The notes beneath the pieces are model-generated. The model was not told where the DNA came from and made no database searches. It was given only the letters and a program-made list of their open reading frames with translations. 64,000 nt of DNA, from positions 3,373 to 67,372 of the forward strand of contig JAKPTZ010000004.1 in the NCBI GenBank assembly GCA_029555025.1. The letters are read 5' to 3'. The stretch comes from Deltaproteobacteria bacterium (lineage in GTDB: Bacteria > Myxococcota_A > UBA9042 > DTJE01). Shown here piece after piece: positions 1-64,000 of this stretch. A program made the position numbers and the translations under genes. Within the stretch, counting starts at the first letter, position 1; each line of letters begins with the position of its first letter.

Positions 1-18
1 TGGGTAATCTTCAACTGG

Positions 19-1002
19 TCAAACGTCAGCATCAATTGCCCCTGCGTCATGACCGGCCACGCCGGCACCATCAACGGCCGGTCGGAGGATCCGGCACTTC
101 TCAATCAGAACCGGGTGCCAGGAACTCTTGGTCTTCCGCAAACCCTCGACGCCCATGTCCTGTTCCCGGTTCATATATACGACGTCGGGCGGCATAAGGG
201 AAGCAACGCCGCTGCAGATGGCCTGATACGCGCCCCGAACAGCCGCGTCGGCCTTTTCGAAATGAACCGTGGCCATGTCCGAATGGGTTCTGTCGCAGAT
301 GGCCATGCCCGCGAGCGCGCCGTCCACGTCAAGGCCAAAAACTTCCAATCCAAGTGGAACCGCGAATTCGATGGCACGCCGGACAGCGTCCAGTTCAAGC
401 TGCAAGTCGCGATCCCCGGCGTCATCGGCGCGATCGAGGGCCCACTTGTGGACGTAGTCCAGCAGTTCGTGCCGGCGATCGTCAGCGTTCAAGCGTACTA
501 CCCGCCATTGATGATCGCGGGAAAGCGCGGAAATATGATTGCGCTTGTGGGCAAATCGCTTTCCGGGAAGTTCGGCGAGATCCGTGCGCAGATAGATATA
601 ATCGTTGTTATCTGGGTCGGGCAGGGCGGCAAGGCCGTCCGGAACACGACTGCACCCGGGGGAATCCGGCACGTAGTCGATCGCGGGTGGCGAACCGGCA
701 CTGGCAAGCCACTCAAGACATGAATCGACCGCCCGCCTGGAATCGCCGAAACCGACCGGACAGGTGAATCGAAACTGACCGCCGGTCTCGAACCTGATGA
801 CCAGCGTGTCGTTAAGAATCGCCCACACGCTCTTGTTGTAGGACTGCCAGCAATACTGGACGGCGAACGAATACTCGCAAAGGCGCCCACCGCCAGCCTT
901 GAAAAACTTTTCAAGGAAAAGGCGGTCATCAAGTTTGAAATCGTGAAATTCGATTCGGGTCGATGGGCTCGCGGCCCCATGCCCCATGAAGGCAAGGTTC
1001 AT
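19..1002 (-). CDS. DUF2156 / lysyl-phosphatidylglycerol-synthase C-terminal-domain-like protein (stand-alone)
   Basis: 327 aa ORF with stop at 19-21. Contains the motif run FHDFKLDD..LFLEKFF..CEYSFAVQYCWQ, typical of the MprF C-terminal (LPG_synthase_C/DUF2156) family. No TM segments. Confidence 0.5.
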   Translation of the reverse strand: MNLAFMGHGAASPSTRIEFHDFKLDDRLFLEKFFKAGGGRLCEYSFAVQYCWQSYNKSVWAILNDTLVIRFETGGQFRFTCPVGFGDSRRAVDSCLEWLASAGSPPAIDYVPDSPGCSRVPDGLAALPDPDNNDYIYLRTDLAELPGKRFAHKRNHISALSRDHQWRVVRLNADDRRHELLDYVHKWALDRADDAGDRDLQLELDAVRRAIEFAVPLGLEVFGLDVDGALAGMAICDRTHSDMATVHFEKADAAVRGAYQAICSGVASLMPPDVVYMNREQDMGVEGLRKTKSSWHPVLIEKCRILRPAVDGAGVAGHDAGAIDADV

Positions 1003-1008
1003 AAATGG

Positions 1009-1446
1009 TCACCGTGGATTCCCGTCCGGAATCTTCAACAGCATCGGCACATGATCCGGCATCGGCTCGAAGCCAAGCGCCCGGTAAAATGGAACGGTTC
1101 CCGGCGCGGCGACCAGGCCGATCCACCCGAGGCCCCTGCGTCGGCCCTCGGCGGCCAGCAGACTGACAATCCTTCGCCCAAGGCCCAGCCCTCTTGATGA
1201 AGCCTGGACGACAACGTCCTGGATATACCCGTCGCTGGCCCCGTCCGAAATCATCCGTCCCATTCCAATGGTACGCCCCTGACTGTCGATGGCCGCGGCG
1301 ATCAGGAAGGAGCCATCAAGAAGGCGTCGCATGGCTGACGGATCTTCCCCGTCCCGGAACCAGCCGGCCTCGCGCAGCAGGGCAATGTGATCCGCCACGG
1401 GAATTCCGTCAACGATTTCGACCCTGACGTTTGTGACTTCGGGCAT
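1009..1446 (-). CDS. GNAT family N-acetyltransferase
   Basis: The C-terminal part of the 235 aa ORF carries a GNAT acetyl-CoA motif (IQDVVVQASSRGLGLGRRIV...FYRALGFE). The internal ATG at 1446 avoids overlap with the EF-G gene start, and the longer N-terminal extension looks spurious. Confidence 0.6.
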   Translation of the reverse strand: MPEVTNVRVEIVDGIPVADHIALLREAGWFRDGEDPSAMRRLLDGSFLIAAAIDSQGRTIGMGRMISDGASDGYIQDVVVQASSRGLGLGRRIVSLLAAEGRRRGLGWIGLVAAPGTVPFYRALGFEPMPDHVPMLLKIPDGNPR

Positions 1447-1684
1447 TTCCACGGTTAATCCGGATTCTTTGGCCACGGGAACAATAAGAACAGCACCCGG
1501 CGCCGTCAAGTGACGATCGCAGGCAATTCCGCACCGATTTTCGCGCCTGATAATCAATCCTTTCGTGCGGCTTTGGATTGACACTGCGACCGGAATCGAA
1601 TACAAAACAGCGCCCGCAAAGTTTGCGCTGGGTGGCCCGGTGTCGCCGGACCTGGTTTTGGCGTCTTTCTGAAGGTATTGAAAT

Positions 1685-3763
1685 ATGAAGATCTTTGAAC
1701 CTGGACAAATCCGCAACGTCGGTCTGTATGGACATCAGGGCTCTGGCAAGACTACGCTGGCTGAAGCGATGGTCTATCTGGGAAAGACTTCCAACAGGCT
1801 TTGCAGCGTCCAGGAAGGCAATTCGAACTTCGACTTTGATTCCGAAGAAATTCGCAAGCGCAGCTCGATTTCCGCCGCTGTCGGATACGCACAGTGGAAC
1901 AAGAAGCTTATTAACATCGTCGATGTCCCCGGCGACACCAATTTCGCCGCCGAATCGGTCATGGCCGTGATGGGCACCGACCTTGCGCTTATCGTGGTCA
2001 GCGCCGTGGACGGCGTGCAGGTTGGAACCGAAAAGGCCATCGAACTGCTTCTTGAAAACGAAATTCCGATGATGGTCGTGGTGACAAAGGTCGATCGCGA
2101 GCGCGCCGACTACGGCAAGATCGTGGCCGACCTTCAGAACCGTTATGGCAACGCCGTCGTTCCGATGGCCCTTCCTACCGGCAATGAATCCAATTTCAAG
2201 GGCATCGTTGACCTGGTCAACAATTGCGCCTTCACGTATGCCGATCCGATGAACGGCGCCAAGGGCGACGTCCCCGCGGCAATGGCTTCCGCCGTTTCCG
2301 ACGCCAGGGAACCCCTGGTTGAAAAGCTTGCCGAACAGGACGACGACCTGATGGAAAAGTATTTCGGCGAAGGCGAGCTTTCGACCGAAGATCTTCGCAC
2401 CGCACTGACGGTCGGGTTCAAGAAGGCCGGCGTCATCCCCGTTCTGCCAGTCAACGCGGCAACGGCCATGGGCGTCGATTTCCTGATGAACGTCATTGCA
2501 GGTCACGGCCCGTCGCCGCTCGACCGCAAGGGCCTGAAGGTTCAGAAGGGCGATGCCACGACCGATCTTGTCATCGATCCCGACGGCAAGTTCATGGCTT
2601 ACGTCTTCAAGAGCATCGTCGATTTGCAGGCCGGCCGCATCAGCGTTTTCCGCGTCGCATCCGGTTCCATCGCCCAGGATGGCCAGTTCGTGAATCTTTC
2701 CACCGGCGCCAAGGAGCGCTTCGGCAGCCTTGTCAAGCTGCTTGGAAAGAAGCAGGAACAGGTTGAAAAGGCGGTATGCGGCGACATCGTCGCCGTCGTG
2801 AAGCTGAAGGAAACCAATTCCGGCCACACGATCGGTGCCGAGGACGGCATGGGTACGCTGGTTCTGCCGCCGCTGCCGACCCCGTGCATTTCGTTCGCAG
2901 TCAAGCCGAAGAACACCAGCGATGAAGACAAGCTTTCGGCAGCAATCCAGAAGATCGTCGAGGAAGACCCGGGGCTGCGCCTGTCCCGCGACGACGAATC
3001 GAAGGAATTCCTTGTCAGCGGACTTGGCCAGGTTCACGTTCAGTCGGCAGTCGATAAGCTGAAGAACAAGTTCAACGTCGATGTCGAACTGAAGCTGCCC
3101 AGGATTCCGTACCGCGAAACGATTCGCGGCGCCGCGAAGAACGTCGAAGGAAAGCATAAGAAGCAGTCCGGCGGTCGTGGCCAGTTCGGCGTCTGCTATA
3201 TCGACATGGGACCGAACGTCCGCGGAAGCGGATTCGAGTTCGAGGATGCAATTTTCGGCGGGTCGATTCCGAAGCAGTTCATTCCGCCGATCAAGAAGGG
3301 CATGGAAGATTGCATGACCCGTGGCGTTGTCGCCGGTTACCCCGTCGTCGATATCAAGGTCAAGCTGATCGACGGAAAGTATCATGACGTCGATTCCGAC
3401 GCCCGTTCGTTCGAAATGGCCGGTTCGCGCGGCTTCAAGGCGGCCTTCAAGCTTTGCACCCCGATCATTCTGGAACCGATCATGGAGCTGACCATCGTCG
3501 TGCCCGAGGAGTATCAGGGCACGGTCATGGGCGACATCAGCAGCCGCCGCGGCAGGATCATGGGTGGCGACGCGGCCAACGGCAAGCAGATTGTCAAGGC
3601 CACGGTTCCGATGTCCGAATGTCAGACCTACGCGTCCGACCTTCGTTCGATGACGTCGGATCGCGGCTCGTTCTCGATGGTGTTTGATCACTACGAGGAA
3701 CTGCCGCCGAACCTGACCGAAAAGCTGATCGCCGAAGCGAAGCTGGAAGAAGACGAAGAATAG
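1685..3763 (+). CDS. Elongation factor G family translational GTPase (EF-G paralogue)
   Basis: 692 aa with a G-domain (GHQGSGKTT, DVPGDTNF, TKVDR) followed by EF-G domains II-V. The N-terminus differs from canonical FusA (AHIDAGKTT), so it is called as an EF-G paralogue. Confidence 0.85.
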   Translation: MKIFEPGQIRNVGLYGHQGSGKTTLAEAMVYLGKTSNRLCSVQEGNSNFDFDSEEIRKRSSISAAVGYAQWNKKLINIVDVPGDTNFAAESVMAVMGTDLALIVVSAVDGVQVGTEKAIELLLENEIPMMVVVTKVDRERADYGKIVADLQNRYGNAVVPMALPTGNESNFKGIVDLVNNCAFTYADPMNGAKGDVPAAMASAVSDAREPLVEKLAEQDDDLMEKYFGEGELSTEDLRTALTVGFKKAGVIPVLPVNAATAMGVDFLMNVIAGHGPSPLDRKGLKVQKGDATTDLVIDPDGKFMAYVFKSIVDLQAGRISVFRVASGSIAQDGQFVNLSTGAKERFGSLVKLLGKKQEQVEKAVCGDIVAVVKLKETNSGHTIGAEDGMGTLVLPPLPTPCISFAVKPKNTSDEDKLSAAIQKIVEEDPGLRLSRDDESKEFLVSGLGQVHVQSAVDKLKNKFNVDVELKLPRIPYRETIRGAAKNVEGKHKKQSGGRGQFGVCYIDMGPNVRGSGFEFEDAIFGGSIPKQFIPPIKKGMEDCMTRGVVAGYPVVDIKVKLIDGKYHDVDSDARSFEMAGSRGFKAAFKLCTPIILEPIMELTIVVPEEYQGTVMGDISSRRGRIMGGDAANGKQIVKATVPMSECQTYASDLRSMTSDRGSFSMVFDHYEELPPNLTEKLIAEAKLEEDEE

Positions 3764-3776
3764 GTCTTCTGGGGGC

Positions 3777-3800
3777 GGGCGAATTTTCATTCGCCCGTAC
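3777..3800 (+). repeat. REP-like palindromic element, type A (GGGCGAAT-TTTC-ATTCGCCC-GTAC)
   Basis: Perfect 8-bp stem with a 4-nt loop and a GTAC tail, 14 bp after the EF-G stop in a convergent intergenic region. The same motif recurs at 21.1, 21.3, 23.7 and 33.6 kb. Confidence 0.7.
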
Positions 3801-3823
3801 GGGGGACGAACCGGTTCGAAGGG

Positions 3824-4756
3824 TCATTCGTCCGCAGGGTGGCCGGGGCCGGTGCCAGCCACGTCTGAAAATTCCCTTTCCCTTTCCTTCAGGTATTGAT
3901 CATCCGGCTTAAGGGCAAGCGCCTCGCGTGCGACTTCCAGGGCCTCGGCGGGTCTGCCGCTGGCGGCAAGCGCATGGGCAAGCGTGTCAAGATATCCGGC
4001 GTTCTTGCGGCAGGTCTGCACGACCGCGCTTTCCGCCAGCTTCAGTGCGCGTCCCGGGTCGCGAAGCCCCAGGTGTGGCGTGGTTGACAGCAGCCATGCC
4101 GCGTTGTTCAGGATGGCCGCGGCCCGCGGGCCGCGGATGTGTCCGATTTCCTTCAGGGCAGCGTCATAGGCCGCCGCAAGTTCCATCGTCAGTCCGACAT
4201 CCTCCGGGGCGGCGAACTGCCTGGACTCGGCCACATCGACCTGACCAATCAAGCGGGTGATTTCCGGGTTCGGTACAAGCGGTTGATCCAGCTTGCGGCC
4301 ATAGCCGCGATTCTTCATGATGGCCTCAGCCCGGACATAGTTGCGGTAATACCACTTCCAGCTTCCCCACCATGCAAGGGCGCCGACGACAATAATGCCC
4401 CCAACGATGAAGACCTTGTAGCGTGCCCAGAACTGACGGAATGTAAGCGTCTGCTTTTCAGGCCGGCGGGCCGATCTGGCCGGCAGGGAATGTTCCGTCA
4501 CGAACCCGTCGGCCGAGCTCAGGACGATGTCGCCCGGCCTTGCGCCGCCGGCGGTGGAATCAACGCCCGCGGGCCTTCTCATCGCCTCGGATGGAGTAAC
4601 CTGCGGAACCCGGCGCCCCGCGACAGTGCTTTCCGGCGGGATCGTGCCGGAATGGCCGCAGGACGGGCAGCAGACCTGGCGTCCCGCCCAGGGTTGGGGA
4701 CATTCCAGCGGCCGCCCGCATTCATCGCATTCAAAAAAGATCCTCTGGTCGTGCAT
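3824..4756 (-). CDS. Hypothetical membrane protein with N-terminal zinc-ribbon and C-terminal TPR-like region
   Basis: CxxC..CxxC zinc-ribbon (FECDECGRP...CCPSCGHSG), one TM helix (IVGGIIVVGALAWWGSW), and TPR-like helices at the C-terminus. Confidence 0.5.
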   Translation of the reverse strand: MHDQRIFFECDECGRPLECPQPWAGRQVCCPSCGHSGTIPPESTVAGRRVPQVTPSEAMRRPAGVDSTAGGARPGDIVLSSADGFVTEHSLPARSARRPEKQTLTFRQFWARYKVFIVGGIIVVGALAWWGSWKWYYRNYVRAEAIMKNRGYGRKLDQPLVPNPEITRLIGQVDVAESRQFAAPEDVGLTMELAAAYDAALKEIGHIRGPRAAAILNNAAWLLSTTPHLGLRDPGRALKLAESAVVQTCRKNAGYLDTLAHALAASGRPAEALEVAREALALKPDDQYLKEREREFSDVAGTGPGHPADE

Positions 4757-4760
4757 GCTG

Positions 4761-6386
4761 TTAATGCCGCCCCGGCCCGACCTTGATGCCGGACTCGATG
4801 GTCACCCCGTCAAGCACGAACGGCGGAAGCCCAGTTCTGCCGGCCCGCGGAACACCCACCCGATCACCGGTTTGCAGCGGCGCCCGAGTCCAGTCGCGTC
4901 GGGAAGGCCCCGATCCAGGCGACAGATCCCGTATTCCGCTGTATGCGGCGTCCTGCTTGCTGCACCGGGGATTGCCCTGATAAGGATACCCGAACTCCTT
5001 CAGCACCCGGTCGGCAAGAGCGGGATCCTTTTCCGGGTAAAGGCAAAGCGCCGAATCCAGGAAGTTGAAAAGGTCGGCATCCCGCGGCCAGTCAATACCT
5101 TCAAGAAAGATGTCCGACGAAATGGTTTCGGCCATTTCTTCAAGCGACATCGACGCGTCGGGATCCGGCGTCGTTCCGGAGCCGTCCCAGATCATGTACA
5201 GCGTCCTGGCCACCCAGTTTTCATCAAGCTCCTGGTTGGTGGATTCTTTCACATCGGGGAAGACCATGTACGACTCGCCGCCGGTCGCGGTGTGGTAAAC
5301 GCCCTGGTTGAAATCGACGAAAAACCACGACCCGCCCTGGATGTCCCAATAGACCGGCCACACATCGTCAAACCAGAGCGTCGCGGTGACCAGCGACGTG
5401 AAGGTGGCCCATCCCTCGCTGAAGGCGAACTTGGGAATCAGTTCCTGACCGATGTAGTGATACCCGCCCGGACTGTTGTCCTTGGAATACGAGTCCAGTA
5501 TGTAATGGCCGAATTCGTGAAAGAGAACCGACCACCCCCAGGAAGAAGCGTCGCCCGGCGAATCTACAATGGATATCATGGTCTTCAATCGCGGGCCCTG
5601 GGACGTTCCGATATGGGACTCCTCGAGGCCGTGATAGCAGGTGCACCGGACGTACCAGTCGTCGGCCGGGCCGAAAATGACCGCAAGCGGAATCGCCTGA
5701 CCCGCGATGCCCCCGACAAGGGGGTTCACGATCTGCTGGAATGCCAGCTTGTTCATCATGAAGACGAAGAGGGCGCCGGATCCATCCTCGATGTCGATGG
5801 TAACGGAACCGACGTTTCCGCCGACAGGCACATCGACGTACCAGACGAAAGGATCGAATGTCGCCTTGCCGGGGTCGCGCCCTTCGCTTAAGGAATCAAG
5901 TACCGCCATGACGACCTGGCCGTCAACGGCCCAGACCGTTGAAACAACCAGCTTCTCGCTTCCCGACAGGGGTTCCTGAACGGGAACCGAGAACCTGCCG
6001 TCCGAGCCTTCGACCGATCCGGCCCCAAGAATGTTTCCCTGATCGTCGATGACTGTGACAAGCACGTCGCGTACGGGAACTTCGTCGGGCCCGGAAACGA
6101 CGACGCGGCCCAGGCTGACATCGCCGAACATGTACTCAATGAAAAGGTTGCCGGTCACGTGGTATTTCCCGTCGCCGGTGCACTGGCCTGAAACCGGCTC
6201 GCAGAAAAGCCCGGGATCGCACTCGCCGCAGGAGCCATGACATCCGTCCGTCCCGCAGGAACGGCCGTCGCACTTCGGGGTACACCCGTTGGGCGGCCTG
6301 AAGCGGCCGAGTCCGTCATCGCAGGCAATCACACACGGAAGTGCCGCGCACAGCAGCAATGTCGCAAAGCGGAAATCGTGACGCAT
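4761..6386 (-). CDS. Secreted zinc metalloprotease (HEXXH) with N-terminal Cys-rich module
   Basis: Signal peptide MRHDFRFATLLLCAALPCVIA starts at the ATG at 6386 (the ORF extends to 6464). Cys-rich module CDGRSCGTDGCHGSCGECDPG. Zinc-binding motif LFHEFGHYILDSY. Confidence 0.6.
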   Translation of the reverse strand: MRHDFRFATLLLCAALPCVIACDDGLGRFRPPNGCTPKCDGRSCGTDGCHGSCGECDPGLFCEPVSGQCTGDGKYHVTGNLFIEYMFGDVSLGRVVVSGPDEVPVRDVLVTVIDDQGNILGAGSVEGSDGRFSVPVQEPLSGSEKLVVSTVWAVDGQVVMAVLDSLSEGRDPGKATFDPFVWYVDVPVGGNVGSVTIDIEDGSGALFVFMMNKLAFQQIVNPLVGGIAGQAIPLAVIFGPADDWYVRCTCYHGLEESHIGTSQGPRLKTMISIVDSPGDASSWGWSVLFHEFGHYILDSYSKDNSPGGYHYIGQELIPKFAFSEGWATFTSLVTATLWFDDVWPVYWDIQGGSWFFVDFNQGVYHTATGGESYMVFPDVKESTNQELDENWVARTLYMIWDGSGTTPDPDASMSLEEMAETISSDIFLEGIDWPRDADLFNFLDSALCLYPEKDPALADRVLKEFGYPYQGNPRCSKQDAAYSGIRDLSPGSGPSRRDWTRAPLQTGDRVGVPRAGRTGLPPFVLDGVTIESGIKVGPGRH

Positions 6387-6505
6387 TGCATCAATCCGTA
6401 ACTTCAAGTAATTTTGAACGAACCGACCGCGATGATATCCCGGGTTCAGTCGTTCAGTCATCAATTATCCCGGTTTTGTAGTAAAATCCCGACCTGTTTT
6501 CGTGC

Positions 6506-9500
6506 TTGCCCGCCGGATCTGGCGGGATGACGCGCTTTGCGAGGTATCCCATGGACAGTCCACGCCCGGCGATTTCGATCAGGACTTCAAGGTTTGCCAG
6601 CGCATGGGGGCTTGACGCGCTCTCGCCAGCAAGGTTTCCCTGGCCGGTTGACTGGGACTTCAGCGAGCTTTCCGGCGACCAGGTGTCCGAAAGCAGCATC
6701 AGGTTACAGTTCAAGCTTCGGTCCGGAATGCATGCGGTCCGCTTCACGCGTGATTTTTCGCTTGATATCGACATTGCCGACGGCTCGTCGGCATCCGTTG
6801 AACTGGTTACCGGACGGGCGCGGCCGCCTGTTTCCGGTGGGGCCGCGGGCCAGGATCCCGAAGGATCCCCCGGGGCGGCGGGCGACGGCACCGACCAGGC
6901 AGGCTGTTCGGTCGTTGACCTGGTCAGCGTCAGCTTTGACAGTCCCCTGGTTATCCGCAACGTTTTCGGTGCCGTCCGCGGGGCGCACACTCTGTTCGAT
7001 AACATCGAGGTGAAGGAGTTCCTGAACAGGCTGCTTGCGGTCACCGGGCGGTTTGCAGTCGATCTGGAGTCAGCAGCCAGCGCCGCATCGGAGAGGTTCG
7101 TCCTCGTTCGCAAGCTTTTTGACCAGGCGGCCGGCCGCGTCCCGGAAGTCGCCGACATGGCAAGAAAGGGTTTTGACCGCCTTGGAAGCGCCTTCGCGGC
7201 ACGACTTGGCGAGCCGGTCTCGCTGGAGATATCGGCGGTCAGTTTCAGGCTGGCCCCGGCTCCTGACTGGGCTGGATCGGATTGTCCCATTCTTGTTCCT
7301 TCCATTACCGGTTCGTTCGTGCTGTCGCATACCGGCGCCCGGGCCAGATTTGAGGACATCGAGGTTCCATCAATACTTCTGCCGCGGTTCAATTCGAATC
7401 TGACCGACCTTCTGAAGGGCAACGTTATGGTTGGCGGGGCCTTCAAGAAGCAGGCTGTCGGAGTTTCCAACCTCATGCTCGATGTGGCTGGAATGCTTGG
7501 AGCCTTTCAGGGAACCATCGATGCGACGGTCGCCCTGCCGGCCCTGCGCACGTCCTGGCGCCAGGCCGATCGCTCTGATGTTGTCGCCGAACTGTGGACC
7601 GGATCGTCACAGGCGAAGATTCACGCCGCATTCCAGGTTGCGAAAGAGGGTGATGATGCCGTATTCGACGTGTCCCAACTCTCGATCGGCGAGCCGGATT
7701 CCCGGCGCAGTTTCAAGCTTCAGGCCGGGCTGACCGTTTTCGGCCTGTTTCGCGACGGATTGTCCATGCCGACGGCGGTTCGGGGAACATTGCGCCAGAC
7801 AAACAGGGGAAGTCTTCCGGTAACGTATCTTCGTCTGGAAGGCCGGAATCCGCTTCTGAAGTCCGGCAACGCGATGATCATGCGCATCGACGAACTGAAG
7901 ACCGGTGGTCGGGTGGATTTTGGATTTTCCGCCAGTGGCAACCCTGTTTTTGAACTTCCTGATCGGGATTTCGTTCTTCAATCGGTCTTCAGTGTCCCGG
8001 ATCAGTGTTTCGGGCCGGCCGGAACAATTGACCTCTTTGGCGCAATCAGGCGTGGTAATCTGAAGGCCTGCGTGACGGCGGTTCCGGGCTCCGGGTTCGA
8101 CGTGCAGCTTTCCGGCTGTTTCCCGGCGGCTTTCAAGATTCAGACCGACCTTCGCCATGTGCCCGAACTCGATATCGAGCCGGGTCGCCTGGAGATATCC
8201 GGCAGCGGAACCGTGACCGCCGAACTGGGGGTCGGCGTGGCCATGCCCGCAATGAAGGCCTCGGCCATTTCGTTTTCACCTCGCGGCAAGGTTGGGCTGA
8301 CGCTTGCCCACCTGCAGGTTCGTGATCCCCAGCGCAAGGTAAAGGCACTGTCCCCCATAACGATTGGAGGTACGGTCCGTGAAGGCGTGATCGCCGCGGA
8401 TGGAGATGGCGATGTTGGCCTGGATCTTGAGTGGCGTCTTGAGACGCCCAGAATTGAAATCTGTTCGGACCGATGCCGCCAGGTGTCCGATTTGCCGCTG
8501 CGCATGATGACCGGCCGTCAGACGGTGCGGGTCAGTCCGGGCGGCCGAATCAGTCTTGCGGGGAACGAAGGGTCGCTTGTGCGCCCCGATCTTCTGAAGG
8601 CGCTGGCCAGTCCCTTCAACAATGCCGGGACGATTCTGGAACTGCTCGATGACGATGAACTGGTTTACGGTTCACTTGATTCGCTGGCGCAACTAGCGGC
8701 ACTGTTCAACCGTCCGGTGGCGGATCGGCTCGTCGCGGTTCGGGACTGGATTATCGGGGTTCGAAGCCACGCAAGGGCCGTCGGCGTCGCAAAGCCCGGG
8801 GATCTGCTGGACATGGCGGTCCTTTCCAGGCTGGTTTCACGCATCATCGTCGGCGACGAGTCAATTTCTGACGAACTGCGGCCTTTGCTGTCATCCCTTG
8901 GCGACGGCCAGGGTTTCGACGACAAGGCGGCGCGCATGCTGATGATCCGTCACCGCCCGGACATCACCGACACTTACGAATTCGACCTGATTGTTTCCTG
9001 GATAGGGATTCTTACGACCCCGGTCGATCATTACAATCGTGCCGTCCCGGTCAACCTTCCGCCGGTTTCGGATGATCCTTCCGTGGCCGCCGCCATCAGG
9101 GACATACCTGCCGCATCAACCCTTTATAAGTGGTTTTCCGGTGGCGAGCCGGCCCAGGATAAGGTCGAGACGGTCGTCCGCCTGGCCCCGATGATGTTCA
9201 TCGAGCAGCTTGAATACGTGCTTTCCGGGATGAAGGGGACTGCTTTCAACCAGGAACGCGCCATGCTTCAGTACGCCCTGTCCGCCAAGAGGGCCATCAG
9301 CAGGGCGGTCAACCCCGGCGAACTCGCGAACATGTACATCGTCCCACGCGCCTCCGTCATTGCCGGATTCCTTGGCGACATAATAGGGCCGATCCCGGGT
9401 ATTGACGGCCCGGGGGCTGAAGTACCACCACCGGCGCCGCTTGGCCCCCGAGACATCGCCGAAATCCTGGAAATCGGCCTCGGTTCGCAGGTTCAGGGCG

Positions 9501-11269
9501 TCCAGACGCAGTTGAACAACCGCCTGGCCATCGAGTTCCTGAAGCAGAAGGATGGGGACTTCCTTGCGGCCGTGTTCAGCGAGATGGCCCGCGATGTTCC
9601 GATGACGATGGCCATCCACCTGATGGCATTCTTCCGGCACGAGCAGGGACGATTGAAAGACTCCTTCGACCCCGTGGCCTTCTTTGAGCAGAAGACCGGG
9701 CTGAAGGCGCCTCGCTTCGAGGACTACCAGGCAGGCGGCCGCCGTGCCCGCCAGAGCTACTTCCAGGCGCTGGACGAGCTTGCAGTCCGGGTGATGCAGA
9801 AGTCGGCCGGCTATCGCGCGGTGAAGAACCGTCTTCGCGAGGCGGCCGAACCTCCAAGGAAGCCGCGCGTCTATAAAGCCGCTATCGAAACATCGACCCG
9901 GGTCGCTGGCGAGCTGATTGACAGCGCCGATGCGGCAACGCGCAAGTGGCTGGAACGTTCGCGTCCGACCTCCACCGAACGGGATCGCTGCATCGCGGCA
10001 TGGGATTCCGCGTTCATGGCCTGCCGAGAGGCTTTGAAGGCCGATCCGTGGGCTTTTCACCAGCCATGGTTCAAGCAGATATGGCAACGCAGCGAACAGG
10101 CCGTTCGCGTCGCGTCGGTTGTCCGCGGATTCCAGGCGGATCTGGATGATGTAAGACCATGGCTGACACATTTTGACGGCAGCGGTATTGCGGCGACGTG
10201 TCCGACCGGACAGCTTGGCCACGCCAGGCAGCAGCAGCTTGTCGATGCGGCAATCGGTGCGATTTGGGCGTATCCGGATGACCGCGCCCGCATCGCGTCG
10301 GATCCCCTTGCAAGGCTTCTGATGTGGCAGGAGGACGGAAACTGGGATTTGACCATCGTGTCGGCGATGGGCGTTATTACCGACGGCGCCTACGGGCGTG
10401 AGATGGCCCCGGCCTTCGACAGGCTTCTGAGCACCCGCGGGATTTCATTGAGGCGCGTTCCGACCGGCCTGTTCAGGACGCTTGAATTCAACGCCAGGGC
10501 AATTATTTCGGAGGTTCGCCAGGTGCAGGGGCCGTGGGCCTGGCTTGGATACTCCCAGGGCTGCGCCAACTGCCTTCGTGCCGAACATATCATGATGACG
10601 GGCACCCCCGAACTTCGCGCGCTGGCCGACAGGATCGCCTGCCGGCAGATGATATTTTCGGCCGCGAACGGTTCCGTTCACGCAACGGCCGGCGCCAGGT
10701 TGTTTACCCGGATGCTGATAGAAGGCGAGAAGTCCCTGAAACATTACCAGGCCGTCTTTTCCAGGGAATTCGTTTCAATGTTCCTGAAGACGGGCAGGGG
10801 GGTTCTGGACAGCCGCGTTTCCACGGCGCTTCTTGCCGGCCTGTGGTCGATGACCTTCGACAGGGCAATCGACCTTCATCGTGACGGTGTTTTCGCGCCT
10901 GGCGTGCCGACATCCACGATTCGAGCCGCCGTCGGCTGGAACGAGCTTCCCGACGGGCTTCGGTACGTTTTCGGGATGCACAATCGGTTGATGCCGGGTG
11001 AGGATTGCGACAGCCAGGTCGCGACCCTTGACGAAGTCGGCCATTCAACTCGTGTCATCAATGCGCGCACGGCCGTCCTTGAATCCTGCGACATGGGAAG
11101 CGCCGCCATCCGGATGCATCACTGGGGGCCCGTCCACGAAGAGGCTGCCCAGGGCATGACCCGGGACGACGTCGCCCTGCACAAGTACGACAGCCCTGCC
11201 GACCTTTACATCTTCCCGTGGATCGACACGTGCATCCGGTTCGGATTCATCAAGCCTTCAGAACGCTGA
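6506..11269 (+). CDS. Very large hypothetical protein (1587 aa) with C-terminal GXSXG (alpha/beta-hydrolase-like) motif
   Basis: Uninterrupted 4.7-kb ORF with coding-like codon usage and no obvious signal peptide. The C-terminal region carries AWLGYSQGCANCL (G-Y-S-Q-G nucleophile elbow). The exact start is uncertain. Confidence 0.6.
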   Translation: MPAGSGGMTRFARYPMDSPRPAISIRTSRFASAWGLDALSPARFPWPVDWDFSELSGDQVSESSIRLQFKLRSGMHAVRFTRDFSLDIDIADGSSASVELVTGRARPPVSGGAAGQDPEGSPGAAGDGTDQAGCSVVDLVSVSFDSPLVIRNVFGAVRGAHTLFDNIEVKEFLNRLLAVTGRFAVDLESAASAASERFVLVRKLFDQAAGRVPEVADMARKGFDRLGSAFAARLGEPVSLEISAVSFRLAPAPDWAGSDCPILVPSITGSFVLSHTGARARFEDIEVPSILLPRFNSNLTDLLKGNVMVGGAFKKQAVGVSNLMLDVAGMLGAFQGTIDATVALPALRTSWRQADRSDVVAELWTGSSQAKIHAAFQVAKEGDDAVFDVSQLSIGEPDSRRSFKLQAGLTVFGLFRDGLSMPTAVRGTLRQTNRGSLPVTYLRLEGRNPLLKSGNAMIMRIDELKTGGRVDFGFSASGNPVFELPDRDFVLQSVFSVPDQCFGPAGTIDLFGAIRRGNLKACVTAVPGSGFDVQLSGCFPAAFKIQTDLRHVPELDIEPGRLEISGSGTVTAELGVGVAMPAMKASAISFSPRGKVGLTLAHLQVRDPQRKVKALSPITIGGTVREGVIAADGDGDVGLDLEWRLETPRIEICSDRCRQVSDLPLRMMTGRQTVRVSPGGRISLAGNEGSLVRPDLLKALASPFNNAGTILELLDDDELVYGSLDSLAQLAALFNRPVADRLVAVRDWIIGVRSHARAVGVAKPGDLLDMAVLSRLVSRIIVGDESISDELRPLLSSLGDGQGFDDKAARMLMIRHRPDITDTYEFDLIVSWIGILTTPVDHYNRAVPVNLPPVSDDPSVAAAIRDIPAASTLYKWFSGGEPAQDKVETVVRLAPMMFIEQLEYVLSGMKGTAFNQERAMLQYALSAKRAISRAVNPGELANMYIVPRASVIAGFLGDIIGPIPGIDGPGAEVPPPAPLGPRDIAEILEIGLGSQVQGVQTQLNNRLAIEFLKQKDGDFLAAVFSEMARDVPMTMAIHLMAFFRHEQGRLKDSFDPVAFFEQKTGLKAPRFEDYQAGGRRARQSYFQALDELAVRVMQKSAGYRAVKNRLREAAEPPRKPRVYKAAIETSTRVAGELIDSADAATRKWLERSRPTSTERDRCIAAWDSAFMACREALKADPWAFHQPWFKQIWQRSEQAVRVASVVRGFQADLDDVRPWLTHFDGSGIAATCPTGQLGHARQQQLVDAAIGAIWAYPDDRARIASDPLARLLMWQEDGNWDLTIVSAMGVITDGAYGREMAPAFDRLLSTRGISLRRVPTGLFRTLEFNARAIISEVRQVQGPWAWLGYSQGCANCLRAEHIMMTGTPELRALADRIACRQMIFSAANGSVHATAGARLFTRMLIEGEKSLKHYQAVFSREFVSMFLKTGRGVLDSRVSTALLAGLWSMTFDRAIDLHRDGVFAPGVPTSTIRAAVGWNELPDGLRYVFGMHNRLMPGEDCDSQVATLDEVGHSTRVINARTAVLESCDMGSAAIRMHHWGPVHEEAAQGMTRDDVALHKYDSPADLYIFPWIDTCIRFGFIKPSER

Positions 11270-11477
11270 CCGGAATCGGGCGTCCGCCTTTGGTGAAGCA
11301 TCGGCGACATCCCCCCCCACCATAACAATTTCGGGTTCTTGCCGAACCGATCGCTGCGAAAGCCACTTGGCAGTTACTAACAGGCTGGGCTAGTATCAAC
11401 GCGGACCGACGGGTAGTCCCGTTCCCCGCGGTTCATGGCTGTACGCCGACGGGGCTGAAAAGTCTTTGGAGGTTCTT

Positions 11478-12599
11478 ATGGCTCCCTGTAACGACAAGGT
11501 TCACCGCGTAATCAACTTCTCTGCCGGGCCCGCTGGTCTTCCCCTTGCAGCGCTTGAAAAGGCGCGTGACGAACTGCTGGACTTCGAAGGCAGCGGGATG
11601 TCCATCATGGAAATGTCCCACAGGGGCAAGATTTACGACAGGGTGCACACCGAAGCGATTAACCTTACGCGGGAATTGATGGGAATTCCCGATGACTACG
11701 TCGTTCTTTTCCTGCAGGGCGGCGCGAACCTGCAGTTCGGCATGCTTCCGATGAACGTCCTTGGCAATGGGAAGAAGGCTGATTACATCATTTCCGGTCA
11801 CTGGGCGAAATCGGCGTACAAGGAAGCCGTCAAGGTCGCCGGCGCGGAAAACGTCAGGGCCATCGCATCGACGGAATCCGAGGATTTTCGCAGGCTTCCC
11901 AGGCCGTCTGAATACCGGATTAACGACGACGCCGAGTACGTTCACATCTGCACCAACAACACAATTTACGGCACCCAGTACCATTACGTTCCAGAAACCG
12001 GCAAGGTTCCACTTGTCGCGGATATGTCATCGGACATCATGTGGTCGCCGGTCGATGTGAAGAAGTACGCGATGTTCTATGCCGGCGCCCAGAAGAACCT
12101 GGGTCCGTCCGGGCTGGTTCTGGTCGTGATGCACAAGGACTTCTTGGCGAAGTGCCGCGAAGACCTTCCGAACATGCTCCAGTACAAGGTTCACGCGGAC
12201 AAGAACAGCCTGTTCAACACCCCGCCGACCTTCGCGATTTACCTGCTGAAGAACGTTCTCGAATACAACAAGTCGATTGGTGGTCTTGCCGCCATTCGCG
12301 CGAACAACCTGAAGAAGGGCGAACTGCTTTACGGCTTCATCGACGCGAACGCCGACTACTATCGTCCGTGGGTCACGGTCAAGGAAGACCGTTCGGTCAT
12401 GAACGTCGATTTCCACCTGCCGAATGAAACGCTCGACGCCCAGTTCGTTGCCGAAGGCCAGAAGGCGGGCATGGTCGGCCTGAAGGGATACCGCACGATG
12501 GGCGGCATCCGCGTGTCGATGTACAACGCGGTCACGGTTGCGAATATCGAGACCCTGGTCGGCTTCATGGACGAATTCCGCAAGCGCAACCCAGGTTGA
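11478..12599 (+). CDS. serC: Phosphoserine aminotransferase
   Basis: Full-length match to the SerC family (NFSAGPA, GGANLQF, active-site region around KN). GGAGG RBS at 11468-11472 before the ATG at 11478. Confidence 0.9.
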   Translation: MAPCNDKVHRVINFSAGPAGLPLAALEKARDELLDFEGSGMSIMEMSHRGKIYDRVHTEAINLTRELMGIPDDYVVLFLQGGANLQFGMLPMNVLGNGKKADYIISGHWAKSAYKEAVKVAGAENVRAIASTESEDFRRLPRPSEYRINDDAEYVHICTNNTIYGTQYHYVPETGKVPLVADMSSDIMWSPVDVKKYAMFYAGAQKNLGPSGLVLVVMHKDFLAKCREDLPNMLQYKVHADKNSLFNTPPTFAIYLLKNVLEYNKSIGGLAAIRANNLKKGELLYGFIDANADYYRPWVTVKEDRSVMNVDFHLPNETLDAQFVAEGQKAGMVGLKGYRTMGGIRVSMYNAVTVANIETLVGFMDEFRKRNPG

Positions 12600-12624
12600 A
12601 ACACCAGCCCTATCTGCCTATAAT
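12596..12624 (+). promoter_or_regulatory. Sigma70-like promoter TTGAAA-17-TATAAT upstream of the S1 protease gene
   Basis: TTGAAA at 12596-12601, a 17-nt spacer, then TATAAT at 12619-12624. It lies 44 bp upstream of the ATG at 12668. Confidence 0.5.
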
Positions 12625-12667
12625 CCGACCGGCTGTATCTTTCGAACTTCCTTCAGGTTGTGAAAAA

Positions 12668-14695
12668 ATGTCCATCCGCAATACGCTCTTTCCCGTGGCT
12701 GCGCTGTTGCTTCTTGCTTCCTGTGAATTCGTGTCCGGCGAGACAGCCGCCGTCCAGTCCCCGATTATCGGCGGGACTGCGGTGACCGATGGTTCGTGGC
12801 CCGCCGTCGGGGGGATCGTTCTTTATCCCGATTCGATGTGTTCCGGGACGCTGATTTCACCGCGCGTCGTCGTGACCGCGGCCCACTGCGTCAAGGGCGA
12901 AAATCCAACCACGTTCGTGCTCGGTTACGATATGGAAAACGGCACGGAGTACGCCGTCCAGGAAGCCATCTACAACCCGGACTACGATGCCGGCGGGTAC
13001 AACGACCCCGGATCCGGCGACGTTGCAGTCCTTGTCCTTGAAGAGCGCATCACCGGCATCACGCCGGCGCGGCTTTTTACCGGCGATTTCACGGCATTCA
13101 ATGATCAGTCGATCGTTTTCGTCGGATACGGCAAGCGTGATGTCTATCAGCCGCTATATGGCAAGAAGTACCAGGTAACGCTGACGATCAAGGACATCGA
13201 TGATTACGGTTTCTGGAATTACACGAACCAGTCAAATGTGAAGAATACGTGCGGCGGGGATTCGGGTGGCCCGGGATTTGTCAGTTATAACGGAGAGTAT
13301 TACATTGGTGGGTTCGTATCTTCCGGCGATGAATACTGCGTCCAGGACGGATACAACATGCGTGCCGACAGCAACGCCGAGTGGATTCTTTCGCAGGTCG
13401 AGAAATACGATCCCGGTTTCCTTGGCGAACCGGATTGCGGCAACGATATCTGTGAGTACGGCGAGGACTCCGGCAACTGCGCCGAAGACTGCCCGGTGGT
13501 CGAGCCTGAATGCGGCAACGATGTCTGCGAGGATGGCGAGACCGAAGCGAATTGCGCCGATGACTGCGCAACCGGGCCGGATCCGATCTGGACCGAGTGC
13601 GGAAGCCAGGGCGAATGTCCCGCCGGCCAGTTCTGCATCCAGGTCAGCCAGAACGCCTATTACTGCACCATCAGTTGCGATGACCTGGAACTGGGCGGGG
13701 GATGCGGCTATCAGGATATGGCATGCGTCGCGCTGCAGGATGGCGGCGGCGCTTGCGTCCCGGCCGATATCGAATGCGGTGACGGGCTTTGCGAGTACGG
13801 CGAAACCGCCGACTCCTGCCAGTCCGATTGCGCCATCGATTGCGGCGACCTGAGCTACGAGGGCTGCTGCGACGGCACGCAGGCTGTTTACTGCAACAAT
13901 GGCCAGTTCCGGCGGGTCGAGTGCGGTCCAGACTACACCTGCGGGTGGGTCGTTGATGGCGGTTCGTCGTATTACTTCTGCACCGACGGCGCGGCCTCGG
14001 CCGATCCGTCCGGGACATTCCCGATGTCCTGCGAAGGCTACATTTTTGATTCGTGCGGCAACGGCGTTTGCGACAACGATGAAACCGAATCAAGCTGCCC
14101 TGGCGACTGCAAGGTCGTCGATTCCTGCGGCAACGACAAGTGCGACAACGGCGAGACCGTAGTGACGTGCCCGGAGGACTGCAAGGTCGTCGATTCCTGC
14201 GGCAACAACAAGTGCGACAACGGCGAGACCGTAGTGACGTGCCCGGAGGACTGCACGACCGTTGACGAGGATTGCGGCAACGAAGTGTGCGACGACTGGG
14301 AATCGAATCTGTCGTGCCCGATCGATTGTCCGTTGTTACCGGACAACTGCGGTAACGGCACATGCGACAACGACGAGAACACGTCCACTTGCCCGCAGGA
14401 CTGCCCGGTTCAGGATCCCGAATGTGGCGACACCATCTGCGAGAGCCCCGAGGGCTGCCGCGATTGTCCGCAGGATTGCGGCGAGTGCCCGGTTGGCGAA
14501 GACGTTATTCAGGCCCAGGACACGATCACTGCGGACGATTCCGGCCAGACCGAAAGCGACACGGTTGGCGTTGCATCCGGCGGGTGCAGTTCGACTGGAG
14601 CCAATGGGGCCGGTACGGGTACTGCAGGTTTGCTTCTTACCGTGCTTCTCGCCATGACGTCCATCATTGTTCGGCGTTCGAGGCGGTTCGCATGA
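12668..14695 (+). CDS. Secreted trypsin-like (S1) serine protease with myxo-type Cys-rich repeats and MYXO-CTERM-like sorting tail
   Basis: Signal peptide MSIRNTLFPVAALLLLASC. S1 motifs TAAHC and GDSGGP. About ten CGN..C.NGET..CP.DC repeats. C-terminus GGCSSTGANGAGTG plus a hydrophobic helix plus RRSRR. Confidence 0.8.
   Translation: MSIRNTLFPVAALLLLASCEFVSGETAAVQSPIIGGTAVTDGSWPAVGGIVLYPDSMCSGTLISPRVVVTAAHCVKGENPTTFVLGYDMENGTEYAVQEAIYNPDYDAGGYNDPGSGDVAVLVLEERITGITPARLFTGDFTAFNDQSIVFVGYGKRDVYQPLYGKKYQVTLTIKDIDDYGFWNYTNQSNVKNTCGGDSGGPGFVSYNGEYYIGGFVSSGDEYCVQDGYNMRADSNAEWILSQVEKYDPGFLGEPDCGNDICEYGEDSGNCAEDCPVVEPECGNDVCEDGETEANCADDCATGPDPIWTECGSQGECPAGQFCIQVSQNAYYCTISCDDLELGGGCGYQDMACVALQDGGGACVPADIECGDGLCEYGETADSCQSDCAIDCGDLSYEGCCDGTQAVYCNNGQFRRVECGPDYTCGWVVDGGSSYYFCTDGAASADPSGTFPMSCEGYIFDSCGNGVCDNDETESSCPGDCKVVDSCGNDKCDNGETVVTCPEDCKVVDSCGNNKCDNGETVVTCPEDCTTVDEDCGNEVCDDWESNLSCPIDCPLLPDNCGNGTCDNDENTSTCPQDCPVQDPECGDTICESPEGCRDCPQDCGECPVGEDVIQAQDTITADDSGQTESDTVGVASGGCSSTGANGAGTGTAGLLLTVLLAMTSIIVRRSRRFA
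14105..14248 (+). repeat. Tandem 72-bp direct repeat (2 near-identical copies) inside the S1 protease gene
   Basis: The sequence gactgcaaggtcgtcgattcctgcggcaac...gtgacgtgcccggag is repeated at 14105 and 14177. It encodes CGN(D/N)KCDNGETVVTCPEDCKVVDS twice. Confidence 0.85.
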
Positions 14696-14714
14696 CCGCC
14701 CGGGACATTGATTC

Positions 14715-15746
14715 ATGAACACAGCCATCGCGATGTCCGGCGGCGTCGATTCGTCGGTGGCCGCATCGATACTGCAGGAACAAGGCCATAACCTGTTTGG
14801 AGTCACTTTCATCACGGGTCACGAAGCGGACGCCGACCTGACCGTTTCCAGGGCCGCCGCCGCCGCAACGACCATCGGCATTCCCCACTTCGTGTTCGAC
14901 GCATCGGACATCTTCGAAAGCCAGGTCATCCAGCCATGCGCGGACGCCTATTCACGGGGACTGACGCCGAACCCCTGCGCCATCTGCAACCCGATCCTGA
15001 AGTTCGGTGCGTTGCTTGATTTTTGCGCCAGCCTCGGGGCGGACCGACTGGCAACAGGACATTATGCCCGCATCCTGACCGCCCCCGATGGCGGCCCAGC
15101 GCTTGCCCGCGGCCTGGATTCCCGAAAGGATCAAAGCTATTTCCTTTTCAGGGTGCCAAGGGACGTCCTTTCCAGCGTCGTGTTTCCCCTTGGCGGCTTG
15201 ACAAAGGCGCAGGTCAGGCAGCGGGCCGCCGAACTCGGCCTGCCCGCGGCGACGTCCGATGAAAGCCAGGACGTCTGCTTCGGGAATTCCGAACGGCCGC
15301 TTCACGAAGTGCTGCGGGAAATCACCGACAGGCGGGGGCCACCTGGAAACGTTGTGTCCCCGGATGGTACCGTGCTCGGGATGCACGACGGCATAGACGC
15401 CTTCACGATCGGCCAGCGGCACGGTCTTCGCATCGCGACCGGAACGCGGGCATGGGTTACCCGCATTGACCCGGGCGGCGACGTCGTACTTTCAAATAAC
15501 CCGTCGGATCTTGAATGCACGTCGTTGCTGGCTCGCGATGTCGTCATCGGTGCCGGCCTGGACGGGTCTGGGCCGCTTGCCTGCAAGATCCGCTATGCCC
15601 ACCGCGCCGTCCCCTGTACGGCCGGCATCCTTCCAGACGGCAGATTGCGCGTTGATTTCATTGAAAAAGTAAAGGCAGTCACACCGGGACAGGCGTCTGT
15701 AGTATATTCAGGCGATCTTGTTTGTTGTGGCGGCTGGATCGAATGA
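14715..15746 (+). CDS. mnmA: tRNA-specific 2-thiouridylase
   Basis: PP-loop SGGVDSS, conserved Cys residues and the MnmA domain order. 343 aa. Confidence 0.9.
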   Translation: MNTAIAMSGGVDSSVAASILQEQGHNLFGVTFITGHEADADLTVSRAAAAATTIGIPHFVFDASDIFESQVIQPCADAYSRGLTPNPCAICNPILKFGALLDFCASLGADRLATGHYARILTAPDGGPALARGLDSRKDQSYFLFRVPRDVLSSVVFPLGGLTKAQVRQRAAELGLPAATSDESQDVCFGNSERPLHEVLREITDRRGPPGNVVSPDGTVLGMHDGIDAFTIGQRHGLRIATGTRAWVTRIDPGGDVVLSNNPSDLECTSLLARDVVIGAGLDGSGPLACKIRYAHRAVPCTAGILPDGRLRVDFIEKVKAVTPGQASVVYSGDLVCCGGWIE

Positions 15747-18244
15747 CCATCAAGCTTCAGTATGACGGCGACTTACGGCTGGATCGGCTGGAAGACCGCA
15801 TCCGCATGGTGGGGACAAGTCCGGCCACCGACGTTGCCCTTTCCCTGCTTGATGAATTGAACGTGGCCGTTGTCGCGGGGCTGAGTTTCCAGGGGACCCT
15901 TCGCGGCGTCAAAGTCTTTTCAACTCTTGCAGGTTATGTCACCCCGGCCCAGATTTCATCGTCCCAGACTGCCGCCGCGTCCGTGACCGAGCGCGCGCGC
16001 CTGGCGGAACGGTTGCTTGCATCCGCAAGTTCGACGTGGGGAACACATATCGGGCTGCTGTCGGCCGAAGACCGGATCAAGGCGTGGGAAGCGGTCGATA
16101 ACCTGTTTGCATCGGTAATCGCCGCACATCTTCACGACGAGGTCATTTACGCCGGGTTCAGGCACGTCGATAAGTGTGAATTCCCGCCGACCGCGACCGC
16201 GACCATCCTTGCCAGGCGGCTGCTTACGCTGGGAACGGTCGATCACAGGTTCGTGCAGCTTATTGAATTCCTGAACCGGAACGCGCGCTTTCCCCAGGAG
16301 ATGGCCCTGGCTCGCGCCTGCGGTTCCCGTCTTGATTTCCAGTTGCAGTCGGCGCTGATGAAGCGCTCGGGCGCTTTGCTGGAAGCCCTTGTCCAGTTGA
16401 AATCGGTCGATGAATCGGTTACCGAGACATTCGGCCAGGACTTTTTCGTTGATGTTTCCGGAACCGAAAGTCGGGAAGTTGCCGAACTTCTTACGAAACG
16501 TGTTCTTGCCGTGAAGGCGGAATGGAACATCCGCGATCAGTTCGCCAACAATTACGTTGAGTACATCATTGGACGCATCGACGCCGGCGCCGGCAATCCG
16601 GAGCACGCAATCAGGGTGTTCCAGCAGACTGCCCGGGGCGGCTTCGCGCCTTACGATTCGACCGTGTTTCTTGCATTGCTCGCAACCAGCGAGGGGCGTC
16701 AGGAGCTTGCCCGCCAATCTATTCAGGAACTTGTTTCCAGGTATGCCGTCCCGCTTGATTTTTCCGAGGCCTTCGGGAGCGTCATGACCGCCTGGCGAAG
16801 GGCGGGGGGCGATCCGGCGGTGCTTCAGAAGTCCTTCCCGATGGAGGAACTGGTCGAATTGTGCAGGGCCTCGAGGGCACGCATCGATTCGGAGTTTTCC
16901 GATGGTGTCGAGGAGGATCGAAAAAGGGCCACCGACTCTTTCTGGCTGGGCCGCACGGAAAGGCTGCTGGCCGGCGTCGGCCTTGCGCTTGAACCGACCG
17001 ACTTCGACGCTTCGTCATCCCCCGGACATGACTCGCGTCTTGTGCGGTTGCCCGAAAAGATTCTGGTCGAGGCCGGGATCGACCAGATGCCCGGCCTTTC
17101 CCCGATCGCGCGCGCGACGTTCGTCGAGGCCGCGCGGTCAGGCGTGGCCGCGTCCGAACTGATTGGCCAGCTTTTTGAGATTGCCGACAACCTGAAGGGC
17201 GATTTCGGTGCCATGGCAAAGCTGGTTCCGGCGTGGGCATATTCACAGTCGATTGCCCTGGGGCGACTTGAAGACGCCATCAAGGCTCGAAATTCCGCTG
17301 GCGTGCTTACGATACTTTCCCAGTACCTTGAACTGCCGGGCGTCCCTTCCGACCTTCTGGCAACCCTTTATGAGCGGGCGCTTGCAACCGCCGATCGCCT
17401 TTCGTCGATCGAGAAGATGCTGGGCATCGGCGTCCGGTTCTGGAAGGCTGTCCGTGGCGGTTCCGGCGTTCGGATTCTGCGGGTGATGCGCCCGGCCGCA
17501 ATGAAGGTTCTTTCGTCTTATGATGAAAGGGCCGCATGGGTCGCCGCGCTTGAAGCGGTTCTTGACACGATTCCGAACGACGAAACCAGGAAGATGCTGG
17601 CCGAATGGTACCTTGCCCAGAAGTTGAATCAGGGCGACGACCCGCGCGGCATGGCCGCAAGCCGGGAACACGACATGGTCGTCCTTACCTGCGGACGCCT
17701 TCTTTCCGGCCGCCTGGGGCCGCCGTTTGACGATGCGGTTCGCGCCCATCTGCGTGGGCTGGTGCTGGCCGGCAAGCCGTTCGATGCGCGCCACGCGACG
17801 GCCCAGCAGTTGACTTCCCGCATCGAGCTCATAAGCGAGTGGTGCGAAGGCGACGCGATTGCCGATCGGATGATTGTTGACTGGTTCAACCTCTGGGTGT
17901 GCTCGAAGGGCGGTTTCGATGCGGCCGAATACGACGAAATGGCCGATGCGGCATTCGTTGCCATCAACCATGTGTCCGACGCGATTTCCAGGCGCGACAT
18001 CGCGGAAACCGCCCTGGATATCCTGAAGGTCCGGCTGGACTCGTGTCGGGATGACCGCGGTACGTCCGAGGCCGTGCTTACCCGGATTTCGGCGCTTTCC
18101 GCCTATGTTCCCGAAGCATCTGACCTGGTCGAGACGCATCGCGAGGAACAGAAGGATTCAAAGCTGCTGTTTTATGCATCGGTTCTTGGCGGCGCCGGCA
18201 TCATCGCCGTCGTGATCCTGCTGCTTAACTTTTTCGCCTGTTGA
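15743..18244 (+). CDS. Large hypothetical alpha-helical protein with C-terminal membrane anchor
   Basis: ATGA start/stop overlap with mnmA, which suggests translational coupling. 833 aa with no recognisable domain. C-terminal TM helix LLFYASVLGGAGIIAVVILLLNFFAC. Confidence 0.55.
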   Translation: MTIKLQYDGDLRLDRLEDRIRMVGTSPATDVALSLLDELNVAVVAGLSFQGTLRGVKVFSTLAGYVTPAQISSSQTAAASVTERARLAERLLASASSTWGTHIGLLSAEDRIKAWEAVDNLFASVIAAHLHDEVIYAGFRHVDKCEFPPTATATILARRLLTLGTVDHRFVQLIEFLNRNARFPQEMALARACGSRLDFQLQSALMKRSGALLEALVQLKSVDESVTETFGQDFFVDVSGTESREVAELLTKRVLAVKAEWNIRDQFANNYVEYIIGRIDAGAGNPEHAIRVFQQTARGGFAPYDSTVFLALLATSEGRQELARQSIQELVSRYAVPLDFSEAFGSVMTAWRRAGGDPAVLQKSFPMEELVELCRASRARIDSEFSDGVEEDRKRATDSFWLGRTERLLAGVGLALEPTDFDASSSPGHDSRLVRLPEKILVEAGIDQMPGLSPIARATFVEAARSGVAASELIGQLFEIADNLKGDFGAMAKLVPAWAYSQSIALGRLEDAIKARNSAGVLTILSQYLELPGVPSDLLATLYERALATADRLSSIEKMLGIGVRFWKAVRGGSGVRILRVMRPAAMKVLSSYDERAAWVAALEAVLDTIPNDETRKMLAEWYLAQKLNQGDDPRGMAASREHDMVVLTCGRLLSGRLGPPFDDAVRAHLRGLVLAGKPFDARHATAQQLTSRIELISEWCEGDAIADRMIVDWFNLWVCSKGGFDAAEYDEMADAAFVAINHVSDAISRRDIAETALDILKVRLDSCRDDRGTSEAVLTRISALSAYVPEASDLVETHREEQKDSKLLFYASVLGGAGIIAVVILLLNFFAC

Positions 18245-18284
18245 CATGTCGGCGCAGGCCGGCAACTTCTGCTGAAGGAACATT

Positions 18285-21044
18285 ATGAAGTCAGTAATCG
18301 TTTCAGGAGTCGCCTTTTCGCTGCTTTTCGCGGCATGCGGGGAAACAAAAATGAAGGATGAAAAATCCGGCGCCTCGGAAGTCACCGTTAATCCGGTGAA
18401 GAATCCGGCCATTGAAACGTTCGATCTGCCGAATGGCCTGAAGGTGTTCATGGTCGTTGACAAGTCGGCGCCGCTGGTCGCCGTCGATATCAACTACCAC
18501 GTCGGTTCCCGGAACGAACGTCCCGGCAAGACCGGGTTCGCGCACCTGTTTGAACACATGATGTTCCAGGGATCAAAACATTACGACGACGATTACTTCA
18601 AGCCCCTGCAGGACGTGGGCGGCCAGGTCAACGGCGCGACCAGCACCGACCGGACCCGTTACTGGGAAATCGTCCCGTCGGCATGGCTCGAGCGGGCGTT
18701 GTGGCTTGAGTCCGACCGCATGGCGTACCTGCTCGACGCGATGACCCAGGAACGGCTGGACAACCAGAAGTCAGTAGTTTCGAACGAGCGTCGCCAGAAC
18801 TATGACAACAGGCCGTACGGGACGGTGTGGGAAAAGATGGCGGCAGCCCTTTACCCGCCCCAGCACCCATATTCCTGGCTTACGATCGGTTCGCTCGCCG
18901 ATATCAACGCAGCGACCCGCGAGGACGTGGCCGAGTTCTTCAAGACCTGGTACACGCCGAACAACGCAACGCTCGCCATCGTCGGCGACATTGACATTCA
19001 GGCCACGAAGGAGCTTGTGACGAAGTATTTCGGCGCGATTCCACCCGGGCCGGCCGTTTCGGCGGTTGGTAAGTGGCCGGTTCGCCTTGAGTCCGACATC
19101 GTCCTGGATATCAAGGATCGCGTGCAGCTTCCGCGTACTTACATCACATGGCCGACGGTCGGGTTCTTTGATGCCGACGAGGCCGCCCTGGACGTGTTCG
19201 GGATGGTTTTTGGCGGTGGCCGGACGTCGCGGCTTTACCAGGATCTGGTCTATACGCGGCAGATCGCCCAGGACGCCATGGCGGGCCAGCGCAGCAGCCA
19301 GATCGCCGGCGTTTTCGACATCATGCTGACCCCGCGTCCGGGCGTGGATCCGCTTGAACTCGAAAAGGCGGCGCTTGAAATCCTGGACGAAATGCTGAAA
19401 AACGGCATCACCGAGGACGAGATGTCCCGCGCCAGGACTTCAATTGCTTCATCCTTCATACGCGACATGGAAAATATCGGCGGTTTTGGCGGCCTGGCCG
19501 ACCGGATCAACGCCTATCAGCACATGCTCGGCAGGCCGGACGGTTTTGCGGCCGACCTGCAGAGGTACCTTGACCTTGACAGGGGCGACGTAACCAGGGT
19601 TGCCGCCCGTTACCTGTCGGGCGCCAGGGTGATTGCCCGCGTGCTTCCCGCCGGGGAGAACGCGCCCACCGGCCCCGATGCCGCCGATCGCACGGCGCTT
19701 CCTGGAAAGGGAACCGATCGTGCTTTCGATCTGCCGGATCGCCAGGTTTTTGAGCTGGAGAACGGGCTTCAGGTCGTGCTGGTCCAGCAGTCCCGCGTGC
19801 CGCTTGTTGGATTCGATCTGATCGTTCCAGGCGGCAACGGTCTTGATCCGGCCGGCAGGGAAGGGCTGGCGTCGCTTACGGCGGCCATGCTCAGTGAAGG
19901 TTGCGCGGACATGGACTCCGAGACCTTCGCGAAGCGGATCGAGGCCCTGGGCGCGTCCCTTAACGCGGATGCGGACGTGGATTGCTGGTTCGTCGGCGGG
20001 TCCGCCGTCACGACGACTTTCCGGGATCTGCTCGATCTGGCCTTCAAGATGGTTTCCGCCCCGACAATGGATCCGGCGGAACTGGAACGCCAGAGGGCCG
20101 AGCGCCTGACCCGCCTGACCCAGCTTCTTGACATGCCGCAGTACACTGCCATGGTTGCGGCCCAGAGGGCCGTGTATGGCGACCATCCGTACGGGCGTCC
20201 GTCCGCGGGAACCCCGGAATCCGTCAAGGCAATTACGATACAGGATGTCCGCGCGACCTGGGCCGACTGGTTCCAGCCGAAGAATGCGGTTCTGATCGTC
20301 GTCGGTGACATCGACCGGGACACCCTGGCACGTTACCTGAACGAAACCGCGTCCGCGTGGAAGAACGACGGGGAAGTCCCCGATGCCCGCCTTGCGCCGT
20401 CGAAACCTGTTGCCGCAACGGTCAACGTGGTTGACATGCCTGGCGCCCATCAGTCGGTCATCATCGTCGGCGGTCCCGCGCCGGCACGCCGCGGCACTGA
20501 CGTCGCGACGCTGAATGTCCTGAATTCAACGATCGGCGGCAAGTTCGTGTCACGCTTGAACCTGAACCTGCGCGAGGACAAGGGTTACACCTATGGAGCC
20601 CGTTCCGCGTTCGAAATGCACGGTTGGGGCGGCATGTTCCAGGCTTCCGCGTCAGTCGCGACCGATGTTACCGGGGCCGCCACGGCCGAAATCCTTCGCG
20701 AACTGAACGAGATCGGCTCGACGCGGCCGGTCACCCCGGAGGAATTGAAGTATTCAGTCGACGCGATCGTGAACGGTTACAGCCAGCGGTTCAGTTCGAT
20801 CGAGAAGGTGGCTTCGGAGCTGCTTGAAACGTACCTGTACGGACTTGGCGCCGACGATATCGAACTCTATCCGTCCCAGGTCGCCACGGTCACGACCGAT
20901 CAGGTCACCGCAGCCGCCAGAACCCATCTGGCCCCGGAATACCTTTCCATCACCATCGCCGGCGACGCGGGCAAGGTCGTTCCCCAGCTTCGCCAGATCC
21001 TTGGCGACCGCCCCATCAACATCATCAAGCGCACCACTCCGTAA
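18285..21044 (+). CDS. M16 family zinc peptidase (tandem M16 halves), lipoprotein
   Basis: Lipoprotein signal SLLFAAC. Inverzincin motif HLFEHMMFQGS and downstream E. 919 aa, consistent with two fused M16 units. AAGGA RBS. Confidence 0.85.
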   Translation: MKSVIVSGVAFSLLFAACGETKMKDEKSGASEVTVNPVKNPAIETFDLPNGLKVFMVVDKSAPLVAVDINYHVGSRNERPGKTGFAHLFEHMMFQGSKHYDDDYFKPLQDVGGQVNGATSTDRTRYWEIVPSAWLERALWLESDRMAYLLDAMTQERLDNQKSVVSNERRQNYDNRPYGTVWEKMAAALYPPQHPYSWLTIGSLADINAATREDVAEFFKTWYTPNNATLAIVGDIDIQATKELVTKYFGAIPPGPAVSAVGKWPVRLESDIVLDIKDRVQLPRTYITWPTVGFFDADEAALDVFGMVFGGGRTSRLYQDLVYTRQIAQDAMAGQRSSQIAGVFDIMLTPRPGVDPLELEKAALEILDEMLKNGITEDEMSRARTSIASSFIRDMENIGGFGGLADRINAYQHMLGRPDGFAADLQRYLDLDRGDVTRVAARYLSGARVIARVLPAGENAPTGPDAADRTALPGKGTDRAFDLPDRQVFELENGLQVVLVQQSRVPLVGFDLIVPGGNGLDPAGREGLASLTAAMLSEGCADMDSETFAKRIEALGASLNADADVDCWFVGGSAVTTTFRDLLDLAFKMVSAPTMDPAELERQRAERLTRLTQLLDMPQYTAMVAAQRAVYGDHPYGRPSAGTPESVKAITIQDVRATWADWFQPKNAVLIVVGDIDRDTLARYLNETASAWKNDGEVPDARLAPSKPVAATVNVVDMPGAHQSVIIVGGPAPARRGTDVATLNVLNSTIGGKFVSRLNLNLREDKGYTYGARSAFEMHGWGGMFQASASVATDVTGAATAEILRELNEIGSTRPVTPEELKYSVDAIVNGYSQRFSSIEKVASELLETYLYGLGADDIELYPSQVATVTTDQVTAAARTHLAPEYLSITIAGDAGKVVPQLRQILGDRPINIIKRTTP

Positions 21045-21090
21045 CGGCCCGCCTGCGTGAAGATTCGTCCGTCTCGATCCTGCCCGATCC

Positions 21091-21114
21091 GTACGGGCGA
21101 ATGAAAATTCGCCC
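21091..21114 (-). repeat. REP-like element type A (reverse orientation: GTAC-GGGCGAAT-GAAA-ATTCGCCC)
   Basis: Exact reverse complement of the 3777 element. It is embedded in a longer conserved unit cgatccgtacgggcgaatgaaaattcgcccg. Confidence 0.7.
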
Positions 21115-21260
21115 GTGGGGCCCTTCGCTTCGCTCAGGGATCGAGGAGCTGCCGTACGCCCCCCGTCTGACGCAGTCGTGCCTGTGGCCGGCCATGAAGT
21201 GTCCGGTTCGAGGGGCCTCACCGGAGCACTTATGGGCCGGCCCGATCCGCCCTACGATCC

Positions 21261-21284
21261 GTACGGGCGAATGAAAATTCGCCC
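21261..21284 (-). repeat. REP-like element type A (reverse orientation), second copy
   Basis: Identical 31-bp unit to the copy at 21091. It lies between the M16 peptidase gene and copA. Confidence 0.7.
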
Positions 21285-21297
21285 GCCTGCTTTCCTT

Positions 21298-21320
21298 GTA
21301 CGGGCGGATTACATCCGCCC
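21298..21320 (-). repeat. REP-like element type B (GTAC-GGGCGGAT-TAC-ATCCGCCC)
   Basis: Variant with a one-nt stem change (GGGCGGAT) and a 3-nt loop. It sits directly beside the type A copy. Confidence 0.65.
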
Positions 21321-21444
21321 GCTGCGGTCGAGCAGAATGACTTCCATCGCGCCCGATGCTTCTGTAAGTGTGGATTGACTTCCTGGTCAACAGGACAAAT
21401 TCTATCCTCGTTCATTGGGCGGAACGGCCCCGGGATGTGCAGTG

Positions 21445-23667
21445 ATGAACGGAAAGAAAATTGATCTGCCAGTAATCGGGATGTCTTGCGCACACTGCGC
21501 GGCCACCGTTGAAAAGACCCTGGTCAGGGATGTGCCCGGCGTGTCCTCTGCTGTGGTGAATCTGGCAACTGAAAGTGTCGCCGTGACATTCGACGAACGT
21601 ACTACTTCACCGCAGGCGATGGCCGACGCCGTTGCCAGGGCGGGTTTCAAGCTGGTACTGCCCAGCCTGGACGACGTCGAAACGAACGCGCGCAGGCAAA
21701 ACGAGCGAAGGATCAGGCGGGAGCTTCTGGTCGGAATTGTTTTCGCATTACCCCTGCTCGTCCTTTCAATGGGTTCCGACTTCGGCCTTCTGGGCGGGCT
21801 GTCGCATGCCCCCTGGCTGGGATGGATTTACCTGACGCTTGCAACCCCGGTACAGTTCATCACTGGAGCATCCTTTTACATCGGAGCCTATCGGGCCGTC
21901 AGGAACCGCGCCCTGGATATGGACGTGCTGGTCGCCCTGGGCTCGACCGTCGCCTATGTCTATTCCCTGGTGCTTCTGGTGACACCCGGCCACGAACACC
22001 TGTACTTTGAAACGTCCGCCATGATTGTCGTGCTGATAAAGGTCGGCAAGATGCTCGAGGCCAGATCCCGAGCGGTCGCTGCACGGTCGATCAAGAGCCT
22101 TCTTGATTCAGCGCCTGATACCGCGTCGGTTATCGGCCCGGACGGCCAGGAGCGCCCCATCGCTGTCGCCGCACTTTCCGTTGGTGATCTTGTAATGGTT
22201 CGTCCCGGCGAAAAGGTTCCGGTTGACGGAACTGTCGTTTCCGGAGCCTCGGCCGTCGATGAAAGCATGGTGACCGGCGAGCCGATTCCCGTCGATAAGG
22301 TTCCCGGGGACATTGTATTTGGCGGAACAATGAATGCGGAAGGGCTCCTTACCGTCCGTGCGACCGGTGTCGGCGCGGATTCCCTGCTGGCCCGCATAGG
22401 CGCAATGGTCGCCAGGGCCCAGGCCAGCAAGGCCCCCATCCAGCGCTTCGCCGATCGGGTTGCCGCCGTTTTCGTCCCGGTAATCCTGGTAACGGCCGCC
22501 GTCACCTTCACTTTCTGGATGCTCTGGACCGACGGCGATATCCAGCTTGCAGTAATGCGTTCAATCGCCGTGCTGGTCATCGCGTGCCCCTGTGCGATGG
22601 GACTTGCCACGCCGATGGCCGTCATGGTCGGAATGGGGAGGGGCGCCCGCGGCGGAATCCTGTTCAGGGACGCAGCCACAATGGAGATGCTTCACAAGGT
22701 CACAGCAATCGCCTTCGACAAGACCGGCACCTTGACCCAGGGCCGTCCCGAGATCGCCGCATGGGTTTCGACCCCTGGATGGGAACAGACTGGGCTTGAA
22801 CTTGCCGCCGGCGCGGAATCCGGTTCCGGTCACCCGCTTGCACAGGCCGTGGTTCGGTATGCCCGCAGCCTGGATGTCTCCGTTCCGCCACCCTCCGACT
22901 TCCAGGCGACCCCTGGCATCGGTGTTCGCGCGACGGTTTCCGAACATGCCGTCCAGGTTGGCAACCCGCGTCGTCTTGACGGCATCGCTATCCCCGACTG
23001 GATGGCCGACAGGATGCACGGGCTTGAATCCATGGGCCATTCCGTCCTGGCCGTGTTGGTTGACGGCGAAACGGTCGGTCTTTTCTTCCTGGCCGATCAG
23101 CTTCGACCGACCGCCGTCGGCGCCGTCGCCGAGATGCGGGAAATGGGACTCAACCTTTCCATGCTGACCGGCGACAACGCATCCGCTGCCGCCCGGGTCG
23201 CCGCCGCTGCTGGAATCGCGGTTCACCAGTCCGGCATGATGCCCGCCGACAAAGAGGCCGCCATCGCCGAACTTCAGCAAGGCGGCCATCGGGTCGCCAT
23301 GGTCGGCGACGGCATCAACGACACGCCCGCACTGGCGCGGGCCGATATCGGAATCGCCCCCGGCGCCGGGGCCGCCGCCGCAATCGAAACCGCCGACGTG
23401 ACACTTGTGGGCAGCGACCTGACCCTGGTTGCCCGCGCCGTGAAGCTGTCCCGCGCAACCATCCGCAAGATCCGCCAGAACCTTTTCTGGGCTTTCTTCT
23501 TCAACGTACTGTGCGTCCCAATCGCCGCGGGCGTCTTCCACGGCGTCGAATGGATGCCCGCCATGCTGCGCGACCTTAACCCCATGCTCGCCGCCACCGC
23601 CATGGCCTTTTCCGACATCATCGTCATCGGCAACAGCCTCCGCCTGAACCACGTCCGGCTGCCTTGA
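21445..23667 (+). CDS. copA: Copper-translocating P1B-type ATPase
   Basis: N-terminal HMA domain with GMSCAHC. TM CPC motif ([11 protein letters not shown]), DKTGTLT phosphorylation site, [10 protein letters not shown] hinge. The ATG at 21445 is preferred over the upstream extension. Confidence 0.9.
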
Positions 23668-23690
23668 TCTTCCCTTGGCCTTGTGCAGGC

Positions 23691-23714
23691 GGGCGAATTC
23701 TCATTCGCCCGTAC
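23691..23714 (+). repeat. REP-like element type A (GGGCGAAT-TCTC-ATTCGCCC-GTAC)
   Basis: Begins 24 bp after the copA stop. Same stem as the 3777 copy, with loop TCTC. Confidence 0.7.
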
Positions 23715-23770
23715 GGATAGCGGGCAGGGAAGCGATGGGCGCGATGGACGGCATCCTGCTCGACCGCGGC

Positions 23771-23793
23771 GGGCGGATGTAATCCGCCCGTAC
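23771..23793 (+). repeat. REP-like element type B (GGGCGGAT-GTA-ATCCGCCC-GTACAAG)
   Basis: First of two identical 32-bp units cgcggcgggcggatgtaatccgcccgtacaag. Confidence 0.7.
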
Positions 23794-23841
23794 AAGGAAG
23801 GGATGCAGGCAGGTAGAACTGGCAACTTGCAGTGCCGCGGC

Positions 23842-23864
23842 GGGCGGATGTAATCCGCCCGTAC
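23842..23864 (+). repeat. REP-like element type B, second copy
   Basis: Identical to the 23771 unit. A half-element GGGCGAAT at 23904-23911 abuts the stop codon of the M2 peptidase gene. Confidence 0.7.
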
Positions 23865-23911
23865 AAGAGCAACGGCGCACAACGCCCAGACAAAGCCGGA
23901 GGCGGGCGAAT

Positions 23912-25669
23912 TTACTGGACTTCAGCGACGAAGGCGTCGGGGGTGAAGGGCTTGCCGAAGGCGGTCTTGACGAACTCGGGCCAGGGCTGTGTCATGCCGG
24001 GCTCGAAGATCTGGGCGATGATGAAGCGACCGAAGTCGGCCTTGCCGACGAAGTCGAGTTCGCTGGCGGGACCGGTGTGGGCGGCGATTTCGGACAGCTT
24101 GGCGCGCAGCATGGTCGCGAACAGTTCGCCCAGCAGATAGTTGTGGTAATAGACCGGCGCGATTGTGAAGTGCGGCTTGGCGGCCCAGTCGGCGGCCGTG
24201 CGCTCGGCCGGACGGACAAGACCCTGAAGTTCGACGACGCGGTCGTACCAGATCTTGTTAAGTTCCGGGTTGTCCGGGTTCGTGTACAGGTCCTTTTCAA
24301 AGAAGAACATGACCATCGCCCAGCGCGCGAAAATCAACTGTTCGCGCTTACGCTGCTTTGCCAGTTCCGGGGCGACCTTGTCAACCATGGCCGGGTCGGC
24401 CTTGGCGTATGCCTTCAGCCACGCCGGGTTCTTGGCCAGGGCGCCGAACAGCATCGCGATGCCCTCGGTGGTCAGGATGTGGGCCGCGTCGCGCAGGGCC
24501 CAGGGCAGCTTCGGGTTGTTGTACTTCGCGTATGCGGCGTGGCCGGCCTCGTGAAGCATCGTGTCCATCCACTCGGCGGTCGGCTTGACGTTCAGCAGCA
24601 TGCGGACGTCGCCCATGCGGTCGATGTCGGTGCAGAACGCGTGCTGGTCCTTGCCTTCGCGCTCGTAATAGTCGGAGTTGGCGATGATCTGGTCTATGGG
24701 CATGCCGATGTCGGTGTAAAACTTCTGGGCCAGCGTGACGATGTCTTCCTTTGCCATGTGCTTGTAGAAGATGTCCAGGTCAAGGTTCGGGGCGGGCGGC
24801 GCCTGCTGGAAGAACGGATTGTCGTAATGCCACGGCATCAGTTCCTCGGGCTTCATCCCGAACTTCGCGGCCAACTCGCGATCCAGTTCGCCTTTCATGT
24901 CGAAGAACGGCTTGTCGGTCTTTGCTTTCAGGTCTTCAAACAGCTTCACGACCATGTCCGGGTCGTGTTCCTGCATGCGCATGCGCATTTCCCAGTAATT
25001 GGCGTAACCCAGCAGTTTTGCCGCCTCGTTGCGCGTGCGGGCCAGGTCCAGCAGCATCGGTCCGACGACCGCGCCGACCTGCTTAAGGGCCTCCCAGGCC
25101 TGCTTGCGCTTCGCGGTGTCCGTTTCGGCGCCCAGGACGTCCAGAAGCTCGTTGTTCGAATATTTCTTTCCATCGATTTCGGCACGGTGGGTCTTGAAGG
25201 TCATTTCGATTTCCGACGACTTCTCGACCAGTTTCTTCAGCATGTCGGCCGGGAGCTGATTTTCCTTGTACGCAAGCTCGATGACCTCAAGGGCGCGGGC
25301 CGTTACCGGTTCCAGAAGGTTCCCGTGCTTGCGAAGCTGCTGCAACTTGGCGTACCGATCGGTATCCGACAGGTACTTGCGGACTTCCAGTTCCTTTGCC
25401 GCGTATTCGTCGAAGGAAGCCTTGTCGCCGGTGTTGGCGGCCTTCCAGTAGGCAAGGGCGGATTCCTTGTACAATCCGCCAACCACCGTGCCGTAGTCAT
25501 CAACGAAGTTGGACGCGACACGCTGGATTTCATCCTTGTTGACATCGGGTGCTGCCATCTTTTCGTGCTCCGGGGCCGCGGCGACCGGTGCCGGCGCGGG
25601 TGCTTCCTTTTTGCAGCCGACGGCGGCCGCGACAAACAGAACACACAATCCAAACATTACGTTCCGCAT
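23912..25669 (-). CDS. M2 family (ACE-like peptidyl-dipeptidase) zinc metallopeptidase, lipoprotein
   Basis: HEAGH zinc motif with downstream E and ACE-like length. Lipoprotein signal MRNVMFGLCVLFVAAAVGC. GGAGG RBS five nt before the ATG at 25669. Confidence 0.8.
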   Translation of the reverse strand: MRNVMFGLCVLFVAAAVGCKKEAPAPAPVAAAPEHEKMAAPDVNKDEIQRVASNFVDDYGTVVGGLYKESALAYWKAANTGDKASFDEYAAKELEVRKYLSDTDRYAKLQQLRKHGNLLEPVTARALEVIELAYKENQLPADMLKKLVEKSSEIEMTFKTHRAEIDGKKYSNNELLDVLGAETDTAKRKQAWEALKQVGAVVGPMLLDLARTRNEAAKLLGYANYWEMRMRMQEHDPDMVVKLFEDLKAKTDKPFFDMKGELDRELAAKFGMKPEELMPWHYDNPFFQQAPPAPNLDLDIFYKHMAKEDIVTLAQKFYTDIGMPIDQIIANSDYYEREGKDQHAFCTDIDRMGDVRMLLNVKPTAEWMDTMLHEAGHAAYAKYNNPKLPWALRDAAHILTTEGIAMLFGALAKNPAWLKAYAKADPAMVDKVAPELAKQRKREQLIFARWAMVMFFFEKDLYTNPDNPELNKIWYDRVVELQGLVRPAERTAADWAAKPHFTIAPVYYHNYLLGELFATMLRAKLSEIAAHTGPASELDFVGKADFGRFIIAQIFEPGMTQPWPEFVKTAFGKPFTPDAFVAEVQ

Positions 25670-25768
25670 CCTTTCCTCCAGACAGGGCGTTGACGGATCA
25701 TCATCCGGCGAAGCGATATCGTCAACCGGCAATGTGTCACTGGGGACGGCCGCTGGACAAAGAAGTTC

Positions 25769-27292
25769 TCAGGCCTGAACGGTGCAGGCGGGCAGGGCGA
25801 CTGTAACCTCGAATCCACCGTCCTTGCGGTTGGTGGCACTTACCGTTCCGCCGCAGGCAATAACCGCGGTCTTGACGATCGCAAGGCCAAGGCCCACACC
25901 GCCCGCTTCCCTGACTCGTGACTGCTCGACACGGAAGAATGGCTCAAAAAGCTGTGGGATGTCCTTTTCGGGGACTCCCGGCCCGCAGTCGGCAACTGTC
26001 ACGTACACGAATTGGCCCTTCTCCGATGCGGAAATCGCGATCGGCCCGGCATGGCCTGCGTACCTGACCGCGTTGCGGACAAGATTCGCGAAAATCCTTG
26101 AAACAAGGTCGCGATCGGCCATTACATCAATTCGTTCCGGGACATCGAAGGAAATCGCGATCGACTCGTCGGGAACCTCGCGATCGATCACTCTGGCAAT
26201 GACATCGAAGAGATTGACGCAATCGATGGTCACCCGCCCACTCACCGAATCCGAGCGGGAAAACGACAGAAGCCCGTTAACCAGTTCCGTCATCTGTTCG
26301 ACGTCATCCTTCAATTGGGCAACGCGTTGTCGCCCCTTTTCATCGACCGACTCCTCCAGAAGTCCGATGGCAAGCTGCATTCTTGCAAGGGGGGATGCAA
26401 GCTCGTGCGCGGCATCCCCAAGGAACCGCTTCTGACCGTAAATCATCAATGCAAGCCTGTCGGCCATGTTGTTGATTGCCCGACCGAGGCGGCCCAACTC
26501 GTCCGTGCGCCGGGACCCGACCCTGCTGTCAAAGACGCCGCGTGCAATCTTTTCCGTGACTTCGGTCATCTGCCGGATTGGAACTGTCAGATGACGAACC
26601 ATCGGTATCCAGAGAAGCGTCGAAATGATCATTCCAAGAACCGCAAGTATTGCCCACGGGGTTGGATCGATGAAAAGGCCGTTGCCGGTGACCGAACTTG
26701 ATCGCCCCACCAGTACAAGCTCGCGCTGGCTTCCGGGTGAAACGCGAAGACCGGGCAGCCGCATCACGGCCCAGTAGAAATTGGGCTGGGATGTCTTCAT
26801 CTTGAAGCTTGGATGCCTCTGATCAGGCAGGCCATATCCCCCCGACGAACAGAAAGGGCAGTGACCATTGGAAATCCGGCAGAACAGATCGTGGCCGGGA
26901 TGATCGCCCGGCTGCGCTTCAGTCCTGGGGTGGTTTTCATCCGTGCGAAGGCCGAACTGCTCGACCATCCTTGCGCGAAGCGCAACGGGAAGGGAAACGC
27001 GGGGCCCCGCGACCCATTCGCCGCCCACATCGAAGATCGAGACGTCAACACCATAAATGCCTGAATACCTTTCAAGCTCTTCCGACCACCGGTCAACCTG
27101 GAAGTCCGAAAGATCCTTCATCAGGCTCAGCCCCAGGATTGGAATGCGGTTCGGACTTCTGGAGTACAGGACCGAGTCCGGGCCAACCCGGAAGTCCAGG
27201 TCGAACGCGTACCAGACAATGCCACCGCCGATCAGCAGATTGACGAAAAACCAGAAAAGAATTTTTGCGAAAAGACTGATCCGTCGGGCCAT
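25769..27292 (-). CDS. Sensor histidine kinase (two TM helices, periplasmic His/Cys-rich sensor, HAMP, HisKA, HATPase_c)
   Basis: H-box AAHELASPLARMQ. N/G1/G2 boxes (LVRNAVRYAG, DCGPGV, GGVGLGLAIV). Periplasmic loop contains HPGHDLFCRISNGHCPFC. Confidence 0.85.
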   Translation of the reverse strand: MARRISLFAKILFWFFVNLLIGGGIVWYAFDLDFRVGPDSVLYSRSPNRIPILGLSLMKDLSDFQVDRWSEELERYSGIYGVDVSIFDVGGEWVAGPRVSLPVALRARMVEQFGLRTDENHPRTEAQPGDHPGHDLFCRISNGHCPFCSSGGYGLPDQRHPSFKMKTSQPNFYWAVMRLPGLRVSPGSQRELVLVGRSSSVTGNGLFIDPTPWAILAVLGMIISTLLWIPMVRHLTVPIRQMTEVTEKIARGVFDSRVGSRRTDELGRLGRAINNMADRLALMIYGQKRFLGDAAHELASPLARMQLAIGLLEESVDEKGRQRVAQLKDDVEQMTELVNGLLSFSRSDSVSGRVTIDCVNLFDVIARVIDREVPDESIAISFDVPERIDVMADRDLVSRIFANLVRNAVRYAGHAGPIAISASEKGQFVYVTVADCGPGVPEKDIPQLFEPFFRVEQSRVREAGGVGLGLAIVKTAVIACGGTVSATNRKDGGFEVTVALPACTVQA

Positions 27293-27295
27293 CCA

Positions 27296-28024
27296 TTACT
27301 CCTGCTCAGGATCAATGAACATATAGCCGATGGATCTTACAGTTTTAATGAACTTCGGACACCGTGGGTCGTCGTTCAATTTTCGTCGAAGTGAAGAAAC
27401 ATGCACGTCGATGGATCTGTCATAAACGTCGTAGTCGCGGCCCGAAACGCGATCCAGAAGCTGATCCCGGGAAAGAACGCGCCCGGGCGAGCGCGCGAGC
27501 TGGAAAAGAAGCTCGAATTCCACCGGGGTCAGATCAATCGGTTCATTGTTCAGTCGGGCCACCCTGGCAAGGTGATCGACGCGAACCGGGCCAACCTCGA
27601 CGATCTGATCGGACAGGGCTCGATTGACCGAACCGGTGCCCGCGCGGCGAATCACAGCGCGCAGCCGGGCAAGGAGTTCCCGGGTTGAAAAGGTTTTGGG
27701 CACGTAGTCGTCGGCGCCCATCTCGAGGCCGACGATGCGATCGGTCTCATCGCCGCGGGACGTGAGCATCAAAACCGGGGTATTGACCTCGCGGCGAAGC
27801 TGCTGAAGAACCTCGAACCCGTCCATTCCGGGCAGCATCACGTCAAGAATGATTGCCTTGAAGTCACCCTTCATCGCGGCATCGAGGCCGGCGGGCCCGC
27901 TGAAGGCCGCCGCCACGTCATACCCATGCGGGGCAAGATAGTCCCGGACAAGCGAACAAAGCTTCTGGTCGTCGTCGATAATCAGGATGCGCGCCGGTTT
28001 CTCCGAAAAACCTTCATTTCGCAT
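27296..28024 (-). CDS. OmpR/PhoB-family response regulator
   Basis: Receiver domain (ILIIDDD...D..MPGMDG...K) plus a winged-helix output domain (LTPVEFELL..., RSIGYMF). It is 3 bp upstream of the kinase gene, in an operon. ATG at 28024. Confidence 0.85.
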   Translation of the reverse strand: MRNEGFSEKPARILIIDDDQKLCSLVRDYLAPHGYDVAAAFSGPAGLDAAMKGDFKAIILDVMLPGMDGFEVLQQLRREVNTPVLMLTSRGDETDRIVGLEMGADDYVPKTFSTRELLARLRAVIRRAGTGSVNRALSDQIVEVGPVRVDHLARVARLNNEPIDLTPVEFELLFQLARSPGRVLSRDQLLDRVSGRDYDVYDRSIDVHVSSLRRKLNDDPRCPKFIKTVRSIGYMFIDPEQE

Positions 28025-28224
28025 GGACAACCCCTCTGCCGCAATGAGCGGACGCAACTGCGTTAGATTTTACAATACAGTGCGGCGTTAAATGGGCAAT
28101 TCCAATTACACTAAATTTACAAAAGGATTTGAAGATCAATCTGGACAAATTGAATCCGCTTTATATTATTAACGGTACCGTCGCGACGGTCGCAGGCGGT
28201 GCTCTGCTGTTGTCTGGAGGAGTG

Positions 28225-28830
28225 ATGATGAAGAAGGTTATTGCAATTGCGGCAGGTTTTGTCGCGGTGATGTTCCTGGCGTTCGCGCCCGTGGCGGCTT
28301 CGGCCCAGGGGTGTGGCGGTTGCAAGGGTAAGGGCGCCGAGATGAAGGACGGCATGGGGCCCCATGGCCATCATCATGGCCACAAGAAGGATTTTCGCTT
28401 TTGGAAGTGCCCGAAGGCGAGTGCTGAACTGAAGCTGACGCCAGAGCAGATTAAGAAGCTGGACGCGGCGGACGAGGCTGCCGGAAAGAAGATGGATGCC
28501 ATCCGCGATCAGTTGAAGACGCTCAAGGCCCAGAAGCACGACGCGATGAAGGGACACCCGGTTGACCGGGATAAGGTGATGGGCCTGGTTGCAAAGGTCA
28601 TCGACCTTAAGTCGCAGAAGATGAAGGCCAGGGCCGAGTTCAAGCTCGAGGCGTTCGGCATCCTGACCAAGGATCAGAAGCTGAAGCTGGATTCGCTTCG
28701 CGACGAGATGATGCCAAAGGGCCCCGGCTGTGATTGCGGCGCTGGTTGCGGCTGCAAGGACGGCGACAAGGGCGACGGCAAGGCTTGCAACTGCGGCTGT
28801 GGCGGCGGATGCGGGTGCGACAAGGATTGA
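28225..28830 (+). CDS. CpxP/Spy/ZraP-family periplasmic protein (LTXXQ) with His-rich and metallothionein-like Cys-rich tails
   Basis: Signal peptide MMKKVIAIAAGFVAVMFLAFAPVAASA. Two LTxxQ motifs (LTPEQIKKL, LTKDQKLKL). HGHHHGH stretch, and C-terminal CDCGAGCGCKDGDKGDGKACNCGCGGGCGC. GGAGG RBS. Confidence 0.7.
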   Translation: MMKKVIAIAAGFVAVMFLAFAPVAASAQGCGGCKGKGAEMKDGMGPHGHHHGHKKDFRFWKCPKASAELKLTPEQIKKLDAADEAAGKKMDAIRDQLKTLKAQKHDAMKGHPVDRDKVMGLVAKVIDLKSQKMKARAEFKLEAFGILTKDQKLKLDSLRDEMMPKGPGCDCGAGCGCKDGDKGDGKACNCGCGGGCGCDKD

Positions 28831-28861
28831 TGTCGGTACGTTTCGGCGGAACCGATTCCCC

Positions 28862-29995
28862 TCATTCGACCCCGGGCGCCTTCTGATAGATGATTCTTCC
28901 CGTGATCTGGATCGGGCCTGGGTTCCCGGGCATCATGTCAACATCGATGTGGTAGATTTCGGTGCCTGGATCATGCTTGTTGCCGGCCTGATCGACGTAG
29001 GCCACCCAGAACGTATATCCCTTGCCATTGTCCTCGGGATGGAAGAACGAAATCGGTGAAGCTACAAGCTGGTGGTAGAAGTATCCCCAGACCGTCCCGA
29101 ATTCGACATCGACCTGCGGCACCAGGTTCGGATCCATGGCCGCGGAATCGTCAACGAAACGCATTTCCAGCAGCATCTTCGCGTGCCTGGTCCGGTCGGC
29201 GGTCCATCCGTCCCCGACTTCGCCCGTGCTGATGTCCCAGTGGGTATTCGAGTAGTCAATCACACCCATCTTCCGAACCGTGTTGGCTCCAGGTCCATTC
29301 GAGCCGACATCCGTCATGCCGGTAAGATCCAGCGTCGAGCCGTAAGGCTGCGGCCAGTCGATCGTTCCCTTCAGCATGCCGAAGTCCGGGTGGTACCACG
29401 CCTCGCCGTTGATGACCGTGCCATCGACGTTAGTCAATCCCGTGAACCGCGTTACCCCGTTGAAAACGCCCGCCTGGGTGACAACACGCGTATCCTTCTC
29501 GATGGCGCGGTATGTCATTGTAGTTTCAAGCTGCGTGCCGTTCGCCGGATCCGATGGGTCGCCAAGATACGCGGTTCCCTTGATCGGAACCGTCTGGTCA
29601 ACGTCAAGGGGCGGGTCAAGGTTCACAAAAACCGGTGTGTCCGTGGTTCCTGATACGAACGGGAATCCGCCGTTCTCGCCCCAGTTTATTTCCCCGCCGG
29701 CGAAGGTGACGGAATCTGGCTTCAGGTCGATGAAAGCCTTGAAGTCCGTGGAAACGCCGGTGGGATCGCGTCCAACCGCCAGAACCGTGTACTCACGACC
29801 GTTCACGACAACGGTCTCGTTCTGACGAACCGTAAGCTACATGGAGCGGCCCTGACTGTCGGTCGCCGCCAGGGTCGAAACGGTGGTCGGCGACATTGGC
29901 CCGAAGGGATCCTTTGGTCCGCCGGCTTCCTCGCCACACGCGGTCAACAGCGCAACCATCGCAAGAAACGGGACAAATCCATCTGTGAACTTCAT
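28862..29995 (-). pseudogene. Lipoprotein gene interrupted by in-frame TAG (29837-29839)
   Basis: GGAGG RBS before the ATG at 29995, then the lipoprotein signal MKFTDGFVPFLAMVALLTAC. After 52 codons an in-frame TAG occurs. The same frame continues as a 324-codon open frame (314-aa ORF from GTG at 29806) to 28862. Confidence 0.5.
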
Positions 29996-30026
29996 CGGGC
30001 CGCCTCCATTTGAAAGTACGACAGGG

Positions 30027-31577
30027 TCAAAGCGGCCACGGCACCACGCCAATTGCCGCCATCTGATCGACGTCGATTATCATGATGTCATCGGGGGGAG
30101 TCTTCTTGACGGTGTCCATGGCAACCTCGATGGCCTGATCCGGTTCGCCCGACGCAACCATGGTCGTTTCGATCGGAACAATCAGATCCTCGTTGTGCCA
30201 GGTCCTGACCCCGACAAACATGTGCCCGGGAACCAGGTAAAGAACGGCCCTCAGCCCAAGTGCCTTGAACGCGGCCGCGAACACCAGCGCCCCTTCGGCG
30301 CAGTTCGCCGTCTTCTGCGCAAGCGTTTCCGACGGATACATGATGAACTGGGAAGTGGAAAAGAAGTCGTTAGGGGCGTTGACATAGTTGACGCCCAGGG
30401 CCTTCATCGCTTTGAAAATCGCGGATGCCTGCATGGTTACCACTTCGGTGTGGGTTGCAGTCCTGACCCGGGCCACGCGTGAAGTGGCCGTGAAACGCGG
30501 CCCCCTGGAATAGACAAGGTGATAATCGATATCGGCCTCGGACTTGAATTCCATCTGGCCGGCAGCAACCGCGTCGGCCTGGGCGAAATAGACCGCCGCT
30601 TCCTGGCCGGCCTTCCATGCCGCCAGATTGGCGTCGTCCATCACCTGGAACGCGACGTCGGGGTATCCCGCCCCGGGAATCTGCATCAATCGAATCTGTA
30701 CAACGTTGTTGGCGCCAGGCCTTATTGTTTCAACGGCGAAGTCGCTTGTACGCAGCGCCTCGATTTCGGTCGGTTCAAGTGGAACGTCCTGGTAACCAAC
30801 CATTGCCTTGTCCGGCATGAAATCGGATGCGGACTTCAACAGCTTCCGAATCAGGAAATCCTTGTCGTGCGGCACGACGAAGGCGGCAAGGAAGGGCGCA
30901 AGGGGATGATTCCGCTTCATCTTTGGCTGGGACTCGTCCGGCGCCTCGTTCGGGAACGACCAGAACATGCTGTTCTTGCTGGCAAGCTTGATCGGCCTGG
31001 TTTCCTCGAAAATCATCGAGTTCGCGGTCTTGATGCTGACGTTGACCGCGGACGGGGTGCTGGTGGTTATTCGCGACAGCGCCGCGAAGTCGAGCGTGGG
31101 CGTCAGACGGATCACCCGGCTCTCGCCCGGAAGAAGATTGATGGTCGATTTGCCGGCGGCGCTGAATCCGGGGATATCAACGTGGCACGAAAGGGGAACC
31201 CGGTCGCTGTCGGAAAGGTTGCGGGCCTTCACGGAAACAAGAGGAACGTCGTTCAGCGGGCCGGAGCCCAGCAGGTGTGCGATGAAAGTCGGAAAGATGT
31301 CACCAACAAGACCGGTGTAATCGACAGTCACATCGACGGCGCCATCGACGCAGCGACCGGTAACGCATGCCGCTCCACGCCTGCACTGACCGCAGGCCCC
31401 TCCGCACCCGTCCGGTCCGCACGTCCGCCCGTCGCATGACGGAATGCAACTGGCGACGGACTGGCCTGCGGTTCTGGCTGCCTCCGGGCGGGGCGACTCG
31501 CCGGACGATGCCATCGCCGGAAGAATAAACGCCACGACCAGGAACGACGCACAGAGTGCGAAACGGATGTTTTTCAT
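30027..31577 (-). CDS. Secreted hypothetical protein with N-terminal Cys-rich module (paralogous to module in the HEXXH protease)
   Basis: Signal peptide MKNIRFALCASFLVVAFILPAMA. Module CDGRTCGPDGCGGACGQCRRGAAC, similar to the protease module at 4761-6386. No catalytic motif recognised. Confidence 0.6.
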   Translation of the reverse strand: MKNIRFALCASFLVVAFILPAMASSGESPRPEAARTAGQSVASCIPSCDGRTCGPDGCGGACGQCRRGAACVTGRCVDGAVDVTVDYTGLVGDIFPTFIAHLLGSGPLNDVPLVSVKARNLSDSDRVPLSCHVDIPGFSAAGKSTINLLPGESRVIRLTPTLDFAALSRITTSTPSAVNVSIKTANSMIFEETRPIKLASKNSMFWSFPNEAPDESQPKMKRNHPLAPFLAAFVVPHDKDFLIRKLLKSASDFMPDKAMVGYQDVPLEPTEIEALRTSDFAVETIRPGANNVVQIRLMQIPGAGYPDVAFQVMDDANLAAWKAGQEAAVYFAQADAVAAGQMEFKSEADIDYHLVYSRGPRFTATSRVARVRTATHTEVVTMQASAIFKAMKALGVNYVNAPNDFFSTSQFIMYPSETLAQKTANCAEGALVFAAAFKALGLRAVLYLVPGHMFVGVRTWHNEDLIVPIETTMVASGEPDQAIEVAMDTVKKTPPDDIMIIDVDQMAAIGVVPWPL

Positions 31578-31738
31578 ACGGAAGAACCTCATGCCCATAA
31601 ATACAATCGACTTGAAAAGCGCTGATGGCAGGCCGGATTGTACCAGCCCACAGCCTGGTTGACAACAGACGGGCAGCCGGGACGACGAGGGCTTCCAGCC
31701 AATGAAAAGTGAGGGTGTGACCCCAACGAACTTCCGAC

Positions 31739-31767
31739 TTGCCGCGTCGAATCAACGCTGGTATCAT
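31739..31767 (+). promoter_or_regulatory. Sigma70-like promoter TTGCCG-17-TATCAT upstream of tRNA-Pro
   Basis: TTGCCG at 31739-31744, a 17-nt spacer, then TATCAT at 31762-31767. The tRNA 5' end is 15 nt downstream. Confidence 0.5.
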
Positions 31768-31781
31768 CCACCTGCTTTTTA

Positions 31782-31860
31782 CGGGGCGTAGCGCAGCCTG
31801 GTTTAGCGCACTTGACTGGGGGTCAAGGAGTCGCTGGTTCGAATCCAGTCGCCCCGACCA
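31782..31860 (+). tRNA. tRNA-Pro (anticodon GGG), CCA encoded
   Basis: Manual cloverleaf. Acceptor CGGGGCG/CGCCCCG, U8A9, D-stem GCGC/GCGC. Anticodon stem CTTGA/TCAAG with loop CTGGGGG (anticodon GGG). T-arm GCTGG-TTCGAAT-CCAGT. Discriminator A plus CCA. Confidence 0.85.
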
Positions 31861-32175
31861 ATTCAATTGTTGTCGTTTTCGCGTTGCCTGGTCGTGTTGT
31901 GGACTGACGGCCGGGTACTGTCGGGCACTTCGGCCGGTTCTGCGGCGCCTCGTTTCCCCGGTCGGTCTCGCGATCCGACGGAACCTGGGGTCAAAGTCCG
32001 CGCGTAACCACGCTCCATGTCCAACATTTATTGAAGTCAGTCTCGCCTGGCAGCCATCACCTGGATTCGGATAAGAATTTGAATTTACGCGGTTTGTTTC
32101 GAGACTGACGGCCTGCGAAAGTGAACGGCACGGTTCCTGTAACGTCAGCATCCGACTCAATCGGACGGTGCGGCA

Positions 32176-32838
32176 ATGAATGACGTGAATGAATCAAGTT
32201 CAAGTTGGTCCGACAGCAGGCTTATCGCAAGCGTGATTTCGGACGGACGGTGTGGCAGGGAAGCAATCAGGAGGGCCGATGAACTGCTGCGGGGGTACGG
32301 CTCGGCAAGGCTTGTCGTGGCCGCCGTTGACGCCTCAGGCCGTCCGGTCGGGCACAGGCTGACACCTGCCGAGCAGCGGCGCCTTGCGGACGCTCGCGAG
32401 CTTGCAAGGCGCCTTCTGGCGGCCGAGATTTCAGACGGAACGAACCGGGTTTCCACTCCGGCGGAGGTCGCCTCGTGGGCAGGGCGGCTCGCTTTCTGTC
32501 GGGAGGAAGTGTTGATGGTTGTCGGGCTCGACACCAGGAACAGGGTCGCCGGTTCGTGGGAAATTGCGCGCGGCTGGGAGGCCGGTATCAACATACATCC
32601 ACGCCAGATATTCTCGCTGCTTATCCGTGAATCGGTCGGGCGGTGCGTGCTGGTGCACAACCACCCGTCCGGAAACCCCGAGCCCAGCGACGAGGACATC
32701 CGGTTCACCCGGACCATTATCGATGCCGGAAGGCTGCTTGGCGTCGACGTGCTGGATCATGTTGTGGTTGCCGCGTCCGGATTTTTCAGCATGCGCGCCG
32801 ATTGCGTCAATCTTGAATTCGGGCGGTGTTCAAGCTAG
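32176..32838 (+). CDS. RadC-like JAB-domain protein (UPF0758)
   Basis: JAMM-like motif HNHPSGNPEPSDEDIRFT and a RadC-family N-terminal HhH-like region. Confidence 0.85.
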   Translation: MNDVNESSSSWSDSRLIASVISDGRCGREAIRRADELLRGYGSARLVVAAVDASGRPVGHRLTPAEQRRLADARELARRLLAAEISDGTNRVSTPAEVASWAGRLAFCREEVLMVVGLDTRNRVAGSWEIARGWEAGINIHPRQIFSLLIRESVGRCVLVHNHPSGNPEPSDEDIRFTRTIIDAGRLLGVDVLDHVVVAASGFFSMRADCVNLEFGRCSS

Positions 32839-32943
32839 CATCGTCGCGCGCCGGAACGGGTTGCACGCGTTTCGGCAAGCGACGTCCAGCCGGGAATCCC
32901 GCAGGGTCGGGCAGGCCGGACATTCAGCCAGCGGGGGCCGCCA

Positions 32944-33552
32944 ATGAAAGGTATCCTGGTAATCATCAGCGCGCCGTCGGGCGCCGGCAAGTCAACCATC
33001 ATCCGGCAGATTCTTGGGAACGATCCAAACTGTCGCTTCGCCATTTCGCATACGACCCGCCAGCCAAGGGCAGGGGAGAAGGACGGCGTCGATTACTACT
33101 TCGTCGGCAGGGATGAGTTTCAGTCCATGGTGGCGAACGACAGGTTCGCGGAATGGGCCGTGGTCCATTCGAATTTTTATGGTACTTCGCTGGCCGAGGT
33201 CGAGCGGCTTTCAAGCCAGGGCATCGATGTCGTGTTCGAGGTCGATTACCAGGGCGGGCGGGCCCTTATGCGCCGTTTCCCGGATGCGGCAAGCATCTTC
33301 GTATTGCCACCGTCGATGGCCGAGGTGAAGCGGCGCCTGACCGATCGCGGCACGGACGATGCCGAAACCATCGAGATGCGCCTGCAGAACGCAAGGATTG
33401 AGATTGCGACCGCCGGGGAATACCGGTACATCGTCGTCAACGATGATCTGGATCGGGCGGTTTCCCAGGTCGGCGACGTGATAAGGGTCGAAAGACTGCG
33501 GTCGATAAACCGCGCGGCGATGATTCGCGACCTTGTCGCCGAGAAGGTTTAG
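32944..33552 (+). CDS. gmk: Guanylate kinase
   Basis: P-loop SAPSGAGKST, and full-length similarity to the Gmk family across 202 aa. Confidence 0.9.
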   Translation: MKGILVIISAPSGAGKSTIIRQILGNDPNCRFAISHTTRQPRAGEKDGVDYYFVGRDEFQSMVANDRFAEWAVVHSNFYGTSLAEVERLSSQGIDVVFEVDYQGGRALMRRFPDAASIFVLPPSMAEVKRRLTDRGTDDAETIEMRLQNARIEIATAGEYRYIVVNDDLDRAVSQVGDVIRVERLRSINRAAMIRDLVAEKV

Positions 33553-33572
33553 CGGGCGAATTTGATTGGAGC

Positions 33573-33596
33573 GGGCGAATTTTCATTCGCCCTTAC
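33573..33596 (+). repeat. REP-like element type A (GGGCGAAT-TTTC-ATTCGCCC-TTAC) flanked by two partial copies
   Basis: Located between gmk and gltX. A half copy GGGCGAAT lies at 33553-33560. A degenerate hairpin GGGCGAAT-CAT-ATTCGGCC lies at 33609-33627. Confidence 0.65.
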
Positions 33597-33650
33597 AGAT
33601 CGGGGAGCGGGCGAATCATATTCGGCCGTTTTTGTGTTTCAGGAGGTTCA

Positions 33651-35108
33651 ATGTCCGACAAACCAGTCCGTGTACGAATCGCACCCAGCCCGACCGGCGA
33701 CCCCCATGTGGGAACCGCTTACGTCGGCCTGATCAATTACGCATTTGCCCGCCAGAACGGCGGACAGTTCATCCTGCGCATCGAAGACACCGATCAGGAG
33801 AGATCGACACGGGCCAGCGAACAGGCGATTTTCGACGCGCTGCGCTGGGTCGGCCTGTCGTGGGACGAAGGCCCCGACGTTGGCGGACCCTTGGGGCCAT
33901 ACCGGCAGTCCGAGCGGACCGAAATCTACCGGAAACACGTTCGCGACTTGATTGATCTTGGTTTCGCGTACCCCTGTTTCTGCACGCCGGAAGAACTGAA
34001 CGCGATCAGGCTTCGCCAGCGCGACCTGAAGCAGAACACCGGCTATGACGGCACTTGTCGCCACATTCCGAAGGACGAGGCAATCCGTCGGATGGACGCG
34101 GGCGAGACCTGTGTCATCAGGCTGAAGGTTCCAGAAGGAAAGACCGTCGTTCACGACAGGCTTCGGGGGGATGTCGAGATCGAGAACAGCCAGGTTGACG
34201 ACCAGATTCTGCTGAAGTCCGACGGCTTTCCAACGTACCACCTGGCGAACGTGGTTGACGACCACCTGATGGGGATTACCCACGTCATACGCGCCGAGGA
34301 GTGGATTTCAAGCACGCCGAAGCACCTGATGCTTTACGAGGCCTTTGGCTGGGAGCCGCCGACCTTCGTGCATCTGCCGCTGCTGCGGAATCACGACAAG
34401 TCCAAGATTTCCAAGCGCAAGAACCCTGTTTCCCTGCTTTATTTCAAGCAGATCGGGATCCTGCCCGAAGCGATGCTGAACTTCCTTGCAATGCTCGGGC
34501 ATTCGATGCCGGACGAGCGCGAAAAGTTCACCCTGACCGAGTTCGTCAACGAATTCAGTTTTGATCGGATCAGCCTGGGCGGGCCGGTGTTCGACCTGGA
34601 GAAGCTGATCTGGTTGAACGGCGTTCACATCCGCGAGATGGATGACGACGAACTTGCGCGCAGGATCGTGGGGCTGATGTTCACGCCCGAGGCGATGAAG
34701 CCTTTGATTCCGCTCATCAAGGAACGAATCCGGACACTTGGCGATTATCCGGAACATGTTTCGTACTTCAATGCGCCCCAAATCGATGTGCCCCTGATTG
34801 ATATCTGGAAGGCAGGGAAGGGCATGACGACCGCTCAGATCGCCAAGATGCTCAAGGAGACCGTCGAGTTCCTGGACGGAATCCGCGAGTTCGATGCCCG
34901 GTGGCTTGAAGAAGGACTGAGAACCTTTTGCGAGCAGAAGGAGTACCAGGTCAAGACGCTGTTCATGATGCTGCGCCTGTGCATCACCGGCCGCAAGGCG
35001 ACCCCGCCGCTGTTCGATGTCTTCGTCGTGCTCGGAAAGGCCGCTGTCGGCCAGAGAATCAGGGCCGCCGCCGATGCCATCGCCGCCTGGAAGCCGCCAG
35101 CCGCCTGA
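33651..35108 (+). CDS. gltX: Glutamyl-tRNA synthetase
   Basis: HIGH-type motif (PHVGTA) and KISKR (KMSKS). Class I catalytic core plus anticodon-binding domain. 485 aa. Confidence 0.9.
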   Translation: MSDKPVRVRIAPSPTGDPHVGTAYVGLINYAFARQNGGQFILRIEDTDQERSTRASEQAIFDALRWVGLSWDEGPDVGGPLGPYRQSERTEIYRKHVRDLIDLGFAYPCFCTPEELNAIRLRQRDLKQNTGYDGTCRHIPKDEAIRRMDAGETCVIRLKVPEGKTVVHDRLRGDVEIENSQVDDQILLKSDGFPTYHLANVVDDHLMGITHVIRAEEWISSTPKHLMLYEAFGWEPPTFVHLPLLRNHDKSKISKRKNPVSLLYFKQIGILPEAMLNFLAMLGHSMPDEREKFTLTEFVNEFSFDRISLGGPVFDLEKLIWLNGVHIREMDDDELARRIVGLMFTPEAMKPLIPLIKERIRTLGDYPEHVSYFNAPQIDVPLIDIWKAGKGMTTAQIAKMLKETVEFLDGIREFDARWLEEGLRTFCEQKEYQVKTLFMMLRLCITGRKATPPLFDVFVVLGKAAVGQRIRAAADAIAAWKPPAA

Positions 35109-35120
35109 AAATCCGCCAGA

Positions 35121-35540
35121 TTACACCAGTTCGGATTCCGAAAAGAAAAAGGCGGTCTCAAATGCGGCCGAGTCCGGGCAGTCCGATCCGTGAACCGCGT
35201 TGTGACGGATGCTTTCGCCAAAGGCGCCACGAATCGTCTCGGGCCCGCATTCGGCTGGATCTGTCGGCCCGATCATCTGACGCCACCTGCTGATTGCGCT
35301 TTCGCCCTCGATCAGCATGACGACCACGGGGCCGGATAGCATCATTTCGCAAAGCAGCGGAAAGAAGTACTTGTCGTTGTGAACGTAATAAAAGCGTTCA
35401 ACCTGGGATGCCGTCAGCCGCAGCATCTTCATGCCGGCAAGCGTAAGACCGCTCTTTTCGATGCACTGGATGATTTCGCCGACATGATGGTTTTCAAAGG
35501 CGTCGGGCTTAATGATGGCCAGGGTTCGTTCAATAGTCAT
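35121..35540 (-). CDS. ndk: Nucleoside diphosphate kinase
   Basis: Conserved NDK core (ERTLAIIKPDA, active-site NAVHGSD). ATG at 35540 gives the canonical length of about 140 aa. Confidence 0.9.
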   Translation of the reverse strand: MTIERTLAIIKPDAFENHHVGEIIQCIEKSGLTLAGMKMLRLTASQVERFYYVHNDKYFFPLLCEMMLSGPVVVMLIEGESAISRWRQMIGPTDPAECGPETIRGAFGESIRHNAVHGSDCPDSAAFETAFFFSESELV

Positions 35541-35568
35541 ATCAGGCCCCCAACAGGTTGAAGCACCA

Positions 35569-36606
35569 TTATATGCCCAGAATCCACTCCAGGTCTTCAA
35601 TGAAAATCACGCTTAACAGATCATAAACGTCGCCCGAGGCCTTGAAAAGCACCCTATCAGACCTTACGGCAACACTGTTTTCGTTTATCGCCGCCTCGGC
35701 ATCCGAAAAGAATTCCGGGGGCACATCCGGTCGCGCGCCGGCCTTGCGCCAAGACGTCAGAACCTTGTCACGCCAGCCCTTTTCAACGGCGGCCCGCAGT
35801 GTCTGCGCGGTGTCGGGATCGCTGGCAATCGAGGATACCAGAAGGCCGTCACGGCCCCCGAAAACAGCCGTTCCACGGCAGATTGCCTTGTCGCACCAAC
35901 CCGGATCCATGCCGGGGAAGAAGAGGGCGAAGTCCCGCCATCCGTCGTCGGCAATCAGGTCGGCAAAGACGTTGCGATCCCTGGAAAAGAGCATCCCAAG
36001 GCTGGGTTGAGAGGCGCGAAACAGAGTCAGTGCCTGGATTACCGAGTTCTGGTCGCCCGAGACCAGGCGTCCCTCGACGGCGCCCGTTGAAATAAGGGCG
36101 CTTCGGCGGAACACAATAGGTCCGGAATACGGTCCAACCGACCAGATCGCGGATTCGGCAGGTGAAGATATGTCCGAACCGGCGGCGCAGACCAGGAAAC
36201 GGCCGCTGTCGCCCAGCCCGGCAAGCAGGCACGGGCCCGAGGTCTTGTCCAGGTCGATTCCATACAGGTCAATTAAACGCTTCCGGATGTCGTGGTGGTC
36301 GCGGGAACGAACCAGCTTGGGGGCGTTGCGGGCGACCTTGTGAAGGGTTTCGCGCACCCGCTCGACCTCGAAGACGGCAACCCACGTCGCGTCGGACGGA
36401 ATCATGTTGCCCAGCTGGACCACGACGTCCCTGCGGGTCGGAGTCCGCGCCGGCTGCGCCGCCGTATCACCGACCGAACCGGTGGACACCGCGGGCGCCG
36501 ATGCCGGATCCGGCTTGGAGCCGCAACCGCAGCCGTCGCAACCGTTGATGAAGAACATGGCGCCAGCAAGGCCAGAAATTGCACAAAGCAAAATACGACG
36601 GTTCAT
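35569..36606 (-). CDS. Hypothetical lipoprotein
   Basis: Lipoprotein signal LLCAISGLAGAMFFINGC. No recognised catalytic motif. GGGGGGAG RBS. Confidence 0.55.
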   Translation of the reverse strand: MNRRILLCAISGLAGAMFFINGCDGCGCGSKPDPASAPAVSTGSVGDTAAQPARTPTRRDVVVQLGNMIPSDATWVAVFEVERVRETLHKVARNAPKLVRSRDHHDIRKRLIDLYGIDLDKTSGPCLLAGLGDSGRFLVCAAGSDISSPAESAIWSVGPYSGPIVFRRSALISTGAVEGRLVSGDQNSVIQALTLFRASQPSLGMLFSRDRNVFADLIADDGWRDFALFFPGMDPGWCDKAICRGTAVFGGRDGLLVSSIASDPDTAQTLRAAVEKGWRDKVLTSWRKAGARPDVPPEFFSDAEAAINENSVAVRSDRVLFKASGDVYDLLSVIFIEDLEWILGI

Positions 36607-37544
36607 CGGGCTCCCCCCAAATCAGCGGGAATGTGTAAAGGATACCTGCGCGTAAGCGCGCGTCCAAGGTAAAAAGCCCCAACACCAAGCGCGGCACCAG
36701 CAAAAAGATCGATAACGTAGTGATATTGCAGATAAACTGTCGAAAAAACAAGCGCGGCGCACCAGGGCGCGACAGCAATGCCCCAGCGCCTGGAAAAGGC
36801 GAACATCGAAAGCGTCACGTAAATGGCGCCCGCAGTGTGGCCACTTGGAAAACAGTCGAATTTCAGCCCCTCGACCGAGTGGATTGAGTGCCTGATCAGG
36901 TCGGTAAGCCAGAGCCCCTCGACCCGCGTGTGCAGGCCAATCCGGGCGGCGTATTCCGGAAGATCCGCGATGATATAGGGCGACCGCGCCGGAACGAGCG
37001 TATAACCGATGAACTGGAGCCAGAAAAGGCAGGCAATACCAGTCAGATAGGCCATGAATTCGGAATAGCGCCGCCGAAACAGGAAAATGAAGCCCAGCAT
37101 GAAAAGCGGATAGTAAAGCGCATAGACGATCTGGAGGCCCTCGACGACGAAAGGATTCAGAAAATCCTGAAGAACAGCGTTGGGATTGGCGCCGAAAAAC
37201 ATCAGGCGGTCAATTTCCATCAAGGCGGCCTCGGCCCGGAACGGATTGATGAACTCAATCACGTGCCCAAGGGCCATGAAGGCGAATGGAAACGCGACGT
37301 AAAGAAACACTGCGCGGATGAACATTCTCAAGCCGAACGGTGACGGAGATCGATCGAGAATCCGGACGGCCGCCATGTAGCAGACAAGAATGGTTGCAAA
37401 TCGAATTGCCGGTTCGGTTCCCGAGGGTATCCGACCCGAAAAGGCCGCTGAGAGAACCAGGAAAAAAACCATGCAGCCCATGACTGCGAAGTCCATGATC
37501 TCAAAGCCATATCGAGGATGACTTGAAGCGGTTCCCCTTGTCAT
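36603..37544 (-). CDS. PAP2-superfamily integral membrane phosphatase
   Basis: Multiple TM helices. PAP2 signature motifs PSGH (FPSGHTAG) and SR....H...D-like YHYVIDL. Start codon uncertain; an internal ATG is also possible. Confidence 0.7.
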   Translation of the reverse strand: MTRGTASSHPRYGFEIMDFAVMGCMVFFLVLSAAFSGRIPSGTEPAIRFATILVCYMAAVRILDRSPSPFGLRMFIRAVFLYVAFPFAFMALGHVIEFINPFRAEAALMEIDRLMFFGANPNAVLQDFLNPFVVEGLQIVYALYYPLFMLGFIFLFRRRYSEFMAYLTGIACLFWLQFIGYTLVPARSPYIIADLPEYAARIGLHTRVEGLWLTDLIRHSIHSVEGLKFDCFPSGHTAGAIYVTLSMFAFSRRWGIAVAPWCAALVFSTVYLQYHYVIDLFAGAALGVGAFYLGRALTRRYPLHIPADLGGAR

Positions 37545-37619
37545 TGTTCACCAGATAAGCAACGTCTGATAAGACATATTATGTCAACTCGCGTATCATG
37601 GGAGGTTGGCTCGCGCCCC

Positions 37620-38552
37620 TCACTCCACCGGCCGACTGAACGCCCTGGCCCATGGTTCCCGATCCTTTCCCTTGTCCGTGCCGGTGATCGTCCGAAGCGC
37701 CTCGTGAGCCCTTTCCCGTACCATCGGACTTTTGTCTTCCAGCCGATCGATCAGTTCGGGAATCGCCGATTTCGACTTGATTTTCAGCAGAGCGCTGACC
37801 GAACGCAGCCTGACAAATGTATCGTCGTCCCTTGTTGCCTTGCGAAGATGCTCGACCGCATCGTGGTCACCAATCGAGCCGAGCGCCCAGGCTGCGTTCG
37901 CGCGTGCAGCCTCGTAAGGATCTTCGTTCATTGAACGAATCAGAACCTGAACGGCCTCCTTGTTCTTCAGCACGACGAAGGCCTTTGCCGCGATTGCCCG
38001 CACATCCGGGTCGGAATCAAGCAGCAGGCAATCCTTCAGCGAAAGGAACGTTTCGTGCGACTTGTCTTTCAACAGACCCAGGATGACGGCGGTCTGGATC
38101 CTGACCTCCCGGTGATCCGCCTTTATCGACTTTCGAAGCAACGGAAGCCACTTTTGCGGATTCTTCTTTACAATTCGGTAGCCCTTTTCAGCGGTTGCGG
38201 CCCTTGTCAGGTATTCGATGACTTCGCGTTCCTCGTCGGTTTCCCAGACTTTGTCCAGGTAACGGTAGTCGGCATCCTTCGCCGCCGGATGGAAGCGTGA
38301 CTTCGGCTTCTCGGGCTCTGTCGCCGGCTCTTCCGCTGAAGGCTGCGCCTGGATGTTCCCGGCGGTTTCCGGCGCGTTGGCCGGGCCGGCGGTGACCTTT
38401 GCAGTCACTTCCCCGGGGGCCTGACTCTTTTGTGCCTCAGCCGCGGCCTTCTGCCTGGCAACGACGTTGTCACCACACCCCGCAAGGGTTATCAACAATG
38501 TCAGGGCAAGCCCGAAGGCGGCACCCGAACTCAATTCAAGTCTTCTTTTCAT
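37620..38552 (-). CDS. HEAT-repeat lipoprotein
   Basis: Signal peptide MKRRLELSSGAAFGLALTLLITLAGC. C-terminal PBS/HEAT-like repeats (DPDVRAIAAKAF, DDTFVRLRSVSAL, SPMVRERAHEAL). Confidence 0.6.
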   Translation of the reverse strand: MKRRLELSSGAAFGLALTLLITLAGCGDNVVARQKAAAEAQKSQAPGEVTAKVTAGPANAPETAGNIQAQPSAEEPATEPEKPKSRFHPAAKDADYRYLDKVWETDEEREVIEYLTRAATAEKGYRIVKKNPQKWLPLLRKSIKADHREVRIQTAVILGLLKDKSHETFLSLKDCLLLDSDPDVRAIAAKAFVVLKNKEAVQVLIRSMNEDPYEAARANAAWALGSIGDHDAVEHLRKATRDDDTFVRLRSVSALLKIKSKSAIPELIDRLEDKSPMVRERAHEALRTITGTDKGKDREPWARAFSRPVE

Positions 38553-38688
38553 CAAAGGCCCCCTGGATGAACAAGGCAAAATCCGGTCCGCGTCACGCGG
38601 CCATTGTTACTCTTCGCGAGGCATTCTATATTAAAAACAGCTTTTCGGTCTATCGCCCCTTCAAACGGGCTTAATCAGGGGATTTCGA

Positions 38689-40338
38689 ATGACTATGTTC
38701 AATATCAACGCTCGCGACGACATGCTCGCGCACCTGTCCGGCAAGGTCTGGGACGTTCTTGTTATCGGTGGTGGAATCACCGGTGCCGGCATTGCAAGGG
38801 ACTCGGCAATGCGAGGGCTCGACACCGCACTTGTCGAAAGGGACGATTTTTCGATCGGAACGTCCTCGCGCAGCAGCAAGCTGGTTCACGGCGGGCTTCG
38901 CTACCTGAAGAACCGCGAATTCGGGCTTGTTCATGAAAGCACGACCGAACGCAACCTTCTGACGAAGAAGATCGCGCCAAACCTGGTGCGCCCCCTTCCC
39001 TTCCTCGTGCCGATCTGGCAGACGTCGAAGCCTGGCTACGGCGCGATGCGGGCGGCCATGGTCATGTACGACGTGCTTGCCGAATTGAACAACTTCCGGG
39101 CTCACCGGGCCCTGACCGTTTCCGAACTGCTCAAGCGCGCGCCGGCGCTTCGCCGGGATGGCCTGCGTGGCGGATTCGTCTATTACGATTCGATCAGCGA
39201 CGACACGCGACTGACCCTTGAACTCGTGATTGACGCGCATCGCCACGGCGCCGTTCCCGTAAGCCGGGTCGAGGCGCTTGAAACGGAGTTCGAGAACGGC
39301 CGGGTGCGCGGCGTCACGGTTCGCGACACCATCAACGACAGGCGGATGTTCGTTCATGCCCGGTCGGTGATTGTCGCGACCGGGATATGGTCATCGGAGA
39401 CCGCGGCCGCACTTGGCATCGCCCCGGCTGCCCGGCTGGATATCCGCCCGACCAGGGGAAGCCATATCGTTCTTCCGTACGACAAATTCCCGATCGATTC
39501 GGCGGTGACGATGCTGGCGCCAAGGGACAAACGGGCGATGTTCGTTATTCCGTGGAACGGGATGACGGTGCTCGGAACAACCGACACCGACTACCAGGGC
39601 GACCTTTGCAATGTGTTCTGCTCAAGGGACGACGCTCTGTATCTGCTGGAAGCGGCTCATCATAACTTCCCGGGGATTACCGCCGGCCTCGACGACATCG
39701 TCGGAACCTGGTCGGGGCTGCGCCCGCTGATCGCGTCGGAAGGTTCCGAATCCGCCGTGTCCAGGGAACACAGCATCGTCGTTGACGATCGCGGCGTGGT
39801 GACGATTGCGGGCGGCAAGCTGACGACCTATCGGATCATGGCCGACCAGGCACTGAAGGCGGCGGCGCCCTTCTTCAACAAGCCGTTGCGCCGATCGACG
39901 GCGGGCCGCGTCCCCCTGCCCTGCTCCGCCGGCCTTGCCGACGCGGCCGCCCGGCGCCGCCTTTCGGATGAGATTGTGACGACGACCGGAGTCAGTGCGG
40001 CCATCGCCGACAACCTTGTTGTCAATCACGGCGTGCGTGCCCGCGACGTGGCTGCGCTTGTTGTGAAAAATCCGGGACTTGCCGCACCAATCCTTGCCGG
40101 TCACCCGTTCATTCTCGCGGAAGTCGTCCAGGCCATTCGCTGCGAAATGGCCGTCACGCTTGCCGACGTGCTTCTTCGACGTACCCCGGTCTTCTTCCTT
40201 GGTCGCGACGACGATGAATCCGCCACCAGGGCTGCGGCGAACGTCATGGCGGCCGAGCTCGGCTGGGATCAGGCGCGTGTCGATTCGGAAATCGCCCAGG
40301 TCGCCGAAATCCGCCGGCGGCACCAGGAATGCCTGTAG
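38689..40338 (+). CDS. glpD: FAD-dependent glycerol-3-phosphate dehydrogenase
   Basis: FAD dinucleotide fold DVLVIGGGITGAGIA and LVHGGLRYL. 549 aa with the GlpD C-terminal domain. Confidence 0.8.
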   Translation: MTMFNINARDDMLAHLSGKVWDVLVIGGGITGAGIARDSAMRGLDTALVERDDFSIGTSSRSSKLVHGGLRYLKNREFGLVHESTTERNLLTKKIAPNLVRPLPFLVPIWQTSKPGYGAMRAAMVMYDVLAELNNFRAHRALTVSELLKRAPALRRDGLRGGFVYYDSISDDTRLTLELVIDAHRHGAVPVSRVEALETEFENGRVRGVTVRDTINDRRMFVHARSVIVATGIWSSETAAALGIAPAARLDIRPTRGSHIVLPYDKFPIDSAVTMLAPRDKRAMFVIPWNGMTVLGTTDTDYQGDLCNVFCSRDDALYLLEAAHHNFPGITAGLDDIVGTWSGLRPLIASEGSESAVSREHSIVVDDRGVVTIAGGKLTTYRIMADQALKAAAPFFNKPLRRSTAGRVPLPCSAGLADAAARRRLSDEIVTTTGVSAAIADNLVVNHGVRARDVAALVVKNPGLAAPILAGHPFILAEVVQAIRCEMAVTLADVLLRRTPVFFLGRDDDESATRAAANVMAAELGWDQARVDSEIAQVAEIRRRHQECL

Positions 40339-40341
40339 TCT

Positions 40342-42003
40342 TCAGAACGGCCTGACATCAAGGGATTCAACAAGAAAGTCCGCCGGCACTTCGCGGGAGC
40401 GGTCGGTTCCGGCCGGCACCGACCAGTTGAGAAGTGAAAGGATTCGCCCGTCAAAGGCCGTCGAAGGCACGTCGATGCTTTCGATCTTCTGAAACATTGG
40501 CGTCCGGTTTCGTCCATCGACTGACAGGAAGCCCGGTTTCCAGTCGGTGTCGTGCCCCCCGGTTAACAGCACGAACCTGTCTGCCGCATCCCAACTGCCC
40601 ACAATTTCGGCAATCTGTTCAAGCGCTTGCCAGGAGCCGCCCGGCGCGCTTCCGGGGCCGGCAACAAATACATGCACGTCGTCGCCTGGGCCGCCCCCCT
40701 TTAGAATCGCGCGGGCCTTCATGAGGAATGTCGCAAAGCCCGGTTCGGCTGAACCGCTGATTGTGATTCCACCCCGGTAACCGCAGGCTTCCGCGGACCG
40801 GACGGTCTCAAGCAGCCAGTCGCCGTTTCCGGCATCACAGATAATCCGATCCGATGAACCAGGATCCCTTGCCTGATAGATCAGGCCAAGCCGATGCAGG
40901 CCCCCGGCTTCACCGCTCTGAAGCGCGTGGAAAAGCCCGGTGCCTGCCCTGTGCGTCCCTCCGGTGCAAAGAATCACGTGTCGCGTTGAAAGCCGACATA
41001 GAATTTGTCGGATGCCATCGGTCGAAAGCAATTCGGTTCCGGCCAGCCAGATTGGCGAATCGTCCTGCACGTCAATTGATCGAAACGCCTGAAGAAGGTC
41101 GGAATCCGGAAGCAAAGCCACACTGATCCCGGAGCAGAACGCCGCCTTCCGGCACCGGGCGCAAGCCGGGAAGCGCACGAAGCCGACCTCCTGCCCCATG
41201 ATGTGCCCGGACGGATCCTCGCGGTCGCTTTCCCGGTACTGAAGTCTTCCGTACATCGTCAGATCCAGCCCGTCGGCCACGTCGGCAAGAAGGCACGGCG
41301 GAATGTTGAAAGGCTTCAATCGATACCCGCCCGAAGCAGCGGCGATCGCGGCCCCCCGAACCGCGTCGAGCGTCCTGTCCAGGCCCACCCATTCCACCGG
41401 CGTCACGTTAGACTTCCCGGCAATCGGCGGCTGAAGGATCATCAGCCGGACGCCAATCGCCGCCAGCATCGACGTGAACGACGCGAGATCATCGACAATC
41501 CCGGAATGCAGAACCGTGAAGGTGTTAAGCCTGAAGCGCTTCTCCCCAAGCGCCATGGCGGCCCTTACCCCGTTCCTGATTGCCTTGATTGCAGCCGGAA
41601 AAGATCCCGCGCGTCCGGTGACGGCCTCGTGAACGGGACTGGTGCCGCCATGAATCGAAACGCCCATTCCGTCAAGACCAGCCGAAACGGCCTGGCGGAA
41701 AAAATCGACGTCCGCCAGCCGGCTTCCGTTCGTGGTGACGGCGACGCGCTGGTAGCCCATCCGGCGCGCCGCCGCCAGGATATCGATGAAGTCCTTTCGA
41801 ATGGTCGGCTCGCCACCGGTCAGCGAGAGCTCGTCAAAACCGTTGGCGATTCCCCATTCCATCCTTTCTTGGATGGTTTCGCGGGGCACAAGCATGTCCG
41901 CGCCCGCGATGCGGCGATAACCGTGCTGATAGCAGAAAACGCACCTGTTGTTACACAGGATGCCTGTCTCAACCACCAGCGTCTTGTGGGCGCGACCTTC
42001 CAT
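40342..42003 (-). CDS. Radical SAM domain protein with C-terminal domain of unknown function
   Basis: N-terminal CNNRCVFC (CxxxCxxC) and a GGEPT SAM-binding motif. Downstream CARCRKAAFC. About 230 aa of unassigned C-terminal domain. Paralogous to the radical-SAM core at 53545-55410. Confidence 0.75.
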   Translation of the reverse strand: MEGRAHKTLVVETGILCNNRCVFCYQHGYRRIAGADMLVPRETIQERMEWGIANGFDELSLTGGEPTIRKDFIDILAAARRMGYQRVAVTTNGSRLADVDFFRQAVSAGLDGMGVSIHGGTSPVHEAVTGRAGSFPAAIKAIRNGVRAAMALGEKRFRLNTFTVLHSGIVDDLASFTSMLAAIGVRLMILQPPIAGKSNVTPVEWVGLDRTLDAVRGAAIAAASGGYRLKPFNIPPCLLADVADGLDLTMYGRLQYRESDREDPSGHIMGQEVGFVRFPACARCRKAAFCSGISVALLPDSDLLQAFRSIDVQDDSPIWLAGTELLSTDGIRQILCRLSTRHVILCTGGTHRAGTGLFHALQSGEAGGLHRLGLIYQARDPGSSDRIICDAGNGDWLLETVRSAEACGYRGGITISGSAEPGFATFLMKARAILKGGGPGDDVHVFVAGPGSAPGGSWQALEQIAEIVGSWDAADRFVLLTGGHDTDWKPGFLSVDGRNRTPMFQKIESIDVPSTAFDGRILSLLNWSVPAGTDRSREVPADFLVESLDVRPF

Positions 42004-42134
42004 GGCGCGATTTTAGCCCAAAAACCCTTTGTTAAAGTGTATTATTCGGGCAACGAAACCTTGCCGTGGTTTGTCCGGGCGGTTATTGCGTTGGCCCCGG
42101 GGTCGGTCGGGACGTTACCGAAGGAATTGCACTT

Positions 42135-43829
42135 ATGAAGCTGAAGTTAAAACTACTGATTTTATTGATTTGCGTGGCTGGTGCAGGATGCGCGGCATCT
42201 AAACGTGAAGTCGTTTCTCCAGGCGGGGTCGTCACGATTACCAACCAGTCCGGCGAGGATCTCGAGGTGTTTGTCGATGGATTTCGAACCGCCGTTGTTT
42301 CGGCCGGCACCGAACATGTTATCGAACGCCTGATTTCCGGAAAGCGCGTTCTGACCGTCACGGGCGTCGAGACCCGCGCGTCGGCCAGCAGGACGTTTGA
42401 TTTGAAGGTCGCCCAGGGCGAGGGATGGCGGGTCACCCCGCTTTCCGCGGCATCAGGTGGCGGTGACGGGCCTGCTCGGGGATGCCGAATCGATGTCGTC
42501 AACTCGACGATGGAGACTGTTTCTGTCGTGGTCAATGATTCCCCCGGGACGGATATCCCGGCCGGCGTTCGCGTGCGGCTTGACGGAATCTCGCCGGGAA
42601 CCGCTTTGATCCAGGCTACCGGCAGCGAAAGCGGGCTGGTTCGCAAGGCCGAAATTCCGGTTCGTGTCGATGTCGTGCCGACGTTTACCATAATGGATTC
42701 ATCCGGCGCGGTGCGCTTCACGAATCGAAGCGGTCGCGCCGCGTTCGTTTCCGCCCCCGAAATACCGGTCAGACAGGTGGAGAACGAAAAGACCGCCCTG
42801 TTTCAGGACATTCCGACGGGAAAGATTCGCTTTTCGGCTCTGGACATTGGCCGCAGGATTCTTGGCGACTTCGATGTCGATGTCGTTCGCGGCCAGGTCA
42901 CCGATATCGTCATCAATCAGCCCGCCGGGACGCTGAACGTCGTGTCGGACATTGCCTTCCCCGTTTCGATTTTTGCGGACGGTGTACTGCTTGGTACATG
43001 CCCGGCCCGCGGTGGGGCGTTATTCACCGGCCTGGTTCCCGGCAACAACAACCTGAAGGCGGTCGGCGATCGCGACAACGTCGTCGCGTCAACGTGGCTT
43101 GAGATAACGCCCCAGACCAACCTCTGGCTGATTTCCGAGACCAGCGGAACGCCATTGAAGGCGGGTACCGGCGCGGTCGAGGTGGAAAACCCTTCAAGGG
43201 AAAAGCTGGAGATGTACGTTGACGGAACGCTTGCCGGTGTCATCGACCCCGGCTCAAAAAGGGTTGCCGTCGATCTTCTGCCCGGCGATCACGTTGTAGC
43301 GGTCGTTGGCAAGACATCGCGTTCGCTCGTGACCGCCACCGTTGCGGTACGGGACGGCGCGCGTGCCCGTTGGAAGGTCGCGATGCCGGTGGCGACGCTT
43401 TCGGTGATGAATTCATCCAGGGAAAGGGTGAACGTCTATTCCGATGGACGCCTGCTGGGACAGGCCGATCCGGCAACCGCTTCCTCGTTTCCGATTACCC
43501 AGGGCGAGCATCGAATCGAAGTGACCGGCGCCGTCAGCATGAACGGGATTTCGCGCACCATGGTGTTCCCGGCCGGCACCACCACGAAATTGCCGTTTGC
43601 CGGGCCGATGGTCACGGTCGTCGCGACCAACACCTTCACGGATGAGGTCGAAATCAGGATTAACGACAGATTGATTGGCAAACTGAAGCCAAACGAGAGG
43701 GTCACCGTTTCCGACGTTCAGCCCGGCACCCTCCGCCTGGCGGCCGAATCGACGAAACGACCTGTCAGCATGACCGTGATGATAAATCTGGCGGCCGGGG
43801 ATGCTTTCGACTGGAACATCGTGCCCTGA
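42135..43829 (+). CDS. Hypothetical lipoprotein with internal ~80-aa beta-rich repeats
   Basis: Lipoprotein signal MKLKLKLLILLICVAGAGC. Repeating pattern V.N.S.E.V.V.VDG...G.I.PG. No catalytic motif. Confidence 0.6.
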   Translation: MKLKLKLLILLICVAGAGCAASKREVVSPGGVVTITNQSGEDLEVFVDGFRTAVVSAGTEHVIERLISGKRVLTVTGVETRASASRTFDLKVAQGEGWRVTPLSAASGGGDGPARGCRIDVVNSTMETVSVVVNDSPGTDIPAGVRVRLDGISPGTALIQATGSESGLVRKAEIPVRVDVVPTFTIMDSSGAVRFTNRSGRAAFVSAPEIPVRQVENEKTALFQDIPTGKIRFSALDIGRRILGDFDVDVVRGQVTDIVINQPAGTLNVVSDIAFPVSIFADGVLLGTCPARGGALFTGLVPGNNNLKAVGDRDNVVASTWLEITPQTNLWLISETSGTPLKAGTGAVEVENPSREKLEMYVDGTLAGVIDPGSKRVAVDLLPGDHVVAVVGKTSRSLVTATVAVRDGARARWKVAMPVATLSVMNSSRERVNVYSDGRLLGQADPATASSFPITQGEHRIEVTGAVSMNGISRTMVFPAGTTTKLPFAGPMVTVVATNTFTDEVEIRINDRLIGKLKPNERVTVSDVQPGTLRLAAESTKRPVSMTVMINLAAGDAFDWNIVP

Positions 43830-43873
43830 TGCGCTCGTCCTGAGTCCGGAACGCTGAATCCCGAGCACCAGCC

Positions 43874-44701
43874 TTACAGGCCAACCGGGAACCACACGAA
43901 CAGCCACAGCCAGGTTATCGGTGCAACAAAGAGGAAGGCGTCGATCCGATCAAGCATGCCGCCATGGCCGGGAAGCAGGTTCCCGGAATCCTTGACGCCG
44001 GCCGATCGCTTGAACATCGATTCAGCAAGATCGCCAAGCTGACCGAGCACTCCGCCGACAATCCCAAGGCCAAGGAGAGGAAGCCACGGATAATCAATCC
44101 CGAAGATGGCTCGAATCGCGAAAACGCCGCCGATGCTTCCGATCATCCCGGAAATCGATCCGGCCCAGGTCTTGTTCGGGCTGATCGCCGGGTACATCTT
44201 GCTGCGACCGAACAGCTTGCCCCCGAAGTAGGCCATCGTGTCGTTCAGCCATGTAATGACACCGGCAGTCAGGACGGCCCAGCGCCCGACCATCGCGACC
44301 TCGTCCGGGACCTTGATCATCCGGACGCAGATGGCTCCGGCGACTCCGACGTAAACAATCGCCGTCACGACCATGGCGGCCCGGTGTCCGGCATTCTCGA
44401 TGGGGTGCGGTGTCAGAAGCACGACAATCAATCCAAGCATCCCGGCAACGAAAACCGTCTGGACGACGGGGAAAAGCCATTCCGAATCGCCAAGCAGCGC
44501 TGAAACGACGATTACCGAGACGCTTCCAATCAAGGCCATCGCACTGTCAATGCGTCTTCCCTTCGCGAGCGCGGCAAATTCCAACGCGGCCATCCCGAAG
44601 ATCACGGCGATGATTCCGGCCAGAACCGGAGATGGCGCAAGAACAATGGCGGCAATAATGGCCGCCGAAAGGATCACGCCCGTTACCACTTTGATAATCA
44701 T
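43874..44701 (-). CDS. cdsA: Phosphatidate cytidylyltransferase
   Basis: Multi-TM protein with the C-terminal CTP-transferase signature (KRSAGVKDSGNLLPGHGGMLDRIDAFLF). Confidence 0.85.
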   Translation of the reverse strand: MIIKVVTGVILSAAIIAAIVLAPSPVLAGIIAVIFGMAALEFAALAKGRRIDSAMALIGSVSVIVVSALLGDSEWLFPVVQTVFVAGMLGLIVVLLTPHPIENAGHRAAMVVTAIVYVGVAGAICVRMIKVPDEVAMVGRWAVLTAGVITWLNDTMAYFGGKLFGRSKMYPAISPNKTWAGSISGMIGSIGGVFAIRAIFGIDYPWLPLLGLGIVGGVLGQLGDLAESMFKRSAGVKDSGNLLPGHGGMLDRIDAFLFVAPITWLWLFVWFPVGL

Positions 44702-47700
44702 CTGTTAACCACCTCGAAGAATCCAAGTTCGTCAAGCCTTCTCATGGAAAGAATGGAATGCCAGCCCCAGTTTTCACCGTTGGCCACGGCCAGCCTGAAA
44801 CTCTCGGTCGCGTCGGCGCGCAGCCCTAGTGCAAGCTGAATTGTCCCCAGATGATTGAAGCATTCGGCAAGGCCCAGGCCGGAATCGCTTCGACTCCAGA
44901 AACGCCTGGCCTGCAACTGAATCTGAAGGGCCTTATGGATCTGGCCGTACTTGAACAGGGCCCACGCCTCGGTCTCAAGGTATGCCCCGCGATCCATCCC
45001 GCCCAACTCCGATGCCACTCGAATCTGGTCGAGTGCCCTCGCCTTCCCATGGCCGAAAATCGAAAGCGTGTATGCAAGGTTATTACGGTTGGTGGGCGAC
45101 GACGGCGAAATCCCGATTTCGTTTTCCATCACGCCAAAGACGGCCGCCCCATTCCCTTCGGTGTCCGCCATTCCAAGAATCTGCGAGTACAGGAGAATGA
45201 ACCGTGTCGGATCCGTGCCGGGGACATCGATCGCCCGAAGCGCGAAATCCGCGGCAATAGCGCGATCCTGGCTCCAGACCGACGTCTGATCCCCGATGTA
45301 TTCAATCACAGCCTGTACAAGCGTTACCCGGTCGCTGACGGATCCAAGCCGCCCGAACCCGAGTTCACACCAGTCAAGCGCGTCCCGGATCCTGCCTTCA
45401 ATCATGGCGGCCCGAACGGCCTGGTTCATCAGTTTCATCCATCCTTCGTCGGGATAAGAATTTCGGAACCTGACGGACTTCGGCCCGGAAGCCCTGGCAT
45501 CGAGCAGGTCGGCCAACTGATCCTTCAGAAATGCGGCCGAGCAACGTCCATCCAGGAAAGTTGCCTGAACTGCCTGGATAAACCCGGAATCGCCCGGCCC
45601 GGCACCGAAGGCCCGCCCGACAAGCTGCCCGCAGGCGCCCTCGCGATCCCTCGCGTTGAGAAGCGCGAAGTCCAGCAGCCTGGCCCCGCGATCGCATGCC
45701 GGATCAATCCTGTAAAACGACTGGACTGACGAGGCAACCTGATCAAATACGTCGGGAGGAAGCCCGCCCGCGACCTTTCCCCCGTTCAAGGCAAGGAGCC
45801 CGTCGGCAAGGTGGAAGGCGACCCGGTATCGAAGGGACGCGGCAGCGTATGCCAGAAGGACCGTGGCCGACCTGGTTTGATCGGCATGCATGGCCAGGAT
45901 CCGCCCGGCCGTTTCGATTGCCCCGGCCTCGTCGCCGGTCTCGACGCGTGCCTTGAAAAGCTCGGACAGCCTGTCGATGGTCCATCCGTACCTGTCCCCG
46001 GCCCGAAGGACGAAATCCCTGGCCAGGCGGGGTTGGAAGAAGTCCAGCAAGGTTGCGACAACGACCGGAACGTGACGACCGGGGAACGGAAGCGATTCGG
46101 TGATGCTCCAGACTCGCGCATCGAGCCCGTCAACCTGCCCCGCCCTGATTGACGCAAGCGTGGAATCCAGGAAAAGCGAGGACTGTTCCTTCATCAAGGA
46201 CAGACCGACGGAAGCGGCCCTGACGTCGGACTCCGGATCCCCGGCGGCACGAGCCACGGCGGATTCCAGCGAAAAACGCATCAGTTGGTCATCGGTGATT
46301 TTCGCGATGAAGTCGGGGGTTACGCGGTTCGGAATCCTTGCCAGCAATGCGCCCTTCACAGCGATGTGAACGGCCCGGCTCATGTCGTTGACGTCCAGGT
46401 CGAACATCTGGAGATAGCCGACCGCGGCCTCGACAGCAGAACGCCAGCGGCCACACTGGAAAAGAAGATCGGCGACGGTAAGCACGTCAACGGCCGCCGC
46501 GGTCTCGCCGCCGGGCATGTCGGTGGCCCCGATCGAGGTCGGCACCAGCCTGTCAATCGCCTGGTCAAGCATCTTGTCTTCACCGGCCAGGCATGCGGCC
46601 AGCAAGGCGGTCTGCGCGAACGATGCCCCGCGGCGTTCAAGCGCCTCGCGCGCAAGCACGGATGCGGTGCCGCGCCTTGCCTCCTGCCGAATATAGTTGA
46701 CAAGATCCGTCCGTTCCTTGCCCTTGTCCTTGAAGCTTATGGTGCGCACCCCCCGAACGACCCTGAAGAAGGCCGCCCTGGCGCGCTTAAGCGCGGCGTC
46801 GCCCGGCAGTGCGACATCCGAGGACGCCTGCAGCATTTCCTCCAGTTCGGTGCGCTGTCCGACGCGAAGCGCCCTGGGCCTGTCCTGGAAAAGCCCGGAA
46901 ATCACGTCGGCCGCGGCTTCCGACTCAAGAAACCCGAAAACGAATCTGCGATATGCCGAAATCTCCTCGGGCTCGCCATCCGATTCCAGAACCTTCCTGA
47001 ATTCGCCGACGGCCCGATCCCTTTCCCCGATTGCCCAGAGCATCGCCGCGTACTGTATGCGTTCACGCAGCGCCAGCCCGTCGATGCCGACCTTCTCGAT
47101 GTCGGCGATTACGGAAGTTGCGTCGGTGTAAGCCAGGGAAGCGAAGGCGGCGGCCCTGCCGGCATCGAGTGATCCGCCCGAGGCGCGGACATAGCGCGAG
47201 GCAAAGGCACCGGCCCCGGCCAGATCGCCCCGGGATGCAAACGAACTCAGAATAACGAACAAATCCTGCTGGGTCATGCCGGCGACAAGTTCGTCCCTGG
47301 CACCCTCGAGCAGGCCCACCGCATCCCTGAAAAGGCCGGCTGTCACAAGATGCATGAAGGCGACGCCAAGCATGCGCGGCCCTTCGGCCGAATACTTCTG
47401 AACCAGGGCCAGGCCATCTTCGCGCCGGCCGGCAATTATCAAGTTGATTCCTGCCTCGACCAGGATTCTTCCGTCGATGGCCATATCTTCGCGGGCTGCC
47501 AGGTCGGCCAGCAGCGACGTCCACCTGTCGCGGCCGAGCAATTCGGGAAGAACCGGCCACACGTCCTCGATGCGGGTCGCATTCTTGTATATCTCGGGTG
47601 AAAGAAGCCGCGCGGCCTGCAAGGCCACATCTCCATCCCCCTTCCTTACCGCCATGCTTACAAGAGCTGCGGCGTCACGGCCCGAAATTCGCTCGGGATG

Positions 47701-50340
47701 CTTTTTCAAAGCCTCAAGAAACAGATCCCATCCCTGGTTGTGCAGACCGATATCCGCAAGCGCCATGCACGCGTCGCCACACGACGGGGACTTGTCCGAA
47801 GGGTTCCTTCTGCAGATCTTGCGTGCCGTGTCCAGGGCGCCCTTCGTGTCGCCGGCAAGCCCGGCAAGTTCGATCAGCTTCAGCGCGCCCTCCGGCCTGC
47901 GGCCGAGCATCCTGACGGCAAATTGAAGCGCAAGATCCAGGCGACCGGCGCCGACCAGCGCATCAACGACTTCGAAGACACGCCTGCTGTCCCACAAGCG
48001 ATGCGCCCGACCGTCGTCGTCCGAGTACACCAGGCTCTCCGGGCTGCTTCCGACCGCCGCGAACTTGAAAAGCGGATCCAGGTTTATCTCCGACGAAAGC
48101 CCAAGCCTCCGCAGCGTGTTAACCAGAATCGGATAGGCCTGTGGCCTCATGAAACCGGATGTTTCCGTGAACGATCTTTTGAGCCATGCCGCGGCATCGG
48201 CGATTCGACCGGCCTTTGAGTACTCCGATGAAACGGCGACCGCGATGGAACCGTTGTCGGATTGATCCCTGACGGCCTCCTCAAAGAATCTGGCGGCATC
48301 CGGCAATTTTCTCGAAACCAGCGCGATCCGCCCCTTCAGCACGCTTACGCGCCAAAGCGCATCCGCACCGACGGCCTTCGCCGCAACGTCCAGGGCATCG
48401 GCGGCCAGGTCAAGGAACCCCCCGGAAATAAGTCCCTCGGACAGTTCCAGGTAGTTGTAGTCATCGACGACAGGCCCCGCCAGAAATACGGGCAGGTACT
48501 TCCTTACGCATTCTCGCTCGCCGATTCGCAGGCATGCGTCGGAGAGCCGCCTGGCAACGCCAGGTGGAAGGTCGGCCACGCCGGCCTGCGCGGCGACCAG
48601 GAAGGCACCGCCGAAAAACCTTGCCGCAAGGAACCGGTCAATTGCCTGCACAACCGCGGCACTTGACTTTCCCCCGACAAGGAACATCGTTCCAAGCGCG
48701 TCAACGGCATCGTCTTCCTGCCCGTTGTCCAGGTAAAGATCCACCAGCCGCGCAAGTGGCGCCGGGTTCCCGGGCTCGCGCGCCGCCAGCTTCCGGTAAG
48801 CCAGGATTTCTATCTCGGGCGGCAGTCCAAGATCCTTCACAAACCGGGCAATCGCCGCCACCACGTCGTGATCGTCCCCCGCTGACTCGAGGGCCGCCCG
48901 AATCTCACCGGGGATATCGCCTTTCATGACCCCGGCCTTTATCAACCTTGCCGCCATCAGATGGTTTCTGGAACGTGCCTGCTCGTCCGCGGCGATGCCG
49001 TTCGGCCTTCCCGCCGCAAGAATATCCGCGGATTCCCTGAGTCTGCGGGCATCGAAGAAGACCTGGGAGAGCCTGACGGCAAGGGATTCCCTTCGACCGG
49101 CTCGATTCACGGACTCGTTCGCGGCTCGAATGGCCCCATCCCAATCCTTCCTGCCGACAAGGGAAGAGACCCGCAGAAACGCGATTTCATCCGCATTGGA
49201 GGAGCCGGCGGGGGCCAGGCCGTTGAATGTGTCAAGCAGCTTCAGACAGAGACTGAATTTCCTTTCAGCCAGGAAGATCGAAGCACCCTCGACCAGTCTC
49301 TCCACATCCGGCTTGGCTACGCCCGCCACGCCGCCCCTGGGACCGTCGATTGGATCGCCCCTGACCCACGCCGCCATCGAGTCAACGGCGGCATCTTTCT
49401 CCCCGGCGGCCATCCAGAGCTTGGAAAGAACCAGGAACGCCCGCCCGCGATCCTTCATGGAAGCCAGGTTGCCCCTTGCGAACTCGGCCGCCTGGCGCTT
49501 CAGGCCATTACGAGACATGGCCCCCGAAATCGTCTCCACATCGGCTCCGACGCAGCGCTTAAGGCAACTTTCAGCCGCGCTGCAAGCCCTGTCGGGTGCC
49601 CCGGACTTCGCGCACGCCTGGAGCACGATGCCGAGTTGTTCCAGATCGGAAATTCCACGCTCCTGCATTATTGATGCAATCGGTAATGCCGCCTGGAACA
49701 GATCGTGGCTGAAGAATTCGCGAATCACGAATATGGCCGTGCCCGGGCCCAAGTCGGCCACGGCAAGCTTCTGGCCCAGGGATGTCGCGCAACCGGCATC
49801 ACCGGCGTCAAGGCAGTTGGAAAATATCCTTCGCTGAAGTTCCGGACTGTCCCCGCCCTTGTCGGCGGCCATTTCCAGAAACATGCCCGCCGATTTGAAA
49901 CGCGCGCCGGCAATCAGCATGTCGGCTGCCTTTAAGGCAATTGCCGCAGCATCGTCGCCACTGCCGGCCGAACCGACCGCCGCCGACAACCAGCGCTCGG
50001 CGGGAACCATGTCGCCCAGGCGCGAGGCCGCCTCGGCGCACAGGAATAGTGCTTCGCCGGGGAGTTGGCGCCTGGACTCGAGTGACTGGCACACGACTCC
50101 GCAAGCCAGAAACTCGCCCATCGACATCAAACCGCTGACGAACATGGGAACATCTGGACACTCCAGCCCGGATTCGGGGCCGCATCCATTCGCGGCGACC
50201 CGCCCCGCCGTTGCCAGAAGAGCCGTCGCCGATCCGGGCGGATCGACGATTTCCGCGGCAGGCGCGCGCGATGGCGCGACCAGCGGCAGTATGAATGCGA
50301 TTTGAATTGCGGCGACGTTCAGTCTGTGAAGGAAAGGCAC
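44698..50340 (-). CDS. Giant (1880 aa) secreted TPR/alpha-solenoid repeat protein
   Basis: Signal peptide-like N-terminus (AAIQIAFILPLVAPSRAPA). Alpha-helical repeat composition throughout. 4-bp overlap with cdsA. Single uninterrupted 5.6-kb ORF. Confidence 0.7.
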   Translation of the reverse strand: MPFLHRLNVAAIQIAFILPLVAPSRAPAAEIVDPPGSATALLATAGRVAANGCGPESGLECPDVPMFVSGLMSMGEFLACGVVCQSLESRRQLPGEALFLCAEAASRLGDMVPAERWLSAAVGSAGSGDDAAAIALKAADMLIAGARFKSAGMFLEMAADKGGDSPELQRRIFSNCLDAGDAGCATSLGQKLAVADLGPGTAIFVIREFFSHDLFQAALPIASIMQERGISDLEQLGIVLQACAKSGAPDRACSAAESCLKRCVGADVETISGAMSRNGLKRQAAEFARGNLASMKDRGRAFLVLSKLWMAAGEKDAAVDSMAAWVRGDPIDGPRGGVAGVAKPDVERLVEGASIFLAERKFSLCLKLLDTFNGLAPAGSSNADEIAFLRVSSLVGRKDWDGAIRAANESVNRAGRRESLAVRLSQVFFDARRLRESADILAAGRPNGIAADEQARSRNHLMAARLIKAGVMKGDIPGEIRAALESAGDDHDVVAAIARFVKDLGLPPEIEILAYRKLAAREPGNPAPLARLVDLYLDNGQEDDAVDALGTMFLVGGKSSAAVVQAIDRFLAARFFGGAFLVAAQAGVADLPPGVARRLSDACLRIGERECVRKYLPVFLAGPVVDDYNYLELSEGLISGGFLDLAADALDVAAKAVGADALWRVSVLKGRIALVSRKLPDAARFFEEAVRDQSDNGSIAVAVSSEYSKAGRIADAAAWLKRSFTETSGFMRPQAYPILVNTLRRLGLSSEINLDPLFKFAAVGSSPESLVYSDDDGRAHRLWDSRRVFEVVDALVGAGRLDLALQFAVRMLGRRPEGALKLIELAGLAGDTKGALDTARKICRRNPSDKSPSCGDACMALADIGLHNQGWDLFLEALKKHPERISGRDAAALVSMAVRKGDGDVALQAARLLSPEIYKNATRIEDVWPVLPELLGRDRWTSLLADLAAREDMAIDGRILVEAGINLIIAGRREDGLALVQKYSAEGPRMLGVAFMHLVTAGLFRDAVGLLEGARDELVAGMTQQDLFVILSSFASRGDLAGAGAFASRYVRASGGSLDAGRAAAFASLAYTDATSVIADIEKVGIDGLALRERIQYAAMLWAIGERDRAVGEFRKVLESDGEPEEISAYRRFVFGFLESEAAADVISGLFQDRPRALRVGQRTELEEMLQASSDVALPGDAALKRARAAFFRVVRGVRTISFKDKGKERTDLVNYIRQEARRGTASVLAREALERRGASFAQTALLAACLAGEDKMLDQAIDRLVPTSIGATDMPGGETAAAVDVLTVADLLFQCGRWRSAVEAAVGYLQMFDLDVNDMSRAVHIAVKGALLARIPNRVTPDFIAKITDDQLMRFSLESAVARAAGDPESDVRAASVGLSLMKEQSSLFLDSTLASIRAGQVDGLDARVWSITESLPFPGRHVPVVVATLLDFFQPRLARDFVLRAGDRYGWTIDRLSELFKARVETGDEAGAIETAGRILAMHADQTRSATVLLAYAAASLRYRVAFHLADGLLALNGGKVAGGLPPDVFDQVASSVQSFYRIDPACDRGARLLDFALLNARDREGACGQLVGRAFGAGPGDSGFIQAVQATFLDGRCSAAFLKDQLADLLDARASGPKSVRFRNSYPDEGWMKLMNQAVRAAMIEGRIRDALDWCELGFGRLGSVSDRVTLVQAVIEYIGDQTSVWSQDRAIAADFALRAIDVPGTDPTRFILLYSQILGMADTEGNGAAVFGVMENEIGISPSSPTNRNNLAYTLSIFGHGKARALDQIRVASELGGMDRGAYLETEAWALFKYGQIHKALQIQLQARRFWSRSDSGLGLAECFNHLGTIQLALGLRADATESFRLAVANGENWGWHSILSMRRLDELGFFEVVNR

Positions 50341-50397
50341 CGTGTCACCCCCGCTTTCTGGCGCGTGACGGCCTTCAGGGGCGTCACGGGAAACCTG

Positions 50398-51876
50398 TCA
50401 TGACTTGGCTTCGCGGGTATGCGATGAGTATCCGGCCTCCGGCGGAACCGGGTAACGTCCGGAGAAACACGCATCACACCAGCCGTTGCCGGATCCCTGG
50501 GATACGACGCGGTGCATACCCTCGATTGACAGATAACCAACGGAGTCGGCCGTTAATTCCCGCGCGATAAGCCTGTTGTCATGAAGCCTGGCCGCAATCA
50601 GTTCCTCGCGGCATGGCGTGTCGATGCCGTAGTAGCAGGGCCACCGTGTCGGCGGCGAAGAAATCCGGAGATGAACCTCGCGGGCTCCCTTGTCCCGAAC
50701 CATCTGAACAATCTTCGCCGATGTCGTGCCGCGAACAATCGAATCGTCGACCACGACCACGACCCGGTTCCTTATCGTCGCCTCGACCGCGGCCAGTTTC
50801 AATTTGACGCCGAAATGACGAATCTTCTGTTCAGGCTCGATGAAAGTGCGTCCGACATAGTGGCTGCGGATAAGGCCCATGTCGAACGGAATGCCTGATT
50901 CCTTTGAGAATCCGTTGGCCGCCGACGTGCCGGAGTCCGGCACCGGAATCACTACATCGCCGTTCGGAACTGGCGCCTCGCGCGCGAGCTGGCGTCCGAA
51001 TAGCGACCTGACCTCATAAACCTGACGCCCGAAAACGATGCTGTCTGGGCGAGCGAAGTAAATGTGTTCAAACACGCACTGGGCCAGACGTGGCGCCCGA
51101 ACCGGGAAATGGCTTTCCCGGCCGCCGCGCGTGACTACCAGAATCTCGCCGGGCTCGACTTCCCGCTCGTATGTGGCGCCAATCAACGAGAGAGCCGTGG
51201 TCTCCGATGCCACAACCGTCGCGCCTTTCAGATTGCCCACGACAAGGGGACGGAAGCCGTACGGATCCCTGACCGCGACCATTTCGTCCCGACCAAGCAG
51301 AACCAGCGAATACGCACCCCTTGCGCTTTCCATCATGGCCGCGACGCGATCGTGCAGCCTGGGCGCGGTGTGGGCGGCCACAAGCTGAAGCAGCACCTCG
51401 CTGTCGGACGAACATTGGAACAGGTGCCCCCTGTTCATCAATTCCCATTTAAGTGTGTTGGCGTTGACGATGTTGCCGTTATGGCAGAGTGCCAGATCAC
51501 CGCCCGCATACTGGCAATTAATCGGCTGCGCGTTAAGCAGCGACGATGAGCCGGCCGTCGAGTATCTGACATGGCCGACGGCGCAATCGCCCGGCAGTCC
51601 GGCAAGAACCTCGTGCGAAAATATGTCGCCGACAAGGCCCATCTGCCTGTAAAGAAACATCTTGCGGCCGTCCCACGTCGCGATGCCGGCGCTCTCCTGG
51701 CCCCGGTGCTGCAACGAATGAAGCCCCAGATACGCCAGTGTCGATGCGCCTTCGTGGCCGAAAATTCCAAACACTCCGCACTCGTCATGAATGCTTTTCA
51801 AGCTGGACCTCTTGTAACTGTAGCTGTGGTTTCCAGTCCGGGCGCCGGCGAAAGCCGGGCCCTGTTCCGGCGTCAA
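50398..51876 (-). CDS. purF: Amidophosphoribosyltransferase
   Basis: N-terminal nucleophile CGVFGIFGH preceded by a propeptide. PRTase motif VVVVDDSIVRGTT. C-terminal Fe-S Cys cluster. A TTG alternative start at about 51801 would give a 7-aa propeptide. Confidence 0.9.
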   Translation of the reverse strand: MTPEQGPAFAGARTGNHSYSYKRSSLKSIHDECGVFGIFGHEGASTLAYLGLHSLQHRGQESAGIATWDGRKMFLYRQMGLVGDIFSHEVLAGLPGDCAVGHVRYSTAGSSSLLNAQPINCQYAGGDLALCHNGNIVNANTLKWELMNRGHLFQCSSDSEVLLQLVAAHTAPRLHDRVAAMMESARGAYSLVLLGRDEMVAVRDPYGFRPLVVGNLKGATVVASETTALSLIGATYEREVEPGEILVVTRGGRESHFPVRAPRLAQCVFEHIYFARPDSIVFGRQVYEVRSLFGRQLAREAPVPNGDVVIPVPDSGTSAANGFSKESGIPFDMGLIRSHYVGRTFIEPEQKIRHFGVKLKLAAVEATIRNRVVVVVDDSIVRGTTSAKIVQMVRDKGAREVHLRISSPPTRWPCYYGIDTPCREELIAARLHDNRLIARELTADSVGYLSIEGMHRVVSQGSGNGWCDACFSGRYPVPPEAGYSSHTREAKS

Positions 51877-52439
51877 CCGGGCTGCGCCTGTGAATCCCCC
51901 CCGGATTCGTCCGCCGACTCTTCGTCCGGCGATCTCGAGCCCTCGAGAGGCATCGGGAAAATGGCTTCAAGTTCGCAGGCGATGTCGTCCTGCGAACCGT
52001 TGGTGGCGACCGAAATTTCCTCCACCAGAAGAACCCTGGCGGTGTCGAGCAACCTCTTCTCCCCGAAGGAAAGAGGCTTTTCGTTGCGAAGAAGGCACAG
52101 ATCCCGAAGAACCTCGGCAACGTCGAAGACGGAGCCGGTCTTCAGCTTTTCCAGGTACCCACGGTAACGCCGGTTCCAGTTCTGGCGGGTAAGCCGCTGC
52201 GGCTTGGCCTTCAGCAGGCCGAAAACCTGCGGAACCTCTTCCTCGGCGATGACCTGCCTCAGGCCGACCGACATGGCCTTCGACAGCGGAATCATGATCC
52301 GATGCTCGGAATCCATCAGCTTCAACATGTAGAAAGTCTGCTTGCTTCCGCTGACTTCACGGCTTTCGATTCCCAGAACCTCGGCCACCCCGTGCGCGGG
52401 ATATACGGCCTTGTCACCGACTCTGAAATTATCGAACAT
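51873..52439 (-). CDS. cdnL: CarD/CdnL-family RNA-polymerase-binding transcription factor
   Basis: N-terminal FRVGDKAVYPAHGVAEV (CarD_CdnL_TRCF RNAP-interaction domain). About 190 aa with an acidic tail. GGAGG RBS before the ATG at 52439. Confidence 0.8.
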   Translation of the reverse strand: MFDNFRVGDKAVYPAHGVAEVLGIESREVSGSKQTFYMLKLMDSEHRIMIPLSKAMSVGLRQVIAEEEVPQVFGLLKAKPQRLTRQNWNRRYRGYLEKLKTGSVFDVAEVLRDLCLLRNEKPLSFGEKRLLDTARVLLVEEISVATNGSQDDIACELEAIFPMPLEGSRSPDEESADESGGDSQAQPG

Positions 52440-52471
52440 CGAAAACCTCCAAGGATATCCTGGGATACCCA

Positions 52472-53419
52472 TTATTTTGCCTGATCGTCGGCCGGCTCGC
52501 CCCCATCGCCGGGTTTGGCATCGTCAGCCGGCTTCGGTTCCCCCGCCGGCCCCGCTGCCCTGGCCGCCTCCGCGGCCTCCTTTTCCTGTGTGGCCTTTTC
52601 GGCCTCGGCCGCCTTCTGGATTGCTGTCCTTGAACCGGCCATTATCTTCTGGACGTCGTCGCGGTTTCGCGCAGTCGTGAAACGATCCAGATAGTCCGTT
52701 GATTCCCTGACCGCCATCTCGTGCCTTCCCGCCGCCGCCAGGGCGCCGATATAAGCGTACCTGACCTTGTCGGAATCCCGTGTGGAAGGAATATCCTTCA
52801 TCAACTGTTCAATGCGCAGCAGCGCGCCTTCCGGCTTCTTGCGGGTCATATTGAACCGCGCGACTTCCATCTCGAATGACGAGACGATATCGACCATCCG
52901 CCGCCGCATCTTCAGGACCTGCGAGCAATACGGACTGTCGGGAAAATTGGCCACGAAGGACTGAATCGATTTCAGCGCGGATCGTACCGGCTTCTGATCC
53001 CGCCTGTCCGATGGCGGAACCAGAAAGAAATCACCCGAGATGGACTGCACCTTGCTGTCCGCGAGACGGAAATATGCGTAATGCAGGTTTGGATTGCTTG
53101 TATTCGTGTTGATAAAGGCCACGTAGGCCTTGCTGGCCTCCTCGAACATGTTCTGGTAGTACAGCGTGTCCGCAAGGCGGAGACGGGCCAGCCTTGAATA
53201 TACGACGTGGGAAGGCGCGCGCGACGCAAGGCTGAAACTCTTGAAGGCGGCATCGAAATCGCCCTCTTTCATTGAGTTCATTCCGTCGTGATATGCCCGC
53301 CTGGCAACCTCAAGAGTTGTTGAAACGGTACTTCTGGCCTGAACCTGCGGCTTCTGGGACGCGCATCCCGCACCAGCGAAGATTGCAACAAAAATCAGTA
53401 ATTTCGAAAAGTTGTGCAT
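52472..53419 (-). CDS. bamD: BamD-like outer-membrane assembly lipoprotein (TPR)
   Basis: Lipoprotein signal LIFVAIFAGAGC. TPR organisation. Segments FPDSPY and EMEVARF match the BamD YPNSQY and EYSVAEYY regions. Confidence 0.55.
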   Translation of the reverse strand: MHNFSKLLIFVAIFAGAGCASQKPQVQARSTVSTTLEVARRAYHDGMNSMKEGDFDAAFKSFSLASRAPSHVVYSRLARLRLADTLYYQNMFEEASKAYVAFINTNTSNPNLHYAYFRLADSKVQSISGDFFLVPPSDRRDQKPVRSALKSIQSFVANFPDSPYCSQVLKMRRRMVDIVSSFEMEVARFNMTRKKPEGALLRIEQLMKDIPSTRDSDKVRYAYIGALAAAGRHEMAVRESTDYLDRFTTARNRDDVQKIMAGSRTAIQKAAEAEKATQEKEAAEAARAAGPAGEPKPADDAKPGDGGEPADDQAK

Positions 53420-53544
53420 TTAGTAAGAAACACCTCAGCCGAAAGTATCTTATCCCGTCGAACCCCCGAATGTCAACCGCCACGCCCCCGCACTTTTGAA
53501 AATCACGCCCCTGTCGTAGCATATGCCGGACTTAACCCGCGTCG

Positions 53545-55410
53545 GTGAGCTTAATGGCTGAAGGCATGTCGGGAATCGCTTGCGTCTGCGATCCTTCGAA
53601 CCGCGGCCGGTGGATGACGGCCTTTGAATCCGCCGGCGCGGGGCGGCTTGGAATCCGGGTCATCTTTCCCGGTTCCGGTTCTTTCGTTCCGGAACCTGGT
53701 CGATGGCTGGTTTTCCTGGATACGTGCCCGATTGGGATTGAGTCGATCCTGTCACGCTTTCCAATCGGGGACTCGACTGTTGCCACGGGCCTGCTGCGAT
53801 CGGCGCCCCCCGGCTTTCTTCCGTCAGGGCTTCCAATGTTCGCTGCCGACCGGATACGCGCGCTTCCACCATTCATTTCGGGCCGCTGGTTCCGCGCCAT
53901 CGCCTCGGCCGCGGCTCAGGGGCACATCGGCAGGCTGGCGGCACTTACCCTGCGTTTCGGTCCGGCCGAACACGAATCATCCCAGGATCCGGATTCTCCG
54001 GCAGCCCGCGCGGCGCTTGTCGTCAGCGGACTGACGGGACGGCGGATTCGTTTCAATGCATCCCGGTCAGGCGCCTCCGGTTCACCCGCGCTGGCCACCA
54101 GGCTTGAAGGCTCCATCGACGGGATTGATGTTCCGGTGTCCTTTGAAATCAATCCGGCGCCTGCCCCCCTGGTGGTGGAAGTCGTGGGAGTATCCGGCAG
54201 GATCATCGCGGTTCTCGACGGTTCGGGCGCCGACGTGATTCTCGAATCGGGATCCGGCCGCGACACGATCTTTCACGGACGCCTGAATCCGTTCGATGAC
54301 GCGGCATCGGCGATCGTTGCCGGCTTGTCCAGGAACTCGACGTCATTTTTCCCGCTTTCAACCGTCAACTCGGCCCTTGATTCACTTGCGGCGATGTCTG
54401 GCGCCGCATTCTCGACGTCATTGCCGGGTATCCGGACGGGGAACATGCGGACGGACTTCATCGCGAACGACTTCACTTCGTCCGACGACGTTTCAACCGG
54501 TTCCGGGACGATTCGTGAATTGAAGGTCTTCGTTTCGGACGCATGCAATCTGAACTGTCCGTTCTGTTTCTCCCGCTCGCCCGAAAAGGCAGCCCCTTCG
54601 GTCGATAGCTTCCGGTCCGTCTTCAAGGACGCCGTCGCGGCCGGGTATGATTCCGCCCTGCTTTCCGGCGGCGAGCCGACACTCAATCCGGATCTTCGCG
54701 ATATCGTCGTCGCCGCCCGGAACGCGGGAATGCGTTTCGTGGGGATCGAAACGAACGCAATTCTTCTGGACACGCAGGGGGCGGCCGCCGAACTCGCATC
54801 GGCAGGACTTGACAGGGCACTTGTCTCCTTTCATTCGATGGATCCGGAAACGCTTGTCGCGCTCACCGGCTCGCGCACGTCGCTGCCAAGGGCCATCGGT
54901 GGTATCCGCGCTCTTCTTGATGCCGGAATCCAGGTCAACATCAACTGCGTGACCACCGCGTTGAATTACCGGGAGCTTCCGGAAATCACGACATTCCTTT
55001 CCGGGCTGCGTCCGGCAATCAGCCAGATGGTCCTCAGCTTCATGGCCGGCCTCGGTTCGGCCACGGATCACCCCGAACTCTATCCGCGGGTTTCAGACGC
55101 GGCTCCATTCCTCAGGCGGGCCATCGAAATCGCCTCGTCCTCCGGTATCGACGCGGTCATCCCTGGCCAGTGCGGCCTTCCCCAGTGCGTGCTTCCCGAC
55201 AAGCTAGATCGGTTCTGCAACCAGCAGCTCGCGACGGCATCCCCATCCTGGACGGCGCCGGCGCTGGAAGGAAAGGTCTTTGCAGCTTCCTGCACCGAAT
55301 GTCGTGTTCGCCGCTGGTGTTACGGAGTCTGGAAGGTATATGCGGACAGGCACGGACTGGAGGAATTCAGGCCGATCACTTCGACAGGTGTTTCCGGTAG
55401 CGCTCCATGA
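53545..55410 (+). CDS. Radical SAM domain protein with N-terminal domain of unknown function
   Basis: C-terminal half carries CNLNCPFC, GGEPT, and a terminal CTECRVRRWC. The core is paralogous to the protein at 40342-42003. About 300 aa of unassigned N-terminal domain. Confidence 0.7.
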   Translation: MSLMAEGMSGIACVCDPSNRGRWMTAFESAGAGRLGIRVIFPGSGSFVPEPGRWLVFLDTCPIGIESILSRFPIGDSTVATGLLRSAPPGFLPSGLPMFAADRIRALPPFISGRWFRAIASAAAQGHIGRLAALTLRFGPAEHESSQDPDSPAARAALVVSGLTGRRIRFNASRSGASGSPALATRLEGSIDGIDVPVSFEINPAPAPLVVEVVGVSGRIIAVLDGSGADVILESGSGRDTIFHGRLNPFDDAASAIVAGLSRNSTSFFPLSTVNSALDSLAAMSGAAFSTSLPGIRTGNMRTDFIANDFTSSDDVSTGSGTIRELKVFVSDACNLNCPFCFSRSPEKAAPSVDSFRSVFKDAVAAGYDSALLSGGEPTLNPDLRDIVVAARNAGMRFVGIETNAILLDTQGAAAELASAGLDRALVSFHSMDPETLVALTGSRTSLPRAIGGIRALLDAGIQVNINCVTTALNYRELPEITTFLSGLRPAISQMVLSFMAGLGSATDHPELYPRVSDAAPFLRRAIEIASSSGIDAVIPGQCGLPQCVLPDKLDRFCNQQLATASPSWTAPALEGKVFAASCTECRVRRWCYGVWKVYADRHGLEEFRPITSTGVSGSAP

Positions 55411-56182
55411 CCCTGGCCACATAGTTTTCACATGACCTCGGGACGACGTTGCCGGCCTTCTGCACGTTGCCTGCGCCGGTGTAGTACGCCGCGATCACAA
55501 GTTCATGATTGCCGTCGAAACGATCCGAAAGAAGACGCAGCAGCTTGGCGCCGGCCCTGACGTTCTGTTCAGGATCGAACGGGTTGTCCAGATTCAGATA
55601 ATCGGCGGTAACCGGCATCAACTGCATCAGGCCCTGGGCGCCGACAGGCGAGACCACATCGGGATTGAACCCGGATTCGACCTCGATTACCGCGTACAGA
55701 AGCGCCTCCGGAATTCCGAATTCGGCGGCGGCGGCCTTCACCATCCGATCGAGTCCCTCCACCCTTTCCGGGCCACGCTTTGAAGGACCGGGCACGATCT
55801 CCTCGGATGAAACGACGCGACGAACCTGGGCCGACGAACCGCCGCCGGACGCAGCCGAATCCTGCCGCCCGCCGCTGCCTGACTGTTCGTCCTCGGTGCG
55901 GTTGAATATGTACCAGACGCCATTCTTTTCGCACTTGTAAAAGACCGAGTTCCGGTATCTCTGCACGACGCACTTCGAGCCCTTCGGTTTTGACGGCTGG
56001 GCGTTGAAATCAAGATAGACCGAGCACTTCTGGCCGGGCTGCTTCTGGTTGAAAAAGCCCTTCACGCCGTCCTTGCCGACGCACTCGTAGAAGGTATCTG
56101 CCCGCGCCGCGCCCTGCGCGCACAAGGCGACCGCGAAGACGAGGACGAAGGCCGTCGGCCAGACCGGTCTCCCCCGGGTCAT
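55376..56182 (-). CDS. Lytic transglycosylase (SLT domain) with N-terminal DUF4124-like domain
   Basis: Signal peptide MTRGRPVWPTAFVLVFAVALCAQGA. SLT catalytic motif EVESGFNPDVVSPVGAQGLMQLMP. Confidence 0.8.
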   Translation of the reverse strand: MTRGRPVWPTAFVLVFAVALCAQGAARADTFYECVGKDGVKGFFNQKQPGQKCSVYLDFNAQPSKPKGSKCVVQRYRNSVFYKCEKNGVWYIFNRTEDEQSGSGGRQDSAASGGGSSAQVRRVVSSEEIVPGPSKRGPERVEGLDRMVKAAAAEFGIPEALLYAVIEVESGFNPDVVSPVGAQGLMQLMPVTADYLNLDNPFDPEQNVRAGAKLLRLLSDRFDGNHELVIAAYYTGAGNVQKAGNVVPRSCENYVARVMERYRKHLSK

Positions 56183-56183
56183 G

Positions 56184-57308
56184 TCAGTTCCTTTCCCCAC
56201 CGGTGCCCTCAATGTCGTTCAATCCGATTGCAAACGCCTTCCGGAAGGAAACCTGGCCCTTCAGGATGAACCATCCGCCAAAAATCAGGAGCTGGAGCAA
56301 TTGAAGCGTCCACACCGTAAGCGCATAGGCCAGGCCCGCGGGGTTTCCCGCCTCGATGCCGTAAAGCTCCATCGGCTTCAGAAGAAAGTACCAGAAAGAC
56401 CCGATGTTGGCCGGAGCATTCGGAATCATCATCCCGACCACGATCGTTGACATCATCGCGAACGCTCCGATCAGGGGCACGCCCAGCGGAACCCAACCCG
56501 CGCTCGAATTCACCTGGAAACCGCTTGCCAGCAGGAACAGCCCGAAGCCGTTCGAGCACCAGTAGGCAAGCGACATCAGAAGAAACAGAAGAAAGTTCTT
56601 GAAGTCGGGAAATACCGACAGTCCGAACATGAATCGATCGACCATCCCGGCAATCCTGCTTGCCGCCCCGGTTCCCGGAAACCTGCCGGCCATGCCGTGG
56701 ATCACGACCGACAGCCTCTTGCGGAAGGCAAACATCAGGATAAGGACGGTGACCGCCACACCGAAAATCACGAGCGTGATATACGTTCCGATCCTGATTT
56801 CCAGATATGAATCCAGGTTCGACTTCGGCATGAAGAGCAGTGCCACCGCAAGGAATCCGGCGACGATGATCCCATCGACCACCCTTTCAACAACGATCGT
56901 CGCCAGCGCGGCCGATCTTCGGATGGGTGCCTCGGTGGATACAAGCATCGGACGAACCAGTTCGCCAAGACGCATCGGAAGCAGGAACACCGCCATGTTT
57001 CCGACGGAACAGACCCGGTTCAGGGTCCAGAAATCGACGTGTCCCAACGGTTTCAGCAAAGGCTGCCACCGCCAGAACCTGAACAGGTGCAAGGAAAGAA
57101 GAGTCAGGAAATAAAGGAACAGAGTCAGGAACGATACGCGCCAGCCGTCGGTGGTAATCATTCCGTCGGCAATTCGGATCCCCCCGGCGGCGATTGATTC
57201 CACCGGCCAGTCCCGGAATGCCAGCCACACGAAAAGACCACCTATGGCGACCGAAACCGCCCACTTCAAACCCGTATTGAATTTCCTTCTGGCAGTGCCC
57301 ATCTTCAC
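56184..57308 (-). CDS. UPF0104 / LPG-synthase-TM (flippase-like) family membrane protein
   Basis: Eight or more predicted TM helices. Family resemblance to the MprF N-terminal domain, including the conserved LP.RLGEL.RP segment. Confidence 0.65.
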   Translation of the reverse strand: MKMGTARRKFNTGLKWAVSVAIGGLFVWLAFRDWPVESIAAGGIRIADGMITTDGWRVSFLTLFLYFLTLLSLHLFRFWRWQPLLKPLGHVDFWTLNRVCSVGNMAVFLLPMRLGELVRPMLVSTEAPIRRSAALATIVVERVVDGIIVAGFLAVALLFMPKSNLDSYLEIRIGTYITLVIFGVAVTVLILMFAFRKRLSVVIHGMAGRFPGTGAASRIAGMVDRFMFGLSVFPDFKNFLLFLLMSLAYWCSNGFGLFLLASGFQVNSSAGWVPLGVPLIGAFAMMSTIVVGMMIPNAPANIGSFWYFLLKPMELYGIEAGNPAGLAYALTVWTLQLLQLLIFGGWFILKGQVSFRKAFAIGLNDIEGTGGERN

Positions 57309-57335
57309 CAGTCAAGGCGTGGCGCCCGGCTCCGG

Positions 57336-57887
57336 TCAATCCTTCTCCCCGGGCTTAACCGGATTCACGTCATCGCCGTCAATGTCGTTCTTGCCGATGT
57401 CGCTGTTTGCGCCCATCTGCTTCGTGTCGAGAATCTCGGACTTGACCAGGATCCACTTGCGGTTGCGAACCTTCCAGTGTTCGCGGTACTGCTTCTTTTC
57501 AATCGTGATCGAGTTGTCCCGGCGAACGCTAGCCTTGACCACTGCAATGGCCTCCTCCTCGCCCGTCTTGCGCCCGGGAAGATAGCGCACCGACATCAGT
57601 GTGAAATCTTCCCACAGATAGACGTTACGTTCCGGGTCGTGCCGGGATAGAAAATCGTCGATGTGATCGCGATCGACGTATGCGGCGGCTCGCTGAATCT
57701 CGCCCGATGTCAGGTGGATGTGGTAGTAGCTCAAGGTCTGATCAAGGCGATCGACGGTGCTCATCTGCTGCCCGCAGCCGCCCATTCCGGCCAGCGCCGC
57801 CAGCGAGACCGCGGCGAGGCAGATGACCACAAGAACCCTCGCCACCGGCGTCAACCATCGTGGGGCACTGTTCCGACCGCGGTTCAT
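57336..57887 (-). CDS. Hypothetical lipoprotein
   Basis: Signal peptide VARVLVVICLAAVSLAALAGMGGC. GGAG RBS before the ATG at 57887. Confidence 0.5.
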   Translation of the reverse strand: MNRGRNSAPRWLTPVARVLVVICLAAVSLAALAGMGGCGQQMSTVDRLDQTLSYYHIHLTSGEIQRAAAYVDRDHIDDFLSRHDPERNVYLWEDFTLMSVRYLPGRKTGEEEAIAVVKASVRRDNSITIEKKQYREHWKVRNRKWILVKSEILDTKQMGANSDIGKNDIDGDDVNPVKPGEKD

Positions 57888-58057
57888 TCGATTTCTCCAG
57901 TCCGTCAACCAGACGGGCGAAAGATTAACATCCCGGCGGGTCTGATGCAAAGCCGCTTGCACGCGCCCATTCACCTTGAATCACAGGAACATCCGTGTTT
58001 GTACTTGAAAACAGCCGGCGGGGAACCAATAATTCAGCCCGACGGAGGTGGTCATCG

Positions 58058-58465
58058 ATGAAAATTGCTGTCGCCACATCGAACGGCAACATACTTGCTT
58101 CCGGCGAGCCCTCTACCGCCCGCGGCTTCGTAATCTACGAGGTGGCCTTCGGCACGGCCCGCCGCGTCGAGTTCCGCCCCAACCGGCGCGGACACCGCAG
58201 CGCAGTGTCCGACGTTCGAGCCCGCGACATCGGGCATACGCTGTCCGACTGCGCCATGATCCTTGCCGGCGCGGTCAGCGCGCACACCCGGGACTACCTT
58301 GAGAATACCGGCATCGAAGTCGTCATAACGGACGAAACCATTGTGGACAGGGCCGCGGCCCTTCTTGCGCTTAACCAGCTTCCCGACCAGTCCAGGGTCG
58401 ATCCCGAAGACCTTGAAATCAGGCAGGGCGAACCTGTCGTGTTCGAGGATGGATTCGATGCCTGA
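58058..58465 (+). CDS. NifX/NifB-type dinitrogenase FeMo-cofactor-binding-domain protein
   Basis: MKIAVATSNGNIL...GFVIYEV pattern of the DUF/NifX-NifB family. GGAGG RBS. Its stop overlaps the start of the downstream ABC ATPase gene. Confidence 0.65.
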   Translation: MKIAVATSNGNILASGEPSTARGFVIYEVAFGTARRVEFRPNRRGHRSAVSDVRARDIGHTLSDCAMILAGAVSAHTRDYLENTGIEVVITDETIVDRAAALLALNQLPDQSRVDPEDLEIRQGEPVVFEDGFDA

Positions 58466-59216
58466 TCCGGCTGTCGATCTTTCGGGTGTTCATGTCCGGT
58501 TCAACGATCGCACCATCCTTCAGGACTGCAATTTAAGACTCGGGGCCGGCCTGATTCACGGCATTGTCGGCTCCGGCGGCTCCGGCCGTTCGACCCTGCT
58601 TAAGGTTATCGGCACCGTCATTCCGGCGGACGCCGGGCGAGTAACCATCCTTGGGCACGACATTGATCAGTGTGGCGGGGATGTCCTGGCGTCGATCCGA
58701 TCCCGGATTGGTTTCCAATTCCAGAATCTTGCTCTCTTCGACTCATTCGACGTGATTGACAACGTCTTGTTCGCCGTGACCGGCGGTGATCCCGACGGGG
58801 CCGAAGTCGCCGACCGGGAGCGCGCCGTTGAACTGTTGGATTCCGTCGGGCTTGGCGACTTTCTGCATCGGCATGCCGGGCAGTTGTCCGGCGGCATGCA
58901 GCGCCGGCTTGCCATTGCCCGAGCCTTCGCGCCGCGCCAGGCCATGCTCCACATCTTCGATGATCCGGTCGCCGGCCTCGACCCGGTGACATCTTCGAGA
59001 ATCCTCGGATTGATTGCGTCTCGCTGCAGATCCGGCACTGGCACGACCGCCGTCATCTCCACCCATGAGATAGACGCTCTTTTGGCGATATGCGACCTTG
59101 TTCATGTTATACATCAGGGGTCGATCATCTTTTCGGGTACCCCGGCGCAGGCAGTCGGCAATCGACAGGAAGTGGTGGCCCGCCTTTTCCGGGATCCGGT
59201 TCTTCATCGCGGCTGA
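58458..59216 (+). CDS. ABC transporter ATP-binding protein (MlaF-like), degenerate Walker A/B, intact signature
   Basis: Walker A GSGGSGRST (Lys replaced by Arg). Q-loop. Signature LSGGMQRR. Walker B IFDDPVAGLD (Glu replaced by Asp). H-loop STHEID. Confidence 0.8.
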   Translation: MPDPAVDLSGVHVRFNDRTILQDCNLRLGAGLIHGIVGSGGSGRSTLLKVIGTVIPADAGRVTILGHDIDQCGGDVLASIRSRIGFQFQNLALFDSFDVIDNVLFAVTGGDPDGAEVADRERAVELLDSVGLGDFLHRHAGQLSGGMQRRLAIARAFAPRQAMLHIFDDPVAGLDPVTSSRILGLIASRCRSGTGTTAVISTHEIDALLAICDLVHVIHQGSIIFSGTPAQAVGNRQEVVARLFRDPVLHRG

Positions 59217-59230
59217 ATTTGGGCTGGGGA

Positions 59231-59989
59231 ATGGGATTGACCAGCAATGCGGCAACAACGGTTCTTGAAACGACCGGCGCGATGGCCGTTACTTCGTGGA
59301 CGGCGTTGACCGCGCTTGTCCGTGGGCGTGCCGGTCGTCGCCAGGCTCTTCGCCAGATTGCAATCGTGAGTGTCGATTCCCTTCCGGTACTTGTCCTGAT
59401 TTCACTTCTTTCCGGCTTCGTGATGGTGCTTGAATCGGCAAGTTACGTCGAATCGCTCGGGGCGTTCAGTCTGATGGGATGGGCCTTCGGGCTGGTCACC
59501 CTCTCGCAGTTGGGCCCTGTCCTGGTGGCCCTGATGTTCGCAGCGCGCGCCGGTGCGCGAACGACGGCGGAACTGGGCGCCATGGCCGTTACCGGCCAAC
59601 TCGACGCGTTGCGACTGCTCGGGATCGATCCGGTCGGGTACCTCGCGGCCCCAAGGTTCCTGGCGATGATTGTTATGCTTCCCCTGATGACGGCGCTCTG
59701 CGACGCGATTGCGATCGGGGCGGGTGCCGTCGGGGCGGCGGTGGTCGTCGGTCTTGGCCCCGCGCTCTTCCTCCAGTCGATTGCTCAGGGCGGGCTGATG
59801 GATGAGTTCCTTCTGGGGATCGCCCGCACCTTTCTTTTTGGCGGGGCGATCGCCGCGGTTTCCTGCACATTCGGCTTCCGGGTTCGCGGCGGGGCCGCCG
59901 GCGCGGGCCGGGCGGTCAACGACTGCGTTGTGGTGTCGGCACTTGCCGTGTTTGTGATTGACCTGATTTTTACTATTGCCGTGCTTTAA
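59231..59989 (+). CDS. MlaE-family ABC permease (copy 1)
   Basis: About 250 aa with the MlaE/YrbE topology and family signature (VLVALMFAARAG..AELGAMAVTGQLDAL). Confidence 0.8.
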   Translation: MGLTSNAATTVLETTGAMAVTSWTALTALVRGRAGRRQALRQIAIVSVDSLPVLVLISLLSGFVMVLESASYVESLGAFSLMGWAFGLVTLSQLGPVLVALMFAARAGARTTAELGAMAVTGQLDALRLLGIDPVGYLAAPRFLAMIVMLPLMTALCDAIAIGAGAVGAAVVVGLGPALFLQSIAQGGLMDEFLLGIARTFLFGGAIAAVSCTFGFRVRGGAAGAGRAVNDCVVVSALAVFVIDLIFTIAVL

Positions 59990-59996
59990 GGGAAAC

Positions 59997-60731
59997 GTGA
60001 ATCGACGCGTGAACGAAATCGGGCTGTTGATTCAGGCCATCGTCGCGATGACGCGCCGTCCGCCGCCGCTTCGTCGCATTGTCCGCGAGGTGTTTTCCTG
60101 CGGCAATCGTTCGATCGTGTTCGTGTGCGTGACCATGGCCTTCTTCGGGATGATTCTTGTCTATGAAGGGTGCATGCAGGCACTGGCGTTGATTCCGGAT
60201 CTTTCATCCGCCGGCCCGGCGACCATCCGTTCAACAATCCGCGTTTTCGGCCCGCTGATGGCCGGCCTGATGGTTTCATTCCGCGTCGGGGCCGGTATCG
60301 CCGCCGAGGCCGGAACAATGGTGGTAACCGAACAGGACGGGGCGCTGCTGGTTTCCGGGTCGAGCCCGGCTGAATGGCTTGTGGCGCCGCGCCTTGTCGC
60401 GTGCATCATCGCCGTTCCCGCGCTGACGGTGGTCGGCTGTCTCGCCGGAATCCTGGCCGGCGGCGCCCTTGGGGTGGGCTGGTTCGGGATTCACCCATCG
60501 GATTTTTTCAGCCTCTCGATGGTGGATCGCGGCGACGCCGCCGTATGCGCGGCCAAGTCGCTGTTGAACGGCATGGCCATTCCCGTGTTTGCCGCCGCCG
60601 CCGGGCTGAACACCCGCGGCGGTTCGGAAGGTGTCGGCGTGGCGGCGACAAGCGCCGTTGTTCGATCCTGCGTGGCTGTCGCCGTGATTGAATTCCTGGT
60701 TTCGACGGTCGCCCGGGTCGCCGGGGCATAA
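59997..60731 (+). CDS. MlaE-family ABC permease (copy 2)
   Basis: Paralogue of the upstream permease (GPLMAGLMVSFRVGAGIAAEAGTMVVTEQ). GTG start at 59997 with an AAGGGA RBS, chosen to avoid overlap. Confidence 0.75.
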   Translation: MNRRVNEIGLLIQAIVAMTRRPPPLRRIVREVFSCGNRSIVFVCVTMAFFGMILVYEGCMQALALIPDLSSAGPATIRSTIRVFGPLMAGLMVSFRVGAGIAAEAGTMVVTEQDGALLVSGSSPAEWLVAPRLVACIIAVPALTVVGCLAGILAGGALGVGWFGIHPSDFFSLSMVDRGDAAVCAAKSLLNGMAIPVFAAAAGLNTRGGSEGVGVAATSAVVRSCVAVAVIEFLVSTVARVAGA

Positions 60732-60822
60732 GGCCGCTGGGTCTTGTTCGGATGGCGCGTTTGTCACGGATCCGGTGGATGATGCCGAGTTCCCCACCGG
60801 TTCCTGTGTTACGGAGATACTG

Positions 60823-61620
60823 ATGGCAGCCAGCGACGCGGAAGCAATCGCAATCGACATCCAGGATGTCGGGCGTTCGTTCGGTTCCCAACGGGTTCTT
60901 GATCGGGTATCCACGCGTTTCATGACCGGGCGCGCCACTTTCGTGGTCGGTCCCAGCGGTTGTGGGAAGTCCCTTCTGATGAAGATGCTCGTCGGGCTCG
61001 AGACACCCGATTCCGGAAGAATCCTGGTCTTCGGCAAGCATGTCGCGACCATGAATGCCGCCGAACTGAACGGCCTTCGCCGAAGGGTGGCCTTCGTTCC
61101 GCAGCACCCGGCTCTTTTCGACTCGTTGACCGTCGGCGCCAATATCGCCCTGCCCCTGGTTTTCCACCGGATCCAGGACGAGGCCGCGGCCCGCTCGACG
61201 GCCGTTCGTCTTCTGTCACTGTTCAACCTTGCCGACCGCGCCGACCTGTTGCCTGGCCAGATCAACCAGTCGGACAGGAAGATTGTCTCCATTCTTCGCT
61301 CGATGGCATGCGGGCCCGAATGCCTGGTGCTTGACGAGCCCACCACCGGCCTTGATTCTCCGTCAAGAGACGCCGTGTTCTCGATGATCCGGGAAATCGG
61401 CATGGTCGATTCCGGCATCGAAACCCTGATAGTTGTTTCACACGACATGCAATCAACCATGGCGATTGCCGACCGCATTGTCTTTCTGTATAAGGGTGTG
61501 GTTCGGCACGACACGTCCCCGGCCGGCTTCCTGACGGCGACGGCGACGGATCCGATCGCGGCCCAATTCCTTGCCGGGGCCGCGGATGGACCGATGAACA
61601 CAGAGGCTGACGAAGCATGA
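60823..61620 (+). CDS. ABC transporter ATP-binding protein, canonical Walker A/B, degenerate signature
   Basis: Walker A GPSGCGKS. Walker B LVLDEPTTGLD. H-loop VSHDM. Signature replaced by QINQSD. Confidence 0.8.
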   Translation: MAASDAEAIAIDIQDVGRSFGSQRVLDRVSTRFMTGRATFVVGPSGCGKSLLMKMLVGLETPDSGRILVFGKHVATMNAAELNGLRRRVAFVPQHPALFDSLTVGANIALPLVFHRIQDEAAARSTAVRLLSLFNLADRADLLPGQINQSDRKIVSILRSMACGPECLVLDEPTTGLDSPSRDAVFSMIREIGMVDSGIETLIVVSHDMQSTMAIADRIVFLYKGVVRHDTSPAGFLTATATDPIAAQFLAGAADGPMNTEADEA

Positions 61621-62606
61621 ACGAACGAACCAGGATGGAAATCAAGGTCGGGGCACTGGTTCTGGTCTCGGTCGCCGCCATCCTTGGATTCGTGGCGGTT
61701 CTGGGGAACTTCAGCTTCGGGCCAAGACAGGAATTCTTCGTCGATTTCGATCACTCCGGCGGCCTGAAGAAAGGCGCGCCAGTTCTTCTTGCCGGCGTCA
61801 ACATCGGCCAGGTCGAGTCCATCACGCTTCACCGCAATGAACTCGGCGTGCCCGAAAGCATCGGGCGCCCCAGGGTTCGCGTTTCGGCATCGGTTCCGTC
61901 GGATCAATTCGCGGCTATTCCATCTGACGTTTTCGCATCCATTTCGGCCCGCAGCGTGCTTGGCGAGAAGCATCTGGAACTGACGCCGGGCAACGGCGCC
62001 GTGCCGCCGCTGAAGGCCGGAACGGTTCTCCAGGGACGTCCGCCCGCCGGCATCGAGAAGGCCGGGGACGACGCGGTTTCGCTGATTCGTCGCCTTGAGA
62101 GGTTCATGGACGAAAACGAGGGAAAGCTTTCGGGCGCAATCGTCCAGGTTAACGACCTCGCTACGGGCTTGAACGCCTTTCTCAAGCTCAACGGCCCGAA
62201 GCTCGATGAGGCTGTCGAGAACCTGCGCCTTGCTTCTGCGGGACTTGCCCGGGAGGCAGGTCCCGGTGGGCGGGTCTCCAGCCTGATGATAACAGCCGAC
62301 CGCGTTGTGAAGCGGATCGATGCCGCAACCGCCGGCACCGAGAAGTCGGTTCCGGAACTCATCGCGGACGTTTCCAGGCTCTCGGCCAGGGCGGATCATC
62401 TTCTTGCAGGGATGGATCGGCTCGTCACAGAGATGACCGGACCGACAGTCGGCGCTGTCAGGAACCTCAACGACATCAGCGAGACGATAAGCCAGGGCAA
62501 GGGAACCATCGGAAAGCTTGTTCTGGATCAGACGCTGTATGACGACGTTTCGGCGTTCGTAAAGGAAATTAAGGCCAAGCCATGGAAGCTGCTGTGGAAG
62601 AAATGA
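61617..62606 (+). CDS. MlaD/MCE-family periplasmic substrate-binding protein
   Basis: N-terminal TM helix, then the MCE domain (EFFVDFDHSGGLKKGAPVLLAGVNIGQVESI). Overlaps the ATPase stop. Confidence 0.85.
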   Translation: MNERTRMEIKVGALVLVSVAAILGFVAVLGNFSFGPRQEFFVDFDHSGGLKKGAPVLLAGVNIGQVESITLHRNELGVPESIGRPRVRVSASVPSDQFAAIPSDVFASISARSVLGEKHLELTPGNGAVPPLKAGTVLQGRPPAGIEKAGDDAVSLIRRLERFMDENEGKLSGAIVQVNDLATGLNAFLKLNGPKLDEAVENLRLASAGLAREAGPGGRVSSLMITADRVVKRIDAATAGTEKSVPELIADVSRLSARADHLLAGMDRLVTEMTGPTVGAVRNLNDISETISQGKGTIGKLVLDQTLYDDVSAFVKEIKAKPWKLLWKK

Positions 62607-63358
62607 CGCGTCGGCGACTTGCGGCCGCATGCCTGACGGCGGCAATCCTTGTCGCCTCGCAGTTTCCGCAGATTTCCCCCGTCGTGGCCCAGGAAGCTGG
62701 CGGTGCCACCGGCCAGGCTGCGTTTACCCCACAGCAGGCCGCGGCTATCCTGTCCGCGGGCGACAAGGCATTTCGAACCGGCCGGGTGGGAGATGCGCTA
62801 AGGACATTCACGACCATATTCACGGTGTTTCCCACCTGGTGGATCGCCGGAGCCAAGGTCGCCGTGGCATCCGCGCAGTCCGGCCAGACCCCCGACGAAG
62901 TCGTTGCCGCGTTGAAAGCTCTTGTTCCAATGGGACCTACCGGGCCGTGGGTGCCGATGCTTGCCGTCATGGCCGCCGCATCCAGGCTTGCACAGGAAGA
63001 TGTTGAATTCATCAAGCACATGTCTCGTCAGATGCTGGCCGAGCCTCCCGAAGACGAGGCATATCTGATGCGAACCAGGGACGCCGACCTGCGCAGTCGC
63101 TATGCACTCGCACGGGGACTGGCTCTCGAGGCCGCCGGCCAGCCTGGAATGGCCGTCGCCGAGTACCGTGCCCTTTCCGAATCACGGCCTGGCGCGATTG
63201 CGCCGAGAGTCCGTCTTGCAGTCCTTCTTTCAGCGGTCGGGAGGCATGCCGACGCCGACGCGATACTGGCGCCAATCGAGCCTGTCAGCCTTATGTCATC
63301 TCGAATCCGCATGCTTCGGCAGCAGATCCGGGCCACAATCTCCCCGGATCCGCGCTGA
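62603..63358 (+). CDS. Secreted TPR-like hypothetical protein (last gene of the Mla-like cluster)
   Basis: ATGA overlap with the MCE gene. Signal-like N-terminus LAAACLTAAILVASQ. Helical repeats. Confidence 0.5.
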   Translation: MTRRRLAAACLTAAILVASQFPQISPVVAQEAGGATGQAAFTPQQAAAILSAGDKAFRTGRVGDALRTFTTIFTVFPTWWIAGAKVAVASAQSGQTPDEVVAALKALVPMGPTGPWVPMLAVMAAASRLAQEDVEFIKHMSRQMLAEPPEDEAYLMRTRDADLRSRYALARGLALEAAGQPGMAVAEYRALSESRPGAIAPRVRLAVLLSAVGRHADADAILAPIEPVSLMSSRIRMLRQQIRATISPDPR

Positions 63359-63551
63359 ATGTGATCTTTTCTGCCGAATTTTTGTCCGTTTCGATTTTTT
63401 TTGATTGACCTTATTCCAAGGTCTTTGCATTATACGGACGGCCTGAATGTTCATGCATTGCCGTTGAACAGGCTGCGATTGTCCGGCACCGCTTAAGATC
63501 GCGGATTTGCTGGAAATCGTATGAATCGGAACACGTTTGCGGGGACAGTGT

Positions 63552-64000
63552 CATGATAGTTGGACTCATTATCGCACTGGTCGGAGCGCTCGGCGGTCTC
63601 ATCGGCTCACTGGTTCTGCCCTGGGTCGATACGGACGCCGTCAAGTTCGCTGATCCATCGGCCTACGCCGGTTACGCGTGGCCAACTGGTGTGGTCGCGA
63701 TAATTCTTCTGGGCGCGGCGGTCGTGCTTGTCGGACTCAGCTTCGCCATGGAGCGCAAGAGGAAGCTGTTCGCCATCATTAATATGTTCGTGGCGCTCGG
63801 CGTTCTCGTGTTCTCCTTCCTGACCCCGTTCTCGATCCGCACGGCCATCAACGAAATGATCCTTGCGGGCACCATTCCCGAGGCCACCCGGCTTGCGATG
63901 TTCTATGGCTATCACGCCATATTCTTCGGCAACGTCGTGCTGGCATTCGGTTGCGCGTTCCTGCTTGGACAGGCCGGCTCCTACAGGACCGACGACAAGC
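63552..64000 (+). CDS. Hypothetical membrane protein (partial, runs off window end)
   Basis: ATG at 63552. Open frame to the window end with at least four hydrophobic helices (IVGLIIALVGALGG...). Confidence 0.4.

Follow-up and report, generated by a model that had tools for sequence, protein, structure and literature searches.

The closest described relatives of the repeats reported here are the REPs that accompany TnpA-REP enzymes of subclass 2.4, which corresponds to Bertels group 4 and carries the motifs NH[IFV]H, WQ and YIxNNP (Quentin et al., 2018; PMC6006769). The hosts of this subclass are Cyanobacteria, Bacteroidetes and members of various other phyla, and its REPs, which are termed 'long' or 'double foot', have a stem base of three G-C pairs (PMC6006769). 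Unique to subclass 2.4 is the presence of REPs in frame within tnpA-REP itself, between the HUH and Tyr motifs, an arrangement that is predominant but not universal (PMC6006769). Table S1 of that study lists GTAGGGGCGAATTGCATTCGCCC and GTACGGGCGAATAGCATTCGCCC for Cytophaga hutchinsonii, and GTAGGGGCGAAAAATTTTTCGCCCCTAC is listed in the supplementary table for another host (PMC6006769). GTAG-tagged REPs have also been reported from Cyanobacteria and Planctomycetes, and REPtrons described, by Di Nocera et al. (2013; PMC3733652). A search of the literature for the motif as a string returned one unrelated yeast paper only, and the RepRanger paper holds nothing specific to the motif or the lineage.

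The repeats considered here lie in a 64-kb stretch of DNA, the whole of which we refer to as the window. Their stem, GGGCGAAT/ATTCGCCC, is identical to that of the subclass 2.4 REPs of C. hutchinsonii, with three G-C pairs at its base, a variable loop of 3–4 nt and a foot placed directly at the stem, and the GTAC form of this foot is among those already listed. The associated RAYT has the motifs NHVH and YIxNNP and the REPtron arrangement is alike. The window repeats differ from those of subclass 2.4 in that the host is a MAG labelled Myxococcota by NCBI, GTAC and GTAA predominate over GTAG as the foot, which the window copies have on one side only, and the conspecific RAYT has no REP within its ORF and has WH in place of WQ; there is also a second subfamily, B (GGGCGGAT-GTA-ATCCGCCC, with a conserved 31-nt unit), and there are composite units of 65–125 nt. 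The preliminary description of the window called the family previously unannotated, which may hold for this lineage, but the repeat type is catalogued with TnpA-REP subclass 2.4 (PMC6006769); what is new is the host lineage, the GTAC/GTAA foot, type B and the longer embedding units. We assign a probability of roughly 0.9 to the conclusion that the window hairpins are REPs of the type cognate to the HUH/Y1 enzymes of TnpA-REP/RAYT subclass 2.4 (Bertels group 4), and the observations on which it is built are those of hairpin anatomy, dispersion, extragenic bias, a REPtron, conserved catalytic motifs and strain polymorphism.

Other systems offer partial parallels. As with the REP/BIME elements of E. 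coli and their RayT (TnpA-REP subclass 2.2, PDB 4ER8), the window repeats are extragenic palindromes that lie 3′ of genes and are clustered, with a 5′ foot of the kind read by an HUH/Y1 enzyme whose gene lies between inverted REPs; E. coli REPs nevertheless exceed them in length and have a GTAG foot and bulged stems, and the RAYT described below, P0001, is distant from RayT 4ER8 (E = 0.0014). The Pseudomonas REPINs, which Bertels and Rainey are said to have described in 2011 with RAYTs of groups 2 and 3, are likewise non-autonomous, RAYT-associated hairpin repeats whose occupancy varies between strains, but a REPIN is a pair of inverted REPs replicated as one unit, whereas the window copies are single or head-to-tail. 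IS608-type elements have subterminal hairpins and a TTAC target. The likeness to IS200/IS605 elements of this type is that an HUH/Y1 enzyme recognizes an imperfect hairpin in ssDNA plus a nearby tetranucleotide, and that an additional copy in a near-identical strain (L245, below) sits directly 3′ of TTAC; unlike these elements, the hairpins have no element body and are dispersed alone, and the enzyme is a low-copy class-2 (Y---NP) RAYT and not an IS200 TnpA (Y---Q).

Hairpin repeats in the window

Eight exact matches to the pattern GGGCGRAT-N3-4-ATYCGCCC are present in the window, with hairpin starts at 3777, 21095, 21265, 21302, 23691, 23771, 23842 and 33573, and none was found in 100 dinucleotide-preserving shuffles. 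Three of these copies had been placed at 21091, 21261 and 21298, positions that agree with ours when counted from the GTAC foot. A fuzzy search of the window added one degenerate copy (33609–33627) and two half copies (23904 and 33554). The family is therefore real, and an initial count of at least seven full and three partial copies becomes eight full copies, one (33609–33627) that is nearly full with a single stem mismatch, and two true halves (23904 and 33554).

The REP unit is 24–31 nt in size and consists of a G+C-rich stem, GGGCG[A/G]AT, of 8–9 bp, a variable loop of 3–4 nt and a tetranucleotide foot. Two subfamilies emerged from reading and from a repeat finder, type A having the form GC-GGGCGAAT-TTTC/TCTC-ATTCGCCC-GTAC-GG (five copies in the window) and type B the form CCGC[A/G]GC-GGGCGGAT-GTA-ATCCGCCC-GTACAAG (three copies). 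The window hairpins have folding energies of −17.8 to −23.2 kcal/mol (z = −3.3 to −5.4) and are of the size and form of REPs, which are imperfect palindromes of 20–40 nt with a stable stem-loop. The features are as follows (those without a strand have none assigned).

3777..3800, minus strand: REP type A, the hairpin GGGCGAATTTTCATTCGCCC then GTAC on the plus strand, foot-first as 5′-GTAC-hairpin on the minus strand; between the genes for EF-G (stop 3763) and the TPR protein (stop 3824), which converge
21091..21114, plus strand: REP type A, foot-first GTAC-GGGCGAATGAAAATTCGCCC; starts 47 nt past the M16 peptidase stop codon
21168..21287, plus strand: composite unit of about 125 nt, in which a conserved leader is followed by a long hairpin (about 56 nt, 21186–21241) and then a type A REP (21261–21284)
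21298..21320, plus strand: REP type B, foot-first GTAC-GGGCGGATTACATCCGCCC; within the left arm (21281–21362) of an 82-nt inverted repeat
23691..23714, minus strand: REP type A, loop TCTC, then GTAC; starts 24 nt past the ATPase stop codon
23771..23793, minus strand: REP type B, then GTAC(AAG); within the right arm (23729–23810) of the 82-nt inverted repeat
23842..23864, minus strand: REP type B, then GTAC(AAG); in tandem, 71 nt after the 23771 copy
23904..23911: half copy GGGCGAAT, which abuts the convergent M2/M3 peptidase gene at its stop codon
33554..33561: half copy GGGCGAAT, starting two bases past the gmk stop codon
33573..33596, minus strand: REP type A, then TTAC, which is a GTAA foot on the minus strand, as in the RAYT-flanking copies of contig L193
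33609..33627: degenerate REP GGGCGAATCATATTCGGCC (loop of 3 nt, a single mismatch in the stem), then GTTTTTGTGTTT; 24 nt before the gltX start codon

The flanking genes were identified with Pfam as those for EF-G, a TPR protein, an M16 peptidase, a copper P-type ATPase, an M2/M3 peptidase, gmk and gltX. All of the window copies fall within four intergenic spacers, namely that between the convergent EF-G and TPR genes, that from the M16 peptidase gene to the copper P-type ATPase gene, that between the convergent ATPase and M2/M3 peptidase genes, and that from gmk to gltX, so that the intergenic placement given in the preliminary description stands. The further claim that the copies sit at the 3′ ends of genes is right for most of them, which lie 14–47 nt downstream of stop codons, but the cluster at 21091–21320, which is 3′ of the M16 peptidase gene, is also 5′ of the ATPase gene. 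Similarly, a conserved GTAC tail is present in most window copies but the 33573 copy ends in TTAC, and the conserved units first put at 31–32 bp do exist but extend further, to about 125 nt (21168–21287) and 82 nt (21281–21362 and 23729–23810). Copies are embedded in longer composite units of 65–125 nt, and about ten further copies of the composite unit at 21168–21287, with 90–96 % identity, occur in metagenome loci of the window lineage. The clusters are arranged head-to-tail, with three copies in one orientation at 21091–21320 and three at 23691–23864; no inverted REP doublet of the kind that defines a REPIN is present in the window, where copies are single or in tandem. Rfam searches of the whole window at gathering thresholds matched a tRNA alone and gave no match for the repeats, and none was found for 21000–24000 at E ≤ 1.

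Dispersal of the repeats and the associated RAYT

The window gltX is encoded identically in four MAGs (GCA_029564055.1, GCA_029561695.1, GCA_035350495.1 and GCA_035363895.1), all of which NCBI labels 'Myxococcota bacterium'. A metagenome scan for types A and B gave at least 114 loci, corresponding to at least 82 non-redundant groups, at least 63 of which have a G+C fraction of 0.56–0.64 and together hold at least 133 hairpins. One of these loci (L174) is 100 % identical to window positions 1–2216. Among the matches listed, 81 loci measure 5 kb or more, and 71 of these have a tetranucleotide correlation with the window profile of r ≥ 0.9, and the median r with the window is −0.06 for loci of other taxa. 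Since lineage-like metagenome loci carry the repeats, the family is dispersed through the genome of the window organism; it is not confined to this one region (at least 114 metagenome loci), and it is commoner in the window than chance alone would give (none in the 100 window shuffles), so that neither of the two outcomes that had been named as counting against it was seen. The copies are strongly depleted in ORFs, with 36 % lying inside a deliberately permissive set of ORFs spanning 92 % of bases (p about 1e-107).

Across the copies compared, the loop is variable while the single-sided foot is conserved. Among the matches listed the 3′ tails of type A are TTAC (46/110), GTAC (41/110) and CTAC (9/110), and those of type B are GTAC in 53 of 56 cases. 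When compared with the canonical GT[AG]G, the foot in this lineage is mostly GTAC or GTAA, and it is GTAG in relatives. Occupancy also differs between genomes. The near-identical strain L245 has an extra 28-nt type A copy in the gmk–gltX spacer, directly 3′ of the TTAC of the resident copy, and the same spacer is 19, 61 and 24 nt long and free of REPs in the relatives L252, L253 and L254, whose gmk genes are 89, 76 and 67 % identical to that of the window; L253 has GTAG-footed GGGCGAAT hairpins in other spacers. These differences between strains and relatives, which came from the comparison of orthologous spacers proposed at the outset, indicate that REP occupancy is lineage- and site-specific, as expected of mobile or duplicating elements.

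No RAYT gene is present in the 64-kb window, as had been noted before, and a wider search located one in the same species, flanked by arrays of the same repeat. Three of the at least 114 metagenome loci listed hold a RAYT homologue. In L193, which comes from the JGI sample that also gave L174 and which matches the ENA contig L236 exactly, a 178-aa ORF (P0001) forms a REPtron in which it lies between eight upstream and five downstream REP copies that are mutually inverted. The upstream copies are tandem GTAA/GTAC-GGGCGAATGA[A/G]AATTCGCCC units with a 47-nt period, and the downstream copies are GGGCGAATTTTCATTCGCCC-TTAC units in the opposite orientation, repeated every 42 nt. The genes beside the REPtron (ffh, dapA and gatDE) are 94.7–98.3 % identical at the nucleotide level to DAOSFR010000031 of GCA_035363895.1, a MAG that also holds the gltX contig of the window, and we conclude from this identity that the REPtron belongs to the species of the window; the tetranucleotide correlation of the REPtron contigs with the window is 0.94–0.96. 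A REPtron is accordingly present at the level of the species (L193 and L236), and outside the window. P0001 is recorded from the JGI and ENA contigs only and not from the NCBI MAGs that carry the window genes, and the ffh site of sister strains has a degenerate B-like hairpin instead of a REPtron. For type B no REPtron was found. The dispersed hairpins and the matching RAYT REPtron in a conspecific contig bear out the REP/BIME-like identity first proposed from the window alone.

P0001 is, judged from its sequence, a RAYT. It matches the NCBIfam model NF047646 (REP-associated tyrosine transposase) with an E-value of 3.5e-15 and 56.2 bits, below the 80-bit cut-off; this is an equivalog model, apparently centred on proteobacterial RayT, and P0001 is clearly homologous to its RAYTs, though not clearly an equivalog. 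Its alignment with E. coli TnpA-REP (4ER8) takes in an HUH motif, MPNHVHGIF, as well as a Tyr motif, TYIMNNPVKW, and both of the subclass 2.4 motifs NH[IFV]H and YIxNNP are present. The W motif, which lies upstream of the Tyr helix, is WH (VWHRNYWEH) where subclass 2.4 has WQ, a minor deviation that L049 shares. Homologues of P0001 are named 'REP element-mobilizing transposase RayT' in the source databases. One homologue, P0002 of L164, is 79 % identical to P0001, has WQ (VWQRNYWDH) and lies in a REPtron with the same REP, its gene being flanked by nine GTAC-footed copies on one side and two CTAC-tailed (GTAG-footed) copies on the other. An in-frame internal REP is absent from P0001 and P0002 and present in the homologues of L011, L029, L037, L049, L050, L086, L113, L159, L248 and L251. 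Three picked homologues from other phyla, in L248, L249 (Desulfovermiculus halophilus) and L251, are 44–50 % identical to P0001, and their genes are flanked by GTAG-GGGCGAA[T/A]-loop-...CGCCC hairpins; those of L248 and L251 are also interrupted. We considered a co-variation of WQ or WH with the fourth base of the foot and dropped it, because L049 has WH with GTAG/GTAC and L164 has WQ with GTAC/GTAG.

The pairing of motif and RAYT extends to other taxa. A scan of one genome per species for the pattern plus GTAC, for which we estimate that about nine matches would be expected under uniform base composition, gave at least 115 loci; those listed are from Cyanobacteria, Bacteroidota, Planctomycetota, Bacillota, candidate phyla and others. 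A blastn search of the window against the 115 listed genome loci gave no match, and the genome of the window is thus not among them. Among the matches listed, GTAG lies directly at the stem on the free side of the pattern in 76 of 130, and there are 44 different loop sequences. Such a combination of tetranucleotide foot, G+C-rich stem and unconstrained loop is the anatomy of a REP. Unbiased clustering of ORFs revealed a recurrent small neighbour protein that overlaps the motif in 8 of the 115 listed loci, where the motif is inside the RAYT ORF between the HUH and Tyr motifs and is translated, for example, as STGELQFAPT, often with degenerate tandem copies. These eight proteins match NF047646 with E-values of 1e-17 to 1e-9, and weakly match Pfam Y1_Tnp. 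A phmmer search with an E. coli RayT query sequence that itself gave no Pfam match found the RAYT cluster, which was then independently verified; a regular-expression search of the loci for the RAYT motifs NPxRA and YxWSS yielded nothing useful, these patterns being too strict. No recurrent neighbour family other than RAYT was found among 229 listed loci.

Proposed mechanism and alternative explanations

By analogy with E. coli TnpA-REP and the IS200/IS605 enzymes (PMC6006769), a RAYT dimer would bind the hairpin on ssDNA, for example on the lagging-strand template, read the foot and then, through its HUH/Tyr site, cut and rejoin nearby. Such cutting and rejoining would duplicate, delete or move units, and this would explain the clusters, the tandem arrays and the gain and loss of copies between strains. 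The enzyme would be supplied from outside the window, a conspecific contig having a RAYT bracketed by inverted REP arrays. Copies inserted downstream of genes would be transcribed into stable 3′ hairpins, which may buffer mRNA decay without being intrinsic terminators; secondary effects of this kind on mRNA 3′ ends are plausible.

The last point invites the question of whether the hairpins are RNA elements in the first place, intrinsic terminators or stabilizers that arose separately at each 3′ end and have nothing to do with a transposase. The location of most copies 14–47 nt past stop codons, the stability of the predicted RNA hairpins and the T-rich run that follows the degenerate 33609 copy are all in keeping with such an origin. 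It is very improbable, however, given that near-identical units of 24–31 nt are spread, in either orientation, over dozens of unlinked loci, that some copies separate convergent genes and others precede the ATPase gene, and that RAYT genes are bracketed by this same sequence. No REP copy was called a terminator when the four spacers were scanned, and all eight full copies lack a T-tract, in agreement with the early remark that these are not simple terminators. A secondary role in RNA stability is compatible with the assignment of the hairpins as REPs. A second kind of non-mobile function, that of operators for a dimeric DNA-binding regulator such as one controlling a metal-responsive regulon around the copper ATPase, is suggested by half-sites that form a perfect 8-bp inverted repeat and by the two clusters that flank the copper P-type ATPase gene. 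We regard it as barely credible, since EF-G and gmk are followed by the same units, which are also present in at least 63 other places, tandem arrays of five to nine copies lie beside RAYT genes, and a variable loop with a conserved one-sided foot fits recognition of a hairpin and not of a duplex operator; most copies are moreover downstream of genes and not in promoters, and a scan found no promoter-like site in the spacers that flank the ATPase gene.

A mobile origin of a different sort would make the repeats remnants or MITEs of a DDE insertion sequence, or ends of IS200/IS605 elements, with no dependence on a RAYT. Short, dispersed, intergenic repeats and longer composite units of 65–125 nt might be expected of either, and the subterminal hairpins and TTAC target of IS608-type elements recall the hairpins and TTAC tails seen here. 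This too is highly unlikely. Terminal inverted repeats with target-site duplications were not observed, none of the copies examined has a DDE transposase, an IS200 TnpA or a TnpB as its neighbour, and the one recurrent neighbour family, RAYT, has the class-2 Y---NP motif and not the Y---Q of IS200.

The ATPase gene between REP clusters and wider implications

The 82-nt inverted repeat, whose arms (21281–21362 and 23729–23810) are 87 % complementary, brackets the ATPase gene, and the 2.6-kb copper P-type ATPase gene as a whole lies between inverted REP clusters with their feet pointing outward, a geometry like that of REPtron arrays. Window positions 21045–23911, which comprise both REP clusters and the ATPase gene, are missing at the orthologous junction of the M16 and M2/M3 peptidase genes of a related MAG; in L253 these two genes are 15 nt apart with neither an ATPase gene nor REPs between them. 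The next best homologue of the ATPase in our search is 59 % identical, whereas relatives of gmk are at 89, 76 and 67 %. These observations suggest that the ATPase gene is an acquired cassette with the REP clusters as its junctions. A more general proposal, that RAYT/REP pairs can capture or mobilize cargo genes as a REP-bounded composite element and that, in parallel, the foot specificity of the RAYT of this lineage may have changed from GTAG to GTA[C/A], is one that we put forward as speculation and think unlikely to be correct.

We note several consequences. An active-looking REP/RAYT system is present outside the well-studied Proteobacteria, in an uncultured lineage of anaerobic digesters and activated sludge that is labelled Myxococcota. 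For annotation, the units of 24–31 nt and the composites of 65–125 nt are to be masked or labelled as REPs and not as terminators or operators. The REPs probably also explain contig breaks in the MAGs, because the REPtron contigs break off within arrays of the repeat. Across phyla the GGGCGAA stem is conserved and the foot varies, being GTAG, GTAC or GTAA, which provides a natural series for the study of how RAYTs read the foot, and the ATPase cassette between REP clusters offers a testable instance of gene gain that REPs either mark or mediate. The main value of the family lies in annotation and in this natural series of foot variants, with the cassette as the only lead to something less ordinary.

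REP elements at sites that differ between strains or relatives

In one strain of the same species, a RAYT gene with its REP arrays (a REPtron) adjoins ffh and is represented by two contigs (L193, 1-1200; L236, 1-870). At this site the sister strains (L237-L242) carry, upstream of ffh, unrelated sequence and a degenerate B-like hairpin in place of the REPtron, with flanking genes that are 95-98 % identical between the REPtron strain and its sisters; in L242 the position is taken by a reverse-transcriptase (RVT_1) ORF. Both REPtron contigs end within REP arrays, which suggests that these arrays break assemblies.

Within the window itself, REP clusters in inverted orientation, their feet facing outward, stand on both sides of a copper P-type ATPase gene:

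21045-23911, REP-bracketed copper P-type ATPase segment
21281-21362 and 23729-23810, arms of an 82-nt inverted repeat flanking the ATPase gene, 87 % complementary

A related MAG (L253, 1150-1230) has the genes for the M16 and M2/M3 peptidases side by side, separated by a gap of 15 nt that contains neither the ATPase gene nor REPs, and the next best homologue of the window ATPase is only 59 % identical to it. The segment has the look of a cassette that was acquired, with REPs at its junctions.

A difference of a single copy is seen in the gmk-gltX spacer, where a closely related strain (L245, 1722-1849) has one additional type A REP of 28 nt relative to window positions 33552-33651, located immediately 3′ of the resident copy's TTAC. 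The same spacer contains a further, imperfect element:

33609-33640, degenerate REP with one stem mismatch, plus GTTTTTGTGTTT

Here GTTTTTGTGTTT comes after the degenerate REP and lies just 5′ of the gltX ribosome-binding site, and the two together might act as a weak terminator for gmk; a consensus terminator scan did not call this element.

A composite repeat and other features of the window

One type A REP forms the last part of a larger repeat, in which a conserved leader (beginning TGACGCAGTCGTGCC) is followed by a long, imperfect hairpin (about 56 nt) and then by the REP:

21168-21287, composite repeat of about 125 nt
L162, L226, L219, L128, L206, L185, L174 and L204, database loci that also contain it

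About 10 more copies, with 90-96 % identity, are present among the matches listed, and nothing in Rfam matched the composite repeat of the window. The only Rfam or ARAGORN match in the window is a single tRNA-Pro (anticodon GGG; 31782-31860). Separately, the ORF at 12596-14695 includes at least eight coding tandem repeats of 72-75 nt each (13426-14479) that encode Cys-rich modules (CGNxxCDNGET...C), from which its product is predicted to be a repeat-domain secreted or surface protein.

REP elements within RAYT genes and in other taxa

In Bacteroidota and other loci the part of the RAYT gene that separates the HUH motif from the Tyr motif contains an in-frame REP hairpin, as previously reported for subclass 2.4 (Quentin et al., 2018; PMC6006769):

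L011, L029, L037, L050, L086, L113, L049 and L159, RAYT ORFs with an internal REP

The internal REPs are translated as peptides such as STGELQFAPT or VGANHDSP and reach several degenerate tandem copies, the ORF of L086 being enlarged to 424 aa. In many cyanobacterial loci among the matches listed the REP is embedded in heptamer tandem repeats (e.g. AGGAGTC or AGAAGTC), and Tychonema bourrellyi has a regular array:

L040, 3723-3981, six units of GTAG-GGGCGAATGGCCATTCGCCC-GTAC arranged head to tail, period 47 nt

Closer to the window, L253, a related genus-level MAG whose gmk is 76 % identical, carries at 3056-3296 and 8398-8977 the GGGCGAAT stem of the window's lineage. Its foot there is GTAG, the canonical one; in the window's lineage it is GTAC or GTAA. 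The foot has changed inside one clade.

Follow-up and report, generated by a model that had tools for sequence, protein, structure and literature searches.

A Cpx-like two-component module with a cysteine-rich CpxP/ZraP-family partner in an uncultured Myxococcota bacterium

We identified a Cpx-like two-component system with a thiol-rich ZraP-like accessory protein in a 64 kb stretch of DNA (hereafter the window) from an uncultured Myxococcota bacterium close to Anaeromyxobacteraceae. The host is diderm, with BamD and MlaE encoded within the window. A response regulator and a sensor kinase are encoded divergently from a secreted LTXXQ protein, a conserved CpxR-type box lies between them, and Cys-rich extensions of the LTXXQ protein co-occur with Cys in the periplasmic part of the kinase. 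The system is not a demonstrable CpxRA orthologue. On balance, and with modest confidence, we favor the view that it is a Cpx-like envelope two-component module whose CpxP/ZraP-family partner chelates soft metals.

Results

The sensor histidine kinase gene (nt 25769-27292, minus strand) encodes 507 residues with two transmembrane segments, a PAS-like periplasmic domain, HAMP, HisKA (H296) and HATPase_c. It is preceded on the same strand by the gene for an OmpR-family response regulator (27296-28024; 242 aa from ATG 28024) that contains Response_reg and Trans_reg_C domains. On the plus strand lies the gene for a secreted LTXXQ (Spy/CpxP/ZraP-family) protein of 200 aa (28228-28830), which contains the Pfam LTXXQ domain. 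Pfam searches thus bore out the three reading frames and domains named in the sequence-only reading, and its cpxRA-cpxP-like layout was confirmed as well: as in E. coli, the regulator-kinase operon stands opposite the LTXXQ gene. This divergent layout is kept in all clade relatives and in two distant relatives (L028 and L029), and in the distant family member L021 an EF-hand-like protein is encoded where the LTXXQ partner is expected.

The likely start of the regulator is ATG 28024 (the open reading frame reaches TTG 28057), and the gene call in public contigs is likewise 242 aa. The LTXXQ gene likely starts at ATG 28228, behind GGAGGA at 28216-28221, and the equivalent Met starts the protein of an 84%-identical relative. 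The intergenic region had been placed at 28058-28224; its location holds, but with these two starts its bounds become 28025-28227.

Within this region we found a predicted regulator-binding box, AATTACACTAAATTTACAAAA (28104-28124, plus strand), a direct repeat whose units recur every 11 bp. Its pattern is AATTAC-N6-TTTACAAA, the reverse complement of which, GTAAA-N6-GTAAT, agrees as a predicted site upstream of the LTXXQ gene with the published CpxR-type motif GTAAA-N5-6-GTAAA (PMC9600279). In the alignment of nine intergenic regions the box is an invariant block with diverged flanks, located 106-123 nt upstream of the LTXXQ start codon across the nine lineages. The exact box occurs once in the window, and it was found exactly once, at the same place and in the same orientation, in 24 of the 27 loci compared. 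The proposed search for a regulator site in the intergenic region therefore returned a conserved candidate; the companion search upstream of copA returned no convincing copy. One-mismatch copies at 37288 and 59958 both lie inside coding regions and were dismissed.

E. coli cpxP also has an intergenic, tandem TTTAC box directed at the LTXXQ gene, and the half-site and orientation are the same here. The spacing differs (N6 in all nine lineages here, N5 at E. coli cpxP), as does the distance (-106 to -123 here, -93 in E. coli). Downstream of the box, a candidate sigma-70-like promoter of the LTXXQ gene (28142-28169, plus strand; TGGACA, 16 nt, TATTAT) gave 10 of 12 consensus matches in a consensus scan, and its sequence is identical in the 84% relative.

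The regulator shares 40% identity with E. coli CpxR. It scored 190 bits against the CpxR equivalog NF008199 (cutoff 341), with OmpR, MtrA and PhoB models scoring equally or better. Pfam searches found no Sigma54_activat domain, so that it is not a ZraR-type sigma-54 enhancer-binding regulator, and a search of a plasmid collection with the regulator gave generic OmpR-family matches only. The kinase is 29% identical to E. coli CpxA in the transmitter only. In this limited likeness the module differs from E. coli CpxRA-CpxP, and also in falling short of the NCBIfam CpxA equivalog cutoffs (NF007007, 180 bits versus 486; NF045900, 192 versus 800), with matches confined to residues 211-503. The cutoffs of the heavy-metal (CusRS/CopRS/CzcRS) models TIGR01386 and TIGR01387 were missed by both the kinase (145 versus 292.55) and the regulator (181 versus 279.2).

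An AF2 model of kinase residues 28-213 (pLDDT 78.7) contains two helices, five strands and an insert of low pLDDT. Comparison of the sensor domain with that of CpxA by hhalign gave 1.9% probability, and Foldseek returned only weak generic PAS/Cache/GAF matches. A sequence search of solved structures with this domain gave chance-level matches only, for example a TNFR Cys-rich domain at E = 0.26. Homology of the kinase sensor domain to CpxA is not demonstrable.

The insert is a hypervariable, low-complexity segment of the periplasmic domain (26822-26944, minus strand; about residues 117-157) that carries C138, C145 and C148. The motif HPGHDLFCRISNGHCPFC was correctly positioned at residues 131-148 (nt 26849-26902). 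Its proposed role as a metal-coordinating loop remains plausible for the Cys, which are clade-restricted, but not for the His, which are unconserved even in relatives at 53-76% identity. Among 120 aligned homologues (119 compared at full length), three to four periplasmic Cys occur solely in the seven closest kinases (51-76% identity); in the remaining homologues the insert is Pro/Gly/Arg-, Met- or His-rich. The LTXXQ partner is Cys-rich in all eight lineages found of this Cys-kinase clade. Among the non-Cys inserts, no clear relation to the composition of the partner tail emerged from the three informative loci.

The LTXXQ protein scored 33.6 bits against Pfam LTXXQ (PF07813; cutoff 24.3) and 28.5 bits against Metal_resist (PF13801), just short of the 29.2 cutoff. 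It contains two LTXXQ motifs (LTPEQ, residues 70-74; LTKDQ, residues 146-150) and, judged by inspection, a signal peptide of residues 1-26, which ends in VAASA and is followed by QG. In the AF2 model, core residues 57-165 form a helical hairpin with pLDDT above 94, and the tails fall below 50. The best Foldseek matches of the model were Spy, CnrX, ZraP and CpxP. Profile comparison gave 96.4% with CpxP and 97.4% with ZraP, which was the best profile match and also the best superposition (3lay; target-normalised TM-score 0.78, rmsd 2.2 A); in ZraP, a single clear LTXXQ-type motif region aligned. The Ni/Co sensors CnrX and NccX share the hairpin (Foldseek probability 1.00, target-normalised TM-score 0.66-0.70). 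The Spy equivalog NF007769 was not reached (22.1 bits versus a cutoff of 174). The gathering score, the two motifs, the predicted hairpin fold and the export signal place the protein in the Spy/CpxP/ZraP family.

Both ends of the protein are rich in potential ligands. The N-terminal segment CGGCKGKGAEMKDGMGPHGHHHGH (28312-28383, plus strand; residues 29-52) contains CGGC and the HGHHHGH stretch noted earlier, which indeed occupies residues 46-52 (nt 28363-28383), and is followed by FWKCPKA. The C-terminal tail CDCGAGCGCKDGDKGDGKACNCGCGGGCGC (28729-28818, plus strand) contains 9 Cys and 11 Gly in 30 residues, with CxC motifs. The tail had been credited with 12 Cys in 31 residues; 12 is the count for the whole protein, of which nine lie in the tail, two in the N-terminal CGGC and one in FWKCPKA. 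With a Cys frequency of 1.7% in the long open reading frames of the window, the binomial chance of 9 Cys in 30 residues is about 1e-9. All nine tail Cys are kept in the 84%-identical relative, four of them through synonymous TGT/TGC changes, while linker residues vary; judged from these codons, the tail Cys are under purifying selection. Moreover, residues 28-57 differ from that relative by 14 synonymous and 2 non-synonymous changes.

The block HKKDxxFWKCPKA is common to the closest LTXXQ subfamily. Every member of this subfamily has CxC/CGC-rich modules, variable in position and partly built of tandem DNA repeats, and the Cys-rich character persists among members at about 30-45% identity. At least six Cys are present in 15 of the 152 closest LTXXQ relatives. 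Beyond loci already known and their duplicates, scans of genomes and metagenomes with the LTXXQ-subfamily profile added only a single MAG, which suggests that the Cys-rich clade is rare. Even at a threshold of E = 10, neither the tail nor the Cys-rich parts of two relatives matched any Pfam family, metallothioneins included, and a literature search for Cys-rich LTXXQ proteins found nothing relevant.

E. coli CpxP lacks Cys- or His-rich tails, unlike the protein described here. ZraP is closer: E. coli ZraP has an N-terminal HGGHGMW (His-Gly, then an aromatic residue) and ends in GAGMGMGYGGCGGGGHMGMGHW, a Gly-rich Cys/His/Met tail. It is therefore not purely His/Glu-based, and its earlier description as such was overstated. 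The Cys chemistry had also been called unusual. Considering the ZraP tail and the Cys-rich relatives, this applies to the degree of Cys enrichment (nine tail Cys versus one in ZraP) and not to the kind of chemistry. From the sequence, a metal chemistry based on Cys is plausible. Metallothioneins and Cys-lined copper storage proteins (SmtA, Csp1) carry dense CxC Cys suited to Cu(I)/Zn/Cd thiolate clusters, and Csp1 is also exported. The present protein differs from both in that it has no sequence-family match to them and in that its Cys segments are disordered extensions of a chaperone-type core encoded beside a two-component system.

A copA-like gene for a Cu(I)-type P1B ATPase (21415-23667, plus strand; TIGR01511 562 bits, cutoff 397) had been described as adjacent to the module. 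It is separated from the kinase gene by the gene for an M2/M3-like zinc metallopeptidase with a lipoprotein-type N-terminus (23912-25732, minus strand; Pfam Peptidase_M2 and Peptidase_M3). The peptidase gene also lies downstream of the kinase in four related loci (L011, L016, L019 and L022), in which the wider synteny is conserved too and the interval from the M16 to the M2 peptidase gene contains no copA. In the window, copA has REP-like palindromes of a dispersed type and an 82-nt inverted repeat on its flanks, and the sole box-like site upstream of it has two mismatches and lies within a REP element. copA is a later, recent insertion outside the conserved module. With neither a conserved position nor a convincing box, its suggested membership in the regulon fails.

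Discussion

We propose that the kinase senses a periplasmic signal via its PAS-like domain with the Cys-bearing insert and phosphorylates the OmpR-type regulator, which would bind the direct repeat at 28104-28124 and activate the divergent LTXXQ gene. The predicted product is a secreted helical hairpin with a disordered CGGC and His run at the N-terminus and nine CxC-arranged Cys at the C-terminus. The most likely function of these extensions is to chelate thiophilic metal ions of the periplasm, such as Cu(I), Zn, Cd or a metalloid, in which case the LTXXQ protein would act as a chaperone that buffers metal. If CpxP and ZraP are a guide, it may in addition serve the kinase as a feedback accessory.

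Characterised relatives offer partial precedents. ZraP of E. coli and Salmonella is also a periplasmic LTXXQ-family protein whose gene is divergent from its own two-component system, and both its activity and its repression of zraPSR are zinc-dependent (PMC10848872). ZraPSR differs in gene order (zraS-zraR) and in its regulator: ZraR is an enhancer-binding protein that works with sigma-54, whereas the module described here has an OmpR-type regulator and a CpxR-like box. CnrX and NccX, members of the Metal_resist family whose cutoff the LTXXQ protein just misses, share a role in periplasmic metal signaling, which is putative for the protein described here. CnrX is anchored in the membrane, passes its signal to an ECF anti-sigma factor and has its metal site in the helical core, not in Cys-rich tails.

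Soft-metal binding is probably the best reading of the Cys-rich extensions, as far as their composition and conservation indicate. Two general points weigh against a metal function: the sequence gives no metal specificity, and an oxidising periplasm would turn Cys into disulfides.

We also put forward, tentatively and without regarding it as likely, that the kinase Cys loop and the partner Cys tails form one thiol-based sensing unit. Handover of a thiophilic metal from the metallothionein-like chaperone to the sensor, a metal bridge or a mixed disulfide with the sensor would let the kinase read the ligand load of its partner. The ligand chemistries of sensor and accessory would then have evolved together, in a large and uncharacterised family of Cpx-like systems that spans Myxococcota, Desulfobacterota and other phyla and whose insert is Pro/Gly/Arg-, Met-, His- or Cys-rich.

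The same Cys co-occurrence in kinase and partner is compatible with a thiol-redox sensor, in which loop Cys and partner tails answer oxidant or disulfide stress (for example oxygen) instead of metals, and tail oxidation or a mixed disulfide with the kinase switches signaling. CPHC is the active-site motif of DsbA, and the kinase insert of several clade members contains a CxxC, namely CPFC here and CPLC and CPHC in relatives; furthermore, most of the clade kinases (five of seven) carry four Cys, a number compatible with two disulfides. However, CxC/CGC runs in Gly-rich disorder, the neighboring His run and the Met-rich variants (P0003, P0005 and P0006) typify metal ligands, some members have odd Cys totals (21 in P0005, 11 in P0028), and the characterised members ZraP and CnrX are metal-linked. 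We therefore consider a redox sensor unlikely.

It is quite unlikely that the module is a generic envelope folding-stress system of the classical Cpx kind, with a Spy/CpxP-type chaperone-inhibitor whose tails are fast-evolving, repeat-born appendages without ligand function. Misfolded proteins titrate CpxP (PMC10848872), the module is flanked by genes for periplasmic peptidases, tail composition varies widely within the family (Gly/Arg-, Pro- or Gln-rich), and part of the Cys-rich region of relatives derives from tandem DNA repeats. Such appendages are hard to reconcile with the retention of every tail Cys through synonymous changes beside varying linkers, with a Cys-rich character that outlasts shifts in position at about 30-45% identity, or with loop Cys of the cognate kinase confined to the same clade.

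A copper (or zinc) regulon in which the two-component system also controls nearby copA is very improbable: in this lineage, a gene for a Cu(I)-type P1B ATPase does lie 2.1 kb away from the stop codon of the kinase, and enterobacterial Cpx and LTXXQ proteins are tied to copper and zinc (PMC13201067, PMC10848872, and partly general knowledge), but copA is missing at this position in the four related loci, it sits among dispersed REP-like elements behind the peptidase gene, its only box-like site is mismatched, and kinase and regulator do not reach the cutoffs of the CusS/CopS-type and CusR/CopR-type subfamilies.

Taken together, we favor a Cpx-like module with a soft-metal-chelating partner. Because copA is a recent insertion, the locus would be a warning against inferring regulons from neighboring metal genes. 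If the favored reading is true, Cpx/Zra logic (a kinase with an LTXXQ accessory and a CpxR-type operator) would reach Myxococcota and relatives, beyond Proteobacteria. The module would also be a natural case of an accessory chaperone that has become a thiol-rich metal sponge while the sensor gained matching Cys, and it would offer a tractable system for studying how signal identity is conveyed from accessory proteins to histidine kinases and how bacteria achieve periplasmic soft-metal buffering.

The divergent regulator-kinase and LTXXQ genes

ORF listing and domain scans bore out the three-gene set proposed in the sequence-only reading, in which a regulator and a kinase are transcribed divergently from an LTXXQ gene. 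The sensor histidine kinase (25769-27292, minus strand; 507 aa) contains HAMP, HisKA and HATPase_c domains, and directly upstream lies the gene for the OmpR-type response regulator (ORF 27296-28057, minus strand). ATG 28024 is the regulator's most likely start, and its length in public gene calls is 242 aa. The LTXXQ protein, encoded on the plus strand, scores 33.6 bits against the Pfam LTXXQ model (cutoff 24.3) and 28.5 bits against Metal_resist, slightly below the cutoff of 29.2. Its most likely start is ATG 28228, because GGAGGA lies at 28216-28221, six bases before this codon, and P0002, an 84%-identical relative, begins at the equivalent Met. With these two starts, the intergenic region would therefore span 28025-28227. 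By inspection, the LTXXQ precursor begins with a typical signal peptide, MKKVIAIAAGFVAVMFLAFAPVAASA, ending before QG. Homologues of BamD and MlaE are encoded within the window, and the host therefore has an outer membrane and a periplasm.

The regulator shares 40% identity with CpxR; its score against the CpxR model is no better than against the OmpR, MtrA or PhoB models, it falls below every curated cutoff, and its closest solved relatives are RegX3, MtrA and BaeR. The kinase is 29% identical to CpxA in the transmitter only, and scored far below the cutoffs of CpxA, BaeS and CusS-type models. In the AF2 model (pLDDT 78.7), its periplasmic domain consists of two helices followed by a five-stranded, PAS-like sheet, with a low-confidence insert at approximately 117-157. 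Foldseek searches with this sensor domain returned weak matches only, to generic PAS, Cache and GAF folds and not to CpxA, and hhalign gave 1.9% probability against the CpxA N-terminus. Searching with three aligned clade kinases revealed a large family whose members align over 98-99% of the length with 40-45% identity; they come from Myxococcota, Desulfobacterales and Verrucomicrobia MAGs, and JGI frequently labels them CpxA.

A predicted CpxR-type box precedes the LTXXQ gene

Comparison of the intergenic regions of eight lineages identified a single common block, AATTAC-N6-TTTACAAA(G), located at 28104-28124 in the window. No second match turned up in the 64 kb, whether the 21-mer was searched with up to three mismatches or TTAC-N7-TTAC was searched exactly. 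The box occurs once per locus, at the same place and oriented toward the LTXXQ gene, in 24 of 27 loci, the exceptions being one truncated locus and two distant-family loci; two loci with distant members of the kinase family, L028 and L029, carry both a divergent LTXXQ gene and the same box. In nine lineages the box begins 106-123 nt upstream of the LTXXQ start codon, and GCAA-N4-WWTTAC-N6-TTTACAAA forms the invariant core of an otherwise diverged intergenic alignment. Read on the opposite strand, the box is GTAAA-N6-GTAA(T/A), which fits the CpxR recognition motif, GTAAA-N5-6-GTAAA (PMC9600279). In the E. coli cpxR-cpxP intergenic region, TTTAC-N5-TTTAC lies 93 nt upstream of cpxP and has the same orientation. 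A candidate sigma-70-like promoter (28142-28169; TGGACA, 16 nt, TATTAT) follows approximately 18 nt after the box, a spacing that would be compatible with activation from an upstream site.

Two further elements were observed. A perfect 14-nt palindrome, ACCGTCGCGACGGT, lies at 28179-28192 in the predicted 5' leader of the LTXXQ gene and is not obviously conserved in relatives. In L021, a locus with a distant kinase-family member, the LTXXQ gene is replaced by a divergent gene for a secreted EF-hand-like protein with Gly/Arg/Cys-rich linkers (3512-4100, minus strand), upstream of which is a related box, TTTAC-N6-TTAAC.

The LTXXQ protein has a ZraP-like architecture and Cys-rich segments

AlphaFold2 modelling with 129 aligned sequences predicted a helical hairpin for residues 57-165 (pLDDT > 94), flanked by low-confidence segments at 23-52 and approximately 166-200 (largely pLDDT < 50). 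The top Foldseek hits in the PDB were Spy, CnrX (Ni-, Co- and Cu-bound), ZraP and CpxP, with weak E-values and probabilities near 1; the ZraP superposition gave a target-normalised TM-score of 0.78 and an rmsd of 2.2 A. Plain pairwise BLASTP against CpxP was not significant, and profile-sequence comparison matched E. coli CpxP with 96.4% probability (E = 1.4e-9) and E. coli ZraP with 97.4% (E = 1.1e-11). Mature E. coli ZraP opens with HGGHGMW and closes with GAGMGMGYGGCGGGGHMGMGHW; the window protein shares this architecture, but its ligand set is strongly shifted to Cys.

The C-terminal tail, described earlier as holding 12 Cys in 31 residues, actually holds nine in 30. Twelve is the count for the whole protein, which has two more in an N-terminal CGGC and one in FWKCPKA. 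All nine tail Cys are kept in the 84% relative, four of them through synonymous TGT/TGC changes, while the Asp/Gly/Lys linker varies. The N-terminal CGGC/His segment differs from that of the same relative by 14 synonymous and two non-synonymous changes, and one His of HGHHHGH is Gln there. The retained Cys and the synonymous excess thus indicate that both segments are translated and constrained. The tails matched no curated metallothionein family, so "metallothionein-like" describes their chemistry and not membership, and literature searches turned up no account of Cys-rich LTXXQ proteins.

Seven JGI metagenome contigs, all with the same gene order, encode the window protein (P0001). NCBI assigns the kinase cluster, P0155, to a Myxococcota MAG, and the sole hit in a species-level genome collection was an uncultured Anaeromyxobacteraceae MAG. 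An exhaustive HMMER search yielded 348 LTXXQ relatives at E <= 1e-3 and only nine at E <= 1e-10. The closest subfamily (P0002, P0004-P0007, P0028 and the protein of locus L022), at approximately 30-45% identity except for P0002 (84-85%), has the block HKKDxxFWKCPKAxxELxLTxEQ in common. Gly-rich CxC/CGC modules are present in all its members, at either terminus or at both, and the members counted contain 11 to 21 Cys each. The 152 closest cluster representatives have a median of 1 Cys, and 15 of them reach six or more; other LTXXQ representatives are His- or Met-rich. These counts argue that Cys-rich tails recur in a minority of the family and are fixed in this clade.

In the P0004 lineage, the Cys-rich N-terminal region consists of 33/39/72-nt tandem DNA repeats encoding EGKGCxGGC units (L011 8247-8385; L019 4997-6028). 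Its length differs between two close relatives, the Anaeromyxobacteraceae MAG copy being 18 aa longer, a difference implying that the repeats have expanded and contracted. The Cys-rich LTXXQ gene of the P0005 lineage is followed, 200 nt downstream on the same strand, by a gene for a MIP-family channel (L014 1638-2339). Because As(III) and Sb(III) pass through some MIP channels, a metalloid is a possible ligand.

Cys in the kinase loop accompany Cys-rich partners

The kinase motif HPGHDLFCRISNGHCPFC was confirmed at residues 131-148 (nt 26849-26902). Alignment of 120 homologues places it in a hypervariable low-complexity insert that is bounded by conserved blocks and directly precedes FKMKTSxP. 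Three or four Cys occur in this insert in the seven closest kinases only (51-76% identity), arranged for example as C-x(1-3)-NG-x-C and CPFC, CPLC or CPHC; periplasmic Cys number 0-2 in each of the 112 remaining full-length homologues, whose inserts are rich in Pro/Gly/Arg, Met or His. The His of the motif are not conserved: HPGH is inserted in the window lineage alone, and NGHC has Gln, Arg or Asn in place of its His elsewhere.

The Cys-loop kinases are exactly the clade with Cys-rich LTXXQ partners, as checked directly for the window, L011, L016, L019 and L022. This co-occurrence is the strongest hint that the sensor and the accessory protein may share a thiophilic ligand, or may meet each other via thiols. 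Thiol-redox sensing, which the same Cys could serve, is a serious rival to soft-metal binding. A ligand-independent chaperone role of the LTXXQ protein is a weaker rival.

copA and the conserved neighbourhood

The copA gene encodes a Cu(I)-type P1B ATPase (TIGR01511, 562 bits vs 397) with an HMA domain. It is not adjacent to the module as proposed, because a gene for an M2/M3-like lipoprotein peptidase separates it from the kinase gene. In L011, L016, L019 and L022, the M16 and M2-like peptidase genes are direct neighbours and copA is absent. Moreover, copA is flanked on both sides by REP-like palindromes and by an 82-nt inverted repeat (21281-21362, 23729-23810), and the sole box-like site upstream of it has two mismatches and lies within a REP element. 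These features argue that copA is a lineage-specific insertion. The suggestion that copA belongs to the regulon of this system, the other weaker rival, thus finds no evidence of co-regulation. The REP-like palindrome, GTACGGGCGAATGAAAATTCGCCCG, occurs in five intergenic places (3776-3800, 21091-21115, 21261-21285, 23690-23714 and 33572-33596), where chance would predict none.

Two neighbours of the module are conserved, the M2/M3-like peptidase gene and a gene for a 377-aa lipoprotein that is convergent with the LTXXQ gene. The surrounding genes RadC, Gmk, GltX and Ndk are likewise conserved, so the proximity of the peptidase and the lipoprotein gives no basis for a functional link. The lipoprotein gene (28862-29995, minus strand) is found beside the LTXXQ gene in two other lineages at 46% identity. 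An in-frame stop (CAG to TAG at 29838-29836) is present in the window, L004 and L005, and the gene is intact in L006-L009; the stop is a population polymorphism or marks a pseudogene. Further along, a 523-aa secreted protein (30027-31598, minus strand) has a Cys-rich N-terminal stretch, CIPSCDGRTCGPDGCGGACGQCRRGAACVTGRC, and a C-terminal part weakly matching an anti-phage ProA model (76 bits, far below the 1500 cutoff). A tRNA-Pro (GGG) lies at 31782-31860 (plus strand), and the window yielded no other RNA family.

Discussion

Taken together, our data support well a Cpx-like two-component module, whose prime target is the divergent CpxP/ZraP-family gene controlled via a predicted CpxR-type box. 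The genes and layout described in the sequence-only reading stood, and its Cys counts and copA adjacency were corrected. In its interpretation, the cpxRA-cpxP layout was strengthened and the metal chemistry remains plausible, while the link to copA fell away; the search for a binding site, likewise, gave a unique box in the intergenic region and only the mismatched site within a REP element upstream of copA.

Repression by ZraP of its own system requires bound zinc, and CpxP acts as an inhibitor that can be titrated (PMC10848872). By analogy with these two, feedback of the LTXXQ protein on the kinase is plausible, as is binding of soft metals by its ligand-rich tails. The most noteworthy points of the module are its conserved operator, at which regulator binding is predicted, and the joint occurrence of Cys in the sensor and its accessory protein.

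Follow-up and report, generated by a model that had tools for sequence, protein, structure and literature searches.

Two unequal ATPases with complementary motif defects in an Mla/MCE-type transporter cluster predict an asymmetric heterodimer

Seven genes on the + strand, at positions 58058-63358 of the 64-kb stretch of DNA analyzed here (the window), most probably encode a type VIII-like ABC lipid transporter of the Mla/MCE kind, in which two different ATPases form an obligate heterodimer. They code, in this order, for a NifX-like protein, ATPase-1, the permeases MlaE-1 and MlaE-2, ATPase-2, an MCE protein, and a TPR protein. A homodimer of either ATPase would contain two defective sites and only the heterodimer would contain a consensus site, which argues for obligate asymmetric pairing. 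Asymmetric ATP sites, known from heterodimeric exporters such as PatAB, would also occur in an Mla/MCE-type transporter. We found no published description of such unequal ATPases in Mla/MCE transporters.

The genes were identified by Pfam searches, which gave two ABC_tran and two MlaE matches and bore out the original prediction of two ATPase and two permease genes. ATPase-1 (58458..59216; ABC_tran, 3e-26) is followed by MlaE-type permease 1 (59231..59989; MlaE PF02405, 1e-55), permease 2 (59997..60731; PF02405, 1e-44), and ATPase-2 (60823..61620; ABC_tran, 2.7e-24). Upstream lies the gene of a small cytoplasmic protein of 135 residues of the NifX/NifB superfamily (MTH1175-like; 58058..58465), whose PF02579 score of 25.7 bits falls below the cut-off of 26.3. 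Downstream are the genes of the single MCE protein (61617..62606; MlaD PF02470, 3.9e-16) and of a secreted TPR-like protein (62603..63358; TPR_19, 2.2e-6, 28.4 bits for a cut-off of 25). None of the cluster proteins reached the NCBIfam equivalog cut-offs for MlaF, MlaE, or MlaD.

Overlapping or abutting genes indicate that translation is coupled across the cluster. The stop of the NifX-like gene overlaps the start of ATPase-1 by 8 nt, in line with the coupling first proposed for this pair, and the ATPase-2/MCE junction is an ATGA overlap. For the TPR gene, the ATG at 62603 is a more likely start than position 62582, as its use yields a signal peptide beginning with MTRRR and lets the start overlap the MCE stop as ATGA. 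A GGAG sequence is located 7 nt 5′ of the ATPase-2 ATG. NCBI gives this protein a length of 265 residues, and a 1-bp indel within the spacer accounts for the 297-residue call in other assemblies.

We set the motif positions by aligning both ATPases to solved ABC ATPases and to one another. In ATPase-1, the Walker A sequence GSGGSGRST aligns on GESGSGKST and the Walker B sequence HIFDDP on IADEP, showing that Arg replaces the Walker A Lys and Asp replaces the catalytic Glu. No changes affect the signature (LSGGMQRR), the Q-loop Gln, the D-loop, or the H-loop His (STHE). In ATPase-2, Walker A (GPSGCGKS), Walker B (LVLDEP), and the H-loop (SHD) are canonical, and QINQSDRK aligns on ELSGGMNRR of Acinetobacter baumannii MlaF, such that INQSD replaces LSGGM. 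The degenerate and intact motifs originally assigned to each protein were therefore not misplaced. The two ATPases share 26% identity, and the nearest solved relatives of ATPase-2 are MlaF proteins (E=1e-34).

Judging from the alignments, these deviations are family-wide and more than chance events. In the ATPase-1 family (n=58), SGGM is present in all sequences, and neither the signature nor the D-loop varies, even at identities as low as about 35%. The catalytic position is Asp in 55/58, the Walker A residue is Lys in 47 and Arg in 11, and the H-loop residue is His in 42 and Gln in 14; only 32 sequences have an aromatic A-loop residue, and 51 keep the Q-loop Gln involved in membrane-domain docking. 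This family was not recovered as one clean clade in a rough neighbor-joining tree. The ATPase-2 family (n=18) has the Walker A Lys in 17/17 sequences (the region is absent from one), Glu, His, and Gln in 18/18, and an A-loop Phe in 17/17. None of the 18 has a canonical signature, and the corresponding region varies freely (LNQSD, VGPSE, VAITE, VGPGM). As for ordinary MlaF-like proteins, all 102 have the Lys, Glu, and His, and 91 to 102 of them, depending on the position, match the canonical signature.

Purifying selection on the cluster is evident from a comparison of two strains with 37 differences in 6 kb. ATPase-1 has no differences, the two MlaE genes have nine synonymous and no nonsynonymous ones, and ATPase-2 has eight synonymous and two nonsynonymous ones, including N148S inside the degenerate signature.

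The consensus site, composed of Walker A, Walker B, and the H-loop of ATPase-2 and the LSGGM of ATPase-1, would hydrolyze ATP normally. The other site, combining the Arg/Asp Walker motifs of ATPase-1 with the INQSD of ATPase-2, would not hydrolyze ATP efficiently. Relatives with the Walker A Lys probably still bind nucleotide at this degenerate site, as heterodimeric exporters do, and use the site as a structural or regulatory clamp; in the subclade of the window, the site may bind nucleotide only weakly. The K-to-R and E-to-D changes are conservative, and residual activity could persist at the degenerate site. In E. coli MlaF, K47A and E170Q do not complement an mlaF deletion (PMC7367683).

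It is conceivable, if improbable, that both sites hydrolyze ATP in a functionally symmetric heterodimer, with Arg and Asp doing the work of Lys and Glu and a new mode of ATP contact by the “signature” region of ATPase-2. Charge is kept in both substitutions, and most ATPase-1 relatives have kept the Lys. However, constraint is relaxed at the H-loop, which is Gln in 14/58 sequences and lost in one locus, and at the A-loop, and the opposite signature is variable among relatives and polymorphic between strains. Such a pattern indicates that catalytic constraint was lost, not that catalysis was achieved in a new way. The same substitutions are found at the nonhydrolyzing site of PatAB, which has a Walker B Asp, an H-loop Gln, and an altered signature in the partner (PMC9541285). 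Like ATPase pairs of this family, PatAB combines E-to-D and H-to-Q changes with a degenerate partner signature, giving one consensus and one nonhydrolyzing site.

The distribution of paired ATPases strongly supports the asymmetric heterodimer. The pair occurs in 12 independent loci representing at least five genomic contexts, and the order ATPase-1, MlaE, MlaE, ATPase-2 is fixed in all of them. Paired motif tables placed both defects in the same composite ATP site in 12/12 loci. The catalytic-half defects (E to D plus K to R or H to Q, or loss of the H-loop) are always in the first ATPase and the signature defect is always in the second. This complementarity holds even in L088, where ATPase-1 retains the Glu but has an H-to-Q change, and in L090, where its H-loop is lost. 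The one consensus and one nonhydrolytic site first predicted from a single cluster are therefore well supported as a family trait. All known members come from metagenomes or MAGs of uncultured Myxococcota-related lineages only.

The gene order is formally that of two adjacent ATPase-permease pairs, and classical Mla systems are homodimeric (PMC7367683). The genes could accordingly encode two homodimeric half-systems, ATPase-1/MlaE-1 and ATPase-2/MlaE-2, sharing or competing for the single MCE ring. We regard this as quite unlikely, as each homodimer would have two defective sites, with Arg/Asp twice or the signature missing twice. Complementary defects in all 12 loci, together with invariant intact halves, are expected only if ATPase-1 and ATPase-2 pair with each other. 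Moreover, the four module genes never occur as separate ATPase-permease pairs in the loci examined.

Very unlikely is a role of ATPase-1 as a regulatory pseudo-ATPase acting elsewhere, for instance in a sensor module that includes the NifX-like protein, while ATPase-2 pairs with an ATPase from outside the cluster. The coupling of the NifX-like gene to ATPase-1 and the fact that the mycobacterial Mce ATPase is encoded outside the operon (PMC9882608) would fit such an arrangement. Nevertheless, ATPase-1 retains the elements of an NBD partner, i.e., the invariant LSGGM, the D-loop, and in most relatives the Q-loop Gln; we found no further ABC ATPase or MlaE gene in the window, and the two permease paralogues match the two ATPases. 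Lastly, hydrolysis most often requires the two residues that are missing from ATPase-1. Nonetheless, the idea that ATPase-1 is a decaying relic, with ATPase-2 alone driving transport, can be practically dismissed, because its ORF is intact with a signature and D-loop conserved over 58 sequences, all 12 loci have it in the same position, the two strains have identical copies, and ATPase-2 paired with itself would lack a functional signature.

For the asymmetric heterodimer, the two MlaE paralogues would form a heterodimeric membrane domain offering each ATPase a separate docking partner. Judging by gene order, the partner of ATPase-1 would be MlaE-1, and that of ATPase-2 would be MlaE-2. The permeases share 31% identity, confirming their paralogy, and the first MlaE gene was the best match to MlaE-1 in 10/10 loci tested. 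The best solved relative of MlaE-1 is Pseudomonas aeruginosa MlaE (7ch8_G, 3e-26). Both copies are nearer to proteobacterial MlaE and match YrbE1A better than YrbE1B. Their duplication thus looks independent of that of actinobacterial YrbEA/B, to which they had originally been likened.

The MCE protein has an N-terminal transmembrane helix, one MCE domain, a helical region of about 200 residues, and a conserved C terminus (KxHPWKLL). A TIGR00996 match spans residues 12 to 269, and precomputed matches to PF28544 (Helical_needle) are weak. The best solved match of a profile of nine orthologues was Mycobacterium smegmatis Mce1B (8fed_B; 283 residues, E=2e-16). This protein would assemble into a ring of identical subunits, presumably six, from which a helical needle reaches into the periplasm. 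AF2 models were of low confidence for the MCE protein (single-sequence, pLDDT 42) and for the NifX-like protein (pLDDT 53).

NCBI names the latter a NifB/NifX family protein. A profile of eight orthologues matched MTH1175 (1eo1, E=1e-7) and NafY (1p90, 0.003), in agreement with the original assignment, and its acidic C-terminal tail is conserved (DESRxDPED followed by [DE][FY]D[AG]). Its gene adjoins ATPase-1 in 9/11 loci reaching upstream, eight of which have it immediately 5′ in the same orientation and one of which, L085, has it inverted, and six of six database homologues are on contigs with the ATPase pair. Signal peptides are also found in the TPR orthologues, which share a conserved FPTWW motif. 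Conserved adjacency suggests that the secreted TPR and cytoplasmic NifX-like proteins are accessory subunits; the NifX-like protein may do for this system what MlaB, a STAS protein, does for MlaF.

The cluster resembles MlaFEDB of E. coli, A. baumannii, and P. aeruginosa (6xbd, 7d06, 7ch8) in its MlaE permeases, an MlaF-like ATPase with LSGGM, and a membrane-anchored MlaD/MCE protein. A lipid substrate and a transport direction are points that we infer. In contrast, Mla has one ATPase and one permease gene, whose products form homodimers with two consensus sites, whereas this cluster has two of each and one degenerate site. It lacks genes for MlaB, with the NifX-like gene at the equivalent operon position, and for MlaC and MlaA, and its MCE protein, which carries a helical extension, is double the length. 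Two MlaE-like permease paralogues, heterodimeric in Mce and probably so here, and a long helical needle region are shared with mycobacterial Mce1/Mce4 (8fed). Those systems use a homodimer of MceG, encoded elsewhere and shared, and six different MCE genes (PMC9882608). Here, two different ATPases and one MCE gene are in the operon, and the permease duplication appears independent, both copies being more MlaE-like than YrbE-like.

Heterodimeric exporters are type IV systems of unrelated membrane fold with the TMD fused to the NBD, whereas here separate NBD polypeptides would act with an MlaE-type membrane domain and a periplasmic MCE ring. Besides PatAB, exporters of this kind in which one nucleotide-binding site is degenerate are TM287/288, TAP1/2, BmrCD, and CFTR. 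The subclade of the window adds the Walker A Lys-to-Arg change, and INQSD is far more degenerate than SAGQ-type signature variants. Among envelope lipid or lipoprotein ABC machines, LptB2FG and LolCDE have membrane domains made of two paralogous permeases, but their ATPases LptB and LolD are homodimers with two consensus sites; both machines belong to other fold classes and have no MCE component.

A weak sigma-70-like promoter match (TTGAAA-17-AATAAT, 58005..58033, + strand) lies just 5′ of the first gene; two such matches were observed for 1.4 expected in shuffled sequences. A second promoter-like site (63405-63433) overlaps a terminator-like hairpin after the TPR gene (63407..63423, + strand), which is a pattern match only. 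The MCE, NifX-like, and TPR genes had been thought to complete the operon; all three are present, but the conserved cluster runs past 63358. Only the start of the next gene (63553..64000, + strand) is in the window. It encodes a 589-residue GltG-like TonB-family membrane protein, with an AgmX/PglI C-terminal domain (NF033768, 99 bits, cut-off 40) and a tonB_Cterm match (29 bits, cut-off 27.1). The genes after it in sister assemblies are one TolQ/ExbB-like and two TolR/ExbD-like ones, and together the four lie 3′ of the MCE-TPR part in 8/11 loci reaching there.

Seven closely packed genes occupy positions 58058-63358 of the window, all on the forward strand. The first (58058-58465) codes for a NifX/NifB-like protein whose match to Nitro_FeMo-Co (PF02579, 25.7 bits) lies slightly below the cut-off of 26.3. 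It is followed by the ABC ATPase denoted ATPase-1 (58458-59216; PF00005, 3e-26, 93.1 bits against a cut-off of 25), the permeases MlaE-1 (59231-59989; PF02405, 1e-55, 189 bits) and MlaE-2 (59997-60731; PF02405, 1e-44, 153 bits, the cut-off being 22.5 for both), a second ABC ATPase, ATPase-2 (60823-61620; PF00005, 2.7e-24, 86.8 bits against 25), an MlaD/MCE protein (61617-62606; PF02470, 3.9e-16, 59.5 bits against 25.1), and a protein with the TPR_19 repeat of Pfam. The ABC ATPase, MlaE and MCE assignments of the original prediction all scored above their Pfam cut-offs. No further ABC ATPase or MlaE gene was found elsewhere in the 64-kb window, and an Rfam search of 55000-64000 returned no RNA family.

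The NifX-like stop and the ATPase-1 start overlap by 8 nt, and an ATGA overlap joins ATPase-2 to the MCE gene, junctions typical for genes predicted to be translationally coupled. The TPR gene had been given as 62582-63358; the ATG at 62603 is a better start because it overlaps the MCE stop as ATGA and gives a signal peptide beginning with MTRRR. At 91 nt, the spacer between MlaE-2 and ATPase-2 (60732-60822) is unusually long for an operon of otherwise overlapping genes. Compared with sister assemblies, it has a 1-bp indel at 60738, which accounts for the 297-residue ATPase-2 proteins, starting at the MlaE-2 stop, that some pipelines call; the NCBI start, an ATG at 60823 preceded by GGAG, gives a product of 265 residues. 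Pattern matches placed a promoter-like site at 58005-58033 and a terminator-like hairpin at 63407-63423.

We set the register of the ATP-site motifs by aligning both proteins with ABC ATPases of solved structure. All six motifs (Walker A, Q-loop, signature, Walker B, D-loop and H-loop) could be aligned in the right order in each, some of their residues being non-consensus. In ATPase-1, the Walker A GSGGSGRST aligned on GESGSGKST, with Arg in place of Lys, and the Walker B HIFDDP aligned on IADEP, with Asp in place of the catalytic Glu; LSGGMQRR, the Q-loop Gln, the D-loop and the H-loop His are retained. ATPase-2 is canonical at GPSGCGKS, LVLDEP and SHD, and its QINQSDRK aligned on ELSGGMNRR of Acinetobacter baumannii MlaF. 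A direct BLASTP comparison of ATPase-1 with ATPase-2 (26% identity) gave the same register, and both comparisons bear out the Lys-to-Arg, Glu-to-Asp and signature substitutions first read from the sequence alone. ATPase-2 also has the QFLxGxxxGP stretch of the MlaF-type C-terminal "handshake", and its terminal helix is missing.

The deviations extend well beyond the window. Homologue searches and motif tables defined an ATPase-1 family (n = 58) and an ATPase-2 family (n = 18), which we compared with ordinary MlaF-like proteins (n = 102). The signature is SGGM in 58 of 58 ATPase-1 members and canonical in 0 of 18 ATPase-2 members, each of its positions being canonical in 91 to 102 of the 102 MlaF-like proteins. 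Conversely, the Walker B catalytic residue is Asp in 55 and Glu in 3 of the 58 ATPase-1 proteins and Glu in all ATPase-2 (18/18) and MlaF-like (102/102) proteins. The Walker A Lys is present in 47 ATPase-1 members and replaced by Arg in 11 (Lys in 17/17 and 102/102 in the other two groups), and the H-loop residue is His in 42, Gln in 14 and another residue in 2 (His in 18/18 and 102/102). An A-loop aromatic residue was found in 32 of 58 ATPase-1 and 96 of 102 MlaF-like proteins, and it is Phe in 17 of 17 ATPase-2 proteins. The Arg variants of ATPase-1 make up the closest subclade to the window (at least 50% identity), and the ATPase-2 signature reads LN[QAVI]SD in this subclade and VGPSE, VGPGE or LGVTE farther out. 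A profile search of a representative library yielded about eight ATPase-1 clusters at 50% identity with a "DDP" Walker B, a rough size only, since two-NBD proteins dominated the ranking. In a neighbour-joining tree too rough for dating the duplication, the ATPase-2 family formed a clean clade within the MlaF-like proteins, and the ATPase-1 family lay at the base and did not come out as cleanly monophyletic.

The window is a strain variant of GCA_029564055.1 and of a JGI metagenome contig (37 differences in 6 kb); the NCBI source label is "Myxococcota bacterium". Between strains, ATPase-1 is unchanged, the two permeases differ at 9 synonymous and 0 non-synonymous positions, and ATPase-2 differs at 8 synonymous and 2 non-synonymous ones. 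One of the latter, N148S (61264-61266), falls within the degenerate signature, which is INQSD in the window and ISQSD in both other sequences; this polymorphism is consistent with relaxed constraint at the motif. An alternative reading, that one of the ATPase genes is a decayed pseudogene, was not borne out, given that the motif states are family-wide and that ATPase-1 is unchanged between strains. The comparisons indicate instead that the deviations are a conserved family feature and not decay or chance.

Paired genes of this kind were found in 12 independent loci, with complementary defects in each: the locus type of the window (L001-L003), L005 and L006 from "Deltaproteobacteria bacterium" metagenome-assembled genomes (MAGs), L029 from an uncultured Myxococcales, L048 from an Oligoflexales MAG, L085-L088 from metagenomes, L004, and two distant members, L089 and L090. 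The gene order is ATPase-1, MlaE, MlaE, ATPase-2 in 12/12 loci. In all of them the first ATPase combines an intact LSGGM with a damaged catalytic half, and the second combines intact catalytic residues with a damaged signature. The lesions vary: in L088, ATPase-1 keeps the Glu and has Gln for the H-loop His, its partner having the signature VAITE, and in L090 the H-loop His is wholly lost (VAAGDPA), the partner signature being VGPGM. Because the defects are split in this manner in every double locus, both sets map to one composite site, made up of the P-loop, Walker B and H-loop of ATPase-1 and the signature of ATPase-2. Two different NBDs whose defects map to a single composite site, the hallmark of the degenerate-site class, occur in 12/12 loci.

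The permeases are paired as well. MlaE-1 and MlaE-2 share 31% identity, and in 10 of the 10 loci tested the first permease gene best matched MlaE-1 and the second MlaE-2, showing that they are orthologous across loci. A scan of a genome collection by peptide patterns, which were not specific and did not return the window's own genome, gave the double type in 4 of 80 loci among the matches listed; about 75 other listed loci have a classical single MlaE plus MlaF, most with an adjacent MlaD gene. We take the double system to be a small family found in uncultured Myxococcota-related and other lineages. In L090 (5346-10116), the module of two ATPases and two permeases lies directly 3' of, and overlaps, a UbiB/ABC1-kinase gene, and no MCE gene is adjacent.

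The distribution of the defects constrains the ways in which the ATPases could dimerize. A homodimer of ATPase-1 would have two sites without the catalytic Glu (in the window also without the Lys), and a homodimer of ATPase-2 two sites without a signature, so that only the heterodimer has a consensus site. From the motif states, the heterodimer contains exactly one. The K47A and E170Q variants of Escherichia coli MlaF are non-functional (PMC7367683), and the degenerate site of the heterodimeric exporter PatAB has a Walker B Asp, an H-loop Gln and a non-consensus signature from its partner (PMC9541285), the same set of substitutions as found here. Because the homodimers would be defective, the MlaF variants fail and the PatAB set matches, the motor is probably an obligate asymmetric heterodimer with one hydrolysing site. 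The original prediction of one consensus and one non-hydrolytic site is supported by the complementary motif states in 12/12 loci. As most family members, the L004 and L085 types among them, retain the Walker A Lys, the degenerate site probably still binds nucleotide in those members; the Lys-to-Arg change and the stronger signature loss suggest further degeneration in the window's subclade. Judging from gene order, each MlaE paralogue would presumably be the docking partner of one ATPase, with ATPase-1 on MlaE-1 and ATPase-2 on MlaE-2.

Neither ATPase reached the MlaF equivalog NF008809 (119.4 and 115.5 bits for ATPase-1 and ATPase-2, against a cut-off of 441), and neither permease reached TIGR00056 of the MlaE subfamily (172 and 128 bits against 212.2). 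We therefore regard the ATPases as MlaF-like, neither being an orthologue by the NCBI criterion, and the permeases as divergent members of the MlaE family. The MCE protein similarly scored below the MlaD equivalog TIGR04430 (64 against 135) and TIGR00996 (80.9 against 140.5). The system shares its protein families and an LSGGM-type ATPase with MlaFEDB. However, E. coli-type Mla has a single mlaF and a single mlaE, whereas two of each are present here in 12/12 loci; it also has an MlaB subunit, which the cluster lacks, and the equivalog cut-offs were missed. The seven cluster proteins gave no match to the STAS (MlaB), MlaC or MlaA families. Mycobacterial Mce systems have six different MCE genes, a heterodimeric permease and a shared MceG homodimer (PMC9882608). 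Our system resembles these in its putative needle-type MCE protein and has two permease paralogues that may form a heterodimer, but it has one MCE gene and two ATPases encoded in the operon. The two permeases had been likened to actinobacterial YrbEA/B. Their paralogy holds, but neither shows a specific relationship to YrbEA or YrbEB, and the duplication looks independent of the actinobacterial one. By these comparisons, the system belongs to neither the E. coli Mla nor the actinobacterial Mce type. It would work like a cross of MlaFEDB, mycobacterial Mce and heterodimeric exporters with one degenerate site, and is best described as a predicted asymmetric, single-active-site Mla/MCE ABC transporter, a variant within a known kind of transporter.

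Mla/MCE transporters have a central part in outer-membrane lipid homeostasis and, in mycobacteria, in the import of nutrient lipids. To our knowledge, all characterised members have a symmetric ATPase homodimer. A lineage with a built-in dead site implies that a single hydrolysis site per cycle is probably enough for the class, and would extend the ATP-site asymmetry of heterodimeric exporters to another ABC fold class. It offers a natural system for asking how many ATP are used per lipid-transport step and what the non-hydrolysing site contributes, and could reveal how the two ATPases are each assigned to their own half of the permease; in the homodimeric MlaFEDB and MceG systems, the same questions need engineered heterodimers. 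We expect its interest to be moderate to high for specialists of ABC transporters and envelope lipids. Neither our literature search, in which subscription journals were thinly covered, nor a term search in a Veillonella Mla phylogenomics paper turned up any account of MlaF genes in pairs or of MCE transporters with a degenerate ATP site. Outside the window, we observed tandem-fused MlaF-like proteins with two NBDs (P0241-P0244 and P0246 in our protein list; 546-581 residues, P0246 looking truncated at 429). Their NBD1 is canonical, the signature of NBD2 is mildly altered (ISSGQ, VSAGE or ISNGE), and in most it has a TGQD D-loop; these proteins may be a second case in which an asymmetric Mla-type ATPase arose independently.

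The MCE protein has an N-terminal anchor (hydrophobic segment at residues 5-36), one MCE domain and about 200 residues beyond it. A profile of nine orthologues matched Mycobacterium smegmatis Mce1B over 283 residues (E = 2e-16) and ranked it above MlaD, whose matches were limited to roughly the first 150 profile positions. Precomputed weak matches to the "Helical_needle" family recurred among the MCE proteins. A single-sequence AF2 model (pLDDT 42.5), weakly usable and for secondary structure only, has a transmembrane helix, a beta-rich domain and about 150 helical residues. As there is a single MCE gene, a homo-oligomeric ring plus needle would be the simplest model. The TPR protein is predicted to be secreted, its orthologues having signal peptides and a conserved FPTWW motif. 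We ruled out a lipoprotein, as the sole Cys is placed where the hydrophobic region begins and a lipobox is missing from the orthologues.

The NifX-like protein likely belongs to the NifX/NifB/NafY fold: its profile matched MTH1175 at 1e-7 and NafY at 0.003, and its orthologues have precomputed, unmarked matches to Nitro_FeMo-Co (PF02579). The organismal context gives no reason to expect a nitrogenase. Of the 11 loci extending upstream, 9 have the gene next to ATPase-1, and a homologue search returned 6 close relatives only, which fits a linkage with the ATPase pair. AF2 modelling from 6 sequences was of low confidence (pLDDT 53). An invariant "DC" pair lies inside an LSDC-type motif of the protein, and its C terminus is extended in a manner specific to the family: an amphipathic helix (VDRAxALFAL) leads into a conserved acidic tail ending in [DE][FY]D[AG]. 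This extension could be a docking motif. We hypothesize that its role is analogous to that of MlaB.

The original prediction had ended the operon at the TPR gene. The gene set up to that point stood, but the conserved cluster goes further. A 589-residue GltG-like membrane protein of the TonB family begins near 63553 and continues past the end of the window (63553-64000). Four transmembrane helices lie at its N terminus and a fifth near residue 290; it also has a Gly-rich linker, and it matched both the AgmX/PglI C-terminal domain (NF033768, 99 bits; cut-off 40) and the TonB C-terminal domain. In sister assemblies, its gene precedes a TolQ/ExbB-like gene and two TolR/ExbD-like genes (L001:12827-16757). 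Of the 11 loci that extend beyond the MCE-TPR part, 8 have this four-gene block 3' of it, among them L004, L088 and L048, whose upstream contexts differ; L087, L089 and L090 lack the block. ExbB is 70-90% identical across loci, versus 40-55% for the Mla parts. The promoter- and terminator-like pattern matches after the TPR gene suggest that the block forms a separate transcript. The NifX-like and TPR proteins and the linkage to a Tol/TonB-like motor provide candidate accessory factors for MCE systems. A bolder reading, which we consider unlikely, is that the NifX-like protein and the degenerate site form a regulatory input module gating the single-site motor, a small-molecule- or cofactor-binding domain standing in place of the STAS protein MlaB, and that the MCE needle is joined with the GltG-like, TolQ and two TolR proteins in one trans-envelope machine. 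If true, it would physically link lipid trafficking driven by ATP and by the proton motive force in Myxococcota.

A few genes 3' of the TolR-like genes, a HEAT-repeat protein of 714-718 residues is encoded in three loci (L001:18449-20605; L085:20288-; L086:20708-). On the other side of the cluster, a divergent block occupies 55376-57974 of the reverse strand and extends up to about 52472. It encodes a membrane protein of 183 residues and unknown function (57339-57887), an LPG_synthase_TM/flippase-like protein (56187-57230) and an SLT-type lytic transglycosylase (55376-56212), with BamD/YfiO-like and CarD-like genes farther up. L085 and L086 share the block in synteny, and L029 its first two genes; its content and synteny point to an envelope-biogenesis neighbourhood. 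A radical-SAM protein of 621 residues with a long N-terminal extension is encoded on the forward strand at 53545-55410; it occupies the same position in L086 and is absent in L085.
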